From a virus (taxonomy: Duplodnaviria > Heunggongvirae > Uroviricota > Caudoviricetes), in the IMG/VR virus record IMGVR_UViG_3300009177_000029, positions 41,064 to 105,063 of that record: a stretch of 64,000 nt of DNA; one strand, given 5' to 3'. The position numbers were made by a program, and so were the translations under genes. Positions 1 through 64,000 of the stretch are shown piece after piece. How positions within the stretch are numbered: the first letter of the stretch is position 1; the number at the start of each line of letters is the position of its first letter. A model generated the notes under the pieces. It was not told where the DNA came from. It made no database searches and saw nothing but the letters and a program-made list of their open reading frames with translations.

Positions 1-776
1 ATGCGGCGAACCGCCAAGCAGTCGTAGATACCCTCGACAAGAATCGCATGCTTGTCAAAAGGTTTGACGTAGGGCCAGAGAGTTCGGTGGACCTCGGACT
101 CGGGAGCCATGAGATACTTCATCTCGCCCTTGTCTTTGATCGAAATGTCACGACCCTGCCACGAGACAAGTTCGTGCTGTCCACCGTAGATGGGAACCAC
201 CACACGGTTGCCTAGGTCACCACGACGCTTGCCCTTGGAGTCATGTACTGCCAACGAAGGCTCGGGCGTGTAGTGAGCCTGGATCGCACGAATCTCGAAT
301 GGTGTCAGACCGCGACCGACCAAGTAGTCCCAGAAGCGAGCGTTCTCTTCTGTGCGCTCTTCCAAAGGCTTGAGTCCCTTCGGTATAGAACGAATGGTCT
401 TGATGTCCGCAATCTTGGCTTGTGCGCTCTCATGGTCATCCGCCAAGCCATCACGCAACTCGGCTTCAAGCTCTGCATCCTCAGGCGTAATCGCAGCATA
501 CTCACGAATCAGACGAGTCATTGCCTGATAGCGAGTGATGTTCTCGGTGATAGCCACGAAGTCAAAGACGTCGTAGTTACCCAGCTTGAAGTTGCACTTG
601 AAGCAGTTGAAGACTTTCTTCTTCGGGTTGATGTAACACTTGTACTTGTCTTCTCCGCAGAGCGGACAACAAATGCGCAGTTCGTCCGAAGGAGTCCACT
701 TGACTGTGTGGTGCTCCTGTACGTACGAGTCCCATTCGAACTCGCGCTTGACTCTGTTTAGAAGACTTGCTCTCAT
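1..776 (-). CDS. DNA primase (3'-truncated by window edge)
   Basis: Not in the ORF track. My translation from ATG at 776 gives MRASLLNRVKREFEW...ICCPLCGEDKYKCYINPKKKVFNCFKC (zinc-binding domain) and ends HAILVEGIYDCLAVRR (TOPRIM EGxxD). ATGA overlap with upstream gene. Confidence 0.85.
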   Translation of the reverse strand, partial: MRASLLNRVKREFEWDSYVQEHHTVKWTPSDELRICCPLCGEDKYKCYINPKKKVFNCFKCNFKLGNYDVFDFVAITENITRYQAMTRLIREYAAITPEDAELEAELRDGLADDHESAQAKIADIKTIRSIPKGLKPLEERTEENARFWDYLVGRGLTPFEIRAIQAHYTPEPSLAVHDSKGKRRGDLGNRVVVPIYGGQHELVSWQGRDISIKDKGEMKYLMAPESEVHRTLWPYVKPFDKHAILVEGIYDCLAVRR

Positions 777-1102
777 GCTGCGTCGTCCGGTACCGAAGGT
801 CCGTCGAGGATACTGCGAATCTGTGCGATGATCTCGCTCTGTGAGATTTGCAAAGGCTTGGACTTTTCGTCCTTACTCATCGTGAGCTTGGTAACTAGCT
901 TTCCGATGTCCTCAGCAACCTCTGTCGTCTTCTTTGCCTTCGCTACTTCATCGGTAGCGAACTTCAAGCAGACAGTACAAATACACACGCCGGATGCCCA
1001 TGCGAAGCATGCGTCATCTACTTGAGACATACAGAAGCTACAGACAATCGTCTTGTATCGCGAGCGAGCCCTACGAACCGCAATGTCTTCACTCATGTTC
1101 AT
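773..1102 (-). CDS. Small protein with ClpX-type C4 zinc finger
   Basis: CSFC-x17-CICTVC resembles the ClpX N-terminal CSFC...ICDEC domain. Confidence 0.55.
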   Translation of the reverse strand: MNMSEDIAVRRARSRYKTIVCSFCMSQVDDACFAWASGVCICTVCLKFATDEVAKAKKTTEVAEDIGKLVTKLTMSKDEKSKPLQISQSEIIAQIRSILDGPSVPDDAA

Positions 1103-1104
1103 CC

Positions 1105-2508
1105 TCAGTCTAGGATTACTGCACCATTGATGTCTTCCGGTACCTCGGCGAGTTCTACCTCATCCGGTGTTACCACGTCCGAGACGTTAGCATGTGCGGT
1201 TCCGTTCTGCAATGCCGTGTCGTTGACAGAGCCTGCGTAGAACGTCATGTGTTCGAAGTCTGTGGCAATCTTGATGGTGCGCTCAGACGGACCATTGCGG
1301 TTCTTCTTCATGAAGAGACGCATGATGTTGTCTTCACGCTCATCTTTGTTCTGGGCCATGATGATGAGTGCATCGGCTGTGTACATACGCGAGATAGAAC
1401 CAGCCAAACCAGATTCGTCCGGAGTCTCTTGCACCATGCCGCCACGGTTCAACTGTAGGGCGGACCAGACGCGAGTGTTGAACTCTTTCGTCATACCACG
1501 GCAAGCCTTCGCAATAGCAGCTTGCTCTTGGTTGATATCATGGTAGTGACGGTGCGGCTTCATGAGGTCCAAGTAGTCAATGATGACTAGACCTGGCTTC
1601 ACGCCGATAGATGCAAGCTGCTTGTAGTGGGCCTTGATGGTGTTGATGCTTGCTTCATCTTCTGGGTATTCCTTGATGATGAGCGAGTTGCCAAACTTCT
1701 CATGATAGGTGTGCAGTTCCTCGTACACCTTCGAGTTCAACGACTTCAACTCTTGCGGCTTGATATGGCAGAAGAGTGAGTCGAAACGGTCAGCGATGTC
1801 TTCTTGAGAAAGCTCAAGCGTGTAGTAGACAACCTGCTGCCCAAGCAACACGCCTACTCGTGCAAGCCATTCCAAGAAGATGGACTTACCGCGACCGGAA
1901 CCACCAACAACAAGACCCATCTGCTTGTTCTTGAGGCCGCCATACATCATGGCGTCTAGTTCGGGGATGCCAGTAGACAGTCTACGGATTTCATCACGCT
2001 GGTCGCGTTGCGCCAAACGTGCCTCGAACTCAGCAAAGAAGTTGTGTCCAACCGTGAGAATGTCCATTCCCTTGTTACGGGCGACTTCTACACGCTCGAC
2101 AACTTCATCCCAAGCTTCGTTCTTGATCAACTCCATCGAGTCAAGGATGGCCTGCTTCATCGCCTGACGACGAACGAACTTGCCAAACGTTGCCTGGATG
2201 TGCTCCTCCTCGAAAGGAAGGACTGGTTGCTTGATGAAGTTGTAGTAGCCTACTACTTTGTCAACTTCGTGTTCACGAATACTCTTCGTCTTAGCTGCCT
2301 TGAGCAACTCTTCACGAAGAGTAATCTGTGTGAGAGGAATCGGCGAACTAGAAATGGTCTGGTAGTACCACTGTAGTGCGCGGTTCGCGAAGTGTTCGAT
2401 CTCGATCGTCTCACGAGCAATAGAGGTGAACTGAGGATTCTGTAGCATGTAGCCAAGAACCTTCACCTGATATTCCTCGCTGTAAAACAGCGTGTCTTTC
2501 TCAGTCAT
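1105..2508 (-). CDS. Replicative DnaB-like (SF4) helicase
   Basis: Walker A GGSGRGKS, YYTLELS, VIIDYLDLM, SALQLNR, KNRNG. Start placed at MTEKDTLF (TAATG overlap at 2508). Confidence 0.93.
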   Translation of the reverse strand: MTEKDTLFYSEEYQVKVLGYMLQNPQFTSIARETIEIEHFANRALQWYYQTISSSPIPLTQITLREELLKAAKTKSIREHEVDKVVGYYNFIKQPVLPFEEEHIQATFGKFVRRQAMKQAILDSMELIKNEAWDEVVERVEVARNKGMDILTVGHNFFAEFEARLAQRDQRDEIRRLSTGIPELDAMMYGGLKNKQMGLVVGGSGRGKSIFLEWLARVGVLLGQQVVYYTLELSQEDIADRFDSLFCHIKPQELKSLNSKVYEELHTYHEKFGNSLIIKEYPEDEASINTIKAHYKQLASIGVKPGLVIIDYLDLMKPHRHYHDINQEQAAIAKACRGMTKEFNTRVWSALQLNRGGMVQETPDESGLAGSISRMYTADALIIMAQNKDEREDNIMRLFMKKNRNGPSERTIKIATDFEHMTFYAGSVNDTALQNGTAHANVSDVVTPDEVELAEVPEDINGAVILD

Positions 2509-3146
2509 TACTTTCCTGTCATTTTGCGCCAAACGGGATCAGCATTCAGGTAGATATCTGGGAATGCGATCAGGCGCGTGAGCACCAGCTTACGGTACAC
2601 GTCCTCACGCGTCAACCCTTGGGCGCGCATCACATCGTTCATCTGACGCTCGCAACGCTTGAACAACTCTACGGTTCCTACGTTGGCTGGAACGTTGTTC
2701 GTACTTACCTTCTCAGGCTTGACTACACTCGCACGCAATACAGCAGCGTCGGTAGTCAACACGTGAGGCTTTGGAGCCGTCTTGAACGTGTTGTGGTAGA
2801 AGGTGAACTGCGCCTTGATGAAGGTCTCAGAATCGACACCTGAGTCCTCCACAGCCTTGCGAACGCGCTTCCACAGAGCAAGCCCGTGTGGTGTGAATGG
2901 CTGACCATAGTAGCTGTACAGTGGCTTGCGTTCGTATGATTCCAACGTGCGCATGTACAAGTCGCGAAGTTGGTACTCAGCAAAGTGCTCACTGCCTGCG
3001 AACGGAGAGGTTCCGTTCACCACAGCAGTGGCACGCTCGGCCGTTGAAACTACACGCTTTTCCTGGGTCTCGGAAAAGGCAACGCTACGCTTGGCAGCAG
3101 TAAGCTTCTGCTGCCTGAGAACTGCAATCACATCAACCATGCTCAC
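2508..3146 (-). CDS. Hypothetical protein in replication module
   Basis: 212-aa ORF translationally coupled to both neighbours. Confidence 0.7.
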   Translation of the reverse strand: MSMVDVIAVLRQQKLTAAKRSVAFSETQEKRVVSTAERATAVVNGTSPFAGSEHFAEYQLRDLYMRTLESYERKPLYSYYGQPFTPHGLALWKRVRKAVEDSGVDSETFIKAQFTFYHNTFKTAPKPHVLTTDAAVLRASVVKPEKVSTNNVPANVGTVELFKRCERQMNDVMRAQGLTREDVYRKLVLTRLIAFPDIYLNADPVWRKMTGK

Positions 3147-3514
3147 ACCTTTGAAAGCTTTTCGTAGGCGCTCTTAACACGCTTGAACTGCTCCTCATCG
3201 CCGCCACGATCTGGATGCAACTCTTTAGCCAGCGCCTTCCACGCAGCGTCTATGATAACCCGAGGAGCGCCGGGACGCAAGTGTAGTATCGCCCACGGAT
3301 CGTCGCCGACTGTCGTAGTTCCGCTACTGTTCATCATCTGCCGAACCTGGTCTGCAAACTTGTCGTGGACATACCAACGATGCGACCCAGACTCTCCTGC
3401 AAAGGTGCGGAATGTCGATGGAATGCTTCGGCGTACGAACTCCAAGACACGAGCGTTTGGACGTACTACTTCCCACCAGTTAGCCCACTGGCCTGTACCC
3501 TTCTTTAGTTCCAT
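3143..3514 (-). CDS. DnaJ (J-domain) protein
   Basis: C-terminal AWKALAKELHPDRGGDEEQFKRVKSAYEKL with HPD motif. Confidence 0.88.
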   Translation of the reverse strand: MELKKGTGQWANWWEVVRPNARVLEFVRRSIPSTFRTFAGESGSHRWYVHDKFADQVRQMMNSSGTTTVGDDPWAILHLRPGAPRVIIDAAWKALAKELHPDRGGDEEQFKRVKSAYEKLSKV

Positions 3515-3918
3515 GTCAGGTCGACCTCCTCTTGCGTACGATACGCATAGAAGCCGGTGCCCATAGCTACCTGAGTAGGACGCAAAGGATTCTGTGGACG
3601 AGGAAAGTGTGCGTACTTGCTAACCAAGCGCACGCGCTTGAACGCCAAGTAATGAATGTCTGCACGAAGTGGCGGCTCTACGGCACGCTCCAACTTCGTC
3701 ATACGAGCACAGTCTACGGACAGGATGTGGTTGACTGTATCGTTCGCAATCACCATGCCCATGAAGTTCTGCAAGTCATCCTTGTCGAACCTGTCATGAC
3801 GAGACGGTACATCACGAAAGATTGTGCCATCTGCTCGGCGCTGCTTACGCAGTGCGTAGCCAATCTTCATCCATCCGAGAATCGAGTCTCCGGGTCTAAG
3901 CTCGCTTATCTTTCGCAT
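3505..3918 (-). CDS. Hypothetical protein
   Basis: 137-aa ORF overlapping both neighbours in operon. Confidence 0.65.
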   Translation of the reverse strand: MRKISELRPGDSILGWMKIGYALRKQRRADGTIFRDVPSRHDRFDKDDLQNFMGMVIANDTVNHILSVDCARMTKLERAVEPPLRADIHYLAFKRVRLVSKYAHFPRPQNPLRPTQVAMGTGFYAYRTQEEVDLTWN

Positions 3919-5353
3919 TCCACAGCCTGGCTATTAGTTTAGCATCTGGCTGGGATTGGTACAACGGAAAGCATTCCTCCTTCTTGTAGTCCTCGTACCT
4001 TTGTAGCGAGTGCCTAAGAAGGTGGTCATGCGTATAGTTCGCGAACTCTACGGCAATGAGCTTGTCGCCACGTAGACCTCGACCTAGACGTTGCATGGTC
4101 TTGATTCGGCTCTTACGAGAACCGGCCAAGATGAGCGCATCAATAGTTGGTACGTCCACACCTTCGTCCAGAATGGTCGAAGCAATGAGGACTGGAAGCC
4201 TACGCTCACCGAAGTCCTGTAATCCAGACTGTCGTACTTCCGTAGTTTCCTTGCCGTTGATGAACAAGTGTGGAATGAACGCACCGTCTACCGCAGTCCA
4301 GAGAGCAGCGTCGATGAGCTTTCCGTGCTCAATCTGTTCGCACAAGATGAGCGTAGATAGTCCGTTGTCCGTGAATGCTCTTGTCCAATCTACGATCAGA
4401 GAAAGAGCATTTGGGTTCTCTACTATACCCTGCTTGTACGCAGTAGCATACGTCGTCTTCTTAGGCAGCATTGGTGCTGTGACCTTGGAGAAGATGACAT
4501 GTGTACGCGCGGAGATACCACGGTCAACCAAAAACTTGTTGGGGATGTCTACGATGATCGGACCAATCGCCGCCAACAAACAAATATTGGCACCGTCAGT
4601 ACGGTCCATAGGAGTTCCAGAAAGACCAAAGCGATAGTTCGCAGGACAAGCAGTACAAACACTGTACCAAGTCTCGCTACCCGCATGATGGCACTCATCC
4701 ACGAAAAGAACCTGAGTATTCGCAAGTAGATCCTGGCACGCTTGTTGCTCGAAGCGGGATTCAAGCGTATCCACCGTCGCGATTGTAACCCAGGAACCTG
4801 GCTCCCAGATACCATCGCCAACCAAGCCGACCTCTGCATCTGTAACTCCTAGTCTCTTCTTGAAGCGGTCACGTGCCTGGTACAACAGCTCTCGTGTTGT
4901 CACCATGAACAGCGTTGGCTGTCGAAGATACTGAGTGATTGCACAAGCAATCTCTGTCTTGCCGCCGTTGGTGGCAATACGCAAGATACCCTGCTTTGCT
5001 TCTACCGCCTTTTCTGCTGCGGCAAGTTGGTAGTCAAACTTGCCCTCCATCTTGACACCGATGAGATCGTACGTGCTACCTTGAGGTGCCAGCGGTGTAC
5101 GATGGTCATTCACCTCGTACTGCACGCTTGCTACATCGAGCACATGCTTCACAATGTCAAGTAGGCCAGTAGGGAAAGCGCCTGTGTTCGTCTTGAACAA
5201 GTGCTTGCGACCGTCCCACACACCCTTGCGGTATGCCTTCGAAAACTCGGCGCCCTCTACTGCGTATGAAGTAGCTTCACGAACTGCATTGAGAGGATAC
5301 TTGCCGGTGAGCTTCGAGATTGGTCCGTAGATATCAATGATGGCTTGTTGCAT
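3896..5353 (-). CDS. SF2 DExH helicase (UvsW-like)
   Basis: ATNGGKT, VDECHH, GLSGT, ILDEGVD, QRLGRGLR motifs. Confidence 0.92.
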   Translation of the reverse strand: MQQAIIDIYGPISKLTGKYPLNAVREATSYAVEGAEFSKAYRKGVWDGRKHLFKTNTGAFPTGLLDIVKHVLDVASVQYEVNDHRTPLAPQGSTYDLIGVKMEGKFDYQLAAAEKAVEAKQGILRIATNGGKTEIACAITQYLRQPTLFMVTTRELLYQARDRFKKRLGVTDAEVGLVGDGIWEPGSWVTIATVDTLESRFEQQACQDLLANTQVLFVDECHHAGSETWYSVCTACPANYRFGLSGTPMDRTDGANICLLAAIGPIIVDIPNKFLVDRGISARTHVIFSKVTAPMLPKKTTYATAYKQGIVENPNALSLIVDWTRAFTDNGLSTLILCEQIEHGKLIDAALWTAVDGAFIPHLFINGKETTEVRQSGLQDFGERRLPVLIASTILDEGVDVPTIDALILAGSRKSRIKTMQRLGRGLRGDKLIAVEFANYTHDHLLRHSLQRYEDYKKEECFPLYQSQPDAKLIARLWNAKDKRA

Positions 5354-5789
5354 TCTTGATCAGGCTTTCTACAGGAATGAGCTTTGGAGTTGGTGCCATC
5401 AACAAGAACTCGTCTGTTGGAAACCAACTAAACGTCAAGCCCTCACGTTGAAACTTCTTGAAGGCTGACTGGTTGAGCGTCATCACGACAGGTTCGGACA
5501 TGTCGCGAGTAAACACCCCAGCTCTGATTGAGTTTGGGCGATCGCGGTATTTGAAGTATGCGATGATTTGCTTCGCGTCAGGAAGTACGTGGGTGAATAG
5601 GTAGTTGACACGCTTTGCGAGGATGTCCATGCAGCTCTTATTCGCTGGACAGTTGTCGTTGTTGAGGCAGAAGAGTGGCGATAGCTGCGGGTATGGCTCA
5701 ATCAGCGTCATGCACTCTGGATAGATATATCGGAGAGGCATGAAAACTGAGTGCTTCTGGAACGTGAAGAATACTACCGCTTCTTTCAT
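5334..5789 (-). CDS. Hypothetical protein
   Basis: 151-aa ORF in operon. Confidence 0.6.
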   Translation of the reverse strand: MKEAVVFFTFQKHSVFMPLRYIYPECMTLIEPYPQLSPLFCLNNDNCPANKSCMDILAKRVNYLFTHVLPDAKQIIAYFKYRDRPNSIRAGVFTRDMSEPVVMTLNQSAFKKFQREGLTFSWFPTDEFLLMAPTPKLIPVESLIKNATSHH

Positions 5790-5792
5790 CTG

Positions 5793-6140
5793 TCACCAAA
5801 TCAGTGCCATGGAGTCTGCCACATCCTTGAAACGCTTACGTGTTTCTTCACGGAAGGCATTGAACTCTTCACGCAGCGTATTGAACGCCTTGTAGTGTTC
5901 ACGTAGCTGCTTAGCCTCGGTCTCCAAATCCCTTACTTTGGATTCCAGGACCATAATCTGCTGCTTCTGTGCCGTAACCTTTTGCATGGTCAGGTTCACG
6001 TGCTGGTTCAAACCCTGGAAAGCTTCACGCAAACGATTCGCTTCGGCGATCGTGATAGGCTGCTGGGAAGCCTTGAACTCCGGGTTTGATACTGCGTGCA
6101 TGAACGCAGCGATTTCTTCGGGCGTGTGGATTTCGTTCAT
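5793..6140 (-). CDS. Coiled-coil hypothetical protein
   Basis: Start trimmed to MNEIHTPEE (ATGA overlap with upstream stop); heptad-rich. Confidence 0.65.
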   Translation of the reverse strand: MNEIHTPEEIAAFMHAVSNPEFKASQQPITIAEANRLREAFQGLNQHVNLTMQKVTAQKQQIMVLESKVRDLETEAKQLREHYKAFNTLREEFNAFREETRKRFKDVADSMALIW

Positions 6141-6607
6141 CGGTGCTCTAGTCCTAGGATGAGGCCCAGCACAATCGTAGTCACTGCAAAAGCTGCTGCC
6201 AAACTCCATGGAATCCAAGACCAATCTGGCTGATTCTGTGCTTGACGAAGTGCCGCATCTGCTTGCTCCCACTGTTGGGTGAGCCGTGTACGCTCTGCTG
6301 TCAGCGTCGTGATCTGGCTTGTTGCGGCGTCCAACGACAGGTGAAGCTCGTCGCTAGCATGCGACAAAGCTGCGATCTGTGCAAGGTCTGCCGTGTGTGC
6401 ATTGGTCAGAAAACGCAAGTCCTCGTCAATCTGTAGGAGCGCTTGATACTCTCCGAGATTGAAGCACTGATACGTCTGACCAGACGACTGGCAACGGATA
6501 CCAGCCGGAAGACGGAAACGTGTGATGGTGTCCTGTGCCATCGCCATGCCGGGTGCGCCAAAGAGCATCACCACGACTAGTAAAGCTGCAATGATCTTCT
6601 TCATCAC
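6137..6607 (-). CDS. Signal peptide + coiled coil + C-terminal TM protein (spanin-like, tentative)
   Basis: MKKIIAALLVVVMLFGAPGMAMA signal; C-terminal WSLAAAFAVTTIVLGLILGL. Confidence 0.45.
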   Translation of the reverse strand: MMKKIIAALLVVVMLFGAPGMAMAQDTITRFRLPAGIRCQSSGQTYQCFNLGEYQALLQIDEDLRFLTNAHTADLAQIAALSHASDELHLSLDAATSQITTLTAERTRLTQQWEQADAALRQAQNQPDWSWIPWSLAAAFAVTTIVLGLILGLEHR

Positions 6608-6993
6608 TTCACCTTGCTGTCTACATCAGACCAAGACGAAATACCTGCGATGATTTGCGTGTTACGCTCGTGCTGGTCCTGTAGTGCTTGAATCTGCTGC
6701 TGGATAGCCTCGGCCTGTTGCTGGGCGGCTGCTGCCGCCTCTGCATGCTGCTGCTGGGCCTGTGCGTCCTGTGCGAGCTGTTGGTTCGTCTGCGCCTGGC
6801 GTACGGCCTCCTGAGCGACGTCACGCTGTGCTTCGAGGCCAGCAATCTGAGAGCCTCGTGCGCTAGCTGTGATTGCCCAAATCGCGGCTGCTACTACGGT
6901 AGCAAGAACTACGAAGATACCAACGATCCACTTTCGCCATCCAGTGGGGTTGGACTTCTTGTAGTTGTCAATCCATTCGAGTAGTTGGTTCAT
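6604..6993 (-). CDS. N-terminal TM + coiled coil protein (i-spanin-like, tentative)
   Basis: WIVGIFVVLATVVAAAIWAI followed by Q/A-rich coiled coil. Confidence 0.5.
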   Translation of the reverse strand: MNQLLEWIDNYKKSNPTGWRKWIVGIFVVLATVVAAAIWAITASARGSQIAGLEAQRDVAQEAVRQAQTNQQLAQDAQAQQQHAEAAAAAQQQAEAIQQQIQALQDQHERNTQIIAGISSWSDVDSKVK

Positions 6994-7520
6994 GGGAACT
7001 CGTCATTTCTGGAACCACCAATCTGGTCGTCCTGTAGAGAGATAGCAGAAACCACGGCATGAAGCAAGGAGTCCAAACGCTTGTCAAAATGTGAAGGCAA
7101 GGACTTCAACATGAGCATAGTCTTGGTTACACGTGCTTGTGTTGGAGCAGTGAAACCATTCATTGCAGGTACACCATCGAGAGTGTCAAGTGAAGCAAAC
7201 GAAATGTTGTAGTAGGCACCATCTGTGAACGGTGTCGTTTCAAGGTACACATAGTCTGCAATCAGCACACCTTGTGCGGGCGGAATCACGCGTACAATAG
7301 CAACAGCATCTGCCGTTACAGGTGTGTCAGTACGGACCACGGCTGCATAGTTCGTAGCATCTGTATACGAAGCGTTTACAATGACCTGGGTGTTGAGCTG
7401 CAAGCGAATATAGGTCGGCGAGATAAAGCGTACAGTGTCAATCTGTACGTTACCGGAAACGGATGGTTGTCCGCCACCCCACGGTGTAGTGCCCCACGGA
7501 CCTGTACCCCACGTCATCAA
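6990..7520 (-). CDS. Probable virion/baseplate-associated protein
   Basis: WGTGPWGTTPWGGG N-terminus, beta-rich body, follows tailspike gene. Confidence 0.5.
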   Translation of the reverse strand: MMTWGTGPWGTTPWGGGQPSVSGNVQIDTVRFISPTYIRLQLNTQVIVNASYTDATNYAAVVRTDTPVTADAVAIVRVIPPAQGVLIADYVYLETTPFTDGAYYNISFASLDTLDGVPAMNGFTAPTQARVTKTMLMLKSLPSHFDKRLDSLLHAVVSAISLQDDQIGGSRNDEFP

Positions 7521-7855
7521 CGCACCTCGTGTGTATCGTCTCGCTCTACTTCTACCTTCGTAGTTTCAGCTACGCGCGTTTCTACTACAACAGGCGCTTG
7601 TCCACGTCCGCGAAGAAGTGGATGACCAAAGAAGCCAGCGATTGCGGCGATTGCTGCAAGCAACGCACTCAAGCCTGGTCCCAAGATCGTTAGCCACGGA
7701 AGGCCAACGAGGATACTGAGAACCTCAGCCTTGACCATCAACAAGAAGAGAGTAGGTGCTCCAAACGCACACACAACGAACACAGACAAGAGAACTGCCT
7801 GTGGCCAGTGGATGTTGTCGAAGTATGCCTTGATGTCTTTGAATGTCATGTTCAC
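7517..7855 (-). CDS. Holin-like membrane protein
   Basis: 112 aa, 2-3 hydrophobic segments, charged C-tail. Confidence 0.45.
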   Translation of the reverse strand: MNMTFKDIKAYFDNIHWPQAVLLSVFVVCAFGAPTLFLLMVKAEVLSILVGLPWLTILGPGLSALLAAIAAIAGFFGHPLLRGRGQAPVVVETRVAETTKVEVERDDTHEVR

Positions 7856-7856
7856 C

Positions 7857-10800
7857 TCACTGCAACTTGTTCAATCCGCCGTAAGCACCTGCGCCAGCAC
7901 CTGTGCCGTAGTCCCATGTAGTTGCACCGATAGAACCTACTGCCGGTACGATAGTACCTGCTGCGACTGCTGTTCCGACGTTGTTACCGATTACGTAACC
8001 GTAACGGTAGTTGGTTGTGTCGAAATCCAACTCACCACCAGAAAGGGTCGAACCGTCACCAGTAACCAAGTTACCCGTGATTACGTGCTGGTCCCAAGTA
8101 CCGCCAACCAAGTCATCCTTGTATACGATACCACGACCTTCGATAACTCCAACACTGTTCCAATCCACTAGGTTGTTCGAGCACACTGTAGATGCGATAG
8201 CACCGCGCACACGAATACCGATTCGGTTTGGGTTGTTGGCTAGAAGAGCACCAGTCTTCACACCAGAAAGCATGTTGTCACAGATAGACACACAACGTGC
8301 TACTGCCGTCTGACAGAACACCGAGATACCGATGTGTGTGATGTCGTTCGCACTGTAAGTTGTCTCTTGGATGACGTTGCCGTGAACCTTCGTGTTCAAC
8401 GAGCCGTTACCAAGTTCAAGAGACATTGCAACCGCGCTTGCCGTAGTGCTACGCCACACAATCACGTTCTCCGATACACTGCCATCGATTGCACCACCCA
8501 CGCCATTGAGCGCGATGGTCTGCCCGCCACCCGTGCTAGAGCGGCAGTGGTTGCGTTCGATGATGTATCCGTTCAAGCCAACCGAAGGTGCGGCCACCAC
8601 GATGCAGTGGAAAGCATTTGATTGGGTAGCTGCGATAGCCTGGTCAACGATGTTGTCGGTGATTACCAAGCCCTTCGAGTTGGTGGTAGCATTCTGGAAG
8701 CGAATACCAGCACCAGACTGTAGGATCGTTCCGAACGAGCACTCAACACCAGACACGATGTTCTGTGTGATTCTTGCTGGACCGCAGTTCTGCACCTCGA
8801 TACCGGATGCGATTCCTGTTGGTGCAGCGAAGACACCGAAAACATCGTTGTCCGAAATCGAAACGCTTGGCGCACGACTCGTGATGTTGTTCTGGTTCGC
8901 TACGAAGATGCCGTATGCCGCAGCCGTCGAACCTGTGTCGCCGATGGAATCAAGGCGGTTGCCCTTGATCTTCACGTTTGCTACGTTCGTTCCACCAGGG
9001 TTCATGTAGATACCGCTTGCTACAGTTGGCGAAGCAATACCCTCAGCGAAGTTGTCACTGATGATGAACTGGTCCTGGTTGTTGCTGCTTCCTGGAACAA
9101 AGCGAACGAAGCTACCTTCATCATCGCCTGCGTTGATAGCGAAGCAAGTGTTACCAGATACGTCGTACTTTCCACCAAAGAACGAACTGAAAGCGTTCGT
9201 AAGTTCGATAGCAACGCGGATACCGATACCAGAGCTGGCGCCCAAGTTCGTGAACATGTTGTCTCGGATGATCAGTCTGTTGATTCCTGGGTCATTCAAG
9301 AGACGGATACCATATACGTTGTCGTGTTCTGCACTTTCGGCAAACACGTTGCTCTTGATTTCCAAGTCACACGAGAGCATACCGCCGACTGGACCACCAA
9401 CACGCACCATCTCTTGCATACGAGTGCAGTAGTTACGAGACCAAGATGCCTTCGTAAGCGAATGCTGGTCAAGCTGTGCACCGACGATGAACGAGCCCAC
9501 GTTACAATCAATCGTGTTGTCATCTACCACGATGTCAGAAGCAGCCTGTGTGCTCTTGAGCCACAACAGCATGTTCGTGAAACCAGCCGCGGTTGTACCG
9601 CCCGTGTAGTTGAAGTAGTTCTCAGTGATGTGCACGCGGTTAGTACCGGCTGCCGTGTTCCAGAAGCCGAACACGTATGCGTTGCCTGTTACGGCTGGCA
9701 AAGTGAATCGGTTGTTCTGAGCTACTACACCACTTACGGCTCCGGTCACACCAGCGCCCACAGCAGTTACGCTTGTGATGCTCATCTGGTTGTTAGTGAT
9801 GACTAGACGAGTTACAGATCCGTCCGCAAGTGCGTATGGCGCCAAGCAGGCTCCGAAGCACTCGTCGATTACTACGTCATTCACACTGGATGCGATGAAG
9901 AATCCAGTAGTAGAAATCAAGCACTTGTTGAAGCGCGAGTTCGTCAACGTCGAGGTAATCGTTGAGCCGATGATGATAGACGCTCCCGACGAGCCTACGA
10001 ACGTAGAGCTGGACGCGGATACGCCTGCATTCACGTTCACAAGACGAACCTGTCCAGTGAATGCACAGTAGTCGAACTGCACGTTTGTTGCAGCAGACAC
10101 GTCTAGGATGTTCACGGCTGCACCACCAGCACGCTGGTAAGCGATGTTCGTGAAGCGTAGAGTTGCGGTCGTAGAGATTGCTGCGCCAGTCGTGTTCGTG
10201 CTTGAGAACACAGTCGTTGCGAAGTTCTCACCAATGAACGTCACCGACTTTGCGATAGCGACCGTCGTTGGAAAACTATACGTACCAGCCTTTACAAAGA
10301 TGGTTCCACCACTTGCTGGAAGTGCAGCAACTGCGGCAGTCAACATCGCCGAAGCATCTGAGAATGCCGTGACGTTGAAATCACCGAAAGACGTAGCGCC
10401 GTTACCAATCGAGACGCTGTTGGAACGCGCACCCTGTACACCACCCGCTTGGTCAAACCAACGAGGACGGGATGCGAATGCGATCGGAGGCGCTGCCGCT
10501 ACCACATCGGGACGCATAGAACCGAACTTCAACTCACGAATCTGAGCAGAGAGTGCGTCAATCTGGTCCTTCAACGAGCGGATGTTGAGGTCATCGCGAG
10601 CACCGAATACTTCCTTCGACATGGTGAGTGCGCTACCGCGAGTCTCATTCGCCTGCCAAAGACGTTGTGCTGGGTCTGGGTGACCTGGCGTTGCCAACAA
10701 AGAATCCTGAGCTGGGTCACTTGGATCTGTGCGTTCGCGCACAAGCATCGCAGTGCCGGACGTTACACGAACGATTGCGCCAGCCTTGTGAGGAGAACCC

Positions 10801-11567
10801 AAGTTTCCACTCAAGCCAAGCAATCCGTTCGCACGGTCAATCGAAGAAACCGTACGTGCTTCTGGGGCCGTGCCACCGAAGTCAACAGTGACGTTGAATG
10901 GCAAGGTCGCTGGGAATACGCGGTTGTCTACTACACGGATCGTACTTGCACCAACAGCCGAATCTACTTCCATGACAGAAGCTGCCGTTACTAGTGCCAA
11001 GCCTGGGTTAGAACCACCCGAGACGATACGGTTAGAACCGTCCGTACGGAACACGCCTACCGGAACTCGAATAGAGTTTGGGTTGGACGTCTGTTCAAAC
11101 GACGTCGTAGACACAGGGTTGACGATGCGCCAGTCCGGAGCTAGTCGCGTAGCAACGTTCAAACCAAACTCAGAACCATCAGGTTCTGGTGCAGTGTTAG
11201 GGATGGTTGGATCCCAGAAGAAACGAGAGTCAGTGTCCGAGTCGTTTTGGATGAACTCGATTTCGACGTAGAAGTTGAGGCCAGTGCCAAGCAACGTGAT
11301 GGAACGTGAATCGTTTGGTGTCTGCTCGTTGTTGGTGATCTGTCCAGAGCGGTCGGCTGCGTTACCGTTGTACACGGTAATCATACCTGGGTTAGCTGTC
11401 TGGTCCTCAATCTGTACACGGAAGCCGTCAAGAATACGAGAACGACGGTCTAGCCATTCACGCTCAAGCTCAAACTTCTGTGCCTCTTGCGTGTAGGTAT
11501 TCGCACCCTGTACGTAGTCTACAAGATCAATGCGTTCACCAGAATGTACCTTGAGACTCTCGGGCAT
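7857..11567 (-). CDS. Tail fibre/tailspike with right-handed beta-helix (depolymerase-like)
   Basis: 1236 aa; LTAAVAALPASGGTIFVKAGTY cap followed by repeated ISDN/ITGN/IxxN parallel beta-helix turns. Confidence 0.8.
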   Translation of the reverse strand: MPESLKVHSGERIDLVDYVQGANTYTQEAQKFELEREWLDRRSRILDGFRVQIEDQTANPGMITVYNGNAADRSGQITNNEQTPNDSRSITLLGTGLNFYVEIEFIQNDSDTDSRFFWDPTIPNTAPEPDGSEFGLNVATRLAPDWRIVNPVSTTSFEQTSNPNSIRVPVGVFRTDGSNRIVSGGSNPGLALVTAASVMEVDSAVGASTIRVVDNRVFPATLPFNVTVDFGGTAPEARTVSSIDRANGLLGLSGNLGSPHKAGAIVRVTSGTAMLVRERTDPSDPAQDSLLATPGHPDPAQRLWQANETRGSALTMSKEVFGARDDLNIRSLKDQIDALSAQIRELKFGSMRPDVVAAAPPIAFASRPRWFDQAGGVQGARSNSVSIGNGATSFGDFNVTAFSDASAMLTAAVAALPASGGTIFVKAGTYSFPTTVAIAKSVTFIGENFATTVFSSTNTTGAAISTTATLRFTNIAYQRAGGAAVNILDVSAATNVQFDYCAFTGQVRLVNVNAGVSASSSTFVGSSGASIIIGSTITSTLTNSRFNKCLISTTGFFIASSVNDVVIDECFGACLAPYALADGSVTRLVITNNQMSITSVTAVGAGVTGAVSGVVAQNNRFTLPAVTGNAYVFGFWNTAAGTNRVHITENYFNYTGGTTAAGFTNMLLWLKSTQAASDIVVDDNTIDCNVGSFIVGAQLDQHSLTKASWSRNYCTRMQEMVRVGGPVGGMLSCDLEIKSNVFAESAEHDNVYGIRLLNDPGINRLIIRDNMFTNLGASSGIGIRVAIELTNAFSSFFGGKYDVSGNTCFAINAGDDEGSFVRFVPGSSNNQDQFIISDNFAEGIASPTVASGIYMNPGGTNVANVKIKGNRLDSIGDTGSTAAAYGIFVANQNNITSRAPSVSISDNDVFGVFAAPTGIASGIEVQNCGPARITQNIVSGVECSFGTILQSGAGIRFQNATTNSKGLVITDNIVDQAIAATQSNAFHCIVVAAPSVGLNGYIIERNHCRSSTGGGQTIALNGVGGAIDGSVSENVIVWRSTTASAVAMSLELGNGSLNTKVHGNVIQETTYSANDITHIGISVFCQTAVARCVSICDNMLSGVKTGALLANNPNRIGIRVRGAIASTVCSNNLVDWNSVGVIEGRGIVYKDDLVGGTWDQHVITGNLVTGDGSTLSGGELDFDTTNYRYGYVIGNNVGTAVAAGTIVPAVGSIGATTWDYGTGAGAGAYGGLNKLQ

Positions 11568-11568
11568 A

Positions 11569-14472
11569 TTACCTCTTCGAAATAAACGTGACTTCTACGC
11601 CAGCAGCGCGCACCAAGTCAATGATATACTGCACTCGGTCCTGCACAGTCACAGGGAGTCTGAGTGGGAAGTCGAAGCCATCTCTTCGTGGGTATCCCGT
11701 ACCAACCGATGGTGACAAAGCTTCCATTTCATAGTGCGTGTGTTCGATTTGCAAGTACGGGATGAAATCAAGAACAGCACCAACCCTAGTAGTATAGCTG
11801 ATGTTTTCCTCTGGTCCAGGCGTAAACTCTACGCTTCGCTGGTTACTGTGGGAGAATACCGCACCATGTGAGAATGTCAACACATTTGTGCCCGTGTTGT
11901 TATTCGTAACGTGTAGTCTCTCTGCGAGCAATGGACCAGCACCAACATCCAACGTGATCACGTATGGATAGCCGCTGGTTGGGAAACGCGCTGTGCTTGC
12001 AAGAGTCGCAGTTGTATCCCCAGCCGACACTGCTGCCGCAAGCTGCCCACGTGCCTTCACAACGCCCGTTCCAAAGTTGAACGTGCCGTTAGCTGCCGTA
12101 GGTGACCAATCGGTTCCACCGAGGTTTAGAGTCGCCTGCGTGTACAACGGACGTACAGTGTCTGCACCACCAACCTGGATCTCGGGAGCATACAGACCGA
12201 ACCTGTCTAGGTATCTTACGTTGCCCATGTGGTCATCGCCGCCAGCAGGACTGACGCGAATGAGGTCCGCCAAAAGAACTACACGAGAACCAATCGCGTG
12301 GCTGTTCACCGCAGGCACAGACAAGTTCAATGTAGTACCAGCAGACGTGCTTACCACTTCCAACACTTCGGCAGTTCCAGTGAATGGTTCAATCACCACA
12401 CGATATGGACCACCATTTGGGAACTGGTTTGCTGGACCGGATGGACCCGCCAAGCTAGTCATGACCACAGCCATGTCACCTGGATTTACCAACGCAGTAG
12501 TAACCTCGTACGTGCGTGAACGCAACGAGAGCTGCTGCACTGCAAGGGTTTCTACGTTGCCAGAGTTCTCACCCATAAGCACATCGTAAGGAACCGTAGT
12601 TGGGAACGATGAAGCGTCGTCCACCTCAAACACAGTGGCGTTGATGAGTCGGTCCACCGCTAGGTTTGCTGGGCCAGACACAGTGATGGTTAGGCCGTTG
12701 CCTGGGGTAGTTTCCTTCTTATGTGTCTCTGCAAACAAGTCCCATACATATGGACCCGGCCACACGTCGTCTACGTTCCAGATATCACCAGAATCGTAGT
12801 TGCCGTAGTTCGCAACAGTGTCTGACACTGCGACCGGAGCAGTCAAACCCTTGGCAAGACGAATACGCTTTTCGTCGCGAACGATGTCCGTTACACGCAC
12901 AGCCGCAGCAAGAGGAGGCACTGTGAACTCTGCATCACCAGTCACGGTGTACAACATCGTTGTACCAAGGATGTTGATGGTGCCAGTTGGGAAGAACTGC
13001 GAGGTATCCAACACAGGCAAGACAGTACCACCGATTGGCACGTCTGCGGTCAAGCGTGTGGTTGGGTTGTAGTATGCGTAACGTACTGCACCCGCCACCT
13101 CAGTTACACCAATAAAGCTGAGGCTTTGCGTAGACGTTACGGAAATATCTGTGTCTCCGATGTTTCGGATAGCATCAGCAGTTGGTGGAGGCGGTAGAAG
13201 CCCGGTACCAAACGTCTCACGAATGTACGAAGCCGAGCGCAAGTCATTACGCAAGAACTCGATAGGCAACAAGATTTCAACATGATGCGGGTCTGTCTGG
13301 AACACATCCCATGCCACACCCTTGACTTGTACTTGCGCGATTGCTGCCGTCATCGTTGGTGTAAGCAACGAGAACTCAACATTCTTTGGAAAGCGCATCA
13401 AATCCGGCAGTTCTCTCTTGAGAAGCACAGAGTGGTCGGTCTCAGACGCGCGAATGTACTGGAAGTTGCCCAACACAGTGAATGTGTCGCCCGCTACCGG
13501 AGGTACTGCCAACGTATTGCCAAACGTGAACACCGTGGTCGTGTTGTCTTCAATATACGCAATGACGTTGGTGAGCGCCGTCGTCACATCACCATTGAAA
13601 CGAATCCAGAATCCACCGTAGCGGTCCGCACTGATTGGTCCAGCTACCGAAACAGAAGTGGTTGTGCCCGCAGTAGCGGTGAACACAGTAGACAAGTCAC
13701 CACTCTGAATCCAGCCGCCCTCGATGAGCATCTGGTCCACGTCTTGCATCGTCACGTAAAACGTATTGATCTGTGACGCCAAACCATCCTGCTTGACCTG
13801 AATGCCAGCAACTGCCGTCGCACCAGTACCGCCCTTGGAGGAAGCTGGGATGGTCAACTTACGTGCGTCCAAACCTACAGCGGTGATTGGACCCGCCGTT
13901 TCGTACGCCGTTCCACGACCCAAGTTGAGTGTGTACTGTGTGCCAGGATTTGGGAAGCCATTTGCGTCAAATACGTTCACATGGGTTGCACCAATCGTGA
14001 AGTCCGAAATGACGCCACTCTCCCACTCGGTACCAACCGCAGTGTGGTTCTGGGTGAGTGGGTCCTTGAAATACACTGTGTTTGTGTAGCGGTCGATGAA
14101 AATGTAGTCCGCGGTCTCTTCCGTTGGAAGACCTTCGTCAATAACCATCGTACCAACCTGAGGGAACTGTGCCGTGCCTACAAGCTGTGCGTGAACTGCA
14201 CCAGCGAGAACATCCGCAGAGAAGGCACCACACTGTGTCACCTTCGGTCCAAGGATGATCTCAAGAACCGCCTCGAACTTTGTCTTGATCTGCTTGTACT
14301 GTAGAGCAATCACACGAGCAATAGCACGCCACTGTGCATCCGAGAACCCGAACGGTGGACGCTGCAAACCAAGGTTCGCCGTTACCACGTTGAGGTACTT
14401 ACCGTCAGCGTAGTCCAAGCTCATTTGATCGCGTACTTCCGCGATATCGCTCTGTGTAGAAATGATTGACAT
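11569..14472 (-). CDS. Large baseplate wedge-associated protein
   Basis: 967 aa directly downstream of baseplate J; repeated DTSxFPxxG modules. Confidence 0.65.
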   Translation of the reverse strand: MSIISTQSDIAEVRDQMSLDYADGKYLNVVTANLGLQRPPFGFSDAQWRAIARVIALQYKQIKTKFEAVLEIILGPKVTQCGAFSADVLAGAVHAQLVGTAQFPQVGTMVIDEGLPTEETADYIFIDRYTNTVYFKDPLTQNHTAVGTEWESGVISDFTIGATHVNVFDANGFPNPGTQYTLNLGRGTAYETAGPITAVGLDARKLTIPASSKGGTGATAVAGIQVKQDGLASQINTFYVTMQDVDQMLIEGGWIQSGDLSTVFTATAGTTTSVSVAGPISADRYGGFWIRFNGDVTTALTNVIAYIEDNTTTVFTFGNTLAVPPVAGDTFTVLGNFQYIRASETDHSVLLKRELPDLMRFPKNVEFSLLTPTMTAAIAQVQVKGVAWDVFQTDPHHVEILLPIEFLRNDLRSASYIRETFGTGLLPPPPTADAIRNIGDTDISVTSTQSLSFIGVTEVAGAVRYAYYNPTTRLTADVPIGGTVLPVLDTSQFFPTGTINILGTTMLYTVTGDAEFTVPPLAAAVRVTDIVRDEKRIRLAKGLTAPVAVSDTVANYGNYDSGDIWNVDDVWPGPYVWDLFAETHKKETTPGNGLTITVSGPANLAVDRLINATVFEVDDASSFPTTVPYDVLMGENSGNVETLAVQQLSLRSRTYEVTTALVNPGDMAVVMTSLAGPSGPANQFPNGGPYRVVIEPFTGTAEVLEVVSTSAGTTLNLSVPAVNSHAIGSRVVLLADLIRVSPAGGDDHMGNVRYLDRFGLYAPEIQVGGADTVRPLYTQATLNLGGTDWSPTAANGTFNFGTGVVKARGQLAAAVSAGDTTATLASTARFPTSGYPYVITLDVGAGPLLAERLHVTNNNTGTNVLTFSHGAVFSHSNQRSVEFTPGPEENISYTTRVGAVLDFIPYLQIEHTHYEMEALSPSVGTGYPRRDGFDFPLRLPVTVQDRVQYIIDLVRAAGVEVTFISKR

Positions 14473-16331
14473 CAGATGACCTGGACGAGAGAGTTACCCG
14501 AAGCATCGAATGGGATTGGGAGTTCACTCTCAAGAACTACCACGTTCGATGTTGGGGTTACGATACGAATGTCAGCTACGCCGTTGATACGCAACGCCGC
14601 TTCGACAATCTTGGAAATGATTACATCCTGGCCGATACGCAACGACGAGATGTAAGACTCGATAGAAGACTGGACCAACGGTGCCAAGTCTGCTTCGGTA
14701 AACCCGTCTGCTGCCGTGAGGCTGGCGATGACTGTGATGCGCTTGATGATGGGCTGTTCCACAGAGAGGAAGATTCCGGCTGCCTTTACACCAGGGAAGT
14801 TGACTGGATCATTTACGTCACCTTCCATGACCTTCTGTACTTGAGCAATCAAGTTGGTGTAGTAAGTGTAGTGAGCTACTAGTTGAGTTCCTACAACTAC
14901 TCCACCTACGTCAACCAACTGGAACTCACCAGTGCCGCGGTTGATGATGTAGTCTACACCACGCGACAAAAGTGTCCAGGTCCCAGACGGCGACTTCACG
15001 AAAATGCGTTCGCTGTTACGAACAACAGGGAAGTTCGTCATCTTGAAGTGACGCTGAGTAGCCTCAGCAGATGCGGAGATTACATCCACGAAATCGATGA
15101 TAGAACCGTTCATGTGCGCGGTTGCAGTACCGGACACGAGCGCAAGTACCGTGCCAATCTTGGCATTGTACTGTACGAGTTCTGCTGGGTTAGTACCGTC
15201 TGTCTCAATCAAGACAAAGCCAGAGTTTGGCCAGTCAGAGATATCCACAGGGGTCAAGCTTGTGGCACCGGAAAGGACTGCTCCGATTGAGTCGGCCGGT
15301 AGAATCTTGGTTCGTGCGATTGCTCCGGTGCCGTCATCTACGTACAAGAACACTTCATCGTTCACAAAGTCTTCTACGATGTTCGAAGAGATAACACGAT
15401 TCTGTGTGGTTGGGTCGGTGACTCCGATTGCAGAAGACTTGAGCGCAAGAGGCGTGCCACGAGACAAACTCTGCAACTGCTCAAGTGCGCGGCTGCGGTA
15501 CTCCGAGTCTGTTTCACGATCAAGTCCACCGGAAGCTTTGCTGGTGTTGATGAAAGCTGCACCGATGAATGGAGGAGCCGATGGGAACTGATTGATTCTG
15601 CTTGCTCCGCAGTTGCCTGCCGTTCCAGAAGTCGTGCACTTGATGACTACTTCATTCGATTCGTAGTTACCAGAAAGGATGAAGGCCGGTTCGGTCGTCA
15701 CATAGATGCGTGCTGCTTCTGTGACAGTTGGTGGTGCTTGAACTTGCGTGCCAATGTTGATGGAGCGCGACAACGAAGTTGGCGTAGTTGGCGACGTGAG
15801 AGAGCCACCCGTTACGAAGGCAATACGGTCACCGACGAACACGTCGAAAAGCAATGGAGAAGACAGACCCAATGCCATGGTCGTAGTGTTGTTGGTAGCT
15901 ACCTGAATGTTCTGCAAACGCGGAGTTCCCTCTCCGATACGAATCGTGTACGGGAATCCAGACGTTGGGAAGCGAGAGGTGTCAAAGCCAGTGATAGTAC
16001 CGCCACCAGCCGCTACGTCTACTGCTGCCTTGGTACGAATGAGGTTGTTGTCGTAGAACTTGCCGACACCTGTCGCAGTCACTGCTGCACGACGAGTGAT
16101 ACCAAAGTCAGCAAGACGACGATCCAAGTCTTCGCCCGCAGCAATAGTGAACGAGAACAGATCCAGGATCTGCACCATCTGGAAATACTGTTCGTCATCT
16201 TCCAATGCCGCAGCTTCTAGGATCGAACGGATAACCGAGCCTACGTTGTAGTCGCTGATGGACGTACGTGACTGCATGTACGCAATCATGTCGTTCAAGA
16301 TCTGCTCAAATGTTCTCGGTGTAAAAGCCAT
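14472..16331 (-). CDS. Baseplate J-like wedge protein
   Basis: RTFEQILNDMI, AGEDLDRRLADFGITRRAA, GGLDRETDSEYRSR, C-terminal LRIGQDVIISKI. Confidence 0.9.
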   Translation of the reverse strand: MAFTPRTFEQILNDMIAYMQSRTSISDYNVGSVIRSILEAAALEDDEQYFQMVQILDLFSFTIAAGEDLDRRLADFGITRRAAVTATGVGKFYDNNLIRTKAAVDVAAGGGTITGFDTSRFPTSGFPYTIRIGEGTPRLQNIQVATNNTTTMALGLSSPLLFDVFVGDRIAFVTGGSLTSPTTPTSLSRSINIGTQVQAPPTVTEAARIYVTTEPAFILSGNYESNEVVIKCTTSGTAGNCGASRINQFPSAPPFIGAAFINTSKASGGLDRETDSEYRSRALEQLQSLSRGTPLALKSSAIGVTDPTTQNRVISSNIVEDFVNDEVFLYVDDGTGAIARTKILPADSIGAVLSGATSLTPVDISDWPNSGFVLIETDGTNPAELVQYNAKIGTVLALVSGTATAHMNGSIIDFVDVISASAEATQRHFKMTNFPVVRNSERIFVKSPSGTWTLLSRGVDYIINRGTGEFQLVDVGGVVVGTQLVAHYTYYTNLIAQVQKVMEGDVNDPVNFPGVKAAGIFLSVEQPIIKRITVIASLTAADGFTEADLAPLVQSSIESYISSLRIGQDVIISKIVEAALRINGVADIRIVTPTSNVVVLESELPIPFDASGNSLVQVI

Positions 16332-16332
16332 G

Positions 16333-18225
16333 TCAGAACCTACGAAGGGCGAGGCTGGTGGACAAGATATCGCTTGAGTTTGCGAGTTCGATATCTACCT
16401 TAGCCGCTAGTTTATCTCCAACCGCAATGAAACGCAAATCCTTTACGTCCTGCACGCGGTTGTCACTCGTGAGTGTGTTGATGGTGTTAATGCGCAGTTC
16501 GTTAAAGGAACTTGGTGTTGCCTTTCTACCGATTGCGAACTTCGCACCGAACTTTGGGTGAGCTGCTAGTTCACCACGTTCCGTCATGAACTTGAGCTTG
16601 ATTGCCTGCTCCACATTCGGAATACCCTGGATGCTAGCCAAGTCACCAATCTGATTGAGAGCAATGTCAGTCAGCTCAGTACCAGAGACCATTGTGGACT
16701 TGAGCATTAGGTCACGACCATATGCCTGCGTTACCGGGTCATCACCATTCTGACCAAGAGTCTCATTCGAAGTTGGGTTCTGAGAACCAACCGTACCACC
16801 AGGTGATCCCTGTCGTGGGAAAAGGATTGTATCACCAGGCATTAGAACGCCTGGACCACCCGTAGCGGAAATGAACGGAGAACGAAGACGGTTCAATGTG
16901 ACAAGGATGCGCCAACGACTTGGGTCACCCAAAAGACGCGTAGCAACATCACGAATGTTTTCTCCTGGACCTACAATCGCAGATCCGACGGTGGACGTAA
17001 GTCCTTCGTAGCCAATGTACGTTGGAGACGACGTAGGTGTACGACGTGCTGTAGTGCTGGTACCTGGCGTTTCGTAAGCTGCGGCATAGCGGCTGATGAG
17101 CAAGTTCGCATCTGTAGTTGTAGACTCAGACGCTGCTGGCTCAGAGAGGATACGTGCACACGTGATTTGTGTACGACGCATGTTGCGGATGATAGGGTCC
17201 TGCACTTCCAACGTGTTCGAAGAAACAAGCTGTGCAATAGCAGTGTCCAGGTTCTGCTGTAGAGACAACACCTGAGTTCTCAAACCACGAACCACACCGT
17301 AGGCGGATGTCTTCACAGCGTTCAAGCCGTTGATCACGTTGATGATGGGCGACAGAACCGTGTTGGAAATGAAGGAAATGTATCCCTGTAGACGATTGAT
17401 TTGTGTCGAAATCGTCTGGAACACGTTGAGGATGTTCTGTCCGTACTCTTGCAAACGGGCCAACATGCGCTGCCTGTTTCGAGCATCTGCCAACGGGTCG
17501 TCCGGGATGGCGTACGTGAAATCAAATCGCGCAAGAGTCTTGAGAGAGATACTGTAGTCGTAGGTGAGTGGAGAGCCTGACGACTGCGAGAGTCTGAAAT
17601 CCTCAGGCTCTACAATCCAGTAGTCGGCGTCCTTGATGTTGCGCCACAACATCACTACACGACCCGAAATCAAATCGTCAGACTTCACGTCTGAGTACAG
17701 ACGGAAGATGTTTCTCAAGAAGATGATGTCGTCGAAACCCGTCTTCTCATCGGCTGGAATACCACGAGTGTTAGTGTTGAGTCCGCTACCGACCAACTGT
17801 GACAACTGCGTTTCTGTCACATTGAGAAGCGGGATTGTTGGCGAGGATGACTTGTTCGGACGCAAGCCGGTCGTACCAGCCACTTTGATGGCCTTGATGA
17901 TAGAGCCATAGCTCTCTACATACTTACCACCGTCCTGAGTCGCCTGAATAGTCGTTGCGAAAGGCTCAGTGATTTCGTGAGTCTTTGGCGGTACGCGGAA
18001 GAAGTATTCAGCGTTTTCAGTGCGCGAGGCTGGGTCCAAACCTGGGTGAGCCAACGTGCTGTCCGCTTCCGTGTCATACAGAAGCAAAGAGTACAGCGAC
18101 TGCACCAGCTCCGTGAGCTGGGCACCCTGTACTGCTTGTGCTCTCTGTTCTGGTGTAACTCGTGTTACTGTGGTGCTGGTATCTACACCTAGAGAGTTAC
18201 GACCAGTGAGTTGACGGTTAGGCAT
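16333..18225 (-). CDS. Baseplate protein with LysM-like and gp25/GPW-like domains
   Basis: VGPGENIRDVATRLLGDPSRWRILVTLN (LysM-like); C-terminal GIPNVEQAIKLKFMTERGELAAHPKFG...DNRVQDV (gp25-like). Confidence 0.72.
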   Translation of the reverse strand: MPNRQLTGRNSLGVDTSTTVTRVTPEQRAQAVQGAQLTELVQSLYSLLLYDTEADSTLAHPGLDPASRTENAEYFFRVPPKTHEITEPFATTIQATQDGGKYVESYGSIIKAIKVAGTTGLRPNKSSSPTIPLLNVTETQLSQLVGSGLNTNTRGIPADEKTGFDDIIFLRNIFRLYSDVKSDDLISGRVVMLWRNIKDADYWIVEPEDFRLSQSSGSPLTYDYSISLKTLARFDFTYAIPDDPLADARNRQRMLARLQEYGQNILNVFQTISTQINRLQGYISFISNTVLSPIINVINGLNAVKTSAYGVVRGLRTQVLSLQQNLDTAIAQLVSSNTLEVQDPIIRNMRRTQITCARILSEPAASESTTTDANLLISRYAAAYETPGTSTTARRTPTSSPTYIGYEGLTSTVGSAIVGPGENIRDVATRLLGDPSRWRILVTLNRLRSPFISATGGPGVLMPGDTILFPRQGSPGGTVGSQNPTSNETLGQNGDDPVTQAYGRDLMLKSTMVSGTELTDIALNQIGDLASIQGIPNVEQAIKLKFMTERGELAAHPKFGAKFAIGRKATPSSFNELRINTINTLTSDNRVQDVKDLRFIAVGDKLAAKVDIELANSSDILSTSLALRRF

Positions 18226-19667
18226 TATCCGACCCTTGTTGTAGGAGACACGGCTGCGGGGATTGCAGCAGCCAATGCGTTCGCTGCGGTGGTAAGTGCT
18301 GCGGCGTATGCAGCTTCAACGGTTGCAAGCGATTGAGCTGCGGCAACTGCGGCAGCGAATGCGGCTACAGCCGCCTGTAGGGCTGTTCCACCGACTGCAC
18401 CACCAAGTGAACCAGTACCGATGTTAACACCGCCTGGTGTCGTGCTAATCGAGCCTGGGCCGCCAGAGACACCGCCAGAGCTGATGCTGAGTTGGGAACC
18501 AGACAGAGAAAGCACACCAGTTGAGCTAACAGTCAGATCCGCCATGCTGTTGATAGTAGCTTGGCCTGTGACCTGTACGTTCAACGTGGTTCGTGCTGTG
18601 ATGGAAGTCTGCCCTGTTACAGTAACATCGAGGTTCTGAGTAACATCCGCGGAGAGACCACCGTCTGTAGACACCGACATGTCACCAGATACGTCCAGCG
18701 TCAAATCCTGTCCAACAGTAAGTGTAGTCTCTTCGTCGCTAGTTAGCAAGATCCTCTTCTTGCTGTTGAGCTTGATTTCGTCAGAGACGGTAAGGAATGC
18801 GCGTTCTTTCGTCAACTTGACGTAGGTATTATCTTTGGTACCATTTGACGTGTTGCTACCACCTGGGTTCGTCTGTGGCAACTGGTCATCTTGGACGTCT
18901 TCGACACCGATACCGTCTTCCTGTTCATTGAAGTCCAACTCAAAGCTTTGTGATGGCTTGACCCAGATTTTGTAAGATCCTCCGTTATCTGCGTCAGTAG
19001 ATCGAGGAAACCTACCTTCTTGTGGGGACAAGTCTGATCCGAACGACAAGTTAGAGTTCGCCCTCGTCGTAGACAGGTAAACGTGACCCTGCTTCGTGAT
19101 TACCCATTCCACGCCATTGATGCGCTGGAAGAAGCGACCATCCTGCAAAAGTGTAGGACTCTGACCTGCGGCGTTTGGATTGCTGTGGCCGCTAGTAAGC
19201 GGATCCATTGGGTTATGTGGATGTGGCCACCAACGCACGATGTACGGCATGTCAATAGAACCACCAAGGAAACCCACGACACACCAGTCTCCATCCAAGT
19301 CATACGGATTGATATGGTTTAGCTGGTTGTTGTAGTTCTCTCCGGTCACCAAAGAACTGCATCCGCGTGGCAAGTTCTCCGCGTAGTTATCCAATCCTGT
19401 GTGACTGTCCGGCGTGATGATAACATTCTGTACGGGGAAATGCGTACCACGACCGTCCTGAATGATCAAAACAGTGCACGTATGCATGTACCCACGACGG
19501 TCTTCACGCTGATACGACGAACGGTTTCTCTCATCGTTTGCAGGCGTTACGTCCAAGACAACACCAAGCATAGTCCTCGTCAGGTTGAGCCCAACGTAGT
19601 CCTGCTGTCTTGCAGTCATGCTTTGCTGCACCGGCAAGCCCGTGCTGTCAATGATGCGGTCGTTCAT
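18225..19667 (-). CDS. Baseplate central spike (gp5/VgrG-like)
   Basis: N-terminal OB-like region (CVVGFLGG), 8-residue beta-helix repeats TLTVGQDL/TLDVSGDM/DVTVTGQT. Confidence 0.72.
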   Translation of the reverse strand: MNDRIIDSTGLPVQQSMTARQQDYVGLNLTRTMLGVVLDVTPANDERNRSSYQREDRRGYMHTCTVLIIQDGRGTHFPVQNVIITPDSHTGLDNYAENLPRGCSSLVTGENYNNQLNHINPYDLDGDWCVVGFLGGSIDMPYIVRWWPHPHNPMDPLTSGHSNPNAAGQSPTLLQDGRFFQRINGVEWVITKQGHVYLSTTRANSNLSFGSDLSPQEGRFPRSTDADNGGSYKIWVKPSQSFELDFNEQEDGIGVEDVQDDQLPQTNPGGSNTSNGTKDNTYVKLTKERAFLTVSDEIKLNSKKRILLTSDEETTLTVGQDLTLDVSGDMSVSTDGGLSADVTQNLDVTVTGQTSITARTTLNVQVTGQATINSMADLTVSSTGVLSLSGSQLSISSGGVSGGPGSISTTPGGVNIGTGSLGGAVGGTALQAAVAAFAAAVAAAQSLATVEAAYAAALTTAANALAAAIPAAVSPTTRVG

Positions 19668-22600
19668 GCTAGTCCTGTTGTTGGTGAACCAAAGGAATCA
19701 AATGCCTCGGAAAGTGCAGAGCTGTCGATACCACCCTGTGGATTGGTCTGTACTGCGGATGTTGTAGAACCTGCACCAGTCAGTGTTGGATCTCCAATCG
19801 AATCCACACCTTGTGCCAAGTCCAAAGAAGACTGCGAAACGGACGCTAGAATCTGTTCGTTGTACTTGTCCTTCAAAGTACCGTTCTGATCTGCTGTATC
19901 CACCGTGTTGAACACTTCACTTGTACGTTGAGCCAAGGTCAACGCTGCGCCACTCTGACGTTCTAGCTTCGTAGCTCTACGCACAGAGATAGGGTCTGGA
20001 ACGATGAAGTACGTAGCCAAACGTGAACCAGTCTGACGCTGTGTTCCGGTAGGATCGAAGCCATTGATGAACGGCAACACGTACGACGGATACGGGTTGC
20101 TTGGCTGTCCACGAGTAACATGCAACGTCGTAGTCATCGGCTTGAGAATCTGCCAGTTGTGAGAAACACCTTCTACATAGAACGAGAGGTTGCGATCTAC
20201 CAAATCTAGACGATACCCAACACGAATCTCTGGCGCTCCGCGCATGTCGATCGTACCTGAAATGTACTCAAGGTTGTGTTGGTACCAGTGGTCATTGAGC
20301 AAGGCCCAACGAGCAATCTGACGACGAGTAGATGGTGTATCTACGTGGCCGACGACAACTTGCGTTGTCTCAGTGTCTACAGCAGTGTCAGCCTGGACAG
20401 GCGTAGATACTGGCGGTGTTTCTGCGGTAGGCACAAGTTCGTCTGCATCACCGTCATACGCACCATCTGTTCCCAAACTAGTAGCAGGGTCAGTAGACGT
20501 CGCTACTGTGTCTGGGTCTGCGGTATCACGTGACGTGTGAGTTGTGAGACCCCAACCGGCAAGCACGTCTACCGGATTCTGGCTCACAGAACGGCTTGAG
20601 TCTGGAAGTCCTGGCTGTGATGCGGACACTTGTGTTGTACCACCCGCCGGCGTAGAAGCGGGCGCCCAACCACCGTTGGAAGCAAGCTGTGTGTTCGTCG
20701 TCAACACGTCTGGTGTAAGACGCTGGTTCATCGAAGGATAGACGCGAGGATTGCTAGGCTGCTTCTTCAACGTCTCGAAGTGCAAGTGAGGCGCCATGCT
20801 ACGGTCCACGAAACCAGTGCAACCAACTTCACCAATCTTGTCTCCAGCATGCACACGCTGACGGACGTAGGTTCCATCCGAGCGCAACTCTCGTGCCATA
20901 CGCGTACGCGCGTTCTCACTAGTACCCTGTACGAAGCGAGGTTCGATTGCACGCAAGTGAGCGTACAACGTGAACATAGCACCGTCTTGAATCGTACCCT
21001 CATCGGAAGCTGGGCTATCTCCATCATGGTAGATGATGACAGTTCCACCGTAACCGTTGAATCCAGGCGTTGGTGCTCCACGACCACTTGCCAAATCAAC
21101 GTTACGAGCTGGCGAAGCACATACTACCCAACCATCACGCACAGCGTACACAGGTGTGCCAACAGGTGCTGCAAAGTCCGCGCCATTGTGGAATCGCCAA
21201 ATGTTGTTTCCGCGAGGCACAATGTCCTGCTGATTGAATGGACGGAACGGCGTCAATACCGTGGGGTTTGCACGATCAAGAGCGTAAGGACGATTACGGT
21301 AACCGTAGTTACTGGAAATGAATCCTTGCGTGTAGTGACCATCTGGACCCACCACCTCATCGATTGGCAAACGTGTGGTGCCGGATACGGCTGGTGGAGC
21401 TGGTGCTTCGTCCTGAGTCGTGTCCGCAGGTTGTGGCTGCGGTTGTGTACGGTTCACGGTTTCTAGTGTGAATCGACCAAAGCGCGTCTGTAGAGAACGC
21501 ACGCGCAAACCGTGACGCACGATGTGAATAGGTGTGATGATCGGAAGCAAGTCCTGCATGAAGAAGCGTGCATCCTCACCAAGAACTGCGTCTGAGTAGA
21601 ACTCGAACAAGTTGTAGTGGTCTGCATCACTGCGTGTGAACTTACTGGATGAGATCTCATTGTCATGAACTACAGCAACATCCAAGTGCTTTGGACCTAC
21701 CTTCGTAGGCATTGCTCCGGACAAGTCTTCTACGTTCATGTTCGGAACGTAGACCACATGACGCCCTGGAATGTTTGGCTGGTCGCTGTAGATAGCACCG
21801 AAGTAAATGAGTCCGAGAGTTTCTTGAGCAGCTTCGGTGGCCCCTGAGGTGGCACGAACAGTCAACGAAATATCAGACGCGTCCAAGCGGTCGATGCTTG
21901 AGAATGGGTACTCACGCATGATGATCGCTGGTGCATACTGGATACCGTTGTTTGTATCGTCATCTGCGATGTTGCCTTCGATTTCATCGTGGTCACGACT
22001 GAAATCTGTGCCTGCTGTCAAACCACCATCACGAGAGATTGGACGCAAGTCAAAGAACAACTCGTTCACAACTTCATTAGACATGAAGTTCAAGAAGCTC
22101 ATGACGTTACCCTGACGCTCCCAAACCGGAGCACCCGCAGTGTACCCGTCAATGGCGGTACGTTCCACGAAAGTGAATACATCAAGAACGTCCAACAAAG
22201 ATGGTGGGTAACCAGTCAACGTCGTGTTGAGGATGTTGTACGCTTCCACGCCACGTTCACGGCCACCAACTGTGCTCTCCTCACCAATACCCGATCCTGT
22301 CGAACCAAGGATGCCAGTTGCGGCTTCACGCAGTCTGTCACGCTCTGACTGCTGCACAGCGTCTGCTGAGGTGTCATCTGGCGACGTGAGAGTCGTCACA
22401 TCCGTAGACAGTCCACGATCTTGGCGTAGCTGCTCAAGGAAGTTGGCATACCCGTTCGCTTGTAGAATCTGCTGACGAGCATCCGAGCTGAGACGATTGA
22501 GGATGAAGTCTGCACGTTGCTGCCTAATACGGTCAGCAAGGCGTGGGTTGTAGCTGGTAGGCAACAAGAACTGTGTGCCAAAGCCCATCAACAGTAGCAT

Positions 22601-23131
22601 GATGTTGATGACCAAATCAGCAGGATTGCCGTTCATTGCAACACCACGCGTCATCAATCCCAAACCACCGATGTTTGGAGTGCCAATGAACCCACCGTTG
22701 AAATCCGCACGAGACGCCACGTGTGGGTTGAAGTAAATCTGTGTCTTCTCTACGGCCTTCTGGAAATCCGAACAGGTAAGTGAGTAGACTGTTAGCGGCA
22801 CGCCATTGGCATCCACGCTGTAAGACTCTTCAATACTGTCCACGAAGCCGTAGAACAAGCGCGTCCAGCCTTGGCCGTCACCGCGATTGACATAGAAGTT
22901 GATGTGGTCGTTCGGGTAAATCAGGTTCAACCAGTTACGTTCGGCAGTCAATCCAAGCTGTAGTGAACCTACAGACTTGAGCATCTTGTTCGTGCCGAAG
23001 CGTACAATCGAGTTGGAGATATCGATTGGGTTGTTTGAGTTGTGAGAATGTACCACGACCTTGACAGTCGTACGATAGCGACGAATGCCGTCAGGCCCAA
23101 CTTCACGACTCAAAACTGTGACAGCACTCAA
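19664..23131 (-). CDS. Baseplate hub with inserted M23 metallopeptidase
   Basis: HNGADFAAPVGTPVYAVRDG, LYAHL, HLHFE (M23); C-terminal PEIRVGYRL...FYVEGVSHNW hub signature. Confidence 0.8.
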   Translation of the reverse strand: MSAVTVLSREVGPDGIRRYRTTVKVVVHSHNSNNPIDISNSIVRFGTNKMLKSVGSLQLGLTAERNWLNLIYPNDHINFYVNRGDGQGWTRLFYGFVDSIEESYSVDANGVPLTVYSLTCSDFQKAVEKTQIYFNPHVASRADFNGGFIGTPNIGGLGLMTRGVAMNGNPADLVINIMLLLMGFGTQFLLPTSYNPRLADRIRQQRADFILNRLSSDARQQILQANGYANFLEQLRQDRGLSTDVTTLTSPDDTSADAVQQSERDRLREAATGILGSTGSGIGEESTVGGRERGVEAYNILNTTLTGYPPSLLDVLDVFTFVERTAIDGYTAGAPVWERQGNVMSFLNFMSNEVVNELFFDLRPISRDGGLTAGTDFSRDHDEIEGNIADDDTNNGIQYAPAIIMREYPFSSIDRLDASDISLTVRATSGATEAAQETLGLIYFGAIYSDQPNIPGRHVVYVPNMNVEDLSGAMPTKVGPKHLDVAVVHDNEISSSKFTRSDADHYNLFEFYSDAVLGEDARFFMQDLLPIITPIHIVRHGLRVRSLQTRFGRFTLETVNRTQPQPQPADTTQDEAPAPPAVSGTTRLPIDEVVGPDGHYTQGFISSNYGYRNRPYALDRANPTVLTPFRPFNQQDIVPRGNNIWRFHNGADFAAPVGTPVYAVRDGWVVCASPARNVDLASGRGAPTPGFNGYGGTVIIYHDGDSPASDEGTIQDGAMFTLYAHLRAIEPRFVQGTSENARTRMARELRSDGTYVRQRVHAGDKIGEVGCTGFVDRSMAPHLHFETLKKQPSNPRVYPSMNQRLTPDVLTTNTQLASNGGWAPASTPAGGTTQVSASQPGLPDSSRSVSQNPVDVLAGWGLTTHTSRDTADPDTVATSTDPATSLGTDGAYDGDADELVPTAETPPVSTPVQADTAVDTETTQVVVGHVDTPSTRRQIARWALLNDHWYQHNLEYISGTIDMRGAPEIRVGYRLDLVDRNLSFYVEGVSHNWQILKPMTTTLHVTRGQPSNPYPSYVLPFINGFDPTGTQRQTGSRLATYFIVPDPISVRRATKLERQSGAALTLAQRTSEVFNTVDTADQNGTLKDKYNEQILASVSQSSLDLAQGVDSIGDPTLTGAGSTTSAVQTNPQGGIDSSALSEAFDSFGSPTTGLA

Positions 23132-25239
23132 GGAGAACCTCCGGTTGCATCCACACGACCACGAGCACCGGGTGGGATTGCAATACCCAAACCTGTCATT
23201 GCGGCAATCAACTCACGACGAGTGTGAATGTCCTCAGGGTTGATTTCAGAACCACGACCCATCTGGTCTGCCAAGCGGTCAAGAAGCGCGACGGCACGTG
23301 CCAAGTCTTGCTGAGACTGTGCCACAGCGCGGTCAGCATCGGACATAGCACTGACACCTGGGATGGTGTTGACAAGAGCAGTTGCGATTTCATTCGCGAT
23401 TGCGCTTGGACTATCAGCAGACTGCTGCTGTAGTTGTGATGCTTGTACGAGACCTACGATAGCCTCGCTGAGTTCATCATTCGTATACGAGCCACCTCTA
23501 GAAGCACGACTGTAGACGGTAGAACCCGCACCTTCCAGAGACCATGCTTCCTTACGCATGTCCATTGACTCACGCATTGACGTAGTCCCAGCAGTCGTGA
23601 ACCCAGCAGGATCTTCCAAGAAGTGAACCAAGTTCTCAATAGCCGGTTCCAGCATCTTCATGGTCGAATCCACACCCTCAAGTGTCTTCTGCACCAAGGG
23701 CATAGTCGTCATGAGGTAGCGGTGCATCATGTCTTGCATGTCTTCCACTGCTGCTGCATACGACTCACCACGTGTGATGTCCTTCACTTGAACATCCGCT
23801 GCGCGCTTGGATGCGCCCAAGAAACCCTTCATATTGTCATCGATGCTCTTGAGTACGTCAAGTTCGGTTGCAGTGCTGGACTGTAGTAGCTGGTCTACCT
23901 TCTCTTGATCACCCTTGTCAAAGGCATCACGAATCTTCTCCAAGTAGTCCAGAGAGATTCCGGTCACCTTATCCAAGTACAAGTTGGCTTCCTGCTTCGA
24001 ACCGTTGATGCGGTCTGCATTGTCGATCATCTGCTTGATGAGACTTGCACCACCTGTGCCCGAAAGACCTAGCTCTTGCTGCTTAGTAGCTTCGTAGTAG
24101 CTCGCACCGCCGCCAGCCTTACCAAAGCCTAGTGTGTTCAAGATGAACGCACGGCCTTCCTCACCGCCACCAGGTCCCTTGATAGCTGCGTCGAACTTGT
24201 TAGCGATGGCTGCACCGCGAGCACCCTGCAAACCTGCAATGCCACTCTGACCAAACAAGGACAAGATTTGTGCCATTGGCAAGCCGTTGACTGCTCCACC
24301 AGAAACACCACCCGCACCCTGCACGAAGGACTTAACACCCTCAAGGTATTCAGGCAATGTGGACGCATCTACGCCACCCTTCACAGCAGCTTGCAAGATC
24401 TTCTGGAAGTCCTTGAAGCCCTTCTCTCCGAAGCCACCGCCACCACGACGCAACTCACCGAACATGCCAGACACTTCGCCAGTGTCTAGTCCTAGGACAC
24501 GCGCTGCGGTCATGCCACGTTCTGCGTCTCCACCGTTTCCGGTTGATCGGCTAAACTGTCGTACAGCCTGTAGTGTCTCTTCTGGTGAGTAACCAAGCTG
24601 TGTCATCTTGTTACGTGCAAGGTCGTTCACACCCGGTTGAGTCAAGCCTGCACCAAATGGTGCTCCCTTGTTCAATCCCGAGAGACCGCCCATGGCACGC
24701 ATGTACGTGAAGTACGCCTGGTAGTCGCTTGAGACGGCCGCGAATGGCATCGTAGCGAGGGCAGCCAAACCACCACCCGCCATACCGATGCCTGCCCTCA
24801 GACCGCCTCCTAGAGCCGAGCCGGCACGTGCGCGCCAGTTTGGCTGATTGCGACCGCCATTGGAAAAGCCCATGGCACGATTGAAACCACCGCCGAAAGT
24901 ATAGCGACCCTTTGGGTCACCACCACGTCCACCGCCTCGCCCACCAGCAGCAAGCCGATTCTGTTCGCTCATGAGCTTGTTCTGACGTTCCAAGAGCTTG
25001 TTCTTGCGTTCAATCTCTCGGTTCTGCTTCTTTAGCTCATCCGTAACCTTCTTGGTGTTAGCAGGGCCGCCCACCTGATTCTGCTGCTTCTGGACCTTGA
25101 GGGCGTTTGTCATCGCCTTCTTGTTGTCCGCAGTGAGCTTGTGCGCATCACGGGCATACTTCTTCATGCCCGCTTCTGCGTCTTTACCCTGCCACTTACC
25201 AATGATATTTACGACGTGGTTAGTTTCTGACATGATCAA
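23128..25239 (-). CDS. Tape measure protein
   Basis: 703 aa G/A-rich helical protein between tail chaperones and baseplate hub. Confidence 0.75.
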   Translation of the reverse strand: MIMSETNHVVNIIGKWQGKDAEAGMKKYARDAHKLTADNKKAMTNALKVQKQQNQVGGPANTKKVTDELKKQNREIERKNKLLERQNKLMSEQNRLAAGGRGGGRGGDPKGRYTFGGGFNRAMGFSNGGRNQPNWRARAGSALGGGLRAGIGMAGGGLAALATMPFAAVSSDYQAYFTYMRAMGGLSGLNKGAPFGAGLTQPGVNDLARNKMTQLGYSPEETLQAVRQFSRSTGNGGDAERGMTAARVLGLDTGEVSGMFGELRRGGGGFGEKGFKDFQKILQAAVKGGVDASTLPEYLEGVKSFVQGAGGVSGGAVNGLPMAQILSLFGQSGIAGLQGARGAAIANKFDAAIKGPGGGEEGRAFILNTLGFGKAGGGASYYEATKQQELGLSGTGGASLIKQMIDNADRINGSKQEANLYLDKVTGISLDYLEKIRDAFDKGDQEKVDQLLQSSTATELDVLKSIDDNMKGFLGASKRAADVQVKDITRGESYAAAVEDMQDMMHRYLMTTMPLVQKTLEGVDSTMKMLEPAIENLVHFLEDPAGFTTAGTTSMRESMDMRKEAWSLEGAGSTVYSRASRGGSYTNDELSEAIVGLVQASQLQQQSADSPSAIANEIATALVNTIPGVSAMSDADRAVAQSQQDLARAVALLDRLADQMGRGSEINPEDIHTRRELIAAMTGLGIAIPPGARGRVDATGGSP

Positions 25240-25760
25240 TCGTCATCCAAATCGACACCAAACGTAGGCTTGTCGAACAGCTCTTCTAGCTGTCTTTGCT
25301 TCTCTGCTGAGAGGCCCTTGAAGCCTAGTGTCTTTGCGTCTTCGAGGTTACTGGTCTGTAGGATACGTGCCATCTTAGTGTTTGCATCCTTAATAGTCAT
25401 CCCCTGATATGGATCGCGGTCCTTCGCTCGCTGTCGCATCTTAGCCAAGCCTGCAAGAGACTCTTCCGTGAATGCTTCATTCAAGTCTGGGATTTCGCCA
25501 CGAGCAATCTGCTCTTCCCACTTGTCGACCATTTCGTCACCAGTTTCAGAGAACTGGATTTCGCCAGCTTCGTTACGGTGAGCTTCGATTGGACGCTTCT
25601 CATATGCGTCCACATAGAACTCGGTAACTAGATCAAACAGCGTTTGATCTAGGAAGAGTTCATGGTTCGAGGGAAGCTTGTACTTTTTCGACCACCACCG
25701 GGACAATGCTTCCAGCATGGTTGGTTTGCGGAACTGGCGACGTGCTTCCTCCTTCGCCAT
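25236..25760 (-). CDS. Tail assembly chaperone, downstream frame (GT-like)
   Basis: Precedes tape measure; overlaps upstream chaperone ORF by ~100 nt. Confidence 0.55.
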   Translation of the reverse strand: MAKEEARRQFRKPTMLEALSRWWSKKYKLPSNHELFLDQTLFDLVTEFYVDAYEKRPIEAHRNEAGEIQFSETGDEMVDKWEEQIARGEIPDLNEAFTEESLAGLAKMRQRAKDRDPYQGMTIKDANTKMARILQTSNLEDAKTLGFKGLSAEKQRQLEELFDKPTFGVDLDDD

Positions 25761-26142
25761 TGATTCCAGCGAGCGCTCTGTCAGATTGCCTACTGAGAAA
25801 CGTTTGCTCGAACTGCATCACCTCCTGGAACACGGTCACGATCAGACCTGTGTCCGTAACTACGTCGAGGTTCCACCATGCTGGTGCTTCCTTGATCGAT
25901 AGTTCTAGGTGAGCAATCATCGCGTTGTTCTCATCGGTGTCCTTGTCGATGCCACGACCCGGGTGAGCTGCATCGTAATGCATGCCTCCGTTGAGCTGTG
26001 CCTTGCGGACACCCATTGCTGCGATGTCACGAATCGAGAGCTTCTTGATCGTGAACTTGCCGAGGTATCGCGTCTCGTCCTGATCGGACTGATAGTCGAT
26101 ACTAAACACGTGAATATTCTTCTGCTTTGCTTTTGTCGTCAT
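25660..26142 (-). CDS. Tail assembly chaperone (G-like)
   Basis: Follows tail tube; start at MTTKAK with AAGGAG SD; IKEAPAWWNLD motif. Confidence 0.65.
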   Translation of the reverse strand: MTTKAKQKNIHVFSIDYQSDQDETRYLGKFTIKKLSIRDIAAMGVRKAQLNGGMHYDAAHPGRGIDKDTDENNAMIAHLELSIKEAPAWWNLDVVTDTGLIVTVFQEVMQFEQTFLSRQSDRALAGINGEGGSTSPVPQTNHAGSIVPVVVEKVQASLEP

Positions 26143-26161
26143 CCCGAACACTCCTTAAACA

Positions 26162-26190
26162 TATGTACCACTCCTGGCACAAACTGTCAA
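26162..26190 (-). promoter_or_regulatory. Sigma70-type promoter
   Basis: TTGACA-N17-TACATA with TG extension. Confidence 0.5.
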
Positions 26191-26285
26191 GAAAGTACGG
26201 ATGGGTGGATGTCACCCAACTGTCACTTGACAGGAACCAGGACACACGCCAGGATCCTCCTGACGCTGATATCATGAGTGATCAC

Positions 26286-26325
26286 AAGAAAAGAGAAGGG
26301 ATCCAGTAGAACCAGATCCCTTCTC
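26286..26325 (-). terminator. Intrinsic terminator after tail tube
   Basis: GAGAAGGGATC/GATCCCTTCTC 11-bp stem followed by TTTTCTT. Confidence 0.8.
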
Positions 26326-26339
26326 CAATCATTCCTGGA

Positions 26340-26765
26340 TCAAGCAGGATTCTCGAACTCGTCGAGAACTCTGATGGACACGAAGGTCACGTTCTCTTGA
26401 ACGATACCACGAGCCGTCACATCCCACGAGTGACCTGCACAACGTACGCCCTGGAATAGCGCGACTGTTTGACGAGTCACGATATCCTGGATTGCCGCTT
26501 CTAGGTCACCAGAAGTGATGATCTCTTCCTGACGTGGAAGAATGCCGAGCTTCTTGAGCGAGTCACCAACGACACGGAAAACCTGTGCGTTGAGAGACGT
26601 GCGGTAAGCTACTGGCACGAACTCACGAACCTCAAGGAGCGCGAGTACGTCCACAGGCTCGTAGTCAATCATCTCTTCACCAGATACGCCTCCTGCGAAA
26701 GCGACTGGCACAGAGTTGATGAGGAACACTGCGCGTGCTCCTGAAAATGTCTTTGATGCAGCCAT
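26340..26765 (-). CDS. Tail tube protein
   Basis: 141 aa downstream of sheath; SGARAVFLINSVPVAFA...VDVLALLEVREFVPV resembles SPO1/Twort-like tube proteins (from recall). Confidence 0.85.
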   Translation of the reverse strand: MAASKTFSGARAVFLINSVPVAFAGGVSGEEMIDYEPVDVLALLEVREFVPVAYRTSLNAQVFRVVGDSLKKLGILPRQEEIITSGDLEAAIQDIVTRQTVALFQGVRCAGHSWDVTARGIVQENVTFVSIRVLDEFENPA

Positions 26766-26782
26766 AGGTTACTCCTTAGAGG

Positions 26783-26836
26783 AAAAGGTGGTGGGAGGGT
26801 AATCCGGAGGGGACGACGAAGACCACCCTCCCACCA
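26783..26836 (-). terminator. Terminator-like hairpin upstream of tube gene
   Basis: 12-bp TGGTGGGAGGGT/ACCCTCCCACCA stem followed by CCTTTT. Confidence 0.5.
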
Positions 26837-26849
26837 TAGCCCAAGTATA

Positions 26850-28427
26850 TCAGGTAGGTAGCACGAACGCTACAACCGCCGCCTCTGCCTGAGCGATAGC
26901 CAAAGCAAGGAGCTTGTTGTTAGCAGGCTGACCGCCTGGGTGAACCCTGTCAAACACACCATCGCGAGCGCTGATGGTAATCGTCTGGCTGGAACCTGGT
27001 GCAGACAAACCGCCAGTAATAACCAACGAGGATTCGTCGTTACCACGGATGATTGCTGATACACCGTTGATGGTGAGCTTCATGTCCTTGAACTGGTCGA
27101 TACGAAGATCCGTACGGGTCGTCTTGATGCGAGTTGCCGTCGAGCCAGAACCAGTGGTCAAGGTTGCCATGGTTGGAACAGTGATGTCCGAACCAAAGCT
27201 TCCGCCCGAAAGTGTTGCTCCACCCCATGCTACGTGCGTGCTGGAAGCGGTCGTCGTGATAGCATTTCCAGCCGTACCGGACACCTTTGCGATGACCGAC
27301 ACGTTTGCGCTGGCAGCCACGGCACGAACGTCTGCGTTGAGAGTCGTAGCCGCTGCGTACGTGGTACCCGAACCTGCACCCAAGTTGATTGCAGCGATGA
27401 GGTTGTCACGAGAAGCTGCTGCGTCTGCGCCACGGAGAACGTGACCATCGACGTTCGTCAACGACGTCTGGAAGGTGTAAACCTTTCCGTTGATCGTCAC
27501 GGTGTCAGCATCTGCTGGCTGAGTGGTGATGGTGAGCAAACCAGTTGCTGATGCCAAACCATACTGCTGGCAGATCTTGATGAGAGCGTTCTGTACGATA
27601 CGCCAGTCACCAAGTAGGTTACCTGGAGGCGCATCTGCCAAACCCTTGCCCTGACGGAGAGCTACGATGTCGGAGCTGCACAACGTTGCTACGATTTCAT
27701 ACGTATCGCCGTTGACAACTGCGGCAGGAAGCGTCTGCACAGTCAAGGTGGAGTCGGTGTTCGCGAGAATCACTGCTGATACTCCGCGAAGAGCAGCCGT
27801 GGTCGTGTTCGACTTGAACTTGACCATGTTGCCTACCTGCTGGTTTGGTACGTAGGTACCTGCACCATCTACTACCAAGGTAGCAGACGAACCAGTCAAA
27901 GCCGTGAGCGTGCCAGGCTGGCTGAGCGCGTTCTGGAAGAGTTCAAGAACAGTGCTCATGTCCTGTGCGCGTAGGAAGTTGAGAGGCAACGTCTGGATGG
28001 TTGCTTCTCCGCTACCCTGTGCACCACCCGAGAGGGCAGTTGGACCACTTGCTACGCCGATCGAACCTGCGCCAGCGCCGTCTGGAACGAAGGCGCGGAC
28101 GAGTTTCGAAGCTGCCGAAGAAGCGTTCACCGCTGCGGCAATCAACGTTGCAGTGTTGTTGCCAGCGTTTGGGGTACCCGAGGTCTGGTCAAGCGCAATC
28201 GTGATTGCGTTACCAGATACGGAGACCGTGAGGCCAGCCGTCACCGAAGGAATCGTCACCTGTACGGTGATGTTGTTTCCTGGTGCGCCAGGGTCTTGCG
28301 CCTGGATGATGATCGATGACGTACCCGAGCCCAACGAGAGCTGAGCAGTACGGTAGTCAATACCAGTACGTAGAAGATCACGGATCTTCTTGATGTACAT
28401 TGCGTTTACTGTAGGAAGTGCAGGCAT
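26850..28427 (-). CDS. Structural protein between sheath and tube (beta-rich, decoration-like)
   Basis: 525 aa, AQDPGAPGNNITVQV sheath-insert-like segment, T/A/G-rich. Confidence 0.6.
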   Translation of the reverse strand: MPALPTVNAMYIKKIRDLLRTGIDYRTAQLSLGSGTSSIIIQAQDPGAPGNNITVQVTIPSVTAGLTVSVSGNAITIALDQTSGTPNAGNNTATLIAAAVNASSAASKLVRAFVPDGAGAGSIGVASGPTALSGGAQGSGEATIQTLPLNFLRAQDMSTVLELFQNALSQPGTLTALTGSSATLVVDGAGTYVPNQQVGNMVKFKSNTTTAALRGVSAVILANTDSTLTVQTLPAAVVNGDTYEIVATLCSSDIVALRQGKGLADAPPGNLLGDWRIVQNALIKICQQYGLASATGLLTITTQPADADTVTINGKVYTFQTSLTNVDGHVLRGADAAASRDNLIAAINLGAGSGTTYAAATTLNADVRAVAASANVSVIAKVSGTAGNAITTTASSTHVAWGGATLSGGSFGSDITVPTMATLTTGSGSTATRIKTTRTDLRIDQFKDMKLTINGVSAIIRGNDESSLVITGGLSAPGSSQTITISARDGVFDRVHPGGQPANNKLLALAIAQAEAAVVAFVLPT

Positions 28428-28446
28428 GATTACTTACTCCTTAGAT

Positions 28447-30786
28447 TCAAGCGGACTGAGACGCCAACGAGAGGAAGAGGTCAATCAACTCGAAGTTGAT
28501 TCCGGGTACAGGGAAGATACCAACGTTGATCTGGACAACATCGCCTTCCGAGAATACCTTCAAGTTGTGGTATGCGCGGATAGTTGCGCCCGTTGCCGGG
28601 TCTGTCGAGTCAACGATGATGTTAGCAGTACGGTACGTCTCCAAGAGGGACGACACGGCATCCTTGATGGATGCGATGGTTGCAGGCGTTGCCTTGCGAC
28701 CCGTGAAGCGGTTCTGTACCAATGTACGGAGACCATACACAACGAAGCGTACTACGTCGCGGATGGAACCTTCGGTGTAGGCGAGGTTATCGTCCTTCAC
28801 CCAAGTCGTGAGGTCACGTACCCAACGTGTACCCTGACCGACAACAGTCTCTGCGAACATTGCTCCGTTCTGGATCAAGTCGCCGGAATCCGTCACATCG
28901 GATGGGTTCCACGATGCGTCCTGCGTGATAGCCGACACACGTAGGTACTTGTTCGTCAAAGGCTCGCCGATTTCTGGCACGCCTAGACGCATGGATGCGC
29001 CCATTACTGCAAACTCACGAGGACCCTTCTGTACTAGGTCACCCGTAGAACCAACAATAGTTGGGGACTGTGATACGCAGGCTACGTCTGCGTCGTTGAT
29101 ACTGTTACATGCGGTGATGTAAGCAGCCTTGTTTCCGCGGAAACCAATCCAACCGCCACGCTCAAGTCCAGCGGCACCGCGAGCTGCGGTTACGTGGTCT
29201 ACAAGCTGTGCAGAAACTGCTGCCCAAGTTGCAGTAGACGAGTTACCCTCGTTTACCAAGTCCTGGTCAATGAGTGGAATGATTTCATCGCATACCTGTA
29301 GAAGCATCTTGTCGAAGCCAGCCTGGAAGCTGCTGTTCGAGGAAATGCCGCGGGTACCACCAGAGAGTAGAAATGCCCATGGAAGTGGGTCACCCGTCGT
29401 GTCTGGATAGTCTACTGTGTTGCCATCACCACCGTCAGCAGGGTCGGACGAAGAACGTGCAGCCGTAAGATACACAGCCGACGAGTTGATCCACGCTACT
29501 ACTTCCTTGATATCCTGACGGAATCCGGTCGTAGCAACCGTACCAGAGAAAGAAGTCTGGATTGGTGTTGCGGTGCTGGTACCGAAGTCAAACTGTGACG
29601 CAAGTTCTACATCACCGTTGATGGCTGATGGAACCGTTGCCAAGTAGTTTGGGTTCGCGTTCACAGCGTTCTTCAACTGGTTCACGGTCATCGTAGGCGA
29701 GATCGCGATGTTGAGGTTGTCACCCGTCACACCAGTGATGGTAGAGGTAAGTGCAGTTGCCTTACCACTTGCACCCGTGATGGTCGCAGTTGCAGCCGTT
29801 ACACCGTAAATCTCTACGATGTCACCAACTACTGGCACTGCGGAAAGTGCAGTTGCCAAAGTGATCGTGCTGACCGTGTTCGTGGTGATCTTGCTGATTG
29901 CCTTGAGGTTGCCAGAAGCATCCTTCAATACGAACGTCATGTTCGCGTTCGCAAGGCTTACTAGCGACGAGGTTGTCACATTGATCAAGCTAGTCGTAGA
30001 ACCTGCGGTTACCAATGTGCTGTCGTTGAGTGGGCCGCCACGGTAAACGATGTGCAAGTAGTTGCGAAGCTGACCACCCAAAGTTGGGCTGATCTGCTGC
30101 TGACCCTCGAAGTTGATGGTCATCTGGTACGACTGGTCCGTTGGGTTGTAGTCCAAGTTCGCATCAATCGTAGACGTGTGCGCACCGTAGTCACGGGACG
30201 TGAGATCAATCAAGTTCGAGTGAACTACTACAGTGTCTGCGGCTGCTGGGGCCTGTGGTAGAGCGGGCGCAAAAGTGATTTGCGACGTGGTGTTTGCTGT
30301 CACACGACGGAGGAAGGTTGGCGATCCTGGAAGAGCTGCGATACCAATCTTCACCCAACGACCAATCAAGGCGCTAGCTACCAACGTAGCCGCTACTGTG
30401 ACAGTTGTGGTTGTACCTGCGGATGCAGTCGTCGTCACAATGTCCGCTGCGGTGGATGGAAGGCTTACGCTCGATTGAGTCGATGCGTTCGTCTTGTACA
30501 CGAGTACCTGTGCGGCACCACCTGGAATGAGTGGGTCGCCAGAGGACTGGAATGCAAGCTTGATCGCGTCAACCAATGGACCACTGCGGAAGATATCCGT
30601 AGCGCGTGATGGGTCACGAAGCGAAATGAGCCCGGCAGAGCCCGGTGCACCACCGTCAGCTTCACCAATGAGACCGAGCACACCACCAGCGGTTACACCG
30701 ATCTGGTTGAGCGCCTCAGCGTTCACCCTGGAAATAGCACCAGGACGAAAACGTGTGATACCGTTAAATGTTACTGAGCGTGCCAT
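28447..30786 (-). CDS. Contractile tail sheath protein
   Basis: VLGLIGEADGG, IFRSGPLVDAIKLAF, LTNKYLRV, C-terminal VGIFPVPGINFELIDL. Confidence 0.93.
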   Translation of the reverse strand: MARSVTFNGITRFRPGAISRVNAEALNQIGVTAGGVLGLIGEADGGAPGSAGLISLRDPSRATDIFRSGPLVDAIKLAFQSSGDPLIPGGAAQVLVYKTNASTQSSVSLPSTAADIVTTTASAGTTTTVTVAATLVASALIGRWVKIGIAALPGSPTFLRRVTANTTSQITFAPALPQAPAAADTVVVHSNLIDLTSRDYGAHTSTIDANLDYNPTDQSYQMTINFEGQQQISPTLGGQLRNYLHIVYRGGPLNDSTLVTAGSTTSLINVTTSSLVSLANANMTFVLKDASGNLKAISKITTNTVSTITLATALSAVPVVGDIVEIYGVTAATATITGASGKATALTSTITGVTGDNLNIAISPTMTVNQLKNAVNANPNYLATVPSAINGDVELASQFDFGTSTATPIQTSFSGTVATTGFRQDIKEVVAWINSSAVYLTAARSSSDPADGGDGNTVDYPDTTGDPLPWAFLLSGGTRGISSNSSFQAGFDKMLLQVCDEIIPLIDQDLVNEGNSSTATWAAVSAQLVDHVTAARGAAGLERGGWIGFRGNKAAYITACNSINDADVACVSQSPTIVGSTGDLVQKGPREFAVMGASMRLGVPEIGEPLTNKYLRVSAITQDASWNPSDVTDSGDLIQNGAMFAETVVGQGTRWVRDLTTWVKDDNLAYTEGSIRDVVRFVVYGLRTLVQNRFTGRKATPATIASIKDAVSSLLETYRTANIIVDSTDPATGATIRAYHNLKVFSEGDVVQINVGIFPVPGINFELIDLFLSLASQSA

Positions 30787-30798
30787 GTGTGACTCCTA

Positions 30799-31035
30799 TC
30801 AGTATGCCTTCATCATTTCGTCCCACTTTTCGAGCGGATACTTATTGCCAACGAGTGCCCCAAGGAAAGCGCGCATTCCACCAAGGTGGCGCGGCTGCTT
30901 GTTCTTGAGCTGTGCCCACTGTTCAAAGGAGTACACCTTCGTTCTTGGGGCTCTTACGAAAATCTTGGTAGTAGCTACTGGAACTTCTACCTCGACAGAA
31001 ACTTCATCTTTGTTCTTAGCCATGTCTTCCCTCAC
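30799..31035 (-). CDS. Small hypothetical protein
   Basis: 78-aa ORF between neck genes and sheath. Confidence 0.6.
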   Translation of the reverse strand: MREDMAKNKDEVSVEVEVPVATTKIFVRAPRTKVYSFEQWAQLKNKQPRHLGGMRAFLGALVGNKYPLEKWDEMMKAY

Positions 31036-32066
31036 AAAGCGATACGAGACACAATGATTGTCTCACCAGGGACGGGTGTTCCCACGCCCTGTGGGTTCAC
31101 AGAGGTGAGCGTGATCTGGATTGCTTTTGCCACATCCTGCTCAACAATGAAGCTGAAAGGATAGTGGAACTGTACGGTCATGGATCTTGTGAAGACCTCG
31201 CTCGGTAGCAACTCGGACCTTGGGGCCAAGTCGGAACCGCTGATCTTCAAAGCCATGATACCCTGCGCTTCGAGGAACTTACGTTGCGCAAACAGTATCG
31301 CTTTCAGCACTGTGTAGAGGTATATTACCTCTTCTTGGTTACCAGCGATGACGTCTAGCTGATACTGTGAATCGTAGTTCGCTCCGACGCGTAGTTGACT
31401 CATGCTGTCAGTGTACGCGCGTACTGGATTTCCGTATGAAGCCTCAGGGGCATCCTCATAGCGGAGGTCCACTACACTTGATGAGTCTAAGTCTAGCTCA
31501 AATGTACCTACGATGTCAAGCTGTTCCGACGAGATTGAACTGATTCTGTACTTTTTACCAGCCCCAGCTCCGGCTACTACATACAAGAACATAGAAGGCC
31601 AGTTTGACACACCAGCAAAGATCTCGCTCATCACGTCATTCGATTCCTCGGTAAAGGTGATTGCTTGCTTCTGTGGAAGCATTGACGCAACGTGAAGCTG
31701 CCCAACTACCAAATCAGGAAGTCCCTGTGCTGTAGACACCGATGCGGCGTTTCCACCAAGCGTGTCCATATCCATGTCTGCATCTGGCATGTCGAAATGC
31801 GGAGGAGCACCCATGATATCGCCAAGGAACTCCTCAGCTTCGGTCTCACTCTTGAGCATGAGCACAATAGCTGGTGCCTTGATTTCTGTGCGTGGATAGT
31901 TGATCGAGAAGTCAATCACAGTCTCAGTGATAAACGACTTGATGGCTTCCTGCTGTGCAAGAGGAAGGTTCTTGAAGATCATGTTGAGGATCCTGGGTTC
32001 CTGACGGATGCCCTTGATGCCTTCGATGATCGCACGTTGTAGGATGATTTCTGGTAGGGTACTCAT
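31032..32066 (-). CDS. Tail terminator/neck protein
   Basis: Position before sheath; INYPRTEIKAPAIVLML. Confidence 0.6.
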   Translation of the reverse strand: MSTLPEIILQRAIIEGIKGIRQEPRILNMIFKNLPLAQQEAIKSFITETVIDFSINYPRTEIKAPAIVLMLKSETEAEEFLGDIMGAPPHFDMPDADMDMDTLGGNAASVSTAQGLPDLVVGQLHVASMLPQKQAITFTEESNDVMSEIFAGVSNWPSMFLYVVAGAGAGKKYRISSISSEQLDIVGTFELDLDSSSVVDLRYEDAPEASYGNPVRAYTDSMSQLRVGANYDSQYQLDVIAGNQEEVIYLYTVLKAILFAQRKFLEAQGIMALKISGSDLAPRSELLPSEVFTRSMTVQFHYPFSFIVEQDVAKAIQITLTSVNPQGVGTPVPGETIIVSRIAL

Positions 32067-32593
32067 GAGGTCTGCATGTCCTTGAACAACTTTTCCACAT
32101 TCTTCGGAATGATGGTTCGGTCGAGTTCATTGCTCACTTCATCAGAGAGCTTCTTTCCTTTGAAGCCTGGGTGCATCCAAGAATCTGGCTTGGAGTTCAC
32201 ACTCACTGTTGCGAATGCCGTGGGCTTTGTCATATTGATGTAGCGACGTGGATTCAACGGAATCACTCGATACTTGTTGCCCTTCAACAATCCAGGTTTC
32301 ATGTCATAGGCTGATCCACCCTGGTCTACTACGTAAGGCAAGAATCCTTCAAGCTTGAGATAGAACGACGCATCGTCTACAAGCTGCAAGTCGATCGCCT
32401 TGACGTAAACGTTTCGGCTTGACTTGAGTTTCTGCCCTGCCAGGGTCTTCCAGAAGGTCTTTCCTTCCATGGCGATGCGACGCATCATGCCAGGAATCTT
32501 CTTCTTTAGACGTCGATCCATATCGAGTAGAGCCTCCGGAAACTCGATATTGAGGACTACTTGATTTGCACGCGGGTCAGCAAAGACAGTCAA
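32063..32593 (-). CDS. Neck/tail completion protein
   Basis: Start trimmed to TTG overlapping upstream TGA; RKLKSSR-type basic region, WMHPGF motif. Confidence 0.6.
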   Translation of the reverse strand: MTVFADPRANQVVLNIEFPEALLDMDRRLKKKIPGMMRRIAMEGKTFWKTLAGQKLKSSRNVYVKAIDLQLVDDASFYLKLEGFLPYVVDQGGSAYDMKPGLLKGNKYRVIPLNPRRYINMTKPTAFATVSVNSKPDSWMHPGFKGKKLSDEVSNELDRTIIPKNVEKLFKDMQTS

Positions 32594-33396
32594 ATCTTCG
32601 TCCTCCCTGTGAGCGCGATCTGTTCCTTCTGTCTCATTGCCGGAGTTGCGACAGAGGTTGCCTGTGTGTATGCAACGTGTTTCTTGCGAAGAACTACACG
32701 CTGCTGTAGGTTGCGTCCGCGGTCCACACGCTGTAGTGGTGAAGCGTAAACAATCCACTCTGGATAGTAGTGGTACTTGAGGACATAGAACACGCCATCT
32801 GCTGGCTTGTTACCAATCCACTTCACCTTGTTGTCATTGATCTGAAAGTCGGAGTCAACATCGTAGACCACGTTGTGCTCGTCTTCACACCAAACAGCAC
32901 AACCACTACCTGCATACCAGAGACGGTCCTCGGAGGGATCCAAGTCGGTAGGAATAGTGCGAGCGTTGCTTAGGTGTGCTGCGTTGCGGCAAATCGTTTG
33001 ACCTTCGGTCAAAACGTCTGTGATGCACAACGTCACCTTATCCATGTCCTGCATCTCTTGCTCGTACAAGGATGGTGAGAATACAGCGTCACCAGGCAAT
33101 GCCAAACCCAAGTCAATGAGCTGGCGGTTGCCTGCGTTGACGGCTGTAAGCAAGCCAAGAACCTTTGTTGCATTTCGATACATGAACCCGAAGCCGTGGC
33201 ACGTAGGACAGTTCGGCCTACGGATACGAATGGCTTCGTTAGGGTTCTTCTCGTTGAATGAGGCAACCGTGTCTTCACGACGACATGCAGGGCAGGCTAC
33301 GCCCGTCTCCCAAATCACGTAGTCGCCGCGATCTTGGATAAGAGCTTCAAGTAGGCCGAAATCCCAATCGGCACCTAGTCCTGGCATGATTGTCAT
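32590..33396 (-). CDS. Head closure (neck 2) protein
   Basis: DRGDYVIWETGVACPAC...CPTCHGFG, like SPO1/Twort-like neck proteins (recall). Confidence 0.72.
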   Translation of the reverse strand: MTIMPGLGADWDFGLLEALIQDRGDYVIWETGVACPACRREDTVASFNEKNPNEAIRIRRPNCPTCHGFGFMYRNATKVLGLLTAVNAGNRQLIDLGLALPGDAVFSPSLYEQEMQDMDKVTLCITDVLTEGQTICRNAAHLSNARTIPTDLDPSEDRLWYAGSGCAVWCEDEHNVVYDVDSDFQINDNKVKWIGNKPADGVFYVLKYHYYPEWIVYASPLQRVDRGRNLQQRVVLRKKHVAYTQATSVATPAMRQKEQIALTGRTKI

Positions 33397-35219
33397 ACTA
33401 CCAACAACGTTGCTCCTCTGTACTTGCCCTTGTACTTGACAAGCTGTTCATCAATCCAATCCTTGAACATTTGGATTGCACCCGTGTACGGACCGTACTT
33501 CAACTGCGTCGTGTAAGACACAGACTGAGAAACGCCGTCACGGCCAAGAGACGTGGAGCCGACACCCGGTCGAAGAGAAGCACCCAACATAGTCAAGGCA
33601 TCCATGGCTGCCTTCTTTGCAATGAGTTCCTGCAAGTCGCAAGGACACTCACGCAAGCCGACAATAAAGTTGAAGTGCCAGAAGTTCGGAATCGCGGCCG
33701 CTCCACGAAGAGCATTCACCCAGATCAAGCCCAAGAAATCGAAGGCGATTGTCTGGTTGAAAGGTACCAACTGAATGAGTCCACCCTGTGGGTAGAACTG
33801 AATCCAGTCGAGGTCAATGTCGATGATGCGGGTGTTGGCAATAGAACCGAATAGGTTGTCAACACGAAGCATCTGAGGATATGGAGTCTGAATGTCTACC
33901 CACTCATCGCCCATTCTTGGAGGATAGTAGGTTAGTGGACCCACGATGTAATCGTAGTCCGGGTCAGTGAAGAGCGGAGTTGGCGCGTTGATGCCTGCGG
34001 CGAACTGAATCATCGTAGGATCACGGTCGGTCACAACCTTCGTAGGTTCGACGTAAATAGCCAACGCCACATGCTCAAGCCACTCTTCTGCCTGGCATAG
34101 ATACTTAGCGAGTGTCTGATTGTCGAGACGTAGTTGTTCAACCAGAATGTCATCTGACTGGTTCGAAGTAGGTAGGAATGTAGGTCCGGACACACGGACC
34201 ACAATGTAGTCGTTGCCCATGATGCTGGAAAGCAAACCCATCTTGCCACCACAACCAGCACCGCCACCAGAGCCGCCGTTACCACGACGGAGAATGTACT
34301 CGCCAGGGTTGTTCACCGACACAATAGGTCCGCCATTCCACGAAAGCTGACGCACTTCTGGCGGACCAGCTTCATAGATATAGTTCAAGTTGAATACACC
34401 TAGTGGATGATTCGACGAAACCTCGATGATGGTTACACCCGTGATGTTTGTGGGCTGATTGCGCACAAAGCGAGCCTGACCAGCTTGTAGCGGAATACCG
34501 AACAAGAAGTCCTTCTTCAAACGTTCCACTGTGACGATGCGGATATCGAAGTCCGGAGACTCGCCAGAAACCTCATCGCGGCCACCTGTGAACGCTGTAG
34601 GGCCTTCTACGGCACTCAACGACAATCCGGACGTTCCAGTGAACGAAGCGCTTGCGAAGTTCGCTAGGGTCGAGTTGATCAACGCAGTGATTCGTTCACG
34701 CGTGTTCTTGCTTGGATCAAGTACACCACCTGTGTATCCCAACGTGATGGTCAAAGCCGTGCCAGCTACCACCGCACTCAGTTCAGATGTGCCACCGCCA
34801 TGAGCGACTTCAACCGTCAAAGAGTTTGCGTCAGTACCAGTCTCCACAGAATGAAGAGTGATTGGCGTGGAAGTGCCACTGCCGATGACTACCGAAGCGT
34901 TCGTAGCGAGAGAACGGGCACGCACGAAATACTTGCCGTGGCGAGCCAAGTTGATCATATCCTGGTCAACAAGGTTCGGAAGATTGAAGGTCGTAGACTG
35001 TACTTGCGGAGAAGTCGAACCTGTGAAAGACAACGACATTGTTCCGACTACAGAATCGCGCGAACGTCGTGCCTTGACTAGCTCGACTAGAACAGACTCA
35101 CTGGAATACGGTGTACCACCACTGCACTGCACAGTGACGTTTACAACATCACGGCCAGATTCGTAGCGAGAATACTCAGTGTTGTCTGTCAAGACAACGA
35201 TACCAGTAGGCTGTCCCAT
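33393..35219 (-). CDS. Head-tail adaptor (neck 1) with long N-terminal extension
   Basis: C-terminal CDLQELIAKKAA...GVGSTSLGRDGVSQSVSYT...YGPY resembles phage K-type neck 1. Confidence 0.72.
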   Translation of the reverse strand: MGQPTGIVVLTDNTEYSRYESGRDVVNVTVQCSGGTPYSSESVLVELVKARRSRDSVVGTMSLSFTGSTSPQVQSTTFNLPNLVDQDMINLARHGKYFVRARSLATNASVVIGSGTSTPITLHSVETGTDANSLTVEVAHGGGTSELSAVVAGTALTITLGYTGGVLDPSKNTRERITALINSTLANFASASFTGTSGLSLSAVEGPTAFTGGRDEVSGESPDFDIRIVTVERLKKDFLFGIPLQAGQARFVRNQPTNITGVTIIEVSSNHPLGVFNLNYIYEAGPPEVRQLSWNGGPIVSVNNPGEYILRRGNGGSGGGAGCGGKMGLLSSIMGNDYIVVRVSGPTFLPTSNQSDDILVEQLRLDNQTLAKYLCQAEEWLEHVALAIYVEPTKVVTDRDPTMIQFAAGINAPTPLFTDPDYDYIVGPLTYYPPRMGDEWVDIQTPYPQMLRVDNLFGSIANTRIIDIDLDWIQFYPQGGLIQLVPFNQTIAFDFLGLIWVNALRGAAAIPNFWHFNFIVGLRECPCDLQELIAKKAAMDALTMLGASLRPGVGSTSLGRDGVSQSVSYTTQLKYGPYTGAIQMFKDWIDEQLVKYKGKYRGATLLVV

Positions 35220-35228
35220 GTTACCTCG

Positions 35229-35849
35229 TCATGGAATGTCGAACAAGTTCGCAGTTGAACCTGGGACGGTGATAGTCCTGCGGTAGTTTGCATCAGCAAT
35301 GATGAACTCTGCCGAAGTACCTGTAATCAACGACAATGTGAAGAACCCGGTGTCATCTGTGGTTGTCGTGAGGAAATCTGCTCCGATGAGGATGCCGTCA
35401 GTAGTTGGGTGCACAATCGTAGGCTGAGAGACGATGCGTGCTACTACCGATGTGCCACTCAAAGGCTGTCCTGCGGAATCGTAGATATATCCGTAGATTG
35501 CCGTGATAGGTGGTGTGAATCCTGGGGTTGGGATTGGCGGTGCCGTAGCCGCAACTGCCACGAATGCTGCAAGCAACGTAGGCTTCGTCGTGGCACTAGT
35601 AAAGCTCAAGTACAATGAGCCAAGTGTGTTCGTATCACCGCTAACGAGGCTGATTCCGTAGAACCCGTTGCCCAAGTCAGCGAAGTTACCCGACGTGAGA
35701 GTGAACGTTGAAAACGAACTAGCTCCGGCTTTCTTGATACCTGCCGTTACAGCAGTGTAAGCCAAGCCAGTTGCCGGAGAGCCATCAGCAAGCTCCAAGT
35801 AGATTACTACAGTCGTAGCTGCGTTTTGAATGAGAAGAGGCGTGTTCAT
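35229..35849 (-). CDS. Beta-rich virion protein (Ig/transthyretin-like)
   Basis: Start MNTPLL with GGAG SD; IYGYIYDSAGQPLSGTSV, TTDDTGFFTL. Confidence 0.6.
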   Translation of the reverse strand: MNTPLLIQNAATTVVIYLELADGSPATGLAYTAVTAGIKKAGASSFSTFTLTSGNFADLGNGFYGISLVSGDTNTLGSLYLSFTSATTKPTLLAAFVAVAATAPPIPTPGFTPPITAIYGYIYDSAGQPLSGTSVVARIVSQPTIVHPTTDGILIGADFLTTTTDDTGFFTLSLITGTSAEFIIADANYRRTITVPGSTANLFDIP

Positions 35850-35859
35850 GTGGCGCTCC

Positions 35860-35906
35860 AAAGACAAAAGGAGTATAGCACGCCGTTTCCGGCAAAGCTA
35901 TACTCC
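35860..35906 (-). terminator. Intrinsic terminator
   Basis: GGAGTATAGC/GCTATACTCC stem followed by TTTTGTCTTT. Confidence 0.75.
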
Positions 35907-35932
35907 CTTGTGGTGCTACGCGGTGAGTGCAA

Positions 35933-36244
35933 TCAGAACTTGTCTGCTGCCGTCATCGTCTCAAGCTTCACAACTTCCTCTGCACGGTGAAGTGGCTGAG
36001 TTGGGGTTGGGCGTACGCCGTAAACCAAACGACCAGTTCCTACGTGTGGGGCGCTCGACGAATCGATACCCGTGGAAAGTGCTGCGCTCAAAGCTGCTGC
36101 GGCTTGCGTTGCAGTCGTGGTTGCTGCTGCCTGCTCTGCCGCAATGTTCTGTAGAACAATGAGGAAGGAGTTGTAGCTACGACGTAGAGCTTCTAGCTCT
36201 GCGCTGTTCTGATCACTCACAACCAATCTTACCTTTGCTGCCAT
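35933..36244 (-). CDS. Small hypothetical (possible capsid-associated) protein
   Basis: 103-aa ORF downstream of capsid. Confidence 0.6.
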   Translation of the reverse strand: MAAKVRLVVSDQNSAELEALRRSYNSFLIVLQNIAAEQAAATTTATQAAAALSAALSTGIDSSSAPHVGTGRLVYGVRPTPTQPLHRAEEVVKLETMTAADKF

Positions 36245-36254
36245 GATTCAATCC

Positions 36255-36827
36255 TCACTTCTTCTTTGAAGCCTTCACTAGCTTCATAGGTTCTACATCT
36301 GATACCAAGAAGCTCTGGTCAATCTCCTGAGGAACTACGTCCTTGGGGTCTTCTACCACTGCTTCTGCCACCATAGGTGCGAACACTTCTGGTGCGGGTT
36401 CTTCTACAGGTTCTACTGACGACTCCACCACGATCGAGAAGCGACCAGGCTTCATAGCCATCTCACGCTCGAAAAGCTCACGTAGGTGACCTGGCACCCT
36501 GCCGTGACCATCGGAACCGAATACAACGGGGAAACGGCCATCCAACAGGATCGTGCGGTTTCGTACGTTGCTCTTTACCTTCAAGTCCTTCATCTTTACC
36601 TCAGTTCTCAGGATAGGCTTGATTACTAGCTTAGCCATGTCCATTCGTACTTCGGAAAATGACTTACCTGTAGCTCCACCCTGTGCCTTGTTCAACGGGC
36701 AAGACCCACATACTACCGGCCCATTTTCATAGACCGTCACACCATTAACGCGTTTCTTGACACGTCGTGGAGTTGGGTGCCCGTAGATTGGCTTGTTGCA
36801 GATTGAACACGTTTCCATCAGAAACAC
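36255..36827 (-). CDS. Hypothetical protein with N-terminal CxxC pairs
   Basis: CSIC...CGSC. Confidence 0.55.
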   Translation of the reverse strand: MFLMETCSICNKPIYGHPTPRRVKKRVNGVTVYENGPVVCGSCPLNKAQGGATGKSFSEVRMDMAKLVIKPILRTEVKMKDLKVKSNVRNRTILLDGRFPVVFGSDGHGRVPGHLRELFEREMAMKPGRFSIVVESSVEPVEEPAPEVFAPMVAEAVVEDPKDVVPQEIDQSFLVSDVEPMKLVKASKKK

Positions 36828-36869
36828 CTATAAGGTGGGCGGTTTTTAGGCCGCCCACCTCAGGTTAAC

Positions 36870-38321
36870 TCAACGAAGGTTGAGCTGTCCGATGTTCAAG
36901 AAGCGCATCCACTTCTTTGGTGCGAAGAGGATTGGCGTACCGTATAGGAGGATCATCCAACGGTATGCAGGGCTGAGCACTGCAAGATCCATCTTCATGA
37001 GAGGCATGAGCTGGCGGAAGGTCAACACGGATGGCGTCAACTCTCCAAGGTATGCCGACGACGTGAATGGAAGGATCAAGTTCACATCGTTGTACACAGT
37101 CGTACCGGAAGCAGTCTGGCTGCTTGCAGGAACCTGTGCGATGAGCGCGTAGCTAGACAACGAAGCAGGAACTGCGTTGACCGAGCTAGCTTCCGAACGA
37201 TAGATCTTGAAGTATTCCGCAGGGAATGCTCCAATCGTCGAAGGGTTGGTGATGGTGAGAGGCAAGTAGTTGCCTGCGTCCTTGTTGGACTGCGTGAGTG
37301 CTACTGCTGCGCCGAGCACTGCCGTTGGAGCAGACTCACCGAAGCGGTTTGCAGCCGTCACTACGTACGAGACGTACGACGTACCTGGGGGCGCACCCTT
37401 GTTGTGATCGCCGGTCGTACCCGTTGGACCGCCTGCTGCGATAGAAGCTGGCGTTGCTGGTGCGGACGCCGACGTCTGGCCTGCTGGTGGGGTTGCCGTC
37501 TTGCGGATGAAGACGTCAGGGTTGAACTCAATCACGCCTGCCTGCGTTGCCATCGTCTGGACCGTGTTACCGATCTGTCCGTTCATTGGCGCTGGCATCT
37601 GGATACGCTCACGTGGATAGAACGTCTTCACGAGATCGCTCATCGTACGCGTACCGAGGAACATGTCGGTTGGGAAACCGAAGTTCTCGATGATGAGGTT
37701 TGCTGCCTCTTCGATGTCTGCTTCCTGCAACGTACCACCTTCGAGGTCGATGACCATCGAAGAGTCGATCATTGCATCGAGACCGTCCCACTGCTCCGAC
37801 TCACCGTCGAATGCGAGCGAGGAGTCACCCGAGAACAAGTGGCGCTCTACCTGCTGTAGCAACCAAAGAATACCGTTCTGGTTTTCCAAGGCGATGAGGT
37901 CACCGTGTGCTGGGTGCACAAGCGTTGCCTGGTGCGTCACTTCACGAGTGGTACCGAGGAACTTGACGAACTGCGAACGACGAACGTACGAGCTGTCAGT
38001 AGCCTGTGGTAGTTCACCTTCCTGGGTGAAGGGCGATGCATCTCCACCGTAGTCAGTGAGCTGGTTGTACTCTTCGATCGTGGAGTACGCTGGGCTCTTT
38101 GGGAGCTTCTTCCAGAACTTCACGTGGGAAGAGGAGTAGGTGAGAACCTTGAGGCTTGCCTCAAGCGACTCGACACGTAGCGCAGAGCCACCCGTCTTGC
38201 CAGCGCCTTGCTGATAGCCAGCTTCAAGTGCCTTCGAAAGCTCCTGAATGTCTGCTTCGCTACCGTTACCAAAGCCCGATCCAACGGAACCGCTCTGGAA
38301 TGCTCTTAGTCCAATAGTCAT
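36870..38321 (-). CDS. Major capsid protein (SPO1/Twort-like)
   Basis: ALRVESL, GDSSL...WDGL, NFGFPTDMFL, YLGELTPSV...PLMKMDLA...LYGTPILFAPKKW parallel phage K/A511 capsid motifs (recall); LSKA near N-terminus. Confidence 0.93.
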   Translation of the reverse strand: MTIGLRAFQSGSVGSGFGNGSEADIQELSKALEAGYQQGAGKTGGSALRVESLEASLKVLTYSSSHVKFWKKLPKSPAYSTIEEYNQLTDYGGDASPFTQEGELPQATDSSYVRRSQFVKFLGTTREVTHQATLVHPAHGDLIALENQNGILWLLQQVERHLFSGDSSLAFDGESEQWDGLDAMIDSSMVIDLEGGTLQEADIEEAANLIIENFGFPTDMFLGTRTMSDLVKTFYPRERIQMPAPMNGQIGNTVQTMATQAGVIEFNPDVFIRKTATPPAGQTSASAPATPASIAAGGPTGTTGDHNKGAPPGTSYVSYVVTAANRFGESAPTAVLGAAVALTQSNKDAGNYLPLTITNPSTIGAFPAEYFKIYRSEASSVNAVPASLSSYALIAQVPASSQTASGTTVYNDVNLILPFTSSAYLGELTPSVLTFRQLMPLMKMDLAVLSPAYRWMILLYGTPILFAPKKWMRFLNIGQLNLR

Positions 38322-38347
38322 TGTCTTTCTCCTTCTTTCCTACCGAT

Positions 38348-39310
38348 TCAGCGGCTAGCTACCTTGCGCAATAGCGCGTCGGAGAGCTTACCCGTTGCGT
38401 CATACCTGAGAACGTCCTGTGGCGTAGCCTCGGACTTCTTGACAAGCTCAAGAAGACGCTCGGATACGATTGCCTTGCTCAAGCCCTCGCCTTCGCCTGC
38501 GTTGCCGTCAAGCGGAGCGTTGGACTTGTTGATCGTCTGCTGCGACTTTGCACCACGTGCTGGGGCAGCTTCGATCTGCTCGATGCGCTGTGCGTGGAGC
38601 GTGAGAACTTCACCAAGAGTTGCGAGGCTCTTTGCGAGGTTGTTCTGGCTCTCAGCGTCATCTGCTGCGGACTTCGACACTGCCGTTACTACACGGTCAG
38701 TGATACGAGATTCCATCGCCTGTAGCGACTTGTGCATTACCTGGACGAAACCAGATAGGAACTCAGACACTTCGAAGCCTGGCTTCGTTGCGGAGTTTTC
38801 CTGCACGTTGTCAAGAAGGGACTTGTTGACATCGCTCTTCTCAAGGGCCGATGGCTTTACCATGTCCTTGATCTGCTTCTTGTCTTCCGCTGCGTCAGCG
38901 TGGGACTTGTCCATGTCCTTCTTGTCGTCCTTGTCGCCGTCCTTCTCCTTGAGGAAGTTCAATCCGCCCTTGGAGACGAAATCAACTTCACGGGCCGAAA
39001 GAGGCTCGGACTTCGAAAGCTTCGACATGATGCTGGAAGCAATAGCCTTCGCCATTGCCTTTGCAGACGTCAAGTCAGTGCCATTCGAAGAAATGCTGTC
39101 TTCCCAGCCTTCACCGCGCCACGAGGAACCTGCCCAACCACCTGGATCGGAGTTCGCTGCCGTGTGGAATAGCTGAGTTGGTCCGCCCACACCAGTCATC
39201 GCTGGAACTGCCGTAGTAGCAGTACCCGTCGAGCCGTGGCCCTTTGCGAGATCCTGGAGGGCAGCCATTGCCTTCTGGAGATCAGTAGAATCAATCTTCT
39301 TGTCGCTCAT
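38348..39310 (-). CDS. Scaffold-like protein
   Basis: Helical, many xxK(S/A) sites, between protease and capsid. Confidence 0.7.
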   Translation of the reverse strand: MSDKKIDSTDLQKAMAALQDLAKGHGSTGTATTAVPAMTGVGGPTQLFHTAANSDPGGWAGSSWRGEGWEDSISSNGTDLTSAKAMAKAIASSIMSKLSKSEPLSAREVDFVSKGGLNFLKEKDGDKDDKKDMDKSHADAAEDKKQIKDMVKPSALEKSDVNKSLLDNVQENSATKPGFEVSEFLSGFVQVMHKSLQAMESRITDRVVTAVSKSAADDAESQNNLAKSLATLGEVLTLHAQRIEQIEAAPARGAKSQQTINKSNAPLDGNAGEGEGLSKAIVSERLLELVKKSEATPQDVLRYDATGKLSDALLRKVASR

Positions 39311-39313
39311 TGT

Positions 39314-40072
39314 TCACTCCTGTCCAAACATGCCAAACGCCACGGAGACGATTGACTTTACTGCGGCCTCGTCAGTAAGGCCGGTTTGACTCTTCACAAC
39401 CGCACATGCTTCGTCGTACGTTAGTGACTTCGCAACAGTCACATTCTTTTCGTTACCCTCAAGGCTAACTGGTACTAGAGGTGAACTTGCTGCGCTAATA
39501 GCCTTTTCAGCAGGTTCCTTGTTCTCAGATTCCTTTTCCTTCGCCAAATCCCACTTCTGAGCATTTAGCGACTTTGCGATTTCTGCCCACGTAGCAGTAT
39601 TCACTGGCTGCGTGGTGATTGCGATGTCTTGAATCCAGCACTTTTCAATGGTGTTTCCGTTACGACGGACAACCTTGCCCTGGATTGAAAATCCGACCTT
39701 ACGGTCCGACTGAGACGCTTCGAGCGAGTTCATCAACTCCCAATACTCATCAGCTCTCTGCTTGTCCTTGAACAAGAACCCCTTTACCCAGAGCCCATTC
39801 TTGGTGAGCTTAGCCTCAGTTGGCTGTCCGATCTTTGCGTCCGGACCTGGCTTGTGGTCATCGTTGAAGTATCCATCCTTCAAGAAGTGAGAGAAGTCAA
39901 TGCCCGCTTGGGAAATGATCTCACCTTGTAGATCGCGGCCGTCAGTCGAAGCAATGCCCTGAATCCAGCGCTTGCCTGACTTATCAGCACCCTTCTCGCC
40001 GCCCTTTACGACGACCATCTTAGCGGGTACAAAGCAGTGGAACGTATCGTTGTCGGTCCAACCAGTCTTCAT
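39314..40072 (-). CDS. Prohead protease (HK97/herpes fold)
   Basis: IQGIAST..RDLQGE, GYFNDDH, GLWVKG, VGFSIQG, IAITTQPVNTAT. Confidence 0.92.
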   Translation of the reverse strand: MKTGWTDNDTFHCFVPAKMVVVKGGEKGADKSGKRWIQGIASTDGRDLQGEIISQAGIDFSHFLKDGYFNDDHKPGPDAKIGQPTEAKLTKNGLWVKGFLFKDKQRADEYWELMNSLEASQSDRKVGFSIQGKVVRRNGNTIEKCWIQDIAITTQPVNTATWAEIAKSLNAQKWDLAKEKESENKEPAEKAISAASSPLVPVSLEGNEKNVTVAKSLTYDEACAVVKSQTGLTDEAAVKSIVSVAFGMFGQE

Positions 40073-40154
40073 GCGAGTCCTTGAAAAGCAGTAAAGGGAG
40101 GACAAGCCTGGCCGGCTCATCACTCCCTTTATGGAGAATCTCAGTTGTGGTATT

Positions 40155-40183
40155 AGCTTAGCTGCGCTCTGCTAATGTGTCAA
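40155..40183 (-). promoter_or_regulatory. Sigma70-type promoter for protease-capsid operon
   Basis: TTGACA-N17-TAAGCT; a 9-bp hairpin (40092-40131) lies in the leader. Confidence 0.7.
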
Positions 40184-40416
40184 GCCTTTTTCATCTCTCT
40201 GATGTACAAAGGCATGTTTCGCTTCGGCGAAGACATAGACTTTAGCATGTCTTCATCTACACGCAAGGGAATCTTGACTTCTGAGTTGCAACTCTTGCAA
40301 ACAGCATAGGCGCCATCATCGCGAAACACTACGACCTTAACGCCGCGCACTTTCGTGTCGGCATCCAACGACTTGAGGATGACTTCTCCACATCGACACG
40401 AAATCAGATGATTCAT
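40180..40416 (-). CDS. Small zinc-ribbon protein
   Basis: CRCG...CKSC. Confidence 0.65.
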   Translation of the reverse strand: MNHLISCRCGEVILKSLDADTKVRGVKVVVFRDDGAYAVCKSCNSEVKIPLRVDEDMLKSMSSPKRNMPLYIREMKKA

Positions 40417-41555
40417 CTAGTTACCACCACGCGGATTGCGTCACCATCAAATGTGATGCTCTTGTTTAGCCCCTCCGCATAGTCTGCTGGAACGTCCTCA
40501 AAGCCCGGTGTTGGGTCACCTTCAATCGCGATGTCGCTCTTTGTCAACTTCTCTGGGACAGCAGCGACTTCGGACAACAAAGATGCATTGACACCGAACG
40601 TCTTGACCACGAAACCAAGCAACGCTGCGGGAGGTACGTTACCTTGTGGTGTCAGGTCGAAGCTCTTGTAAACACGGTCGAAAACCTTCACTTCCGTAGA
40701 TTGACCGTTGCGACCATAGAAGTCAATAGTCGTTGGAGTAATAACTCCATAGACCGTCTCTGCTTGGGTCGATTCTAGAGGAACCACGGACCCGGGAGCT
40801 GGGCAGCGCGACTTGACCAAGTAGAACACGTTCTCGTCAAACGAGTCACCACGATACTTGCGCGCTTCAAGACGAATCGAGTCCGGCACGGTTGGTCGGA
40901 ATCTAACCACGTTTTGACTCTTCTGGATAGACGCGGCATCCATAGCCTCCGTAGCTTCTGGGTTGAATGCAGAGAAGAACGAGTCCTTCACCAAGTCCCA
41001 ACGGTATACGTGCTGATTGTGGTCACCGTACACCAAGCCTTCGCTTGGCACACACGTGTATGATCCTGTTGGCGACTTTGCCTTGACAGATTCTGCTGCC
41101 TTGGACTTATCCTTGGCCGCCTTGTCCTTCGCCTTCTTCGATGTCGCATGAGCTTCACCGGCTGCCACATCGCCTTCATCACCCACATCCGCTACACCAG
41201 AACGTGCCCACAATGCTGGGTTCGCTGGATTACCAATGCGAGCAAACGTTTCTGCGGCTTCCTCAGGTGTTGTGTTTGGATCGATGACTTGGAAGTGGTA
41301 TGGCGCCACGTGGAAGCCAGGGTTGCCATAACCCAACATGAAGTGCAAGTTACCTTCTACCGAGCCAAGCAAATGCTTGATTGGTTCACCACCGTGCGAA
41401 GGGTGGCAACACGTGAACGAAATAGCGCTTACGCCCTTGCCAGCAAGCTGCTCTGCAATAGGCTGCAACTTAGCCCACTGGTCGAGACCCTTGGCCTTGC
41501 GTGCCTTCAATAGAGGTTCCCAAGCATCAAAGATGCTAAATACATCAGAGTTCAT
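40413..41555 (-). CDS. Putative internal head protein
   Basis: 380 aa, multiple LxK(S/A) sites. Confidence 0.6.
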   Translation of the reverse strand: MNSDVFSIFDAWEPLLKARKAKGLDQWAKLQPIAEQLAGKGVSAISFTCCHPSHGGEPIKHLLGSVEGNLHFMLGYGNPGFHVAPYHFQVIDPNTTPEEAAETFARIGNPANPALWARSGVADVGDEGDVAAGEAHATSKKAKDKAAKDKSKAAESVKAKSPTGSYTCVPSEGLVYGDHNQHVYRWDLVKDSFFSAFNPEATEAMDAASIQKSQNVVRFRPTVPDSIRLEARKYRGDSFDENVFYLVKSRCPAPGSVVPLESTQAETVYGVITPTTIDFYGRNGQSTEVKVFDRVYKSFDLTPQGNVPPAALLGFVVKTFGVNASLLSEVAAVPEKLTKSDIAIEGDPTPGFEDVPADYAEGLNKSITFDGDAIRVVVTR

Positions 41556-42844
41556 TCTGGTACCTCATCGTCAGGCGCAGCCTTTGGTTGGTCAGCCTTG
41601 TCATCTGGGTGGCCGGGCTGTTGTCCTGGTTGACCAGGCATCTGCTGCTCTTCCTCTGGGCGTTCCTGCACTTGCTGCTGTTCTGCGGCCTGCGCACCAA
41701 CTACGTCTGCAATCTGCTGTTCCTCTGCTGGTGAAGTGTCGTGCATAGGCTCAAAGTGCAACCACTCGGAGAACTCTTTCTCGTCTTCACGCAAGCTGGT
41801 CAAGTCAGAGCGAATGATAGCCACACCAAAGTCATCTGACACGAGGTGCTGCAACCCCTTCATAACACCGACTTCGTAGTTACGCATCAAGGCTACACGA
41901 ACCTTGTAGTCCACCAAGTAGTGAACGTCATCTCTCGTTCCGAGAGTACGTGCAAGCTCGTCGAATGCCGTAGCTTCTACGTCTTCCATAGGAATCTGCT
42001 GGAAAGACAAGCGATTCATGATACGGGAAAACAAGTGAGAAGCATTCCAACTGAGCAAGAACTTCGGGCTGCAACGCACAGAAGCGAACACAGAGTACAA
42101 GTAGTTCAAGCCTACTGGCTGCTTACCGTGAACTGTGTCCATCTGGAACAGTGGCTCCACTGGCGCGCGCTGAGCTACCAAACTGGTCATGAAGTCGTAG
42201 AAGGCTAGATCACACACAAACTTGCGACCCAAGATCATCACGACCTGATCGATGAACTGTACATCGCCAACGGTTGCGTTGACCAGCTCCTCTACTTCAA
42301 AGAAGCCTTGCTCAACAAGCATGATGATCGCGCCGGTAACCTTGTCCTTGACATGTTGCCCCGCAAACAGCTCTGTTGCGTACTTGCGAAGCTTCGCAAG
42401 GTTCGAATCCACAACACGAAGTTGAAACTGGACATAGAGGTCCAAGTTTTCCTTCACGTCGGCGTCTAGGTAAATATACGCCGGACGCTCGCCACCAGAC
42501 ACCACTTCGAACCAAAGGTTTCGTGGGTCATTCTGGTTGTAGGCTGGGTTGCGCATAGGCGTAGTGCCCTGAGGTACAGCCATCGAGAGTTTGTATCCTT
42601 CGGGTGAGAAGAACTCGGTATTCTTCTCAGGCACTGGCTGCTCTGGGTCCATCAACGGCAGCCCCACAAGCGGGTCATAGTCCGGATTGTCCACAGGCGC
42701 ATTTGTGTAGCGATAGTAGTTGCCAAGGCTATCACGGTACCAGTATTGATACATAGAGCCATACTCACCAGACTTGAAAATGTACTGGTGTGCTGCGTCA
42801 GTTGAGGGCATTCCGAATGCCTTCTTTATCTCAGCAAAGCTCAT
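41552..42844 (-). CDS. Topoisomerase IB-like protein, catalytic residues apparently lost
   Basis: VPQG...DP...RPAYIY, KDKVTGAIIMLVEQG, SPKFLLSWNAS, ELARTLGT..HY follow TopIB motif order, but the catalytic Arg residues are absent. Confidence 0.55.
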   Translation of the reverse strand: MSFAEIKKAFGMPSTDAAHQYIFKSGEYGSMYQYWYRDSLGNYYRYTNAPVDNPDYDPLVGLPLMDPEQPVPEKNTEFFSPEGYKLSMAVPQGTTPMRNPAYNQNDPRNLWFEVVSGGERPAYIYLDADVKENLDLYVQFQLRVVDSNLAKLRKYATELFAGQHVKDKVTGAIIMLVEQGFFEVEELVNATVGDVQFIDQVVMILGRKFVCDLAFYDFMTSLVAQRAPVEPLFQMDTVHGKQPVGLNYLYSVFASVRCSPKFLLSWNASHLFSRIMNRLSFQQIPMEDVEATAFDELARTLGTRDDVHYLVDYKVRVALMRNYEVGVMKGLQHLVSDDFGVAIIRSDLTSLREDEKEFSEWLHFEPMHDTSPAEEQQIADVVGAQAAEQQQVQERPEEEQQMPGQPGQQPGHPDDKADQPKAAPDDEVPE

Positions 42845-43118
42845 CGTTCACCTTGTATACGTCTATCCCGAAGTGGTCGGGATTCTTAACCAAAACGCCA
42901 ACGTCAGTCAGTTTCCTCAATGTATCAGGTCTGACCAGCTTGAGCAACTGTAGCTTCGTTACCGGCCCCAGGTTGCGAAGGTACTGCACCAGCATCAGGT
43001 CCACCGGAAGGAGGACTGGTGGCGGGCTGTCCGGTCTGTGGCTCTTCGCCAGCAACTTCTCGATCTTCTCCTTGTCCTTGATCGGATCCAAGTTGTTGAG
43101 CTGCATCTTGCGTGTCAT
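42831..43118 (-). CDS. Small winged-helix-like protein
   Basis: LMLVQYLRNLGPVTKLQLLKLVRPDTLRKLTDVGVL; GGAG SD. Confidence 0.55.
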   Translation of the reverse strand: MTRKMQLNNLDPIKDKEKIEKLLAKSHRPDSPPPVLLPVDLMLVQYLRNLGPVTKLQLLKLVRPDTLRKLTDVGVLVKNPDHFGIDVYKVNDELC

Positions 43119-43413
43119 ATGACTCCAAGTAGTCCTTCAAGTAGCCCTTGATTTCCAAGCGATGACGACGCGCATCAATATCCGTTGGATAGCCTGGCCA
43201 GATTTCGCCCATGATGTCCTTGAGAATCTCAGGGTCCATAATAGGCAACAACGCCATGAGCTTTTCAATGCCCTCTGGCGTCTCAAGGTCAAAGTCATAC
43301 ATGGACTTGCGAACCAACTCGCGCGTGGTCGTAATACGACCAACCGAGAGATTGAGCATCTTCTCGGCTGCGTCATTGTCAAACGAGTCTTCCAAGCCTT
43401 CCAGTACGATCAT
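42925..43413 (-). CDS. Hypothetical protein
   Basis: 162 aa; C-terminal third overlaps next ORF. Confidence 0.6.
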   Translation of the reverse strand: MIVLEGLEDSFDNDAAEKMLNLSVGRITTTRELVRKSMYDFDLETPEGIEKLMALLPIMDPEILKDIMGEIWPGYPTDIDARRHRLEIKGYLKDYLESYDTQDAAQQLGSDQGQGEDREVAGEEPQTGQPATSPPSGGPDAGAVPSQPGAGNEATVAQAGQT

Positions 43414-43661
43414 ACTTCTTGACCCTTTTCATCCACGACTACCTTGCGGCAGAACATGTATCCGTTGGAGAAACGGTATGGTAGCACGTTTAGGAAGTCT
43501 TCTCCATCAGAGAAGCGCATACCATTGATTTCTTCCTTGCGTAGACGGGACAAGAAAGACTCTTTGTTTGAGCGAATGTGCTTGCCGTCCCACCACACCA
43601 GCGCGAGCGTGGATTCATCCTGGCCAGACACGATCTTGATTGCGTCGAAGTGCTTGTCCAT
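43410..43661 (-). CDS. Small hypothetical protein
   Basis: 83-aa ORF with SD GAGGT. Confidence 0.65.
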   Translation of the reverse strand: MDKHFDAIKIVSGQDESTLALVWWDGKHIRSNKESFLSRLRKEEINGMRFSDGEDFLNVLPYRFSNGYMFCRKVVVDEKGQEV

Positions 43662-43676
43662 AAATCCAGTATTACC

Positions 43677-46406
43677 TCACTTGTCGAGCTTGTCAATCGG
43701 AAACTTGGCAGCCGGATCAATCCAGAGACTCTTCGTTACGGCCTTCTTCGCAGGCTTGACCGTCTTCACATCCTCTACTGGCGCAGAAGGTGCAAGTTCC
43801 GTCTTGCTAGTACCGATTGATGGCATACTTGGTGCAGTACGTAGTGGCTTTGGGGCTTCTGGCTGCTTCTTGTTGTAGCGACTCTCGAAGCTCTCGCACT
43901 TCACACCCTTGTACGCAGGAATACTATCCCAATGGCTCTGGTGATCCTCAGACCCGTGGTAGTCCTTGTCATGGATGCGACCAGGCTCGTGAAGTGGCAT
44001 TTCCTTTGCCATACGTTCAAAGTCTGCGTGTTCGGGCGAATCCTTCTTTGCCAGGCCCTTGTTGATGTAGTCCTTTGCAAATGAAGAGAACAACTGGTCA
44101 GGTAGTTGACCTTCGTCCTTCGTCTTGTTGTAGTTGTCCAAGCGGTCCATGATGCTATCTGCACCTGGTTCACCAAAGCTTGCACCAGGACGAGGCATTG
44201 GGTTCTTGCCTGCGCCTTGAAGAATGTAGCGTGTAGTCTCTGGTGGGATGTATCCGTGGGTTTCCTGCAAGTGCGATACGTACTTCTGTCGAAGATGCGT
44301 CTGCATAACCTGCCAAGGCTGCAATCCAGATCCTTCCATTGCACGCTCTGTTGCACCCAAGCTGTTGGACTTGAATCGCGTCATGAGGTGGTCTGGCACT
44401 GTCAGCGGCTTACCAGCAGCTTCCATACCGTAATGGATGCCGTTCTTGTGTCCCTGCATACCAGATGCGAAGGACAAGCCGTGGTCGATACCAACAACAT
44501 CAGAGTGGTCTTTGTTGACCACTAAGTTACCCATGTGGCGGTCGTTGTTGTTCATCACCATGTCCATGACCGCAAGCTCACTCATCTTGTTGTCAAACTT
44601 TTCCTTGTCTGGTGCAGCCGTGCGAAGTGCTTCATACGCATTGTTCGTTTTGTTGTTCGAACGTGAACCAGACATATTGGCGTCAGGCGTAGCTACCGTC
44701 TCCTCAGTGCCGAAGGACGCAGGAAGATAGCCATCCTTCCACTGCTGCAAGCTCGTCTCGCCCTTGTGTGTGCCGTGTTCACCAGTGCCAAGGCGTGCAA
44801 CTGTAGGTGGTACGTGTTCAGTCAAACCAAGGCTGTGTGCAAGATTCGATGCACCAACCTCCGACTTGTGACCAGAATCACGAGGCATGTTCGCTGCACC
44901 GTCTGCCCATCCGCCACCCTTGTAGATAGCCTCAGGAAATACAGGCGCAGGTTTCATAACTCCGGAACCGTTGCCTACAATCGTCACCTTGTGACTTACG
45001 TGCTGTCCTGCCAAACCTTCGGATGACAAGTTCTTCGCAGACCCGATGTCGCCCTCGGACAAGTGCGTGAGGGTCACGTCACGTGCGTGTGGTGTGCCGT
45101 TGTACGCAAGAGCCGTTGCGTCCATTGCCTTGTGCTGTGCTTCGATAGCATCTGGTGTTGTTGGCTTGGCACCACGCATCATAGCTTCCTGGTGCTTTTT
45201 CATGATCGCACCACCAGGCTTGTGCATCGTTGCCCCATTGCCGCCATGCTTCATACAGTCCGCGCCACCACCGAACGGACACGAGACATACATCGGACCG
45301 CCACCAGAGCCACCAGGCGTGCCTGAGCCTGGCTTTGGCAAACCGCCCGACGGACGACCTGGACCTGCGTGATTGCCCGGTGCAGCGGCACCTGGAAGCG
45401 ACGGCGTACCTGTGCCTTCCTTCTGATTCGAAGGAGCACCCTTTGGTTCTACTGTTGGTGAGATTCCACCCGAGACGCCAGAGCGTGCCTTTGCCAAGTG
45501 CTCTGCAAAGAGCGACTTGTTGAGCATCGAGAGCTTACCATCAACCCAACCATGTCCTGGTGGGACGTACACAATCGAACACCCACAACTTGGATGTAGT
45601 GGTGGCAAGGTGGTCTTCCAGTGCGTATGTCTACCGTTCTGCTTTGTGTGCGTGACGTCACCATCAGCATTCGAGCCAGCGCCCAAAAGTGTGGAGAGAC
45701 GAAATACACGTGGTTGACCATCAGCACCTGTGTAGTGGGATGTACAGTCCTCACAACAAAGTTGCCCTGGGATGACGCTTACCATCGACTCTGGACCGTC
45801 TGATAGCGCGTAGATACCGACCTTGTTTACGATAGCTTGTGCAGAGCCAGCTACCTTCGCTGCTTGCATAGCCGTTTCAGCCACAATCTTCCAGTTGCGG
45901 CGTTGGCCTGTCTGCAAACGCGATGCCAGGTTAGACGCAAGATCTTGTGCAGTCTTCCTGTAAATGATGGCAAGCGCGGTCTCGTCCGCTACTGTTTGGG
46001 AAACTACCGCCTCAGAGACTGCCTTGCCTAGCACTTGCGATAGCGAAGTATATACACCGTCTGCGATGTCCTGTGCAACACCCTTCATTTGCTGTCCCGC
46101 ACGAAGGCGAGCCTGTTCGACTACCAGCTCTTCGAGCGGTGACAACTTGTGTTGCGATTGAACTTCTTCGTAGTTGAGGTAGCTGTATTCACCGCGCTTG
46201 TAGAGCGCGCGAAACTTGCCCAAAAGATATGACTTGTCCGTCAAGTTCAGCGCTTGACCCATAGGAAGCTTTCCGTACTTCTTGAGTTCGGTTACTTCTG
46301 TTGGACTTAGCGCTGACTCTCCCAAGGTCGCGTATACAAGCCAGTTGGCATGGAGCCTAACAACGCGCTTTAGCTCCTGCATCTTCTGGGAGAACGATTG
46401 GGTCAT
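43677..46406 (-). CDS. MuF (SPP1 gp7-like head morphogenesis) protein fused to PI3/PI4-kinase-like domain
   Basis: CCEDC...LPPLHPSCGC (MuF); GVMKP, SEVGASNLAHSLG, SLQQW, DMVMNNNDRHMGN, GIDHGLSF (kinase). Confidence 0.82.
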   Translation of the reverse strand: MTQSFSQKMQELKRVVRLHANWLVYATLGESALSPTEVTELKKYGKLPMGQALNLTDKSYLLGKFRALYKRGEYSYLNYEEVQSQHKLSPLEELVVEQARLRAGQQMKGVAQDIADGVYTSLSQVLGKAVSEAVVSQTVADETALAIIYRKTAQDLASNLASRLQTGQRRNWKIVAETAMQAAKVAGSAQAIVNKVGIYALSDGPESMVSVIPGQLCCEDCTSHYTGADGQPRVFRLSTLLGAGSNADGDVTHTKQNGRHTHWKTTLPPLHPSCGCSIVYVPPGHGWVDGKLSMLNKSLFAEHLAKARSGVSGGISPTVEPKGAPSNQKEGTGTPSLPGAAAPGNHAGPGRPSGGLPKPGSGTPGGSGGGPMYVSCPFGGGADCMKHGGNGATMHKPGGAIMKKHQEAMMRGAKPTTPDAIEAQHKAMDATALAYNGTPHARDVTLTHLSEGDIGSAKNLSSEGLAGQHVSHKVTIVGNGSGVMKPAPVFPEAIYKGGGWADGAANMPRDSGHKSEVGASNLAHSLGLTEHVPPTVARLGTGEHGTHKGETSLQQWKDGYLPASFGTEETVATPDANMSGSRSNNKTNNAYEALRTAAPDKEKFDNKMSELAVMDMVMNNNDRHMGNLVVNKDHSDVVGIDHGLSFASGMQGHKNGIHYGMEAAGKPLTVPDHLMTRFKSNSLGATERAMEGSGLQPWQVMQTHLRQKYVSHLQETHGYIPPETTRYILQGAGKNPMPRPGASFGEPGADSIMDRLDNYNKTKDEGQLPDQLFSSFAKDYINKGLAKKDSPEHADFERMAKEMPLHEPGRIHDKDYHGSEDHQSHWDSIPAYKGVKCESFESRYNKKQPEAPKPLRTAPSMPSIGTSKTELAPSAPVEDVKTVKPAKKAVTKSLWIDPAAKFPIDKLDK

Positions 46407-46411
46407 GCAAC

Positions 46412-46420
46412 ACTATATCA
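46412..46420 (-). promoter_or_regulatory. Extended -10 promoter, candidate leaderless start for MuF gene
   Basis: TG-A-TATAGT, 5 nt upstream of ATG; no SD. Confidence 0.4.
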
Positions 46421-46819
46421 GGAACCCGACTTTGCGCCAGCCTTTGCCGCGAAACGTGCGATTGCTGCATTCATTGCTGCTACCGACTTCGCCATTTCCT
46501 GATCTGGCTTAGCTTCTGCTTCCTTGCTCTTGAACGCAATGTACGACTTGACGGTCGTCATTGGATCCTCTGGCTGCTGCTTTGGCAACTGAGGGCGTTC
46601 TGCATACTTCTCAACAAGAGAACCCTTGGTGATGTACAACGCAGGGTCTGCTGGACGAAGTGCGGAAGGACGCATTGGGGTGAGTTGCGTACCATCTTCG
46701 GCACGCTGACGTTCGATAGGCGTCAAGCTCTTCACTACAGTTGGGGCTTCAACCATAGGAAATAGTTCGTTCTGGAACTCGGGACGCAAAGGCTTTGGGC
46801 TCCACCAGGTCATGTTCAA
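46418..46819 (-). CDS. Putative internal head protein
   Basis: VVKS, MAKS sites. Confidence 0.6.
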   Translation of the reverse strand: MNMTWWSPKPLRPEFQNELFPMVEAPTVVKSLTPIERQRAEDGTQLTPMRPSALRPADPALYITKGSLVEKYAERPQLPKQQPEDPMTTVKSYIAFKSKEAEAKPDQEMAKSVAAMNAAIARFAAKAGAKSGS

Positions 46820-47022
46820 TCTTCCTTGTCTAGCAGGATTCTGCTCACTTCTTCTTGCAGGTTGTTGATGGCGAGGTCAAACACAGACTCTGCTCTACGA
46901 ATCAACTCACGTTCTGCGGGATTCTCCAACTCAATCTCGGTCTGCTGGCTCTTTGAGAGCTTGATGAGACCATGACCTACTTTGTTCAACTCCGCGGGAG
47001 TTAGGTTCGTCTTCACCTTCAT
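46816..47022 (-). CDS. Small putative head protein
   Basis: 68 aa, coupled ATGA overlaps, LSKS. Confidence 0.6.
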   Translation of the reverse strand: MKVKTNLTPAELNKVGHGLIKLSKSQQTEIELENPAERELIRRAESVFDLAINNLQEEVSRILLDKED

Positions 47023-47633
47023 GAACGAACTGCCAACCTTCCAGGGTCGCCACCGCCACCCAAGCCAGCGTTGTAGCTCATCTCAGCCTTCAAGTGGGCT
47101 GCCACTAGAAAACGTACGGCATCAATCTCGTGTGGTGCCAAGCGCATGTGAACTGACGCCATAGAATCTACCAATCCAGCGTCTACGAACATGTAAACAC
47201 CTGGGAAGAAGACAGACAACACCATCTTGTCTAGGTCGTTCAATGCATCCGTAGAATCACATGCACGATGCACAGCGTCCACTACGACATGCTTTGCAGC
47301 TTGCATATCTAGAGAGGAGTCTATGTTGCGACGGAACAACACGTTGCCTAGGTTACGATCACGTGGTGCACGGAACTGAGGGTGCATGTCCTCTACAGGC
47401 GCAGATTCGGTCTGGTTGTAGTCAGTGCCCGCGCCTGCGTGACCACCGGAAAGAGCTTCACTCTTGGCCAACTGGTCAAGGTCAAAGCTGCCTTCGTTTG
47501 GCTGCACAGTGGCAACACTCTTGACGATCAAGGCAAGAGGACGAACAGCGACTTCCTCAGTCTGAGACTTGAGAAGTGCTTCGTTGGACTCTAGGAAACG
47601 TACTGGTACACGTGGAAAGTGTGACATGTTCAA
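47019..47633 (-). CDS. Putative internal head protein
   Basis: LLKS, IVKS, LAKS sites. Confidence 0.6.
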   Translation of the reverse strand: MNMSHFPRVPVRFLESNEALLKSQTEEVAVRPLALIVKSVATVQPNEGSFDLDQLAKSEALSGGHAGAGTDYNQTESAPVEDMHPQFRAPRDRNLGNVLFRRNIDSSLDMQAAKHVVVDAVHRACDSTDALNDLDKMVLSVFFPGVYMFVDAGLVDSMASVHMRLAPHEIDAVRFLVAAHLKAEMSYNAGLGGGGDPGRLAVRS

Positions 47634-47971
47634 CCTCTCACAAATAGGCGTAGAGACTTCTCAGTCTTTTGGGAATCCTTGGGACTGAGTAGGTTCGAGT
47701 GGTGCTGCTTCTTCGTGCTTTCCTCGTGTTCCTTCTCAACCTTCTCTTCTAGCTTCTTACCGGAGCTAGACTCCTTCTTCTTGCTGCCCAAGAAGCTGTC
47801 GTACTCTTCTTGTGTCTTGAAGTAACGGTAGCGTGGGCTGCCATCGGCTTCTGTGCCAACCTGAGCACGAGCAACGTATGCACCTCCGCGCTGTTCACCA
47901 GACTTGCTTGGTGCAGCGGGCTTGTCTGAGTTCTCAGACTTTGCAAGGTCTTCGCGGAGATACAGTCTCAT
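47630..47971 (-). CDS. Putative internal head protein
   Basis: Start trimmed to MRLYLREDLAKS; GSPRYRYF motif. Confidence 0.6.
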   Translation of the reverse strand: MRLYLREDLAKSENSDKPAAPSKSGEQRGGAYVARAQVGTEADGSPRYRYFKTQEEYDSFLGSKKKESSSGKKLEEKVEKEHEESTKKQHHSNLLSPKDSQKTEKSLRLFVRG

Positions 47972-47973
47972 GA

Positions 47974-49080
47974 TCAACGCCTCCAAGCTGGCGTAGCTAC
48001 ACGTGCGTCTAGTGCTGCTACCTGAGCGCAGCGTGGGCACGAAGAAAGACTCTTGTGCATGTAACCACAACCGCCGCATGACGTCATAAAGTCAGGGGCA
48101 AGAGGAGTTGCCGCAGACTGCACGACTGGAATCTCTACCGAAGCCACAACAGGTGCTTCGAATGGACGTGGCACGAAAGAAGCCTGAGCTACCTGTGGAC
48201 CGAAGAGCGTAGTCTCTCCGGATGTCGCGATAGGGTCAGGCTTTGGTGCAAGCTTTTCCTTCGAACGTGTCACCATAGAGAGAAGACGAGAGTTCAATCC
48301 CTTGAGAATGTCCGTTGCGCTGTGCGTACCGTTGCACTTCTCGCAAGTTTCACCATCGGTATTGTGCTCACAAGACTTGTCAATCTTCTGGCCTTCCTTC
48401 AATGGCTTTCCTTCCTCAGCGGCATGGTGCATCTTCTTGTCTCCGTACTTCTTGTTGCCAACAGCAGCAGCGATCTTGGCTGCACTCTCGGCAGAGTGGC
48501 CTTGTCCTTCAATCTTGCTCTGTAGCTTGTCAAAGCCGATGTGTGCCTTTTCCATGCCTGCGTTCTCCAAGTCTTCGTATGTGGCAATAGCCTTCTCAAG
48601 CTTAGCAGATGGATCCGCTAGGAACAAGTGCTTGATTAGTTTGCCTTTGTGGGATGTGAGCTTTTGCTTGAAATCGTCCATGTGGAACTCCTTCATTGAA
48701 CCGAAGAACTTCGGGTCGTTGTAGTGGTCCAAATAAGCCTGCTTAGCCTCAGTTGCTGAATGAAATCCGAGCATTACCTTCTGCTCGTCTACTTCTTTGA
48801 AGCCCGGCTTCTTCATCTGGGTAACTACGAAGACCTTGGTTGAGTCCTTCTTCGGACCCACAAATACGTCTACTTCATCACCGTCTGTACCCAACGTGCC
48901 ACGAATGTAGCCATATGGATACTTCATCTTTGTTGAACCCTTCTCACCTGAGTTTGGGTCATACCAATGGCGTGAAGACCCAGCTCGATTCTCTACGGAT
49001 ATAGGAAGACCTTGAAACTCCACCTTTCCATGGAGTTTGTAAGCCTTCTCCATGTTCTCCGCAGAGAGATAGAGATTCAT
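47974..49080 (-). CDS. Inorganic pyrophosphatase-like domain protein (polyvalent-protein InPase type)
   Basis: FQGLPISVEN, YPYGYIRGTLGTDGDEVDVFVG, DEQKVMLGF...AKQAYLDHY; start trimmed to MNLYLSAENMEKA. Confidence 0.8.
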   Translation of the reverse strand: MNLYLSAENMEKAYKLHGKVEFQGLPISVENRAGSSRHWYDPNSGEKGSTKMKYPYGYIRGTLGTDGDEVDVFVGPKKDSTKVFVVTQMKKPGFKEVDEQKVMLGFHSATEAKQAYLDHYNDPKFFGSMKEFHMDDFKQKLTSHKGKLIKHLFLADPSAKLEKAIATYEDLENAGMEKAHIGFDKLQSKIEGQGHSAESAAKIAAAVGNKKYGDKKMHHAAEEGKPLKEGQKIDKSCEHNTDGETCEKCNGTHSATDILKGLNSRLLSMVTRSKEKLAPKPDPIATSGETTLFGPQVAQASFVPRPFEAPVVASVEIPVVQSAATPLAPDFMTSCGGCGYMHKSLSSCPRCAQVAALDARVATPAWRR

Positions 49081-50852
49081 CCGCCACCTCGGTAAGCGTC
49101 CATCCATTCATCTTCCAACGAGATTTCCAAGACCTTTGTCTTGTCACCCAGACTGATGGACTTAGTAAACCCATCAGAGTATTGAGGTCCGCTGCCCTTG
49201 TCAGGCTGCTGGCTTCCCTGGTCGCCACCCTGGCCTTGCGCCTGTGCTCCGGGAGCTGCCCCAGCCGTTGCGCCGGTTGCTGCTTCCATCTGCTTCTGCT
49301 GAATCTCGCGCTGTCCAAGCTGCTGGATGTACGCGGTGTACACAGGGTTCATTACTACGTCACCGTGTGGCACGTCAGCCAAGTCCTCGGCACGACGAAT
49401 CTCGTTCATCGTCTTGTACGTCGCAAGTTGTTCCTTGCGAAGTTCATGCTTTTCCTGCTCAGTAAGCTCATCCAAGCCCACGAAATCAAACGTGAAGTTG
49501 TCATCTAGCTTGTGAACAATCTGGTCATTGATCTGCTTTGCGATGAAGCGAAGCATTGGCTTGAGACCACGGTCTCGGGATGCCTTGAGCTTCCATTCCT
49601 GAGACGACTCGAAAAGTGGTGTCTGCTGGACACCGCCATGCATGTCGAAGTTCAACTCAGCGGGGTCGATGAGGAACACAGCGCATGTGATCTTGATGAG
49701 GTACTCGATCCACATCGAGTATTCCATCTCTTGGTTCGATGGATGCAAGTCAACCCAATCGACGCCCTGCTCTGCCTGCATGATAGGCGTACGCCACGAG
49801 TTCTCAACACCTTCAAGGTTTGCACGCCACTGACGCTTGAATGCCTCAAGCTGGTCTGGCGTCAAGTTGTCACCCTTGAAGTTCAAGATACCCTTAGGAG
49901 CCGAGCCCTGCATGAAGAAGCGGCGGTTGTACTCCTCAGCGAATAGGTGGGCGGTGATGATGGTGATGAGCTGCTCAAGTTCTGAGTAACCGTATCCCTG
50001 CACGTAAATGTCCGAACGTGGGTTGCGGACGCCGAACGCAAGTTCGTTGCGTGTGTACGTGCTGCGCACAACACCGTTCACAATCTGGATGTAGCTCGGA
50101 ACGTCTTCAATCTCAGGATTGCGTACATGCATGGTCTTGTACGGCATCTGTAGATTGGTCATCATAGCGTTTGGCACAATCGATTGTGGCCACTGACCCA
50201 GGTTCTGTGTCACTGCGTGCCTCTGTGCCGTAGCGTAGTCGAGGTCGATGTTGTTCGCTGCCAATCGAATCGTAGATGCATCTACAGCCATGAACTCGTA
50301 GGGCATGCCACGACGGTCCGGCACTACTTCAAAGCAAGACTGGTCGTACATGAGTGAGTCACGTACGATCTTCTTGAGGAAGGTCTCAAAGTCATCGCGA
50401 GCTACCGGGCTGTGAGGATTTGGATCCTTCGCGCCACACTTGTAGATGAAGTTCTCCATCGACTGGATGAACTCACGTTCACCCTTTGTCGTTGAACGAG
50501 CTGGATTGCGGTGCTTGATTTCGAAGCCCAAAGACTTGGACATACGGTATGGGCTAGCAAAGGAGGCAACCTGCATACAGCGAGTCTGGATGATTGCAGC
50601 AATCAAGGAGAGTTGCTGAGGAATGCGCTTGAGCACATCATACGTGAGCGAGTAACGACGGTCCTTGTAACCCATAGCAAACTGAATGCTAAGTGGGTCG
50701 AACATCAAAGACTTCGGACCGTTCTTTGCCTTACCTGGTTCGAGTCTGGACTTCGTGATTTCGTCATGTACCAATAGAGGCACAGCACTAGTAGCATCAC
50801 GCCACGTGCTTACCTTGTCTACCCAAACGCCGAAATCGTTACCTGTGGTCAT
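49077..50852 (-). CDS. Portal protein
   Basis: IVRDSLMYDQ..FEV, VDASTIR, YGYSELEQL, FFMQGSAPKGIL, TMNEIRRAEDL. Confidence 0.93.
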   Translation of the reverse strand: MTTGNDFGVWVDKVSTWRDATSAVPLLVHDEITKSRLEPGKAKNGPKSLMFDPLSIQFAMGYKDRRYSLTYDVLKRIPQQLSLIAAIIQTRCMQVASFASPYRMSKSLGFEIKHRNPARSTTKGEREFIQSMENFIYKCGAKDPNPHSPVARDDFETFLKKIVRDSLMYDQSCFEVVPDRRGMPYEFMAVDASTIRLAANNIDLDYATAQRHAVTQNLGQWPQSIVPNAMMTNLQMPYKTMHVRNPEIEDVPSYIQIVNGVVRSTYTRNELAFGVRNPRSDIYVQGYGYSELEQLITIITAHLFAEEYNRRFFMQGSAPKGILNFKGDNLTPDQLEAFKRQWRANLEGVENSWRTPIMQAEQGVDWVDLHPSNQEMEYSMWIEYLIKITCAVFLIDPAELNFDMHGGVQQTPLFESSQEWKLKASRDRGLKPMLRFIAKQINDQIVHKLDDNFTFDFVGLDELTEQEKHELRKEQLATYKTMNEIRRAEDLADVPHGDVVMNPVYTAYIQQLGQREIQQKQMEAATGATAGAAPGAQAQGQGGDQGSQQPDKGSGPQYSDGFTKSISLGDKTKVLEISLEDEWMDAYRGGG

Positions 50853-51349
50853 CGTGCCAGCTTTCTGATGGACTTACGCAACTCGTCCTGTAGCCAGGTA
50901 TTGAAACGGTTGCGCTCGGAACCTGTTATTGTAGCATACCCCTTCATGACGTCATCACGAGTATAACCACAAACATCGACCAAATATTCGATTTCACGAG
51001 CATTTGGTGTAACCACGTCTAGTTGGTCCTGCAAGCTAGCAGTAAATGACTTGAGCAAGTCAAAGCCATCCACATTGAACGCCTTCTTGACGTCTGGCTT
51101 ACCTACAATCCCGCGCTCTTGGGCAATCTGAGTGTCCAACTTGCGGTCATTCTCAAGCTCATCGTCGAGAGAGCCAGTATTATCACCGGCATCATCCGAG
51201 TGTACCTTGTCATCTGGCTCAGAAAGCGCGTCAGTCTTACTGGTCGTGAACGACTCGTTGTATTCACGAATGCTCTGACGTTCTGGCTTTGCGTCGTTCG
51301 CAGTGTTTGGAATCTGCACTGCTTTGCTTAGATCAAGATAGAGATTCAT
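50849..51349 (-). CDS. Putative internal head protein
   Basis: MNLYLDLSKA start, LLKS. Confidence 0.65.
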   Translation of the reverse strand: MNLYLDLSKAVQIPNTANDAKPERQSIREYNESFTTSKTDALSEPDDKVHSDDAGDNTGSLDDELENDRKLDTQIAQERGIVGKPDVKKAFNVDGFDLLKSFTASLQDQLDVVTPNAREIEYLVDVCGYTRDDVMKGYATITGSERNRFNTWLQDELRKSIRKLAR

Positions 51350-53511
51350 GCCTGACCTCTTGGTGTGTTCTTGGGAGCCTTGGTATCGTCCTTGGTGACC
51401 GGAGGCTTGCTCTTTTCGCGGTCCATCTGGTGCGCGTCATGTAGAAGTCGGTGACCCGCATGTGTTGCACCAGAAATACCATAGTTTACTACCTGAGAAC
51501 CTGCCTGGCCAGCCGCGCCGTATGGAGACGTTGCCGAAGCTGCCAAACCATGGCCAAGCGCACGACCCTGATGAATCATGTTCATAGCATAGTTTCCGCC
51601 AGTATCCACAGATCCTGCTTCATCACCCTGTTCTGTCTCTGGCTTTGGTGGCTTACCATGTTCACCCGATAGCTTTTCAAGCTCTTGCAGTTCGGCCGTG
51701 TGTGCCTTTCCGGGCACCATGTCCATCTGTTCGTGCTTCTGTAGCTCCGCAATGATGTGCTGGGCCTTCTGCTGGTCCTCTGGCGACATGTTCGGATTCT
51801 GCTGCATGTGCTGCTCTAGTGACTCACGCAACTTCTTTGCCTTGGACTGGTGTGCCTGCACACGTGCATGATCCAAATCAGTCTGAGGAGGCTGAGGCTG
51901 GTCAGCGGCGGCCTGTGCATCTGCGGCAGCTTGCTTTGCTGACGTCTTCTCATCTAGCTTCTGCTGCTTAGTCTGTTGCTTCTCAGAAGCTGCACGGTCC
52001 TTTTCAGCCTTCTTTGAAGCTTCTGCCGTGTTCTTCTTGTCTGCCTCTGCCTGCATTTCCTGGTGAGTCTGTTTGATGCCCATTCCAGACACCGCATTCT
52101 CTACGTCGCCTAGTTCCTTCTTGTGTGCTGCGGTTGGTGTGTAACCGATGTTGGAGTGGTACACAGCCATCTGGTGAGCACGCTCAAGGCGCTTACGGTC
52201 ACCAGGGCTCAAGTCCTTGTTGTTCTGTAGGTGAGACTCGGCCAAGTCTGCTACACGCTTTGCACGCGAAGTGTGCGTGTCGTGCTGCAAACGCTCGTGG
52301 TTGTTGGATGGTTCTGAAAGCTCTGGCTTCTCTGGAACCTTCTCTTCCTTCTCAAGCTTTGGCTTCTTGGGAGCAGCACTCTTGCCGCCCATTTCCTTAC
52401 TCATGGAGTGAACAGCCTTCTTCTCTTCGTAGTCCTTCAAAGCCTGCTTGTTCTTTTCCTTGAGAGCCTCAGCCTTCTCTTGAAGCTTCTTGTGCTTTTC
52501 CTTCGACGAAGCCAAGTCCTTCTCGGCCTTCGAACGCTGTTCGTGATGAACATCGCGCATGCCTTCTTGGTGCTTCTGCGAGTCAGCTTCTGCCTTCTCA
52601 GGCTCAACTTCCTTCTGACCTTCGGTTGCACGCTGGTGGATACCCTCGTGGTACTTAGCCTGGTCGTGCATGCCTTCTGCATGCAACTGGTTCGCAAGAT
52701 CCTTGTGATCTTCGGAGCCCATGCCCTCAGTGCGCTTACGTGCCATGTCCTGGTGGAACTTCGCTAGCTCTGCGTCACCGGACTGTCCAGCTACCTGTGA
52801 AAGCCTGTAGTGGTCCATTGGCTTGCTGTCTGGTGGAACAGAAGCTTCATTTGCCACCATAGGGTTCGGTACTGCGGCCGTACCCATGCCAGGACGGTCC
52901 ATGTTCTGACCGGCGACCTGACCTGTGAGCTGACTTGGTGCCTGTGGTTGTGGCTTCATAGGAGCCACAGATGGTTCATCCGGAGTTGCACCCTGCAACA
53001 TCGAACGAGTCTTGGCACCGTGTGGGTCTTGCTTGAATGCCTGTGCAGAGAAGTCTGGGTGTCCCTTTGGCTCTTCTTTTGCAGGGTCAACGGTCTCCGT
53101 GTGGAACTCGCTGGTGTTAACCGGAGTGAATCCCGCTTCGCCCTCACCTACATGTAGTGGGGGTGGAATACGCTTCACCTGGTCAGATCCTACACCACCA
53201 ATGTTGGTAGCGCCTGGTGGCACACCTGGATTGCCTGTGTCCTTACCCGTTGACTCGTCGCCAGGGGTTTGGCCAGTCTGCATCTTCGCCTGTGCCTCTT
53301 CTGTGTGTTCCTGTAGCTTTGAGGAACCCAACTGATGGTGACCACCATCAGGACATGCTGGACCTAGAGGACAGTCCACAGTCTGCGGTCCAGAGCCGCC
53401 AGTGGCAGCGCCAGGCGTCTTAGGAGGTGCAGAAGCGCCATTAGCGCCTCCTCCGGTTGGAGGGGCGCCCATAGCTTTCGATAGGTTCTCTAGGTCCAGG
53501 TACAGTCTCAT
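51346..53511 (-). CDS. Low-complexity H/K/Q-rich putative internal head protein
   Basis: MRLYLDLENLSKA start; duplicated helical unit (HTSRAKRVADLAESHL / HQSKAKKLRESLEQHM). Confidence 0.65.
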   Translation of the reverse strand: MRLYLDLENLSKAMGAPPTGGGANGASAPPKTPGAATGGSGPQTVDCPLGPACPDGGHHQLGSSKLQEHTEEAQAKMQTGQTPGDESTGKDTGNPGVPPGATNIGGVGSDQVKRIPPPLHVGEGEAGFTPVNTSEFHTETVDPAKEEPKGHPDFSAQAFKQDPHGAKTRSMLQGATPDEPSVAPMKPQPQAPSQLTGQVAGQNMDRPGMGTAAVPNPMVANEASVPPDSKPMDHYRLSQVAGQSGDAELAKFHQDMARKRTEGMGSEDHKDLANQLHAEGMHDQAKYHEGIHQRATEGQKEVEPEKAEADSQKHQEGMRDVHHEQRSKAEKDLASSKEKHKKLQEKAEALKEKNKQALKDYEEKKAVHSMSKEMGGKSAAPKKPKLEKEEKVPEKPELSEPSNNHERLQHDTHTSRAKRVADLAESHLQNNKDLSPGDRKRLERAHQMAVYHSNIGYTPTAAHKKELGDVENAVSGMGIKQTHQEMQAEADKKNTAEASKKAEKDRAASEKQQTKQQKLDEKTSAKQAAADAQAAADQPQPPQTDLDHARVQAHQSKAKKLRESLEQHMQQNPNMSPEDQQKAQHIIAELQKHEQMDMVPGKAHTAELQELEKLSGEHGKPPKPETEQGDEAGSVDTGGNYAMNMIHQGRALGHGLAASATSPYGAAGQAGSQVVNYGISGATHAGHRLLHDAHQMDREKSKPPVTKDDTKAPKNTPRGQA

Positions 53512-54218
53512 CCAGCTCCCTCAGCATCGAAGTTCATGACGGGCTTCACGTTGATGCCTGCTCCACCAGCATCAGTGCGGAAGAACTCATGTGATGACTG
53601 TCCCCTTTGCGAACGCGGAACCGTTGGTGCCGCTGGTCTATTTGCACGCTCTTCTGCAATCTGTTGTGCAACACGATTACGGCGCATAGACCTGTCTACT
53701 CCGAACGTTACCTTGTTCTGCTTATCCGCCTCCGTGAGTGGAGTCAACTCGGCGGCAGATACTTGTGCTACTACTTCTGCGGGCATGACCTCTTGTAGAG
53801 AGGATTCATACTTCGAGTCCTGAGTCACGTAGAGTTCAAGCTTACCTGGACCCGCTGTGATACGGTGCGTTGTGTCGCTAGAAACCACAACTTCGTCACC
53901 ATGTGTAAGGTGACGCTCATTCATCTTGCCAACAACAGTCTGACCTTCTTCTGGCTTGTCGAACGTCTGGTAGATACCGACGCCTGAAACAACACGATAG
54001 ACTCGTGTCTTCTTCTCGTGCTTCCACGTGGGCGTCATGCACTGAGGCATGACAGTCAAGAACTTCGTCTCAAAGCTCTTGGTCTTCGAACCTTCTACGA
54101 AATAGCCATAGTCGGTTTGTTCACGAGGTCCAACTACCATCGGTGGTGCTTGCAACTTCTCCATGATGCGAGAATGCTTGCGTAGCGTCTTTGGATCAAT
54201 CTGCTGTGGTCGTCTCAT
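53508..54218 (-). CDS. Cupin-fold protein
   Basis: LTVMPQCMTPTWKH..YRVVSGVG..LTHGDEVVVSSDTTHRI..LELYV. Confidence 0.65.
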   Translation of the reverse strand: MRRPQQIDPKTLRKHSRIMEKLQAPPMVVGPREQTDYGYFVEGSKTKSFETKFLTVMPQCMTPTWKHEKKTRVYRVVSGVGIYQTFDKPEEGQTVVGKMNERHLTHGDEVVVSSDTTHRITAGPGKLELYVTQDSKYESSLQEVMPAEVVAQVSAAELTPLTEADKQNKVTFGVDRSMRRNRVAQQIAEERANRPAAPTVPRSQRGQSSHEFFRTDAGGAGINVKPVMNFDAEGAG

Positions 54219-54540
54219 GTCCCTGCTCCTTCAATGCGTTGTATACGCGTCTCTGTTCAATCACCCACACTCTATAGCGCTTCTCCGTGCAGGAACATGC
54301 TGGTACTACTTTTTCACCGGAAGGTGTAGTCAGAGTTCCTAGGATACCACGTCCGTGGCACTTGGTGCAACTTCGCTTTGCCCAATACCGCGAATCTTTT
54401 GACGGAATGACGGTTTGAAGCCATGCAATGAACTTTTGCCGGTCTTCCTCATACTTCTGCTGTACTTTGTCTGCCACTGCGGGTGGAAGGTGGCGGAACA
54501 TATTTACTACGGCAGTATCTACCTTCTCAGTGCTGTTCAT
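54196..54540 (-). CDS. Zinc-finger hypothetical protein
   Basis: CTKCHGRG...CSC. Confidence 0.6.
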   Translation of the reverse strand: MNSTEKVDTAVVNMFRHLPPAVADKVQQKYEEDRQKFIAWLQTVIPSKDSRYWAKRSCTKCHGRGILGTLTTPSGEKVVPACSCTEKRYRVWVIEQRRVYNALKEQGHETTTAD

Positions 54541-54542
54541 GG

Positions 54543-54785
54543 TTACCTTCTACGTTTCGGCGATGTCGTACGTCCAACAGTCAGAAGATTGCTCGCACGG
54601 ATCCGTCCATTTCGAAGCGCATTCTTACGCGCTTCGACCTCTGCCCTATGTTGAGCTTCCCAAGCCTGTCTCGATTCTGGACAGTCACATACAGGCATCA
54701 TGCCAACAGGCATGTCTCCGGTGAAGTCGATCGTAGGCTTGATGTCCTTCTCACAATAGGGACACTTGAATACGGGTGAAATCAT
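54543..54785 (-). CDS. Small zinc-binding hypothetical protein
   Basis: CPYC...CDC. Confidence 0.6.
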   Translation of the reverse strand: MISPVFKCPYCEKDIKPTIDFTGDMPVGMMPVCDCPESRQAWEAQHRAEVEARKNALRNGRIRASNLLTVGRTTSPKRRR

Positions 54786-55075
54786 TTGCGGTACGCAGTA
54801 TCCGGCTGATTCAAACGAGGCTTGTAATAGGTTGGCGTGACCAGTCTGATAGCCGTGCCTTGAATGACGCCGTTGGGAAACCTTAGCTCCAAGCGGTAGT
54901 CCTTACCTATCTCCATCCGGTCGCTAATCGATCTGATCGGCTCATTGTTGAGGAACACAAAACCAGCGCGAACATAGTTTCTACTCTCCCTCGGAGAGTT
55001 TGTCAAACCTGAGAGGTCGAGAACACGCCAAACCTCGGCATGGGTTGCTATACGACTAGGCCAGACCACATTCAT
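54782..55075 (-). CDS. Stand-alone S4 RNA-binding domain protein
   Basis: VWRVLDLSGLTNSPRESRNYVRAGFVFLNNEPI matches the S4 (TyrRS C-terminal-like) pattern. Confidence 0.7.
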   Translation of the reverse strand: MNVVWPSRIATHAEVWRVLDLSGLTNSPRESRNYVRAGFVFLNNEPIRSISDRMEIGKDYRLELRFPNGVIQGTAIRLVTPTYYKPRLNQPDTAYRK

Positions 55076-55082
55076 GGCGTAT

Positions 55083-55091
55083 AGTGTAGCA
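55083..55091 (-). promoter_or_regulatory. Extended -10 promoter, candidate leaderless start
   Basis: TG-C-TACACT, 7 nt upstream of ATG at 55075. Confidence 0.45.
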
Positions 55092-55092
55092 C

Positions 55093-55130
55093 AAAAGCAA
55101 AAGGCCCGTAGCCATTGGAGCTACGAGCCT
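55093..55130 (-). terminator. Intrinsic terminator ending tRNA operon
   Basis: GGCTCGTAGC/GCTACGGGCC stem followed by TTTTGCTTTT. Confidence 0.75.
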
Positions 55131-55142
55131 TCGTGTTGGTAG

Positions 55143-55215
55143 ATTCGGGCGCGAGGAATCGAACCTCGATTGGTGGGGTCAAAGTCCACTGTCCTGCCTT
55201 TAGACGAAACCCGAA
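55143..55215 (-). tRNA. tRNA-Gln(TTG)
   Basis: Cloverleaf; loop CT-TTG-AC. Confidence 0.88.
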
Positions 55216-55288
55216 GCTGGTAGGGAGAATCGAACTCCCTCTATTCCTCGTTACGAATGAGGTGCCGCACCATTTCGGCATTACCAGC
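55216..55288 (-). tRNA. tRNA-Thr(CGT)
   Basis: Cloverleaf; loop TT-CGT-AA. Confidence 0.85.
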
Positions 55289-55337
55289 ATGTGGGTTGGT
55301 GTTACCCAACCCGAGCGATTATGTTAGCACACTGCGG

Positions 55338-56918
55338 TCAGAGTGCAACCTGATTGATCTTGTCCGTCCAGAAAGTTGCCGATCCGGTGTTGGACGAGAA
55401 CTCGTTGATTACTTCGAACACGTTGTCCGAGAAACCACCAACATTCAACGTATCCTTGCGGGTCGTTGCCTGCGTCGTGTTCTCGACCTGAATGTCGATG
55501 CAAACCAACTTTGCCTTCGGGTTTCGTGTCTTGAACACATCCCACTCAGACTGTAGGTTTCCGCCGTAGCGTGCTCCCCAGGTGTAGTTGTGTGCCCAGG
55601 ACTCGTTATCCGAGACCATGATGATGAGATCACCTGCCGCCTTCTCACGGTTCAACAATGCAACCGGAGCTGCACAGTTCGTTCCGCCACCAGGCGCCTT
55701 CATGATCTTCTGCGCGTTGGTCATGATGGAGTCGAACGGATTCAACTTCTCACGCCATGCGTCCGTGTGGAACAAGATGACCTCTGCGTCAGGGTTCTTG
55801 CGAAGAACCGATGCTGCCACGAGGGCTGCAACATCCTTGCAAGTCGTCTTCGACGTTGCACCCGCACGGTGACCCGTAACAGGTGAACCCATCGAACCCG
55901 ACACGTCAATCATCACGTAGACCTTGCCTTCGTACTTTGGAACGTTCGCCGTAGCGTGCTCCATTGCCTCTTGCAAAGCGTTCGTGATCTTCGCAGGCAC
56001 CGCAGGGTCTGCGTTCAAGTACGCGGTAAGAAGCTGATAAGGGAAAGCGCGAGCCTTCAAGACCTCATCCTTCGAACCGAGACGATGTGCGATGGTGTTG
56101 ACCATCTTCTGGTTCTTGAGAACGCCGTGACGCTCAAACGTGTTGAGGTTCATGCGCGTCATCATCCAGCCCGCCTTCTCTGCGATGGACGACCACTGCT
56201 TCTCAGTGAGAGGCAAGGACGTCAACATGCGGAAATCAACGTCTGGAACTTCCAGAGAAGTGTTCTTCTTGAAGTTCTCGTACTGCTGGATCACACCAGG
56301 AAGAGCTGCGGACTGTGCATCCGTCAACTTCTTGCCGATGAGGTACGCGTACATAGCCTCACGAGACGCACCTTCTGGCGATGGGTGGACCATCTTGATC
56401 ACGTCACCCAACGAAGGCTTGTCGCCTACGGAGTCACGGAACAAAGAACCGTCCTTACGACCGTTCAACCATGCCTGAATCGCCTTCTTCGGCGCAGAGC
56501 CAAGTGACTTACGTCCAACTGCACCGGAGCGCATGATCTGGACGAAGTTACGAAGCATCTTGCCATTGTCGATGACGCGAGGGAACGTCTTCTTGAAGAG
56601 GTCAGCATCACGCGTCGAAAGAACTGCAAGAAGGAATGCAGGCATGTCCTTCATGAAACCCTTGTCACGAGCGTAGATTGCCGTCTTCGCCAAGAACTCA
56701 GGGGAAACCTTCTGCGCGAGCGCAAGAGTTTCCTTCATCTGACGTTCTGCCGTCGAATAGAACGTGTCGTTGAACGTACCAGTGCATGCATACTGAGCTA
56801 GCGCAGCCTCATCAGCCATTGCGTAAGCCGTACCGCCTGCCTTGTTTACCGCGTCTGGCTTACGAGAAGCCTTGCGAACTGCGGATACACCACCACGAAA
56901 TAGATTTGCGTTTGCCAT
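55338..56918 (-). CDS. rsr: Ro60/Rsr TROVE-domain RNA-binding protein
   Basis: AGGTAY..EAALAQYACTGTFNDTFY, MKDMPAFLLA, WMMTRMNLNTFERHG, ARAFPYQL, vWA MIDVSGSM and SDNESW. Confidence 0.95.
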   Translation of the reverse strand: MANANLFRGGVSAVRKASRKPDAVNKAGGTAYAMADEAALAQYACTGTFNDTFYSTAERQMKETLALAQKVSPEFLAKTAIYARDKGFMKDMPAFLLAVLSTRDADLFKKTFPRVIDNGKMLRNFVQIMRSGAVGRKSLGSAPKKAIQAWLNGRKDGSLFRDSVGDKPSLGDVIKMVHPSPEGASREAMYAYLIGKKLTDAQSAALPGVIQQYENFKKNTSLEVPDVDFRMLTSLPLTEKQWSSIAEKAGWMMTRMNLNTFERHGVLKNQKMVNTIAHRLGSKDEVLKARAFPYQLLTAYLNADPAVPAKITNALQEAMEHATANVPKYEGKVYVMIDVSGSMGSPVTGHRAGATSKTTCKDVAALVAASVLRKNPDAEVILFHTDAWREKLNPFDSIMTNAQKIMKAPGGGTNCAAPVALLNREKAAGDLIIMVSDNESWAHNYTWGARYGGNLQSEWDVFKTRNPKAKLVCIDIQVENTTQATTRKDTLNVGGFSDNVFEVINEFSSNTGSATFWTDKINQVAL

Positions 56919-56986
56919 AGAAACATTCTCCTTTCATCCCGTTGGAGACAACCCAGCACTATGCTGGTATAGCTATTCAGTTTTAA

Positions 56987-57057
56987 GCTGCGTTCCGGAA
57001 TCGAACCGGATTCTCCGCGTTACAAGGGCGGCGCGTCACCATTTACGCTTATGCAGC
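56987..57057 (-). tRNA. tRNA-Thr(TGT)
   Basis: Cloverleaf; loop CT-TGT-AA. Confidence 0.85.
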
Positions 57058-57059
57058 AT

Positions 57060-57128
57060 GTTTCCAACTTTCCCGCCGACTTAGTACGACAGCAAGCATC
57101 TCTGACTGCGCGGGTGGAGTTGGCAAAC
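57060..57128 (-). ncRNA. Unclassified bulged long-stem RNA
   Basis: GTTT(G)CCAACT-CCA-CCCGC pairs with GCGGG-AA-AGTTGG-AAAC. Confidence 0.45.
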
Positions 57129-57157
57129 GTCCACAATCAGATAACCTGCTGTGTGAA

Positions 57158-57228
57158 GGTGCAAGTGGGAATCGGACCCACCTGTAACAGTTTTGCAGAC
57201 TGCATCGATCCCAGATCGATATTGCACC
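57158..57228 (-). tRNA. tRNA-Cys(GCA)
   Basis: Cloverleaf; loop CT-GCA-AA. Confidence 0.85.
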
Positions 57229-57230
57229 AG

Positions 57231-57316
57231 ATCCCGAGGGTGGACTTAAACCACCGACCTTTAGGCCAAATGTGTGCACAACAGCCTAACGCTCTATTTC
57301 TCTGAGCTACTCGGAA
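57231..57316 (-). tRNA. tRNA-Asn-like with 19-nt anticodon loop
   Basis: Acceptor, D and T arms intact; TTAGG/CCTAA stem encloses CTGTTGTGCACACATTTGG. Confidence 0.6.
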
Positions 57317-57317
57317 A

Positions 57318-57387
57318 GCGGCTAGCGGGAGTCGAACCCGCGCGTCAAGGTTGGAAGCCTCGCATGCTACCGTAACATCTCAACCGC
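57318..57387 (-). tRNA. tRNA-Gly(TCC)
   Basis: Cloverleaf; loop CT-TCC-AA. Confidence 0.88.
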
Positions 57388-57392
57388 GTAGT

Positions 57393-57462
57393 GCGGGTAC
57401 AGGGAATCGAACCCTGTCCGAATGGCTGGCAACCACTCATACTACCATTATACTTTACCCGC
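57393..57462 (-). tRNA. tRNA-Gly(GCC)
   Basis: Cloverleaf; loop TT-GCC-AG. Confidence 0.88.
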
Positions 57463-57504
57463 ATTGATTTCCCGGTGGGTTTCCTCAGGAATGAGGACCG
57501 GGAA

Positions 57505-57576
57505 TGATCCATCGGAGAATCGAACTCCGGTTCGCAGATTGAAAGCCTGCCGTCCTAACCACTAGACGAATGGACC
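57505..57576 (-). tRNA. tRNA-Glu(TTC)
   Basis: Cloverleaf; loop CT-TTC-AA. Confidence 0.9.
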
Positions 57577-57582
57577 GTTTGA

Positions 57583-57654
57583 TGACCCTACGGGGATTTG
57601 AACCCCGATTCTCAACGTGAGAGGCTGGCGTCCTAGCCATTAGACGATAGGGCC
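57583..57654 (-). tRNA. tRNA-Glu(CTC)
   Basis: Cloverleaf; loop CT-CTC-AC. Confidence 0.85.
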
Positions 57655-57668
57655 GTCTTGATTTCACC

Positions 57669-57697
57669 AGTATGACCTCAGGTGCGGAGGTTGTCAA
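57669..57697 (-). promoter_or_regulatory. Sigma70-type promoter
   Basis: TTGACA-N17-CATACT, 15 nt upstream of tRNA-Glu. Confidence 0.65.
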
Positions 57698-57701
57698 GGA
57701 A

Positions 57702-57927
57702 CTTCTCTATAGCCGCGGTTTTGTCCAAAATCGACTGACAGGGCCGATTTCTGTTTGTACATTCCTCTAGTGGCATCAACCCGGGCGTCAACATCCTGCT
57801 TTCCGACTCTGCCCTGTTTGACTTGCTCCCTCCATGGTACGGACGGCTTTTGGCCTCCCATGTCTAGCAGTGGAGCCGCGAACTTCCTCACATCCCAACA
57901 AGTGGGTTAGTGCGTACAACCGAGAAG
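57702..57927 (-). ncRNA. rnpB: Minimal RNase P RNA (catalytic domain, vestigial S domain, no P18)
   Basis: GAGGAAGTTCGCGG pairs with ACAAAACCGCGGC (P4 with bulged U); P1, P2, P3, P5, P6 pseudoknot, P7, P15-17 with L15 GGU, P19; GAGCAAG and CTAGAGGAATG conserved runs. Confidence 0.85.
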
Positions 57928-57933
57928 AAACCA

Positions 57934-58021
57934 CGGAGAGCAGAGGAATCGCACCCCATACGCTTTTACACGTACCCTCTGTTTAGCAAACAGTGCCGAC
58001 TACTAAGTCGAGTTACTCTCC
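57934..58021 (-). tRNA. tRNA-Ser(GCT)
   Basis: Long variable arm; loop TT-GCT-AA. Confidence 0.82.
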
Positions 58022-58028
58022 AAGAACT

Positions 58029-58616
58029 TCACACTGTAGCAGACTTGGAAGCCTGTGCAAGTTCGATCTTGCGAAGTTCCTTTTGCAGCTTTCCTTGGAT
58101 TTGCTTGGCAAATCGCTTCGTCGTACGGGACACCTTGTCCAAGCGCTTGAGAGCAAGACGCTTCTGTAGGTTACCCATGCGATCGATGAAAAGCTTTCCT
58201 TGAAGATGGTCCAACTCGTGTTGGAATGCCACAGACGTGATTCCAGAGAGCCAACGCTCGGTCACCAGGCCGCCTTCGTCTTGGTAGGTGACACGGACCG
58301 ACTCAGCGCGCTTGAGGCGTTCCAGGACGCCAGGGAAGCTGAGACAGCCCTCATTGGAGTCCACCTGGTCCGTGTGGACTGCCAGAATCTGCGGATTGAT
58401 GCACGTGATGTATTCCTGAGATTTGAAGTCACGAATCACAAACATCGAGTACAATGCACCAATCTGGTTGGCAGCGAGACCCTCAGCGCGAAATGCCTTC
58501 GCCGTATCTCTCAAGTCTGCTGACAACTGCGCGATACCCTCGTCAAAGATTTCAACCGGGTCAGTCTGCTGCTTGAGAATAGGATTCGGATAGTGAAGGA
58601 TTTCTTTGATTGCCAT
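58029..58616 (-). CDS. def: Peptide deformylase
   Basis: GLAANQIG, EGCLS, HELDHL motifs. Confidence 0.95.
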   Translation of the reverse strand: MAIKEILHYPNPILKQQTDPVEIFDEGIAQLSADLRDTAKAFRAEGLAANQIGALYSMFVIRDFKSQEYITCINPQILAVHTDQVDSNEGCLSFPGVLERLKRAESVRVTYQDEGGLVTERWLSGITSVAFQHELDHLQGKLFIDRMGNLQKRLALKRLDKVSRTTKRFAKQIQGKLQKELRKIELAQASKSATV

Positions 58617-58628
58617 GTTGTCTCCTCA

Positions 58629-58712
58629 CGGAAAGCAGTGGAATCGAACCACCACGGGCGAACCGTGCACCTGTTTTCGAGGCAGGGCTGCTCCCAGAGC
58701 AGGTTACTTTCC
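58629..58712 (-). tRNA. tRNA-Ser(CGA)
   Basis: Long variable arm; loop CT-CGA-AA. Confidence 0.85.
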
Positions 58713-58716
58713 AATA

Positions 58717-58801
58717 CGGAGAGCAGTGTACTCGAAACACCTACCCTTGCGGGTATCCGACGCTTTCCAGGCGTGGGTGGCACCTAGCCACTCTACTCTC
58801 C
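58717..58801 (-). tRNA. tRNA-Ser(GGA)
   Basis: Long variable arm; loop CT-GGA-AA. Confidence 0.85.
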
Positions 58802-58900
58802 AAATGGTGACTCACCTTCCGGTGGCCTAGCGCGTCACCAACGCTTGAACTGGACTTTGCAGGATTTGATCACGCCGGCATGTGGCTTTGCCTATCCATT

Positions 58901-58982
58901 CGGAAGAAATAGGAGTCGAACCCGACCTGTTACGGCACCCTGTTTTCAAGACAGGTATGGCACCACTGCCATCTTTTCTTCC
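58901..58982 (-). tRNA. tRNA-Ser(TGA)
   Basis: Long variable arm; loop CT-TGA-AA. Confidence 0.85.
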
Positions 58983-58990
58983 AGGATGTA

Positions 58991-59224
58991 TTATGTAGCA
59001 GACTTCCTTTCGGCACGCAATCGCTTTGTTAGCTTGTAGCGGACAATAGTGCGTGCCAAATGGTCAATCTCAGCCTCAGTCAACTCATGGGAAACATGAG
59101 CGTATTCGCCAAGCATGATCATCTTGATCATGTTCCAGAAAGAGAACCGAGTATACACCTCGATAGATGGAGACTCAGGTTCCTTCCTGTCAATGTAGTG
59201 GTGGTGAAAGCTACTCGTTGTCAT
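58991..59224 (-). CDS. Small hypothetical protein
   Basis: Start trimmed to MTTSSFHHHY, overlapping HNH stop. Confidence 0.5.
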   Translation of the reverse strand: MTTSSFHHHYIDRKEPESPSIEVYTRFSFWNMIKMIMLGEYAHVSHELTEAEIDHLARTIVRYKLTKRLRAERKSAT

Positions 59225-59762
59225 TTTCCAACTCCTGGTTCCAGTAGAGGTAGTCCCTCCAACAGTCAGGAGTGTTTGGAAGGGCAATGATGAGCTTCTG
59301 ACGTGGAGTCCAGTCAGGCTTTACCGGCTTCGAACGCAACACCATCCTTGCCTCAGCCGGAGTTCTGTCTGCCTTCTTACCGTTACACCTGATACAGCAT
59401 GTAGCGATGTTGTCCCAGACAGTCTTTCCGCCCTTGGAACGAGGAATCACGTGGTCATAGGTGAGGTTCTGTGTACCTGGCTTGTCACCACAGTATTGAC
59501 ACGTGTACTTGTCACGTGCAAATACGTTGATGCGTGAGAACTTCACACGATGCTTCTTGCCGTTGACGTACTCAAACAAGCGCACGACAGCGGGACACTT
59601 CATGGTGAGTGACATTGAAGTTAGCTCGAAGTCTTCATATTCCTTCAAGACCTCAACCTTGTCTTCGAACCAGAGGATGACTGCACGCTGCCACGAGATC
59701 ACGCGAAGTGGCTCGTAAGTAGAGTTCAACAGCAAAGTTCTGCGCTCTATGATGCTAGTCAT
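59211..59762 (-). CDS. HNH endonuclease
   Basis: TLLLNSTYEPL, PAVVRL, FSRINVFARDKYTCQYCG, TYDHVIPRSKGG, CCIRCNGKK; start MTSIIERR. Confidence 0.92.
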   Translation of the reverse strand: MTSIIERRTLLLNSTYEPLRVISWQRAVILWFEDKVEVLKEYEDFELTSMSLTMKCPAVVRLFEYVNGKKHRVKFSRINVFARDKYTCQYCGDKPGTQNLTYDHVIPRSKGGKTVWDNIATCCIRCNGKKADRTPAEARMVLRSKPVKPDWTPRQKLIIALPNTPDCWRDYLYWNQELENDNE

Positions 59763-59776
59763 TGGTTCCTCCTCAA

Positions 59777-59860
59777 TGGACCTGGTGGGAGTTGAACCCA
59801 CACGGTATCGCTACCACAACGTTTTAAGTGTCGTCTGTCTGCCTATTCCATCACAAGTCC
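59777..59860 (-). tRNA. tRNA-Leu(TAA)
   Basis: Long variable arm; loop CT-TAA-AA. Confidence 0.85.
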
Positions 59861-59863
59861 TCA

Positions 59864-59952
59864 TGGTGCGTACAGGAATCGAACCCATCTTCCGGTGTTT
59901 ATCAGACGTATCGGTTATAAACCGACCTGTGGCAACCAGCCACCTACGCACC
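59864..59952 (-). tRNA. tRNA-Ile(TAT) with long variable region
   Basis: GTCGG-TT-TAT-AA-CCGAT followed by ~21-nt variable region. Confidence 0.72.
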
Positions 59953-60144
59953 TCAATGTCTATTCAGACCACGCCACACCCAATATGCGATGTGATCCAA
60001 CACTTTTGGGTCAAGTTCGTAATCTTTGCAGTAGTTTAGCACTTCTTCGTCTTCTATCCACTCAAGCATAGACTTCCCGCCGTAGTGTGCCATGTACGCC
60101 CACTCAACTAACTTAGCCCTAGCCCTTGCTTGAGAAGTTTCCAC
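59953..60144 (-). CDS. Small hypothetical protein
   Basis: 63-aa ORF overlapping Pth2-like stop. Confidence 0.45.
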   Translation of the reverse strand: METSQARARAKLVEWAYMAHYGGKSMLEWIEDEEVLNYCKDYELDPKVLDHIAYWVWRGLNRH

Positions 60145-60554
60145 ACTGCCCCTACTCGGTGCTGCCCCGAGCTTCGCGGGTTTAGAAGCCGCTGGCCCTG
60201 CTGATGGCCCATAGAGGCTCGAAGTTCTTTCATCGCTAGCGGCAGATGACGTACCGCTTCCATTGCTTGATCTGTAGCCTCTATTGCGAGGGCTGTCAAG
60301 CTCATACCCATATCCGGCTCGCGGAACAGGGAATGTGCAATGCCGAGAGAGAACAGCTTTCCACTCAGTTCGTTGAGTTCTTTCTCGTCTGCAACAGACA
60401 GGAAACCCAACGTGTTGGATTCAGCATGCCACTCTCGGGCTTGATCTGGATTTTCGAACTTGAACTCAACCAAAGCATGCATGCCTTGCACTGCCTGCGC
60501 ACCCGGAGACAAATCTCGACGAGTTACGACATACAGCTTTTGATTAGTCCGCAT
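60108..60554 (-). CDS. Peptidyl-tRNA hydrolase 2-like protein
   Basis: KLYVVTRRDLSPGAQAVQGMHA...FREPDMG..LTALA. Confidence 0.75.
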   Translation of the reverse strand: MRTNQKLYVVTRRDLSPGAQAVQGMHALVEFKFENPDQAREWHAESNTLGFLSVADEKELNELSGKLFSLGIAHSLFREPDMGMSLTALAIEATDQAMEAVRHLPLAMKELRASMGHQQGQRLLNPRSSGQHRVGAVWKLLKQGLGLS

Positions 60555-60596
60555 GGTAGAAACCTACGCGCCACCAGTTTTTGTCTTTTCCATACA

Positions 60597-60679
60597 TGCC
60601 CACGGCGAGAGTCGAACTCGCACGCCTGTCAAGGCAACGGTTTTTGAGACCGTCATGTCTGCCATTCCATCACACGGGC
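60597..60679 (-). tRNA. tRNA-Leu(CAA)
   Basis: Loop CT-CAA-AA; long variable arm. Confidence 0.9.
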
Positions 60680-60722
60680 GTCACCTGGTAACCAGGTTAT
60701 CTTAGTCGCTTCGAACTAGGAG

Positions 60723-60794
60723 TGCCAATAGGAGGACTCGAACCTCACGAGCAGAGCCTTATGAGAGCCCGCTAAGCAACCTGCTTGTATTGAC
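60723..60794 (-). tRNA. tRNA-Met/Ile2(CAT), atypical D arm
   Basis: Loop CT-CAT-AA; normal T arm. Confidence 0.65.
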
Positions 60795-60796
60795 AT

Positions 60797-60870
60797 TGGG
60801 AGCGGCCCCGGAAGTCGCGTCCGGTTGTGAGAGCTTATGAGACTCCCCTGTCATCTCCAACTGCACCGCT
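60797..60870 (-). tRNA. tRNA-Met(CAT), atypical T loop
   Basis: Loop CT-CAT-AA; T loop CGCGACT; encoded CCA. Confidence 0.65.
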
Positions 60871-60871
60871 A

Positions 60872-60951
60872 TGGGCACGGGGAGAGTCGAACTCCCACGC
60901 TATTCGCGCCAGATTCTTAGTCTGGTGTGTCTGCCATTCCACCACGCGCCC
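60872..60951 (-). tRNA. tRNA-Leu(AAG)
   Basis: CCAGA-CT-AAG-AA-TCTGG; Leu-type D loop and variable arm. Confidence 0.85.
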
Positions 60952-60955
60952 GTTA

Positions 60956-61037
60956 TGCCGAAGAAAGGAGTCGAACCTTCATGTACGAAGTACGGCGGCT
61001 TCTAAGACCGCTGTGTCTGCCATTCCACCACTCCGGC
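60956..61037 (-). tRNA. tRNA-Leu(TAG)
   Basis: Loop CT-TAG-AA; long variable arm. Confidence 0.9.
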
Positions 61038-61043
61038 ATTGTA

Positions 61044-61117
61044 TGCACCACCAGGGTATCGCGCCCTGCATTTGACGGTGTGTAAAACCGTTCTCGTCGC
61101 TTGCTGAGTCGTAGTGC
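61044..61117 (-). tRNA. tRNA-Val(TAC), atypical T loop
   Basis: ACGGT-TT-TAC-AC-ACCGT; T loop CGCGATA. Confidence 0.75.
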
Positions 61118-61141
61118 GTTGAGAATAGGATCTTTGATTAG

Positions 61142-61214
61142 CCTCTTCGGTGAGATTTGAACTCACACCACCCGCCTTAGGAGTGCGGTACACTATCCGT
61201 TATGCTACGAAGAG
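61142..61214 (-). tRNA. tRNA-Arg(CCT)
   Basis: Loop CT-CCT-AA. Confidence 0.88.
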
Positions 61215-61218
61215 ATTA

Positions 61219-61291
61219 CGCTCCTACTAGGATTCGAACCCAGATCGCAGCGCTTAGAAGGCGCGCACACTATCCATTGTGCTATAGAAGC
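61219..61291 (-). tRNA. tRNA-Arg(TCT)
   Basis: Loop CT-TCT-AA. Confidence 0.88.
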
Positions 61292-61296
61292 AGTCA

Positions 61297-61368
61297 CGTA
61301 CCCGGCAGGAATCGAACCCGCATTCGGACGTTCGTAGCGTCAGAGTCTATCCGTTGACGTACAGGTAC
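61297..61368 (-). tRNA. tRNA-Arg(ACG)
   Basis: Loop CT-ACG-AA. Confidence 0.88.
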
Positions 61369-61374
61369 ATTGGT

Positions 61375-61436
61375 GGTGACGAAAGTGATCGTGAAGGTTT
61401 GATCTTGAAATGATGTATTCACGGTCGGCATTCACC
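61375..61436 (-). ncRNA. Handle-family RNA copy A (candidate Y-like RNA)
   Basis: GGTGA-ATGCC-GACCGTGAA-TACATC...TTCACGATC-ACTTTCG-TCACC, followed by ACCA. Confidence 0.7.
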
Positions 61437-61438
61437 GA

Positions 61439-61510
61439 AGCTGGTACAGGAACTTGCATCCTGATCACATCCATACCAAGGAAGTGTGTCTCTATTTACA
61501 CCTTACCAGC
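61439..61510 (-). tRNA. tRNA-Thr(GGT)
   Basis: Loop TT-GGT-AT; T loop TGCAAGT. Confidence 0.82.
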
Positions 61511-61513
61511 GAT

Positions 61514-61596
61514 TGGTCAGTCGGACGGGATTTCCACCCGTAAACTCTATGTTCTAGGCATAGTGTCTTTGCCATTGCCAGTCTCGCGACCGACTA
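61514..61596 (-). tRNA. Atypical tRNA-like gene (TAG loop, C33, enlarged D region)
   Basis: Acceptor TAGTCGG/CCGACTG + A + CCA; CTATG-CCTAGAA-CATAG; T loop TGGAAAT. Confidence 0.5.
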
Positions 61597-61614
61597 ACTT
61601 AGACTACCGGCTGA

Positions 61615-61685
61615 TGGACCGCTAGGGAGTCGAACCCTATCTTTCACGGTGCAAGCGTAACGTATTCCCGTCCTACTCGCGGCCC
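61615..61685 (-). tRNA. tRNA-Ala(TGC)
   Basis: Loop CT-TGC-AC; G3-U70. Confidence 0.88.
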
Positions 61686-61691
61686 ATTGTT

Positions 61692-61719
61692 ATGGTAACA
61701 CACCGTAGTGCGTTGTCAA
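61692..61719 (-). promoter_or_regulatory. Sigma70-type promoter
   Basis: TTGACA-N16(TGn)-TACCAT. Confidence 0.6.
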
Positions 61720-61720
61720 G

Positions 61721-61792
61721 CACGCTAGGAAGGATTCGAACCCTCTTGACGCCGGTTTTGGAGGCCAGCCGCTCTCCCAGGAGCACTAACGT
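61721..61792 (-). tRNA. tRNA-Trp(CCA)
   Basis: Loop CT-CCA-AA. Confidence 0.85.
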
Positions 61793-61793
61793 A

Positions 61794-61894
61794 TGGTCTT
61801 GAGTTTCTACTCCCTCAGAGCCTCCCACCCTCCCTCCTCCGTGTTTTCACACGGGATCAAGTCGGGCAGTCCGAGTATCCCATAGAACCTCAAG
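61794..61894 (-). ncRNA. Unclassified 101-nt RNA with terminal stem, 3' ACCA and G-tracts
   Basis: CTTGAG-G-TTCTA pairs with TAGAA-A-CTCAAG, then ACCA; CCGTGT-GAAA-ACACGG hairpin; GGGAGGGTGGG-N9-GGG. Confidence 0.5.
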
Positions 61895-61957
61895 TTTGAA
61901 GATGATCATGAGCATCTTCGACTCGCATCTGCACGGGTTGGTTACCGTGTACAAGAT

Positions 61958-62061
61958 TGGTGGAGCGTGCCGGATTCTAACCAGCTCTCTACCTTGCCCA
62001 TTGAAGGGCCAGGTTGGGACTTCGCCATACTTAGTATGTGCTTACATTACACCAACGCCCC
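61958..62061 (-). tRNA. tRNA-Ala-like RNA with ~23-nt insertion and expanded anticodon arm
   Basis: GGGGCGT/ACGCTCC-A-CCA (G3-U70); D arm GTGT/GCAC; T arm GCTGG-TTAGAAT-CCGGC. Confidence 0.6.
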
Positions 62062-62073
62062 GAAAACATGTGA

Positions 62074-62148
62074 GGGTGACTAGGGGGAATCGAACCCACC
62101 ACCGCCGGATTCACAGACCGGCATGCGGACCTCTACACTATAGTCACC
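62074..62148 (-). tRNA. tRNA-His(GTG)
   Basis: Loop CT-GTG-AA; 8-bp acceptor. Confidence 0.88.
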
Positions 62149-62154
62149 ATGAAG

Positions 62155-62227
62155 CGCGCCCAAGGAGGATCGAACTCCCCTGGCCTTGATTGACAATCAA
62201 GTGTACTCACCAGAATACTATGAGCGC
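62155..62227 (-). tRNA. tRNA-Asp(GTC)
   Basis: CTTGA-TT-GTC-AA-TCAAG. Confidence 0.88.
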
Positions 62228-62271
62228 ATTGTCCAGAGGCTCTCCGCAGGTTTCCCTGCGTGAGTCTGGTA

Positions 62272-62343
62272 TGGAGCTAGAAAGAGTCGAACTTTCGTAA
62301 CATCGTTATCAGCGATGTGTACTAACCGTTATACGATAGCTCC
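62272..62343 (-). tRNA. tRNA-Ile(GAT)
   Basis: CATCG-CT-GAT-AA-CGATG. Confidence 0.9.
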
Positions 62344-62356
62344 GTTAGAAATCTGA

Positions 62357-62429
62357 TGCCGCCGACTGGACTCGAACCAGCATTTGTGTCCGGTTAAAAG
62401 CCGGGTGCCAACCTTTAGGCGACGACGAC
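62357..62429 (-). tRNA. tRNA-Lys(TTT)
   Basis: Loop CT-TTT-AA. Confidence 0.85.
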
Positions 62430-62434
62430 AGAAA

Positions 62435-62506
62435 TCGGAGTAGGGTGAATCGAACACCCGACATCACCGCCCCAAACGGTGCGACATACCACTTGCCTAT
62501 ACTCCG
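62435..62506 (-). tRNA. tRNA-Pro(TGG)
   Basis: CACCG-TT-TGG-GG-CGGTG. Confidence 0.9.
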
Positions 62507-62507
62507 A

Positions 62508-62582
62508 TGGCAGATTCCCGTGGTCATACTCCACGATCTTTCCCCGTTGTCAGGGATGCTCTGAAACTTGAGCTAGGAACCT
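62508..62582 (-). tRNA. Degenerate tRNA-Val(GAC)-like gene
   Basis: Acceptor, D and T stems pair; anticodon arm misregistered; T loop AGTATGA; encoded CCA. Confidence 0.5.
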
Positions 62583-62588
62583 ATTAGT

Positions 62589-62719
62589 TAGTGACGAGAG
62601 TGACCGAGTTGTTTAGCCTAGCACTGGCAGCCCCGTTTGTTTAGAACTGATGGAGCTTACGGGAGTTGCACCCGCGTCGGATCATATTCAGTGATGTAAA
62701 CCCAATCGAGCATTCACTA
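62589..62719 (-). ncRNA. Handle-family RNA copy B with circularly permuted alanyl-tRNA/tmRNA-like domain (YrlA-like architecture)
   Basis: TAGTGA-ATGCTC-GATTGGGTT-TACATC...GAC-GCGGG-TGCAACT-CCCGT-AAGCTCC-[17-nt loop]-GGGGCTG-D-like hairpin...AACTCGGTC-ACTCTCG-TCACTA. Confidence 0.75.
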
Positions 62720-62802
62720 TGGTTGAGGAAGGAATCGAACCTACTGTTCCCGAAGGAGGCGGTTTTACAGACCGCTGCGCCGACCATTGACGCGTCTCAA
62801 CC
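62720..62802 (-). tRNA. tRNA-Tyr(GTA)
   Basis: GCGGT-CT-GTA-AA-ACCGC; long variable arm. Confidence 0.9.
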
Positions 62803-62807
62803 AGATA

Positions 62808-62895
62808 TCAGGGCGACAGGACTCGAACCTGCACGGCGATCTTGTGTTACTCGTCTCCAAAACGAGAGGGCTACCATCTACCCACCTACACCCTG
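62808..62895 (-). tRNA. tRNA-Pro(TGG) with expanded variable region
   Basis: CTCGT-TT-TGG-AG-ACGAG followed by ~17-nt variable region. Confidence 0.68.
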
Positions 62896-62898
62896 GTA

Positions 62899-62974
62899 TG
62901 CAGCTTCTTGGAGTCGAACCAAGTTCTACGGCTTTTCAGACCGTCGCGTATGTAACCCTACTCGCTCAAGCTGC
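62899..62974 (-). tRNA. tRNA-Phe(GAA)
   Basis: Loop CT-GAA-AA. Confidence 0.85.
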
Positions 62975-62981
62975 GTTTGTA

Positions 62982-63054
62982 CGATGGATGTAGGACTTGC
63001 ACCTACCTCGGGTAAGTTAACAGCTTACTGCTCAACTTCCTGAGCTAATCCACC
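62982..63054 (-). tRNA. tRNA-Asn(GTT)
   Basis: GTAAG-CT-GTT-AA-CTTAC. Confidence 0.85.
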
Positions 63055-63062
63055 ATAGATAG

Positions 63063-63137
63063 CTGGGGCAGAGGGAATCGAACCCCCGCACATACGGTTA
63101 ACAGCCGTACTGTCTTTCCAACGCGACATACACCCCA
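63063..63137 (-). tRNA. tRNA-Asn(GTT)
   Basis: TACGG-CT-GTT-AA-CCGTA. Confidence 0.85.
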
Positions 63138-63202
63138 ATGAGGTACGCCGAAGCGTACCGAAATCAATGACCCTATTCAGTTTTCAAATGGTCTTTCGAC
63201 CT

Positions 63203-63275
63203 ACTCCGACGCAAGGAATCGAACCTCGATTAACGGTTTCAGAGACCGCTGTCCTGCCTTTAGACGAAATCGGAA
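63203..63275 (-). tRNA. tRNA-Gln(CTG)
   Basis: Loop CT-CTG-AA. Confidence 0.88.
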
Positions 63276-63278
63276 TGT

Positions 63279-63360
63279 ATGTGACGAAAAATGTAGAGAG
63301 GTAGTGCGGGCTTGCGGCCCGCGTATCTAAACGCGATGTACTCCCCACGAGCATTCACAT
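63279..63360 (-). ncRNA. Handle-family RNA copy C (candidate Y-like RNA)
   Basis: ATGTGA-ATGCTC-GTGGGGAG-TACATC-[two hairpins]-CTCTCTAC-ATTTTTCG-TCACAT. Confidence 0.7.
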
Positions 63361-63406
63361 TGGTATCTCATTGTTTAGCGTTGTCGTGAGAATCGCGACA
63401 CTTTTA

Positions 63407-63479
63407 TGGAAGCGGAGGGAGTCGAACCCATCTATGTTTCGGTTAAGAGCCGAGTGCCTGGCCGGTTAGCTTCGCTTCC
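63407..63479 (-). tRNA. tRNA-Lys(CTT)
   Basis: Loop CT-CTT-AA. Confidence 0.88.
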
Positions 63480-63490
63480 GTTGAGTCTCT

Positions 63491-63519
63491 ATCGTGCTGT
63501 GCGTTCTGTCTGTTGTCAA
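63491..63519 (-). promoter_or_regulatory. Sigma70-type promoter
   Basis: TTGACA-N17-CACGAT, just upstream of tRNA-Lys. Confidence 0.45.
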
Positions 63520-63520
63520 G

Positions 63521-63684
63521 TCACTTTCTGCGTTGGGTCTCTCGAACGATTAAGGGCACCGAAGTTTCCTTGGTGCCCTTGTGAATCGATAGAGAATGCG
63601 TCTAGTTATCGATTACACGTCGGCACCTACCCAAATCTGGGCATAGTCGAACTTCGGGTGAATGCGATTAACTAGAGTGAGCAT
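63521..63684 (-). ncRNA. Unclassified ~165-nt twin-hairpin RNA
   Basis: CTAGTT/AACTAG-closed long stem and AAGGGCACC/GGTGCCCTT GAAA hairpin, between two promoters, no ORF. Confidence 0.45.
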
Positions 63685-63690
63685 CTCTTT

Positions 63691-63718
63691 ATCCTAGCAG
63701 GGCTTCGAACGATGTCAA
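63691..63718 (-). promoter_or_regulatory. Sigma70-type promoter
   Basis: TTGACA-N16(TGn)-TAGGAT. Confidence 0.65.
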
Positions 63719-63782
63719 CCGGAAAGTGAAGGTGCTAGCAGTTTTGCGGCTACTAGCACCCGGTATGAGCATCACAGCGCAC

Positions 63783-63810
63783 ATCCTATCACTTCCGAGC
63801 GGGCTGTCAA
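63783..63810 (-). promoter_or_regulatory. Sigma70-type promoter
   Basis: TTGACA-N16(TGn)-TAGGAT. Confidence 0.65.
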
Positions 63811-64000
63811 GTGAGATCGGAGGTCAGAGGAACAACTTGCTGCATCTTCACACGCGTGTTCTCGATCCTCTTCGCCACACGATCGAAACCCTTGGCGATA
63901 ACCACAGGCACATCCGATTCCTTCTCCATACGCTTCGACACGACACGCATCATGTCTGGTACACGAGCAAAGACCGGCTCACAGAGGAAGAGCACAGCAG
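63807..64000 (-). CDS. 3' end of a hypothetical protein (5'-truncated)
   Basis: Open frame from window edge to TGA at 63807. Confidence 0.55.
   Translation of the reverse strand, partial: AVLFLCEPVFARVPDMMRVVSKRMEKESDVPVVIAKGFDRVAKRIENTRVKMQQVVPLTSDLT

What the first reader, a model, noticed from the sequence alone, without database searches (positions are those of the whole stretch)
55143..63810. A self-contained phage RNA-maturation and translation-rescue island
Seen: 42 tRNA or tRNA-like genes for all 20 amino acids, most lacking encoded CCA and often only 0-10 nt apart. They are co-oriented with an RNase P RNA, Ro60, three handle RNAs, peptide deformylase, a Pth2-like protein, an HNH nuclease and an S4 protein, with at least five internal TTGACA promoters. 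Inference: a system that makes, processes and quality-controls its own tRNA pool, for example against host anticodon nucleases. I cannot tell from sequence alone whether this combination has been described.
Basis: partly seen in the sequence, partly recalled or inferred. Interest (0 to 1): 0.75.

Follow-up and report, generated by a model that had tools for sequence, protein, structure and literature searches.

The report
Phage tRNA array with mini RNase P
A 169-kb soil phage related to Myxococcus phage Mx1 carries a one-strand block of 34 well-supported tRNA genes (about 39 with weaker calls) that also holds a stripped-down RNase P ribozyme gene, a Ro60 protein gene and two translation-upkeep enzymes; the parts are real, but they are a loose collection, not one conserved machine.

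Summary
Most of the listed parts are present, all on the minus strand, between promoter-like sites near 63810/63718 and a strong terminator at 55132-55100.

- **tRNAs:** 32 genes by ARAGORN at default settings, 34 with Rfam, about 39 with relaxed calls. None encodes CCA, and about 20 junctions are 11 nt or shorter. Only 18 amino acids are covered confidently; Met and Val rest on sub-threshold elements.
- **Proteins:** Ro60, peptide deformylase, a Pth2-like protein and an HNH nuclease are confirmed. The "S4 protein" lies outside the stated coordinates and is unproven.
- **RNase P RNA (57927-57702):** Rfam misses it, but I judge it a real RNase P RNA relative. It keeps the whole catalytic domain and has lost the specificity domain. 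Profiles built from other viral RNase P RNAs hit only this spot in the genome (E about 1e-7).
- **Handle RNAs:** the three are real paralogues. One has a YrlA-like layout.

"Self-contained" and "co-conserved" are not supported. The CCA-adding enzyme lies 92 kb away, there is no RnpA, Mx1 has a tmRNA instead of RNase P RNA, and its deformylase is elsewhere.

This scan has already reported phage RNase P RNAs on other DNA. I found no paper on them.

The parts
63691..63810 (-). Two promoter-like sites (TTGACA-16 nt-TAGGAT, each with TG before the -10) upstream of the first tRNA
   Evidence: sequence match only, function not shown
62719..63479 (-). tRNA block: Lys(CUU), Gln(CUG), Asn x2, Phe, an 88-nt Pro(UGG)-like gene and Tyr, with handle RNA C between Lys and Gln
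63281..63358 (-). Handle RNA C: covarying outer and inner stems around a conserved internal loop
   Evidence: (MFE z = -2.6)
62591..62717 (-). Handle RNA B: the same handle enclosing a permuted tRNA-like domain (T arm, closed acceptor stem with G3-U70, D-like hairpin), the layout described for YrlA
   Evidence: tmRNA_permuted, 18 bits; layout compared with PMC4201824
62074..62582 (-). tRNA block: an ambiguous tRNA-like gene (ACA or possibly GAC anticodon), Pro, Lys(UUU), Ile(GAU), Asp, His
61794..62061 (-). Non-tRNA structured spacer: a 104-nt tRNA-shaped RNA with a G3-U70 acceptor stem, an encoded ACCA end and an inserted GGCGAAG (62061-61958), then a stable ~100-nt hairpin RNA ending ACCA
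   Evidence: z = -2.3 and -3.5; no Rfam family; in strain X2 a joint skips 61869-62154, so most of this stretch (and the adjacent tRNA-His gene) is missing or replaced there
61141..61792 (-). tRNA block: Trp, Ala, Thr(GGU), handle RNA A (61435-61376), Arg x3, with a promoter-like site at 61719-61692
60597..61038 (-). tRNA block: Leu(UAG), Leu(AAG), two weak CAU-anticodon tRNA-like genes, Leu(CAA)
60108..60554 (-). Pth2-like peptidyl-tRNA hydrolase (148 aa)
   Evidence: Pfam PTH2, 33.3 bits against a cut-off of 23; PDB 2zv3, E 8.7e-5; phrog_1866
59777..59952 (-). An 89-nt long-variable-arm tRNA with anticodon UAU, and tRNA-Leu(UAA)
   Evidence: the UAU element is replaced by 70 other bases in strain X4
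59211..59801 (-). HNH endonuclease, probably a homing gene; the adjacency tRNA-Leu(UAA)-HNH is shared with Mx1
58629..58982 (-). tRNA-Ser(UGA, weak), Ser(GGA), Ser(CGA)
58029..58616 (-). Peptide deformylase (195 aa) with the GLAANQ, EGCLS and HELDH motifs
   Evidence: Pfam, E 8.7e-41; motifs read in the translation
57934..58022 (-). tRNA-Ser(GCU), class II
   Evidence: Rfam tRNA-Sec model, 46.8 bits; fold and anticodon loop UUGCUAA
57702..57927 (-). Miniature RNase P RNA (226 nt). It has P1, P2, P3, P4 with a bulged U, P5, the P6 pseudoknot, P15-P17, L15 GGGUU and P19. It has no P18, and the specificity domain is reduced to a ~30-nt hairpin. It starts 6 nt after tRNA-Ser and ends 47 nt before tRNA-Glu
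   Evidence: not found by Rfam
56986..57654 (-). tRNA block: Glu x2, Gly x2, an 87-nt tRNA-like gene with an over-long anticodon arm (57316-57230), Cys, Thr(UGU)
55338..56918 (-). Ro60/Rsr orthologue (526 aa; TROVE ring plus vWA domain with a DVSGS MIDAS motif)
55142..55288 (-). tRNA-Thr(CGU) and tRNA-Gln(UUG), the last genes of the array
55100..55132 (-). Terminator-like hairpin (14 pairs followed by a U-rich tail) closing the array
54782..55075 (-).
   Evidence: no Pfam hit; Atlas lead of 0.82 to S4 clusters; AF2 pLDDT 59

Best explanation
This is the tRNA-gene array of an Mx1-like phage that probably infects myxobacteria. It appears to act as a collecting point for independently acquired genes that support phage translation.

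Shown:
- Thirty-four well-supported tRNA genes (about 39 with weaker calls), none encoding CCA, lie head to tail on one strand between promoter-like sites and a terminator.
- Among them sit a Ro60 gene, a peptide deformylase gene, a Pth2-like gene, an HNH gene, several tRNA-like non-tRNA RNAs, and a 226-nt RNase P RNA that keeps the full catalytic domain but lacks the specificity domain.

Inferred:
- The array is transcribed into long precursors.
- The phage ribozyme, probably together with the host RnpA protein, cuts at tRNA 5' ends. With spacers of 0-11 nt this cut also sets the neighbouring 3' trailers.
- Host exonucleases trim the trailers, and the phage CCA-adding enzyme, encoded 92 kb away, completes the tRNAs.
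- The near-complete tRNA set lets a 52% GC phage translate in a roughly 69% GC host and late in infection.
- The deformylase and the Pth2-like enzyme keep nascent-chain processing and tRNA recycling going.
- Ro60, with Y-like RNAs, handles or shields structured RNA, as shown for Thermus phage phiLo.

The parts work side by side, not as one conserved machine.
For: Array anatomy:
- Gene calls, spacing and absence of CCA.
- Promoter-like and terminator-like boundaries.

Proteins:
- Family assignments.

RNase P RNA:
- The CR-I-like GAGGAAGUUCGCGGCUCC and the CR-V-like ACAAAACCGCGGCUAU form a 7/7-paired P4 with the bulged U. Relative to the common AGUCCGGG/CCCGGCU form, four pair positions are changed on both sides.
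- All catalytic-domain helices are present.
- P1, P2, P6, P15 and P16 differ from those of its closest relatives yet stay fully paired.
- Across 12 viral RNAs, 92.5% of cells pair against 75.6% in shuffles, and the covariation score is 0.421 against 0.138, with 0 of 500 shuffles reaching it.
- HMMs built without the candidate hit only 57919-57709 in the 169-kb genome, at E 1.6e-7 and 2.8e-7.
- One member of that HMM's seed, L149, matches Rfam RF00010 by Infernal at E 2.2e-14. L247 scores 141 bits.
- Six further viral RNAs inside tRNA arrays pass Rfam's cut-off.
- The element is present in contigs from three other metagenome studies.

Loose assembly rather than a unit:
-.

Background:
- Mx1 is 55.5% GC against 68.8% for its host (PMC10720576).
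- Phage Ro60 binds phage Y-like RNAs and the host PNPase (PMC12135203).
- Phage CCA-less tRNAs accompanied by a phage CCA-adding enzyme and ribozymes have a precedent (PMC10879173).
Against: - Rfam's RNase P model does not score the candidate even at E <= 10.
- Sequence profiles made only from bacterial or Rfam-validated viral RNase P RNAs miss it. The link therefore runs through intermediate viral forms.
- The specificity domain that reads the tRNA elbow is gone, so activity may be weak or absent.
- Nested folding of the element is no more stable than shuffles (z = -0.17). This is expected for a pseudoknotted RNA but gives no support.
- A 65-codon ORF with no relatives overlaps the element.
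- The nearest named relative, Mx1, lacks the element.
- There are no RNA data.
- The host is inferred only from 48% Ro60 identity to Mx1 and similar genome size.
- An earlier report of a similar viral RNase P in this scan is marked 'part of it fell'; which part is unknown to me.
Confidence: 0.6

Rival explanations
1. One reading: an integrated, self-sufficient system that makes, matures and quality-controls a private tRNA pool specifically to outlast host tRNA-cleaving defence nucleases.
For: - The decoding set is near complete.
- The phage has its own RNase P RNA and its own CCA-adding enzyme.
- Ro60 and Pth2-like genes recur within 10 kb of each other in four of five distinct related loci.
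- A GNAT-RHH pair lies just upstream.
- Reviews propose phage tRNAs as a counter to tRNA cleavage (text quoted).
Against: - There is no RNA ligase of the RtcB type and no RnpA.
- The CCA enzyme is 92 kb away.
- The deformylase is unlinked in Mx1.
- RNase P RNA is absent from all Ro60 relatives examined.
- Cassettes come and go between strains.
- No anticodon-loop escape changes were examined.
- The low GC of the phage relative to the likely host explains a tRNA set without invoking defence.
Confidence: 0.2
2. The RNase P-like element is a decaying or repurposed relic: a processing spacer, a decoy for the host RnpA, or a structured punctuation element. It is not an active ribozyme, and the host RNase P does all the 5' processing.
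For: - The specificity domain is lost and P18 is absent.
- Rfam does not recognise it.
- No phage RnpA is found.
- Mx1 does without it.
Against: - Every catalytic-core helix and the key conserved nucleotides are intact: the AGGAA of J3/4, the bulged U, GGAGCAAG, the L15 GGU, the AGAGGAAUG block and the ACAAAAC block.
- Compensatory changes relative to relatives keep the helices paired. Decay would break them.
- Graded reduction of the same domain recurs in several viral lineages.
- From my own knowledge: catalytic-domain-only and Pyrobaculum type T RNase P RNAs are active.
Confidence: 0.2

Closest known systems
Bacterial type A RNase P RNA (E. coli M1 RNA / rnpB; Rfam RF00010)
   Same: It has the same catalytic-domain architecture and conserved blocks: P1-P6, P15-P17, P4 with a bulged U, and an L15 GGU that could bind a tRNA 3' end. 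Relatives in other viral contigs pass the Rfam cut-off.
   Different: It is 226 nt rather than about 350-400 nt. The specificity domain (P7-P14) is reduced to one short hairpin and P18 is absent. It is encoded by a phage inside a tRNA array, with no RnpA gene in the genome. Rfam does not detect it. In size and missing domain it resembles the Pyrobaculum type T form (from my own knowledge), but its sequence is of bacterial type.
Phage and bacterial Ro60 (Rsr) with YrlA/Y-like RNAs (Chen et al. 2014, PMC4201824; Thermus phage phiLo, PMC12135203)
   Same: It is a TROVE + vWA protein encoded on the same strand as tRNA-like small RNAs. Handle RNA B has the YrlA order: T arm, closed acceptor stem, D arm, carried on a terminal stem.
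   Different: The Rfam YrlA model finds nothing significant (23 bits against a cut-off of 69, on tandem tRNAs). The candidate RNAs lie 0.3-6.5 kb upstream. The conserved handle sequence is not the published GNCGAA(N)G motif. Binding is untested.
Translation and RNA-repair gene sets in the tRNA arrays of large phages (Iyer et al. 2021, PMC7824862; Al-Shayeb et al. 2020, PMC7162821)
   Same: Many tRNAs sit together with a deformylase, a CCA-adding enzyme, a Pth2 and a TROVE protein in a large phage.
   Different: Those descriptions do not mention RNase P (0 occurrences). This genome lacks RNA ligases of the RtcB type and lacks a tmRNA.
Theta (HDV-like) ribozymes beside phage tRNA genes (Kienbeck et al. 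2024, PMC10879173)
   Same: It is a phage-encoded ribozyme placed among CCA-less phage tRNAs, in a genome that also carries a CCA-adding enzyme. This implies partial independence from host tRNA processing.
   Different: Theta ribozymes are small, cis-acting and proposed to cut the 3' trailer. This element is a trans-acting RNase P-type enzyme for 5' ends.
Myxococcus phage Mx1 tRNA region (OR576727.2)
   Same: Genome sizes are similar (169.6 against 169.1 kb). Ro60 is 48% identical. Pth2-like and HNH genes lie within the array, and the tRNA-Leu(UAA)-HNH adjacency is shared.
   Different: Mx1 has a tmRNA (118 bits, unannotated), no RNase P RNA, its deformylase about 80 kb away, and a different gene order.

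Membership tests
RNase P RNA, bacterial type A (RF00010) | Helix P4 formed by the CR-I and CR-V blocks, with the conserved bulged U | tested here: met
   GU[U]CGCGG pairs with CCGCGGC at 7/7. Four of the seven pairs change on both sides across 12 viral RNAs, and all cells pair. For the other loci, five of the seven pairs were a selection criterion.
RNase P RNA, bacterial type A (RF00010) | The rest of the catalytic domain: P1, P2, P3, P5, the P6 pseudoknot, P15-P17, and an L15 loop with GGU | tested here: met
   All were located in the correct order and are fully paired. Changes in P1, P2, P6, P15 and P16 relative to L246/L149 are compensatory.
RNase P RNA, bacterial type A (RF00010) | Specificity domain (P7-P14) that binds the tRNA T/D-loop region | tested here: not met
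   Only about 42 nt lie between the P5 strands: a 5-bp P7-like helix plus a small hairpin. Relatives show graded reduction of the same domain.
RNase P RNA, bacterial type A (RF00010) | A score at or above the curated covariance-model threshold | tested here: not met
   No match at the gathering score or at E <= 10. Homology is shown only through intermediates: E 1.6e-7 to a profile of L149/L246/L159, and L149 matches RF00010 at E 2.2e-14.
RNase P RNA, bacterial type A (RF00010) | Site-specific cleavage of pre-tRNA 5' leaders | not testable with these tools
   This needs an in vitro assay or a complementation test.
Ro60/Rsr with Y RNA | TROVE ring plus a vWA domain with a MIDAS motif | tested here: met
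   Pfam vWA_Ro60 at E 7.9e-18 and TROVE at E 9.3e-8; DVSGS read in the translation; phrog_850.
Ro60/Rsr with Y RNA | A Y RNA (YrlA type) encoded nearby on the same strand | tested here: inconclusive
   Rfam YrlA scores 23.4 bits against a cut-off of 69, on tandem tRNAs. Handle RNA B has the YrlA layout. The GNCGAA(N)G motif is not specific here: 12 hits against 4.6 expected, many of them inside genes.
Peptide deformylase | The Pfam domain plus the three catalytic motifs | tested here: met
   E 8.7e-41; GLAANQ, EGCLS and HELDH in the translation.
Pth2 peptidyl-tRNA hydrolase | The PTH2 domain above the curated cut-off | tested here: met
   33.3 bits against a cut-off of 23; PDB 2zv3 at E 8.7e-5. 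Catalytic residues were not examined.
S4 RNA-binding domain protein | A recognisable S4 domain | tested here: not met
   No Pfam hit at E <= 0.01 for 54782-55075. Only a 0.82 language-model lead. The single-sequence fold has pLDDT 59.

The most novel reading that the evidence does not exclude
The 226-nt RNA is an active RNase P ribozyme that lacks the specificity domain. The phage brings it to mature its own tightly packed, CCA-less tRNA precursors, and possibly to cut its tRNA-like Y RNAs as happens to M. smegmatis YrlA. Together with the phage CCA-adding enzyme, this would make the tRNA supply largely independent of the host. It would be one of the smallest natural bacterial-type RNase P RNAs and part of an unreported, widespread viral ribozyme family.
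Probability: 0.5. Interest if true: 0.85.

Novelty: new variant of a known kind. Interest (0 to 1): 0.62.

Why it matters
- RNase P is regarded as a universal cellular enzyme. A virus-encoded version, naturally trimmed to the catalytic domain, would extend the list of translation parts that phages carry.
- It would give RNA biochemists natural minimal RNase P designs to test.
- It would raise the question of why some phages do not rely on the host enzyme.
- The region is also a compact place to test what phage Ro60 and its tRNA-like RNAs do.
- The negative result matters too. The attractive 'self-contained island' is a fluid collection of cassettes, so function should be assigned part by part.

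Tried and rejected
RNase P searches that found nothing:
- Rfam at the gathering score, at E <= 1 and at E <= 10 gave no RNase P match for the candidate.
- nhmmer with a 58-sequence bacterial RNase P profile, and with a profile of six Rfam-validated viral RNAs, did not find it. Only profiles that include the reduced viral subgroup did.
- Nested MFE folding of the candidate is no better than shuffles. This is uninformative because P4 and P6 are pseudoknots.
- blastn of a viral RNase P RNA against 50,697 deposited phage records found only a mislabelled Salmonella record.
- BLAST of the spacer against the relatives' genomes matched only the tRNA-Ser part.

Expression:
- No RNA holder was listed among public runs, so expression is untested. 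Only DNA contigs could be laid on the region.

Handle RNAs and other spacer RNAs:
- MAFFT misaligned the three handle RNAs, so I built no covariance model.
- A handle motif search in the Ro60 relatives found nothing convincing.
- Rfam on the relatives found no YrlA.
- The GNCGAA(N)G motif proved non-specific.
- I considered a hidden two-piece tmRNA, because of ARAGORN's relaxed 'tmRNAp' call and an 18-bit tmRNA_permuted hit. I rejected it for lack of a plausible tag and a sub-threshold score.
- I considered hammerhead or other small ribozymes for the handles. No Rfam hit supports this.

S4 candidate:
- Pfam, the Atlas and a single-sequence fold all failed to establish it.

Promoters:
- The TTGACA count across the whole window is at chance (55 against 51.7).

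Full report
**Origin of the window.** The window is bases 41064-105063 of a 169,063-bp viral record with direct terminal repeats, rated complete. No deposited phage matches it at the DNA level. Its Ro60 protein is 48% identical to that of Myxococcus phage Mx1, a 169,621-bp phage. GC content is about 52% throughout the window. Mx1 is 55.5% GC against 68.8% for its host (PMC10720576). Near-identical and related DNA occurs in rhizosphere and soil metagenomes. I therefore treat it as an Mx1-like soil phage. The host is inferred, not shown.

**Checking the tRNA array.** Every feature of the finding lies on the minus strand.
- ARAGORN at default settings finds 32 tRNA genes between 55142 and 63479. 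It finds only one other in the whole genome, a tRNA-Met far away.
- Rfam adds 57231-57316 and 61439-61510.
- 57934-58022 scores 46.8 bits on the tRNA-Sec model and folds as a class II tRNA-Ser(GCU).
- With a relaxed threshold ARAGORN reports 38.
- Eighteen amino acids are covered by confident genes. Met depends on two weak CAU elements. Val depends on one ambiguous element that ARAGORN reads as ACA.
- None of the genes is followed by CCA, and about 20 junctions are 11 nt or shorter, many exactly 3 nt.

**Boundaries of the array.** Promoter-like sites with TTGACA, a 16-nt spacer and an extended -10 lie at 63810 and 63718. More lie at 61719 and 57697. A 14-bp terminator hairpin follows the last tRNA at 55132-55100. 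Neither TTGACA nor promoter-like sites are clearly enriched over shuffles.

**Proteins.**
- Ro60 (TROVE plus vWA, with a DVSGS metal site), peptide deformylase (all three catalytic motifs), an HNH nuclease and a Pth2-like hydrolase are confirmed.
- The only S4-like candidate is a 97-codon ORF at 54782-55075. It lies downstream of the terminator and outside the stated coordinates. It has no Pfam hit, a weak Atlas lead and a poor fold.

**RNase P RNA: first look.** Rfam finds nothing there, even at E <= 10. Nested folding is unremarkable. The sequence nevertheless carries, in the right order, close copies of the conserved RNase P blocks:
- GAGGAAGUUCGCGGCUCC
- GGAGCAAGUCAAACAGGG
- CCCGGGUUGA
- CUAGAGGAAUG
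- ACAAAACCGCGGCUAU

The first and last blocks pair to make helix P4 with its bulged U. Both strands differ from the E. coli form in a compensating way.

**RNase P RNA: structure.** I could place P1, P2, P3, P4, P5, the P6 pseudoknot, P15, P16, P17, an L15 loop with GGU, and a P19 hairpin. P18 is absent. Only about 42 nt stand where the specificity domain should be.

**RNase P RNA: relatives in other viral contigs.**
- A pattern scan of viral contigs returned many RNase P RNAs embedded in tRNA arrays.
- Six of them pass Rfam's threshold at 156-280 bits. Another, L247, scores 141 bits.
- A subgroup (L149, L182, L159, L246) shares the candidate's exact P4 and shows graded shrinkage of the specificity domain.

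**RNase P RNA: statistical link.**
- HMMs built without the candidate hit only 57919-57709 in the 169-kb genome (E 1.6e-7 and 2.8e-7). They hit nothing in the Ro60 relatives.
- The chain to the curated family closes through L149, which matches RF00010 by Infernal at E 2.2e-14.
- On a 12-sequence alignment, 92.5% of cells in P4, P5, P15 and P16 pair, against 75.6% in shuffles and 32-55% when partners are slid. Nine pairs change on both sides.
- P1, P2 and P6 also differ from L246/L149 yet stay fully paired.
- The caveats: five P4 pairs were a selection criterion for the other loci. Profiles made from bacterial or Rfam-validated RNAs alone miss the candidate.

**RNase P RNA: conclusion.** I conclude that it is a genuine, structurally maintained relative of RNase P RNA that lacks the specificity domain. 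Whether it is catalytically active is not known.

**RNase P RNA: context and novelty.**
- The genome has no RnpA, so a host protein would be needed.
- I found no paper describing a virus-encoded RNase P RNA.
- Earlier notes of this scan report the same kind of gene in at least seven other phage genomes. Within this project it is therefore a repeat discovery.

**Handle RNAs and other tRNA-like RNAs.**
- Three elements share a conserved 5' GUGAAUGC(U)CG...UACAUC and a 3' UUUCGUCAC. Each fits flush between two tRNA genes.
- They have an outer stem and an inner stem whose sequences differ between copies but stay paired, and variable inner domains.
- Copy B encloses a T arm, a closed G3-U70 acceptor-like stem and a D-like hairpin. 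This is the order described for YrlA.
- M. smegmatis YrlA is cut by RNase P and receives CCA (PMC4201824), so copy B is a plausible Y RNA. This is inference only.
- Rfam's YrlA model gives nothing significant, and the published motif is not specific here.
- Further odd RNAs are a 104-nt tRNA-shaped RNA with an encoded ACCA, a stable ~100-nt hairpin RNA, an 87-nt tRNA-like gene with an over-long anticodon arm 300 nt upstream of Ro60, and an 89-nt long-arm tRNA with anticodon UAU.

**Is it one system?** The evidence says no.
- The CCA-adding enzyme that these tRNAs need is 92 kb away. There is no RtcB.
- Of five distinct loci with a related Ro60, three place it in a tRNA array. Four have a Pth2-like gene within 10 kb, two have the HNH gene, and one has a deformylase nearby.
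- Mx1 keeps its deformylase about 80 kb from the array. It has an unannotated tmRNA in the array and no RNase P RNA.
- Twelve viral RNase P loci show no Ro60, deformylase or Pth2 in their flanks, although these flanks are short.
- Contigs from sister strains replace or lack individual spacers, odd tRNAs and most of the structured spacer at 61794-62061 (a joint skips 61869-62154), while keeping the RNase P RNA.
- The HNH gene sits beside tRNA-Leu(UAA) in both this phage and Mx1. It is best read as a homing element.

**Most likely mechanism and rivals.** I favour a fluid tRNA array that supplies a near-complete decoding set to a low-GC phage in a high-GC host. It has picked up separately useful helpers: a ribozyme for 5' processing of tightly packed precursors, a deformylase, a peptidyl-tRNA hydrolase, and Ro60 with Y-like RNAs, which in Thermus phage phiLo bind and dampen the host PNPase (PMC12135203). 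Phage-encoded ribozymes and CCA-adding enzymes accompanying CCA-less phage tRNAs have a precedent in theta ribozymes (PMC10879173). The rivals are a dedicated anti-nuclease system and an inactive RNase P relic. Neither is excluded, and both are less well supported.

Noticed in passing
L001:1732-2109 (Myxococcus phage Mx1, record 46646-47023): Rfam finds a full tmRNA (117.7 bits) inside the Mx1 tRNA array. The deposited annotation has only small hypothetical ORFs and a 'Hef-like endonuclease' ORF there. ARAGORN also finds 31 tRNAs in this stretch, against the 22 annotated for the genome.
   Followed up: partly
window 59864-59952 (-): An 89-nt tRNA with a long variable arm (a class II body, as in Leu/Ser/Tyr tRNAs) has a UAU anticodon with U33 and A37. 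This is an unusual pairing of body and anticodon. In strain X4 it is replaced by 70 other bases.
   Followed up: partly
window 57230-57316 (-): An 87-nt tRNA-like gene (Rfam tRNA, 46.5 bits) has a 7-8 bp extended anticodon stem and a ~14-nt loop. It lies 300 nt upstream of Ro60 and overlaps the only weak YrlA hit. It may be a tRNA-shaped Y RNA.
   Followed up: no
window 61794-62061 (-): A 104-nt tRNA-shaped RNA has alanine-identity G3-U70 and an encoded ACCA, the only encoded CCA in the array. A very stable ~100-nt hairpin RNA, also ending ACCA, lies just downstream of it. In the related strain X2 a joint skips 61869-62154, so most of this stretch is missing or replaced there.
   Followed up: partly
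genome 3873-4238 (+), outside the window (L249): A 416-codon ORF carries a PolyA_pol/CCA-adding domain (E 2.6e-41). This fits a phage whose tRNA genes all lack CCA.
   Followed up: partly
just beyond the window end (window coordinates 64196-64811, minus strand): A GNAT-like ORF (139 aa) followed by a small ORF lies immediately upstream of the array. A Pth2-type hydrolase could in principle undo acetylation of aminoacyl-tRNA; this is speculation.
   Followed up: no
L004:15333-15905: A family of ~60-nt repeated elements lies 4 kb downstream of the Ro60 gene in a related viral contig that has no tRNA array. They may be that phage's Y-like RNAs.
   Followed up: no
L148, L214, L204, L138, L247 (viral contigs): Rfam-grade RNase P RNAs are wedged directly between tRNA genes in large phage contigs of up to 463 kb. 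Their specificity domains range from full length to strongly reduced.
   Followed up: partly

Follow-up and report, generated by a model that had tools for sequence, protein, structure and literature searches.

Does a tailed phage carry, within its own tRNA array, a gene for the RNA of RNase P? Few ribozymes are universal, RNase P RNA being one of them, and to our knowledge its gene has so far been regarded as confined to cells (and organelles). The question was raised by a locus in the window, by which we mean the whole stretch of 64,000 nt of a virus record that was analyzed. The original prediction, made without database searches, held that this locus encodes a miniature RNase P RNA of ~226 nt in which the catalytic domain is kept. 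Covariance-model (CM) matches, covariation in relatives, and the virus context all bear this out, and positions 57702-57927 (minus strand) are almost certainly an RNase P RNA homologue maintained by selection.

Homology of the Phage Element to Bacterial RNase P RNA

When a 1-kb stretch was searched with permissive filters, the Rfam model of bacterial type A RNase P RNA (RF00010) aligned end to end, model positions 1-367 corresponding to 57694-57931 (minus strand), with a score of 32 bits and an E-value of 4.1e-8. The alignment contained three local ends, and 140 S-domain positions of the model were represented by 38 nt. At 32 bits the element lies below the gathering threshold of RF00010 (100 bits), at which only tRNAs were reported in the window; the shortfall is explained by the missing S-domain and P18. 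No match to the element was obtained with the other RNase P families, including RF02357, in a scan of all families at E ≤ 10. A CM search with RNase P families had been suggested as a check of the original prediction, and RF00010 was the family that answered it. The accompanying comparison with archaeal type T RNAs was apt as an analogy, but the type T model itself (RF02357) was silent at this cut-off. Judged by its sequence, the window RNA appears to descend from bacterial type A RNase P RNA.

Two further models were built from the phage lineage itself. Model R1, whose structure was checked by hand, was constructed from two relatives only (L003 and L006), with the window left out; it recovered the window element with a score of 45.5 bits (E 4.8e-13, ~1 Mb searched). 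Model R2, constructed from the window and the metagenome contig L255, scored the element at 292 bits as a single copy in the phage genome and gave 39-62 bits for the members of a second subtype, B. A prefiltered search of the phage's own genome with RF00010 did not report the element even at E ≤ 10, because the first-look filter chose three other candidates; R2 found the element through the same search. The thermodynamic fold of the isolated sequence was no better than those of shuffles (z = -0.17), and z-scores near those of shuffles are usual for pseudoknotted RNA, but thermodynamics lends the element no support. Since the Rfam model scores neither P4 nor P6 as pairs, the compensated P4 and the complementarity of P6 constitute evidence beyond the score.

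Parts of the Element

Inspection of the sequence located all helices of the original prediction on the minus strand. The parts are as follows.

57702-57927, minus strand: whole RNase P RNA, from the 5′ strand to the 3′ strand of P1 (226 nt; CM match 57694-57931)
57922-57927, minus strand: P1 5′ strand CUUCUC, pairing with GAGAAG at 57702-57707; identical in L255, of other sequences and still paired in relatives
57913-57919, minus strand: P2 5′ strand UUGUACG, pairing with UGUACAA at 57755-57761; two double changes and one G-C to G-U change against L255
57889-57912, minus strand: P3 hairpin with a CAC/GUG outer stem and a CCCA/UGGG inner stem; A-U to U-A swap in L255
57876-57889, minus strand: J3/4 and P4 5′ strand, GAGGAAGUUCGCGG, with a bulged U (57882 or 57881); two positions swapped against the CR-I consensus GAGGAAAGUCCGGG
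57883-57876 and 57718-57712, minus strand: P4, GUUCGCGG with CCGCGGC; 7 pairs plus A-U, one bulged U
57711-57718, minus strand: P4 3′ strand CCGCGGCU within ACAAAACCGCGGCUAUA (CR-V), pairing with 57876-57884
57823-57829, minus strand: 3′ strand GGAG of P5 (CUCC/GGAG) and CAA of J5/15 (position of E. coli A248); GGAGCAA is the exact Rfam consensus
57866-57870, minus strand: P6 pseudoknot strand CUGCU, pairing with AGCAG at 57796-57800 in the P17 loop; AAACA/UGUUU or AAGCA/UGCUU at this place in subtype B
57862-57858 and 57837-57833, minus strand: P7, CAUGG with CCAUG, enclosing 20 nt (57857-57838); A-U to G-C in L255
57775-57822, minus strand: P15 (GUC/GAU), P16 (GGGC/GCCC), and P17 (GUCGG/UUGAC); double changes in P15 and P16 against L255
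57778-57782, minus strand: L15 loop GGGUU, with CCCGGGUUGAU present; CGGGUUG invariant in 13 of 13 members
57762-57774, minus strand: P15-to-P2 junction GCCACUAGAGGAA (J18/2, CR-IV) with P18 deleted
57727-57751, minus strand: P19-like hairpin in J2/4, 9 bp with a 7-nt loop, folding at -8.0 kcal/mol

The window RNA keeps a C domain that comprises P1-P5, including the bulged-U P4, as well as P6, P15-P17, L15 GGU, J5/15, J18/2, and J2/4, and its CR-I strand reads GAGGAAGUUCGCGGCUCC. Additional covariation was observed in P2 of subtype B, in which P16 and P17 covary as well. The length of P3 ranged from 16 to 83 nt across relatives, and an unrelated sequence at the J2/4 site of L255 also forms a hairpin (-8.8 kcal/mol). 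The claim that the S domain is reduced to ~20 nt proved accurate, as exactly 20 nt lie inside P7, among them a stub hairpin GGC-CAAAA-GCC at 57845-57855. P18 is absent as well, in agreement with the prediction: 23 Rfam positions of P18 are reduced to 1 nt, 6 nt lie between P15 and J18/2, and without P18 the junction reads CUAGAGGAAUG.

Register of the P4 Helix

P4 had been described as swapped but compensated relative to E. coli, and we found two pairs compensated against the bacterial consensus, together with one added U-G pair. The register of the helix differs: E. coli has AAAG-U-CCGGG / CCCGG-C-UU and the phage lineage has AAG-U-UCGCGG / CCGCGG-C-U, which amounts to a shift by one pair, with J3/4 shorter by one A and an extra U-G pair after the bulged U. 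The 5′ strand of P4 was invariant in all family members, which had themselves been selected by an 18-mer of the P4/P5 strand.

Cellular genomes were scanned with the two compensated P4 positions left free, and at least 108 new loci came up. The sole real rnpB among the matches listed was L552, a full-size type A RNA with GUUCCGGG/CCCGGGC. This gene lies in a Candidatus Limnocylindria MAG (contig DASSSF010000099.1), and its P4, GAGGAAG-U-UCCGGG / CCCGGG-C-U, is in the shifted register. The shifted register of P4 thus appears to be rare and not exclusive to phages. Two search patterns were discarded: GGAGCAANTCAAACAGG occurred at 116 viral loci, almost none of which were RNase P, and GCCACTAGAGGAATG, which was too short, occurred at 18 viral loci and 120 cellular ones, with no core motifs near any of them.

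Relatives of the Element and Compensatory Changes

The 18-mer of the P4/P5 strand occurred in 6 other IMG/VR contigs and 75 metagenome contigs. RF00010 scored the relatives L003 and L005 at 45.3 bits and L004 at 40.6 bits (E 1e-11 to 1e-13), and R1 picked up ~15 more members, 211-397 nt long, from viral and metagenome contigs. All relatives were located within tRNA arrays, immediately upstream of a tRNA. Of the 43 cellular genome contigs in which the exact 18-mer occurs, none gave a ribozyme match, and BLASTN of the locus against 50,697 GenBank phage records gave no match. Two viral contigs with the exact 18-mer (L001 and L002) gave neither an alignment nor a model match and were set aside as chance matches. 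Relatives reached via the neighboring deformylase were 29-42% identical, and none of them had a model match.

The relatives fell into two subtypes. Subtype A consists of the window and L255, a 17.6-kb contig on which the genes follow one another as in the window: Ser, Ser, ribozyme, Glu, Glu, Gly, Gly, Cys, Thr, Thr, Gln. On the same contig, L255:149-222 is a tRNA with anticodon CUA (tRNA-Pyl according to ARAGORN), which resembles an amber suppressor. In subtype B, which comprises the other contigs, the ribozyme always ended 2-10 nt before tRNA-Ala(GGC).

Comparison of the window with L255 gave 57 pairs with 100% of cells paired, no broken pair, and one change from G-C to G-U. Six pairs were changed on both sides, two in P2 and one each in P3, P7, P15, and P16. 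All six slid controls gave 0 double changes and 35-49% pairing. Across the two subtypes, MAFFT and CM-based alignments misplaced P2/P3/P17/P18; because such automated alignment was unreliable, each helix was read at fixed offsets from invariant anchors for a table of 13 sequences. This table contained alternative canonical pairs in P1, P2, P3, P6, P7, P15, P16, and P17, and only 2 non-canonical cells overall. For example, P16 occurred as GGGC/GCCC, GGCC/GGCC, GGAC/GUCC, and GAGC/GCUC, and P6 as CUGCU/AGCAG, AAACA/UGUUU, and AAGCA/UGCUU. These patterns of substitution indicate that selection acts on all helices of the C domain.

Loss of the S-Domain and P18

The S-domain (P8-P14, CR-II/CR-III) binds the T-loop/D-loop elbow, and P18 normally docks onto the S-domain through a GNRA loop on P8. 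The stretch enclosed by P7 was 20 nt in the window, 19 nt in L255, and 33-34, 43, 49, 90, 102, 112, 137, and 181 nt in subtype B. Three relatives, L006:7126-7374, L261:3141-3446, and L004:1485-1837, were near-identical outside the insert and had inserts of 33, 90, and 137 nt, respectively; the long insert of L004 could not be aligned to the Rfam model. With insert lengths between 19 and 181 nt across the relatives, the S-domain position is hypervariable and would be a dispensable cassette in the lineage; it behaves as one prone to swapping. The P18 region was 4-6 nt in the window, L255, L258, and L268 and 31-40 nt in the other members, in which it comprises two GNRA-capped hairpins.

Near-full-size RNase P RNAs (~286-323 nt) were found in other viral contigs, at L016:4029-4347 (on a 463-kb contig), L079:4461-4783, and L008:343-628, and also in L034; an RNase P RNA of the same group starts at ~6750 in L024 and runs to the end of that locus. 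These copies have a canonical P4, a recognizable S-domain (ACAGAGACGAGUC, GGGUGAAACG), and flanking tRNA genes. Their presence in other large phage contigs suggests that the window RNA stands at the reduced extreme of a broader set of phage RNase P RNAs.

The tRNA Array and the Phage Genome

The virus record, from a tailed soil phage, is 169,063 bp long, has direct terminal repeats, and is rated complete. Genes near the element encode a portal protein, a Ro60/TROVE protein, a peptide deformylase, and an HNH nuclease. The Ro60/TROVE protein (55338-56918, minus strand, 526 aa; vWA_Ro60 65 bits, TROVE 32 bits) lies inside the tRNA array, and Y-RNA-like partners would be expected nearby. Beside the portal gene are two ORFs, one of 909 aa with a PI3/PI4-kinase-like domain (43677-46406, minus strand; 39.6 bits) and one of 377 aa with an inorganic-pyrophosphatase (InPase) domain (47974-49107, minus strand).

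ARAGORN found 32 tRNA genes, all on the same strand, and relaxed settings added 5; with a Ser(GCU)-like gene the total is ~38. Many spacers between these same-strand genes are 3-6 nt, as expected from the original description of a tight tRNA array. The description of many non-canonical T loops was overstated: the T-loop was canonical in 29 of the 32 ARAGORN tRNAs (3 odd), and once the relaxed calls, of which 3 of 5 are odd, and the Ser(GCU)-like gene are counted in, the odd ones amount to ~7 of 38, so that the proposed link between the ribozyme and such T loops is weak. The relaxed tRNA-like genes with non-canonical T-loops lie at 57230-57316, 61439-61510, and 62508-62582 (minus strand) and are His-GUG (87 nt), Thr-GGU, and Cys-ACA. 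Two features immediately adjoin the element.

57934-58022, minus strand: upstream tRNA-Ser(GCU)-like gene; 46.8 bits with the tRNA-Sec model (cut-off 47), missed by ARAGORN
57669-57697, minus strand: sigma-70-like promoter TTGACA-17-CATACT, between P1 of the ribozyme and tRNA-Glu(CUC); a consensus match only (10/12)

In the Ser(GCU)-like gene, the anticodon loop is UUGCUAA, the variable arm is long, and the T-loop, GUGCGAUUC, is odd; 2-3 nt separate the end of this gene from the ribozyme. The promoter-like site after the ribozyme suggests that internal promoters may exist within the array; no terminator-like site was found on the promoter's strand.

L15 GGU binds the 3′ RCCA of tRNA. CCA was encoded by none of the 32 tRNA genes, which makes the use of L15 GGU in the phage RNA uncertain. 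Outside the window, the same phage encodes a CCA-adding-type nucleotidyltransferase (G000:C1:3873-4238, locus L510; PF01743, 138 bits, in a 416-aa frame). No match to RnpA (PF00825) was found in the 169-kb genome at E ≤ 1, in a search in which 10 of 14 controls matched; a host protein would therefore have to serve.

Traces in Environmental DNA and RNA Libraries

Near-identical DNA was present in rhizosphere metagenomes, and partial matches were found in soil metagenomes. The sequencing runs X5-X24 and X28-X33 shared small numbers of words with the locus and are no evidence of habitat. RNA-library contigs from X25 and X26, which are probably the same data, covered 57772-57929 with 90-95% likeness, carrying an adapter at one end and stopping at the predicted 5′ end of the element at the other. 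A peat metatranscriptome (X27) covered 57756-57886 with 95-99% likeness. The variants in the RNA contigs lay in the loop and the 3′ tail of the stub (C89/C90 to U, a state shared with L255), with one in inner P3. These contigs give a weak hint that relatives of the element are transcribed, as DNA carry-over is possible in such libraries. Stretches of the locus that they leave uncovered carry no weight as evidence.

Function of the Element

By analogy with the C domain of the E. coli RNA, the element is probably a working ribozyme, consisting of the C domain only and acting with host RnpA, that cuts the packed phage pre-tRNAs independently of the elbow. The ribozyme RNA would be transcribed together with the tRNA array and would bind the host RnpA protein, and the 5′ leaders of the closely spaced phage pre-tRNAs would then be cleaved. 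With spacers of 3-6 nt, RNase P cuts alone could separate neighboring tRNAs. Substrates would be recognized through the acceptor stem and the cleavage-site contacts of the C domain, not through the T-loop/D-loop elbow, and the phage would obtain extra processing capacity for a burst of ~38 tRNA precursors. In the E. coli study (PMC5839562), the C domain without the S-domain cleaved whether or not the C5 protein was present, cleavage depended on a P6-type interaction, and P18 was not needed; C-domain-only ribozymes were much less efficient in vitro than full-size ones. We counted this low efficiency against a working ribozyme, together with the score of 32 against 100 bits, the lack of a phage RnpA, a fold equal to that of shuffles, and the unusual register of P4. 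A broader proposal, on which we see the scales as level, is that the S-domain is a disposable and exchangeable insert in the phage lineage, and that the RNA in its minimal form would actively process packed and partly non-canonical tRNA-like RNAs without relying on the elbow, either independently of the host ribozyme or competing with it.

The evidence bears differently on the other explanations. Resemblance by chance, in which short helices and motifs happen to meet in an intergenic stretch, might be suspected from the z-score of -0.17 and from the silence of the family search of the phage's own genome, but it is refuted by the calibrated E-values of two independent models (4e-8 and 5e-13) and by the covariation among homologues, and R2 finds the element in the same genome search; its probability is practically nil. 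A decaying, non-functional rnpB remnant acquired along with host tRNA genes is very improbable and strongly disfavored. Such a remnant might well have lost its S-domain and P18, score far under the family threshold, and vary wildly in the length of its P7 insert; a pseudogene is expected to accumulate helix-breaking changes, however, and 2 non-canonical cells were seen, every C-domain helix being kept by compensatory change across two diverged subtypes, with invariant core strands, a conserved position in the array, and synteny with L255.

It is less far-fetched, though still unlikely, that the element is a genuine RNase P RNA derivative with another job, either a decoy for RnpA, by which host RNase P would be diverted or switched off, or a specialized enzyme for non-tRNA or tRNA-like substrates. 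Candidates for the latter would be Y-RNA-like or permuted tRNA-like RNAs tied to Ro60, or tRNAs with odd elbows. The element keeps J18/2, J2/4, and P2-P4, which are regions known to bind RnpA, and has lost elbow recognition; the presence of a Ro60/TROVE protein in the same array, the unusual T-loops in ~7 of 38 tRNA-like genes, and the free variation of the S-domain position among relatives would also fit. For a protein sponge, however, the strictly conserved catalytic core (bulged-U P4, covarying P6, L15 GGU, and J5/15) would be superfluous, and it also counts against this reading that most of the phage tRNAs are ordinary.

Significance and Comparison with Known RNase P RNAs

If the reading as a working C-domain ribozyme is true, this would be the first RNase P encoded by a virus and also the first bacterial-type "C-domain-only" RNase P of natural origin. 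No published phage- or virus-encoded RNase P RNA was found in the full-text literature, in which subscription journals are poorly covered, and the P finder survey paper (PMC7191817) does not mention phages. A virus-encoded lineage would add an RNA catalyst to the translation functions of phages (tRNAs, CCA-adding enzyme, and deformylase), and the natural loss of the S-domain and P18 would be an evolutionary replay of laboratory minimization and of archaeal type T. It would also provide a small natural scaffold (~210-230 nt) for studying the choice of cleavage site by the catalytic domain alone, and the dispensability of elbow recognition in vivo would become directly testable. Genes of this kind escape standard annotation, being below the Rfam threshold and missed by a filtered genome search.

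The E. coli M1 RNA (rnpB; RF00010) resembles the window RNA in the architecture of the C domain, in the P15-P16-P17 arm with L15 GGU, and in P6. The core sequences that the window RNA has in common with bacterial type A are GAGGAA..UC..GGCUCCA (CR-I/P4), GGAGCAA (J5/15), CUAGA.GAAUG (CR-IV), and ACA.AACC..G..UA (CR-V). The differences lie in size (226 nt as against ~350-400 nt), in the replacement of P8-P14, CR-II/III, and the T-loop binding modules by a 20-nt stub, in the absence of P18, in the shifted register of P4, and in the fact that the window RNA is virus-encoded and has no cognate rnpA. The near-full-size phage RNase P RNAs (L016, L079/L034, and L008) are virus-borne and flanked by tRNA genes like the window RNA, but they keep a canonical P4 and an S-domain, and the window RNA has neither.

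The earlier "Mini-P/Micro-P" designs are reportedly laboratory constructs of the C domain of E. coli RNase P RNA. The Eco CP RPR (PMC5839562) likewise consists of the C domain only, is dependent on P6, and can dispense with P18, and the window RNA similarly has P6 and lacks both the S-domain and P18. The laboratory constructs, however, are engineered deletions of reduced efficiency, whereas the window RNA appears to be a natural gene under selection that has a P4 variant of its own and a P19-like hairpin. A natural parallel in reduction is archaeal type T (Pyrobaculum; Rfam RF02357), whose RNAs stay active without most of the S-domain (Lai et al. 2010, cited in PMC7191817) and which, in that survey, is confined to one archaeal group, called an order and named Thermoproteaceae. 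Type T RNAs are of archaeal ancestry and have archaeal protein partners, whereas the window RNA belongs to the bacterial lineage. The phage RNA thus appears to be an independent, bacterial-lineage case of a reduction like that of type T.

What the first reader, a model, noticed from the sequence alone, without database searches (positions are those of the whole stretch)
61375..63360. New three-member structured RNA family: conserved covarying handle with swappable internal domains (candidate non-canonical Y RNAs for the phage Ro60)
Seen: three spacers (61375-61436, 62589-62719, 63279-63360) share one architecture: a terminal stem with a GUGA/UCAC core and covarying outer pairs (G-C; UA/UA; AU/AU), an internal loop AUGC(U)C opposite AY(U)YUCG, an 8-9 bp stem of different sequence that still pairs in each copy, then an invariant UACAUC. 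The enclosed payloads differ: a short loop (A), a permuted tRNA-like domain (B) and two hairpins (C). Established: Y RNAs have a conserved Ro60-binding terminal stem plus a variable effector domain and sit near rsr. The motif differs from the GNCGAAN(0-1)G consensus I recall for YrlA. Inference: a modular Ro60-tethering RNA set, or adaptors for another protein.
Basis: partly seen in the sequence, partly recalled or inferred. Interest (0 to 1): 0.9.

Follow-up and report, generated by a model that had tools for sequence, protein, structure and literature searches.

The report
Three Y RNAs in a phage tRNA array
Three small structured RNAs sitting between the tRNA genes of a large soil phage are real, but they are not a new family. 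They are Y RNAs of the known YrlA/YrlB kind, the RNA partners of the Ro60 protein that the same phage encodes.

Summary
On the minus strand (the tRNA and Ro60 strand), 61436-61375 (A), 62719-62589 (B) and 63360-63279 (C) share a 5-6 bp closing stem, an AUGC(U)C / AYUYUCG internal loop, an 8-9 bp second stem, UACAUC, and then different inner domains. The motif occurs 3 times against 0 expected and nowhere else in the 169 kb genome.

The 'new family' reading fails. The handle is the Ro60-binding module plus anticodon-like stem of bacterial YrlA. It matches the Rfam YrlA consensus loop for loop, with the C-G pair of the CGAA motif swapped to U-A.

A model built from phage copies found 95 copies in large-phage contigs. 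It also found 278 copies, all on the rsr strand, beside 80 bacterial Ro60 genes. All five Rfam YrlA hits above threshold, in the ten of those loci scanned, coincide with them. A model built only from bacterial copies finds exactly A, C and B in 54000-64000 (46, 41 and 28 bits).

In contigs found without reference to Ro60, 16 of 25 carry a Ro60 gene, against 0 of 8 controls. B is the tRNA-like long form, A a short form, and C a variant with a GC hairpin.

Ro60 binding and expression are inferred, not shown. Verdict: new members of a known kind, of moderate interest.

The parts
61375..61436 (-). Y RNA A, short form (62 nt). Closing stem 61436-61432 with 61379-61375. 5' loop AUGCC 61431-61427. 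Second stem 61426-61418 with 61395-61387. UACAUC 61417-61412. 3' loop ACUUUCG 61386-61380. The inner part is only a 3-bp hairpin AUC/GAU with a 7-nt loop.
   Evidence: Sequence checked and fold. Scores 60.4 bits with R1 and 46.0 bits, E 1.5e-12, with R2, the model trained on bacterial copies only. A strain variant at 61424 turns the C.A mismatch into U-A.
62589..62719 (-). Y RNA B, long tRNA-like form (131 nt). Closing stem 62719-62714 with 62594-62589. 5' loop AUGCUC 62713-62708. Second stem 62707-62699 with 62610-62602. UACAUC 62698-62693. 3' loop ACUCUCG 62601-62595. T arm 62674-62660. Closed acceptor-like stem 62658-62651 with 62634-62628. D-like hairpin 62628-62616.
   Evidence: Sequence and fold. 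Scores 59.4 bits with R1 and 28.3 bits, E 4e-7, with R2 and filters off. Alignment with ten long forms from relatives shows the same T - acceptor-like - D order. The T arm and 3' acceptor strand weakly resemble the tmRNA and tymovirus TLS models.
63279..63360 (-). Y RNA C, variant form (82 nt). Closing stem 63360-63355 with 63284-63279. 5' loop AUGCUC 63354-63349. Second stem 63348-63341 with 63300-63293. UACAUC 63340-63335. 3' loop AUUUUUCG 63292-63285. GC-rich hairpin 63322-63306.
   Evidence: Sequence. Fold z-score -2.64. Scores 57.7 bits with R1 and 41.3 bits, E 4e-11, with R2.
55338..56918 (-). Ro60/Rsr gene (526 aa), the presumed protein partner. It lies on the same strand, 4.5 to 6.4 kb downstream of the three RNAs.
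   Evidence: Pfam vWA_Ro60 7.9e-18 and TROVE 9.3e-8. PDB matches: 2nvo D. radiodurans Rsr 1.3e-19, and 9l5y/9kop, TROVE domain-containing protein entries, 9.2e-17, which I take to be the phiLo Ro60 of PMC12135203. 47.7% identical to the Ro60 of Myxococcus phage Mx1.
61439..61510 (-). tRNA directly upstream of A (2-nt gap). ARAGORN missed it.
   Evidence: Rfam tRNA 42.7 bits.
61296..61369 (-). tRNA-Arg(acg), directly downstream of A (5-6 nt gap). Its 5' maturation would set the 3' end of A.
   Evidence: ARAGORN and Rfam.
62719..62803 (-). tRNA-Tyr with an encoded ACCA end. It abuts the first base of B.
63203..63275 (-). tRNA-Gln(ctg), 3 nt downstream of C.
63691..63810 (-). Two identical sigma-70-like promoter matches (TTGACA-16-TAGGAT with TG) upstream of the first tRNA of the array. 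They are a possible start of the unit that would carry the Y RNAs, tRNAs and Ro60.
   Evidence: Consensus scan only.
55100..55132 (-). Terminator-like hairpin (14 pairs, then a T run) after the last tRNAs downstream of Ro60.
   Evidence: Consensus scan only.

Best explanation
A, B and C are phage-encoded Y RNAs of the bacterial YrlA/YrlB kind.

Shown by computation:
- The closing stem and asymmetric internal loop are homologous to the Ro60-binding module of YrlA.
- The second stem is the anticodon-like stem of YrlA.
- The UA of UACAUC is the conserved UA at the start of the variable loop.

Inferred:
- The RNAs are transcribed with the tRNA array.
- They are cut out by the enzymes that mature the neighbouring tRNAs. 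RNase P at the 5' end of the next tRNA would set their 3' ends.
- They bind the outer face of the phage Ro60 ring through the handle.
- The inner domain decides what the particle does. B offers a tRNA-shaped elbow, as YrlA does. A and C offer small hairpins, as YrlB and Yrn2 do.
- By analogy with D. radiodurans, Salmonella and Thermus phage phiLo, the RNAs tether Ro60 to a host partner such as PNPase, or gate its cavity. This would reshape RNA turnover or repair during infection.
For: - Anatomy and chance: 3 motif matches against 0 expected, and MFE folds recover the handle.
- Same strand as a confirmed Ro60 gene, and upstream of it.
- The Mx1 homologue aligns over the full Rfam YrlA model, and the printed consensus shows the same handle.
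- Covariation: in 9 sequences, 95.7% of cells pair, 10 of 13 pairs show compensatory changes, and 0 of 500 shuffles reach this. In 95 sequences, 97.8% pair and 13 of 13 pairs are compensatory, against 35-60% paired in slid controls.
- A Ro60-blind pattern scan of IMG/VR followed by model R1 found 31 new contigs with elements. Of 25 tested, 16 carry a Ro60 39-54% identical to the window's, against 0 of 8 long control contigs; Fisher p = 0.003.
- In 80 bacterial Ro60 loci, R1 gives 278 hits, all on the rsr strand and mostly tandem right beside the gene.
- All five Rfam YrlA hits above threshold (75.9-83.9 bits), in the ten bacterial loci scanned, coincide with R1 hits.
- Model R2, trained only on bacterial hits, finds A (46.0 bits), C (41.3) and B (28.3), and nothing else significant in 54000-64000.
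- A natural variant restores a pair in A.
- Literature: phage Ro60 binds adjacent Y RNA-like RNAs and recruits PNPase (PMC12135203). Species usually carry one tRNA-like and one short Y RNA (PMC4201824).
Against: - There is no direct evidence of expression or of Ro60 binding for this phage.
- The Rfam YrlA model itself does not score A, B or C at all.
- The literal CGAA motif reads UGAA in all three copies. Mutating CGAA reduced binding in phiLo (PMC12135203), although that mutagenesis was not a compensated pair swap.
- The RNAs lie 4.5-6.4 kb from Ro60, beyond the 4 kb used by Chen et al. 2014.
- B's D-like hairpin lacks the GG of tRNA D loops, and its T loop is UGCAACU, so the tRNA-like fold is uncertain.
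- R2 derives from hits of R1, so the two models are not fully independent.
- Two contigs rated complete carry one element each but no Ro60.
Confidence: 0.82

Rival explanations
1. The shared handle is a processing or folding signal of the tRNA operon, for example a spacer module recognised by an RNase or by another phage protein. Its link to Ro60 would be only that both sit in the same RNA-metabolism island.
For: The three copies sit tightly between tRNAs. Many relatives also sit in tRNA arrays. Two apparently complete contigs have an element but no Ro60.
Against: In L007, and in most of the 80 bacterial loci, the elements flank Ro60 directly without a tRNA array. The handle is the part of YrlA assigned to Rsr binding (10.1101/312249, PMC4201824). 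Ro60 co-occurrence is 16 of 25 against 0 of 8.
Confidence: 0.07
2. The elements are decaying relics: duplicated Y RNA or tRNA-dimer remnants with no present function. The UGAA change would mark loss of Ro60 binding.
For: All three carry U instead of the C of CGAA. B's tRNA-like part is degenerate. In a related strain the B region is replaced by other sequence.
Against: The U is always paired with A, so the helix is kept. The same U-A state occurs in 26 of 95 family members. All 13 handle pairs are kept in three copies whose stems differ in sequence. UACAUC and both loops are conserved. A strain variant improves pairing.
Confidence: 0.06
3. This is a genuinely new RNA family, unrelated by descent to Y RNAs, that only resembles them.
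For: Rfam gives no YrlA hit for A, B or C. R1 finds nothing in the mycobacteriophage, Streptomyces, Vibrio and Thermus phage Ro60 loci.
Against: The handle agrees loop for loop with the Rfam YrlA consensus. R1 hits coincide with all five YrlA hits above threshold. The bacterial-only model R2 recovers all three. The accepted mycobacteriophage YrlA also fails Rfam's threshold, at 36 bits, so that model is narrow.
Confidence: 0.03

Closest known systems
YrlA (Rfam RF02553; S. Typhimurium and M. smegmatis YrlA; crystal structure 6cu1)
   Same: A closing stem carrying the Ro60-binding motif. An AUGCu loop opposite an AaAcUuG-type loop. A second (anticodon-like) stem, then a conserved UA. In B and the long forms of relatives, T arm, closed acceptor-like stem and D arm follow in permuted order. 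Encoded on the Ro60 strand near the gene.
   Different: The window's copies have U-A instead of C-G in the CGAA position, and UCG instead of UUG at the end of the 3' loop. B has a divergent T loop (UGCAACU) and a 3-bp D-like hairpin without GG. None reaches the Rfam score. The copies sit inside a tRNA array, 4.5-6.4 kb from Ro60.
YrlB (Salmonella, M. smegmatis) and Yrn2 (D. radiodurans): short second Y RNAs
   Same: A, and less clearly C, keep only the Ro60-binding handle plus a small hairpin or loop. This matches the 'long hairpin with small loop' class found beside the tRNA-like Y RNA in every species studied (PMC4201824).
   Different: YrlB had no recognisable homologues outside Salmonella (PMC4201824). 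Here the short forms share the handle, second stem and UACAUY with the long forms, and so can be found widely with one model.
Yrl1 and Yrl2 of Thermus phage phiLo with phiRo60 (PMC12135203)
   Same: A phage-encoded Ro60 with two or more Y RNA-like RNAs upstream on the same strand. Binding and a ternary complex with host PNPase were shown there. This is the functional precedent for a phage system.
   Different: My models find no match in the phiLo locus, and the Ro60 is only about 25% identical. phiLo's RNAs are not embedded in a tRNA array.
YrlA-like RNAs of mycobacteriophages (Chen et al. 2014) and of Streptomyces phages
   Same: A tRNA-like Y RNA next to a phage Ro60. In Streptomyces phage Blueeyedbeauty it also lies between tRNA genes (L012:3838-3902).
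   Different: Their handles differ in sequence and are not detected by R1 or R2. Rfam matches only their tRNA-like core (34-36 bits).

Membership tests
Bacterial/phage Y RNA (YrlA/YrlB kind, Chen et al. 2014) | Encoded near a Ro60/Rsr gene on the same strand | tested here: met
   Same strand, 4.5, 5.7 and 6.4 kb upstream of the Ro60 ORF. This exceeds the 4 kb working cut-off of PMC4201824. Homologous copies in relatives lie 0.02-0.3 kb from Ro60 (L005, L007), and all 278 bacterial hits are on the rsr strand.
Bacterial/phage Y RNA (YrlA/YrlB kind, Chen et al. 2014) | 5'-strand motif GNCGAAN0-1G (CGAA core) in the Ro60-binding stem | tested here: inconclusive
   The window copies read GGUGAAUG, AGUGAAUG and UGUGAAUG. 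The C is U and its partner G is A, so the pair is kept. In 95 aligned phage members this pair is C-G in 59, U-A in 26, A-U in 5 and G-C in 3. Relatives carry the literal motif (GCCGAAUG, GGCGAAUG). Whether Ro60 accepts UGAA is untested.
Bacterial/phage Y RNA (YrlA/YrlB kind, Chen et al. 2014) | The 5' and 3' ends form a long stem interrupted by an internal loop | tested here: met
   MFE folds. Covariation: 13 of 13 pairs compensatory and 97.8% of cells paired.
Bacterial/phage Y RNA (YrlA/YrlB kind, Chen et al. 2014) | Homology to RNAs adjacent to bacterial rsr, including curated YrlA | tested here: met
   R2, trained only on rsr-adjacent bacterial RNAs, scores A 46.0, C 41.3 and B 28.3 bits. 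The phage-trained model's hits coincide with all five Rfam YrlA hits of 75.9-83.9 bits.
Bacterial/phage Y RNA (YrlA/YrlB kind, Chen et al. 2014) | Physical association with Ro60 | not testable with these tools
   Needs RIP or EMSA.
Rfam YrlA RF02553 (tRNA-like Y RNA), for element B | Score at or above the gathering threshold (69 bits) | tested here: not met
   No YrlA match for B even at E <= 10 on a 146-nt stretch, and none in the whole genome. The Mx1 homologue scores 18.5 bits and the accepted mycobacteriophage YrlA 36 bits. So I file B under the broader Y RNA kind, not as an RF02553 hit.
Rfam YrlA RF02553 (tRNA-like Y RNA), for element B | Permuted tRNA-like module: T arm, closed acceptor-like stem, UA, D arm with conserved elbow nucleotides | tested here: inconclusive
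   The order T arm, acceptor-like stem, D-like hairpin is present and aligns with ten long forms from relatives. However, the T loop is UGCAACU, the UA linker is absent, and the D-like loop has no GG. No 3-D test was possible.
tmRNA / permuted tmRNA, for the payload of B | Score at threshold, and a tag reading frame | tested here: not met
   tmRNA_permuted scores 15.6 bits against a threshold of 47, and tmRNA 7.9 bits. Only the T arm and 3' acceptor strand match. ARAGORN finds no tmRNA.

The most novel reading that the evidence does not exclude
One handle model (closing stem, AUGC loop, second stem, UACAUY) shows that Ro60 genes of this clade, in large phages and in soil bacteria (Acidobacteriota, Verrucomicrobiota, Planctomycetota, Myxococcota), usually come with arrays of 3 to about 11 Y RNAs. 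These share the Ro60-binding module but carry very different inner domains (14-182 nt). Short 'headless' forms outnumber the tRNA-like ones. This would make Y RNAs a swappable adaptor library for one Ro60 ring. It would give the elusive YrlB-type RNAs a general signature. The phage copies, set between tRNAs, would fit the proposed origin of Y RNAs from tRNA dimers.
Probability: 0.45. Interest if true: 0.55.

Novelty: new member of a known kind. Interest (0 to 1): 0.4.

Why it matters
For this phage, the finding explains three unannotated spacers and links them to its Ro60 gene. The phage brings its own Ro60 particle, protein plus at least three RNAs, made together with some 35 tRNAs. For the field, the value lies less in the three RNAs than in what they led to:

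- A handle-only model finds long and short Y RNAs alike, which Rfam's YrlA model and standard annotation miss. In Mx1 one copy is annotated as a protein gene.
- Multi-copy sets beside Ro60 are common in large phages and in several soil phyla.
- Myxococcus phage Mx1, which can be grown, carries two homologues and would allow direct tests of what a phage Ro60-Y RNA particle does.

Tried and rejected
- Megablast of 55000-64000 against GenBank phages gave no match. Distant blastn of the array found only tRNA-sized matches.
- Rfam on 54000-64000 at E <= 1 gave no Y RNA hit on A, B or C. The one YrlA line (57259-57361, 23.4 bits) lies on two tRNAs. Rfam on B alone gave only weak tmRNA and tymovirus TLS T-arm matches. 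RF02553 on the whole genome hit only tRNA places.
- Rfam at gathering level on Mx1 and four IMG/VR relatives gave no YrlA.
- R1 and R2 found nothing in the Myrna, Cali, Blueeyedbeauty, Vibrio SRILMA and phiLo Ro60 loci, nor in L008. The models do not reach those more distant Y RNAs.
- My first strict descriptor missed the L007 copies, whose GA before AUGC reads AG.
- Expression: no RNA holder is listed among the public runs. The four DNA runs laid are contigs only and say nothing about transcripts.
- A hairpin directly after UAC (AUC...GAU) is only modestly enriched: 66 of 95 against about 53 expected. I did not put it into the models.
- An alternative hairpin in C (CGCG...CGCG) is broken by strain variants at 63333/63334 without compensation, so I rejected it. 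A variant at 63307 also puts a C.A mismatch into C's GC hairpin.
- Two reviews on bacterial Y RNAs (PMC10870794, PMC6047535) are not held. What they say about copy number could not be checked.
- No structure prediction or complex prediction was run. The tools fold proteins, not the RNA-protein pair in question.
Full report
**What is there.** All tRNA genes of the window lie on the minus strand (32 by ARAGORN; several more by Rfam). The three spacers must be read on that strand.
- a 5-6 bp closing stem with the core GUGA/UCAC and different outer pairs;
- an internal loop AUGCC or AUGCUC opposite ACUUUCG, ACUCUCG or AUUUUUCG;
- a second stem of 8-9 pairs whose sequence differs in each copy;
- the hexamer UACAUC;
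- an inner part that differs completely between copies.

The combined motif occurs three times on the minus strand against none in 100 shuffles. It occurs nowhere else in the 169 kb phage genome, which has direct terminal repeats and is rated complete. Unconstrained folding returns the handle for all three.

**Context.** The ORF 55338-56918 on the same strand is a Ro60/Rsr protein:
- Pfam vWA_Ro60 7.9e-18 and TROVE 9.3e-8;
- D. radiodurans Rsr 2nvo at 1.3e-19, and two TROVE domain-containing protein entries (9l5y, 9kop) at 9.2e-17, which I take to be the Thermus phage phiLo Ro60 of PMC12135203.

The closest named phage is Myxococcus phage Mx1, with Ro60 47.7% identical and the same order of tail sheath, tRNA array and Ro60.

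A sits 2 nt after one tRNA and 5-6 nt before the next. B starts directly after the encoded ACCA of tRNA-Tyr. C ends 3 nt before tRNA-Gln. Promoter-like sites lie upstream of the array (63810-63691), and a strong terminator-like hairpin lies after the tRNAs that follow Ro60 (55132-55100). Both are consensus matches only.

**The handle is the YrlA handle.** Mx1 has a copy right after its tRNA-Ile (L001:8607-8710), annotated there as a small protein gene. Rfam's YrlA model aligns to it over its full length, at 18.5 bits, far below threshold. The printed consensus is what matters. It shows stem cggCga, loop AUGCu, a second stem, CUA, and on the return side a loop AaAcUuG and stem ucGccg. That is the window's handle loop for loop.

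The motif GNCGAAN0-1G of Chen et al. 2014 (PMC4201824) reads (G/A/U)GUGAAUG here. It is the same motif with C changed to U, and the partner G is changed to A.

According to the YrlA crystal-structure paper (10.1101/312249):
- the closing stem and loop form the Rsr/Ro60-binding module;
- the second stem corresponds to the anticodon stem;
- the conserved UA lies at the start of the variable loop.

**Relatives and covariation.** A search with the Ro60 protein in IMG/VR gave five related contigs. A descriptor scan found handle RNAs in them and a second one in Mx1, most with the literal CGAA.

Nine sequences were aligned. For the 13 handle pairs, 95.7% of cells pair, 10 pairs show changes on both sides, and 0 of 500 shuffles reach this. 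Slid controls pair at 33-55%.

The covariance model R1 built from them gave these results:
- it finds only A, B and C in the 64 kb window;
- it finds three new tandem copies directly after the Ro60 gene of L007, where even the otherwise constant G-C and A-U pairs are swapped.

**Test of Ro60 linkage that does not start from Ro60.** I scanned IMG/VR with a pattern of the short canonical form. Of the 91 stretches returned, R1 confirmed elements in 31 new contigs, often many per locus: ten or eleven in L089, eight each in L025 and L097 at E <= 0.001 (nine in L025 at E <= 0.01).
- Of 25 such contigs tested, 16 encode a Ro60 39-54% identical to the window's. Most of those without one are fragments.
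- Of 8 long contigs whose pattern match R1 rejected, none has one; one shows a 17.9-bit trace. Fisher p = 0.003.
- In the 95-member alignment, 97.8% of cells pair and all 13 pairs show compensatory change. The CGAA pair is C-G in 59 and U-A in 26, so the window's variant is common. One G.U pair in the second stem is conserved in 68 of 95.
- Inner parts range from 14 to 182 nt.

**Bridge to curated Y RNAs.** A profile of the phage Ro60s found at least 572 bacterial loci. The best 80 are 49-56% identical and come from Acidobacteriota, Verrucomicrobiota, Planctomycetota and Myxococcota, including complete chromosomes and isolates.
- R1 gives 278 hits there, every one on the rsr strand. Most are tandem, within about 1.5 kb after the gene or just before it.
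- Rfam's YrlA passes its threshold five times in the ten loci scanned (75.9-83.9 bits, for example Luteolibacter marinus L185:7815-7937). Each of these coincides with an R1 hit.
- A second model, R2, was trained only on 60 bacterial hits. With filters off it finds A (46.0 bits), C (41.3) and B (28.3), and nothing else significant in 54000-64000. R2 descends from R1's hits, so it is not fully independent, but its training sequences are all bacterial.

**The three forms.**
- B aligns with ten long forms of relatives. Those carry a clear T arm (GGUUCGAAUCC), a closed 6-7 bp acceptor-like stem, UA, and a D arm (AGCUCA..GGYAGAGC), which is the permuted tRNA layout of YrlA. B keeps the order but has the T loop UGCAACU and a 3-bp D-like hairpin without GG.
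- A is a short form, like many relatives of 55-70 nt, and corresponds to the YrlB/Yrn2 class.
- C adds a GC-rich hairpin and has no T loop.

This matches the rule in PMC4201824 that a species has one tRNA-like Y RNA and at least one short one.

**Strain variants.** In contigs of related soil phages, a change at 61424 turns the single C.A mismatch in A's second stem into U-A. Changes in C fall in a loop and, once, in the GC hairpin. In one strain the stretch that holds B is replaced.

**Mechanism.**
- Shown: homology of the handle to the Ro60-binding module, conservation by covariation, and genomic linkage to Ro60 in phages and bacteria.
- Inferred: co-transcription with the tRNAs; release by tRNA-processing enzymes; binding to the phage Ro60; and use of the inner domain to tether a partner or gate the ring, as in D. 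radiodurans and Salmonella (as summarised in PMC4201824) and in phage phiLo (PMC12135203).

**Comparison and verdict.** Phage Ro60 genes with adjacent Y RNA-like RNAs are established (22 phages in PMC4201824; binding shown for phiLo). The three RNAs are therefore new members of a known kind, not a new family. They fail the Rfam YrlA score, as does an accepted mycobacteriophage YrlA, so the curated model is narrow.

Three things go somewhat beyond the literature I could read:
- the placement between tRNAs;
- the U-A form of the CGAA pair;
- the finding that one handle model recovers long and short forms in multi-copy sets across large phages and soil bacteria.

Interest is moderate at 0.4.

Noticed in passing
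L001:8610-8732 (Mx1, OR576727.2 45524-45646): The annotated 'hypothetical protein' WNM70101.1 overlaps the Y RNA copy L001:8607-8710. It is probably a false gene call.
   Followed up: partly
window 61439-61510, 57231-57316, 57934-58022, 58902-58982 (minus): Rfam's tRNA or tRNA-Sec models match here (36-47 bits), where ARAGORN reports nothing. The array holds more tRNA-like genes than the 32 listed.
   Followed up: no
L047 (IMGVR_UViG_3300033070_000722) 3334-3399 and L094 (IMGVR_UViG_3300019883_000003) 414-476: Two contigs of about 50 kb, rated 100% complete, each carry one good handle RNA (47 and 40 bits) but no Ro60 gene. They may be orphan Y RNAs that use a host Ro60, or the completeness estimate may be wrong.
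   Followed up: partly
window 62533-62725: In contigs of run X2 (a related soil phage) the sequence between tRNA-Pro and tRNA-Tyr, which includes B, is replaced by unrelated letters. The Y RNA slots may be exchanged between strains.
   Followed up: no
A2 members; window 61414-61402, 62695-62681: The small hairpin after UAC often has a 7-nt loop of the form YUNNNAA (for example CUGUUAA, CUGUAAA, AUUUCAA). This is the shape of an anticodon loop (U33, purine 37), although it lies at the variable-arm position.
   Followed up: partly
window 61374-61371, 62723-62720, 63364-63361: ACCA stands directly after the closing stem of A and directly before the first base of B and of C. These may be tRNA-like ends that guide processing.
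   Followed up: no
L001 about 6805, 7337, 7739, 9249, 14824, 15325: In Mx1 a motif close to AGATCAACGCAGTA recurs just after several tRNA-like genes. Its meaning is unknown.
   Followed up: no
window 57702-57927: Another first-stage note (e1-5397557) proposes a minimal RNase P RNA here. The Rfam scan of 54000-64000 at E <= 1 gave no RNase P family match. This does not exclude a very reduced form.
   Followed up: partly
L110, L114, L153 (contigs binned as Acidobacteria and Polyangia MAGs): These 'bacterial' Ro60 loci carry dense tRNA arrays with interspersed handle RNAs, like the window. They are probably phage or prophage DNA inside the bins.
   Followed up: no
G011:C1:152693-154212; G004:C1:78403-79998; G008:C1:88571-90217: In three related phage contigs the Ro60 match is in two pieces. 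One is split by a TAA stop. The other two carry an insertion of about 20-25 codons within one open frame.
   Followed up: no
window 63691-63810 (minus): Two identical promoter-like sites (TTGACA-16-TAGGAT with TG) lie 92 bp apart upstream of the tRNA array, inside a duplicated stretch.
   Followed up: no
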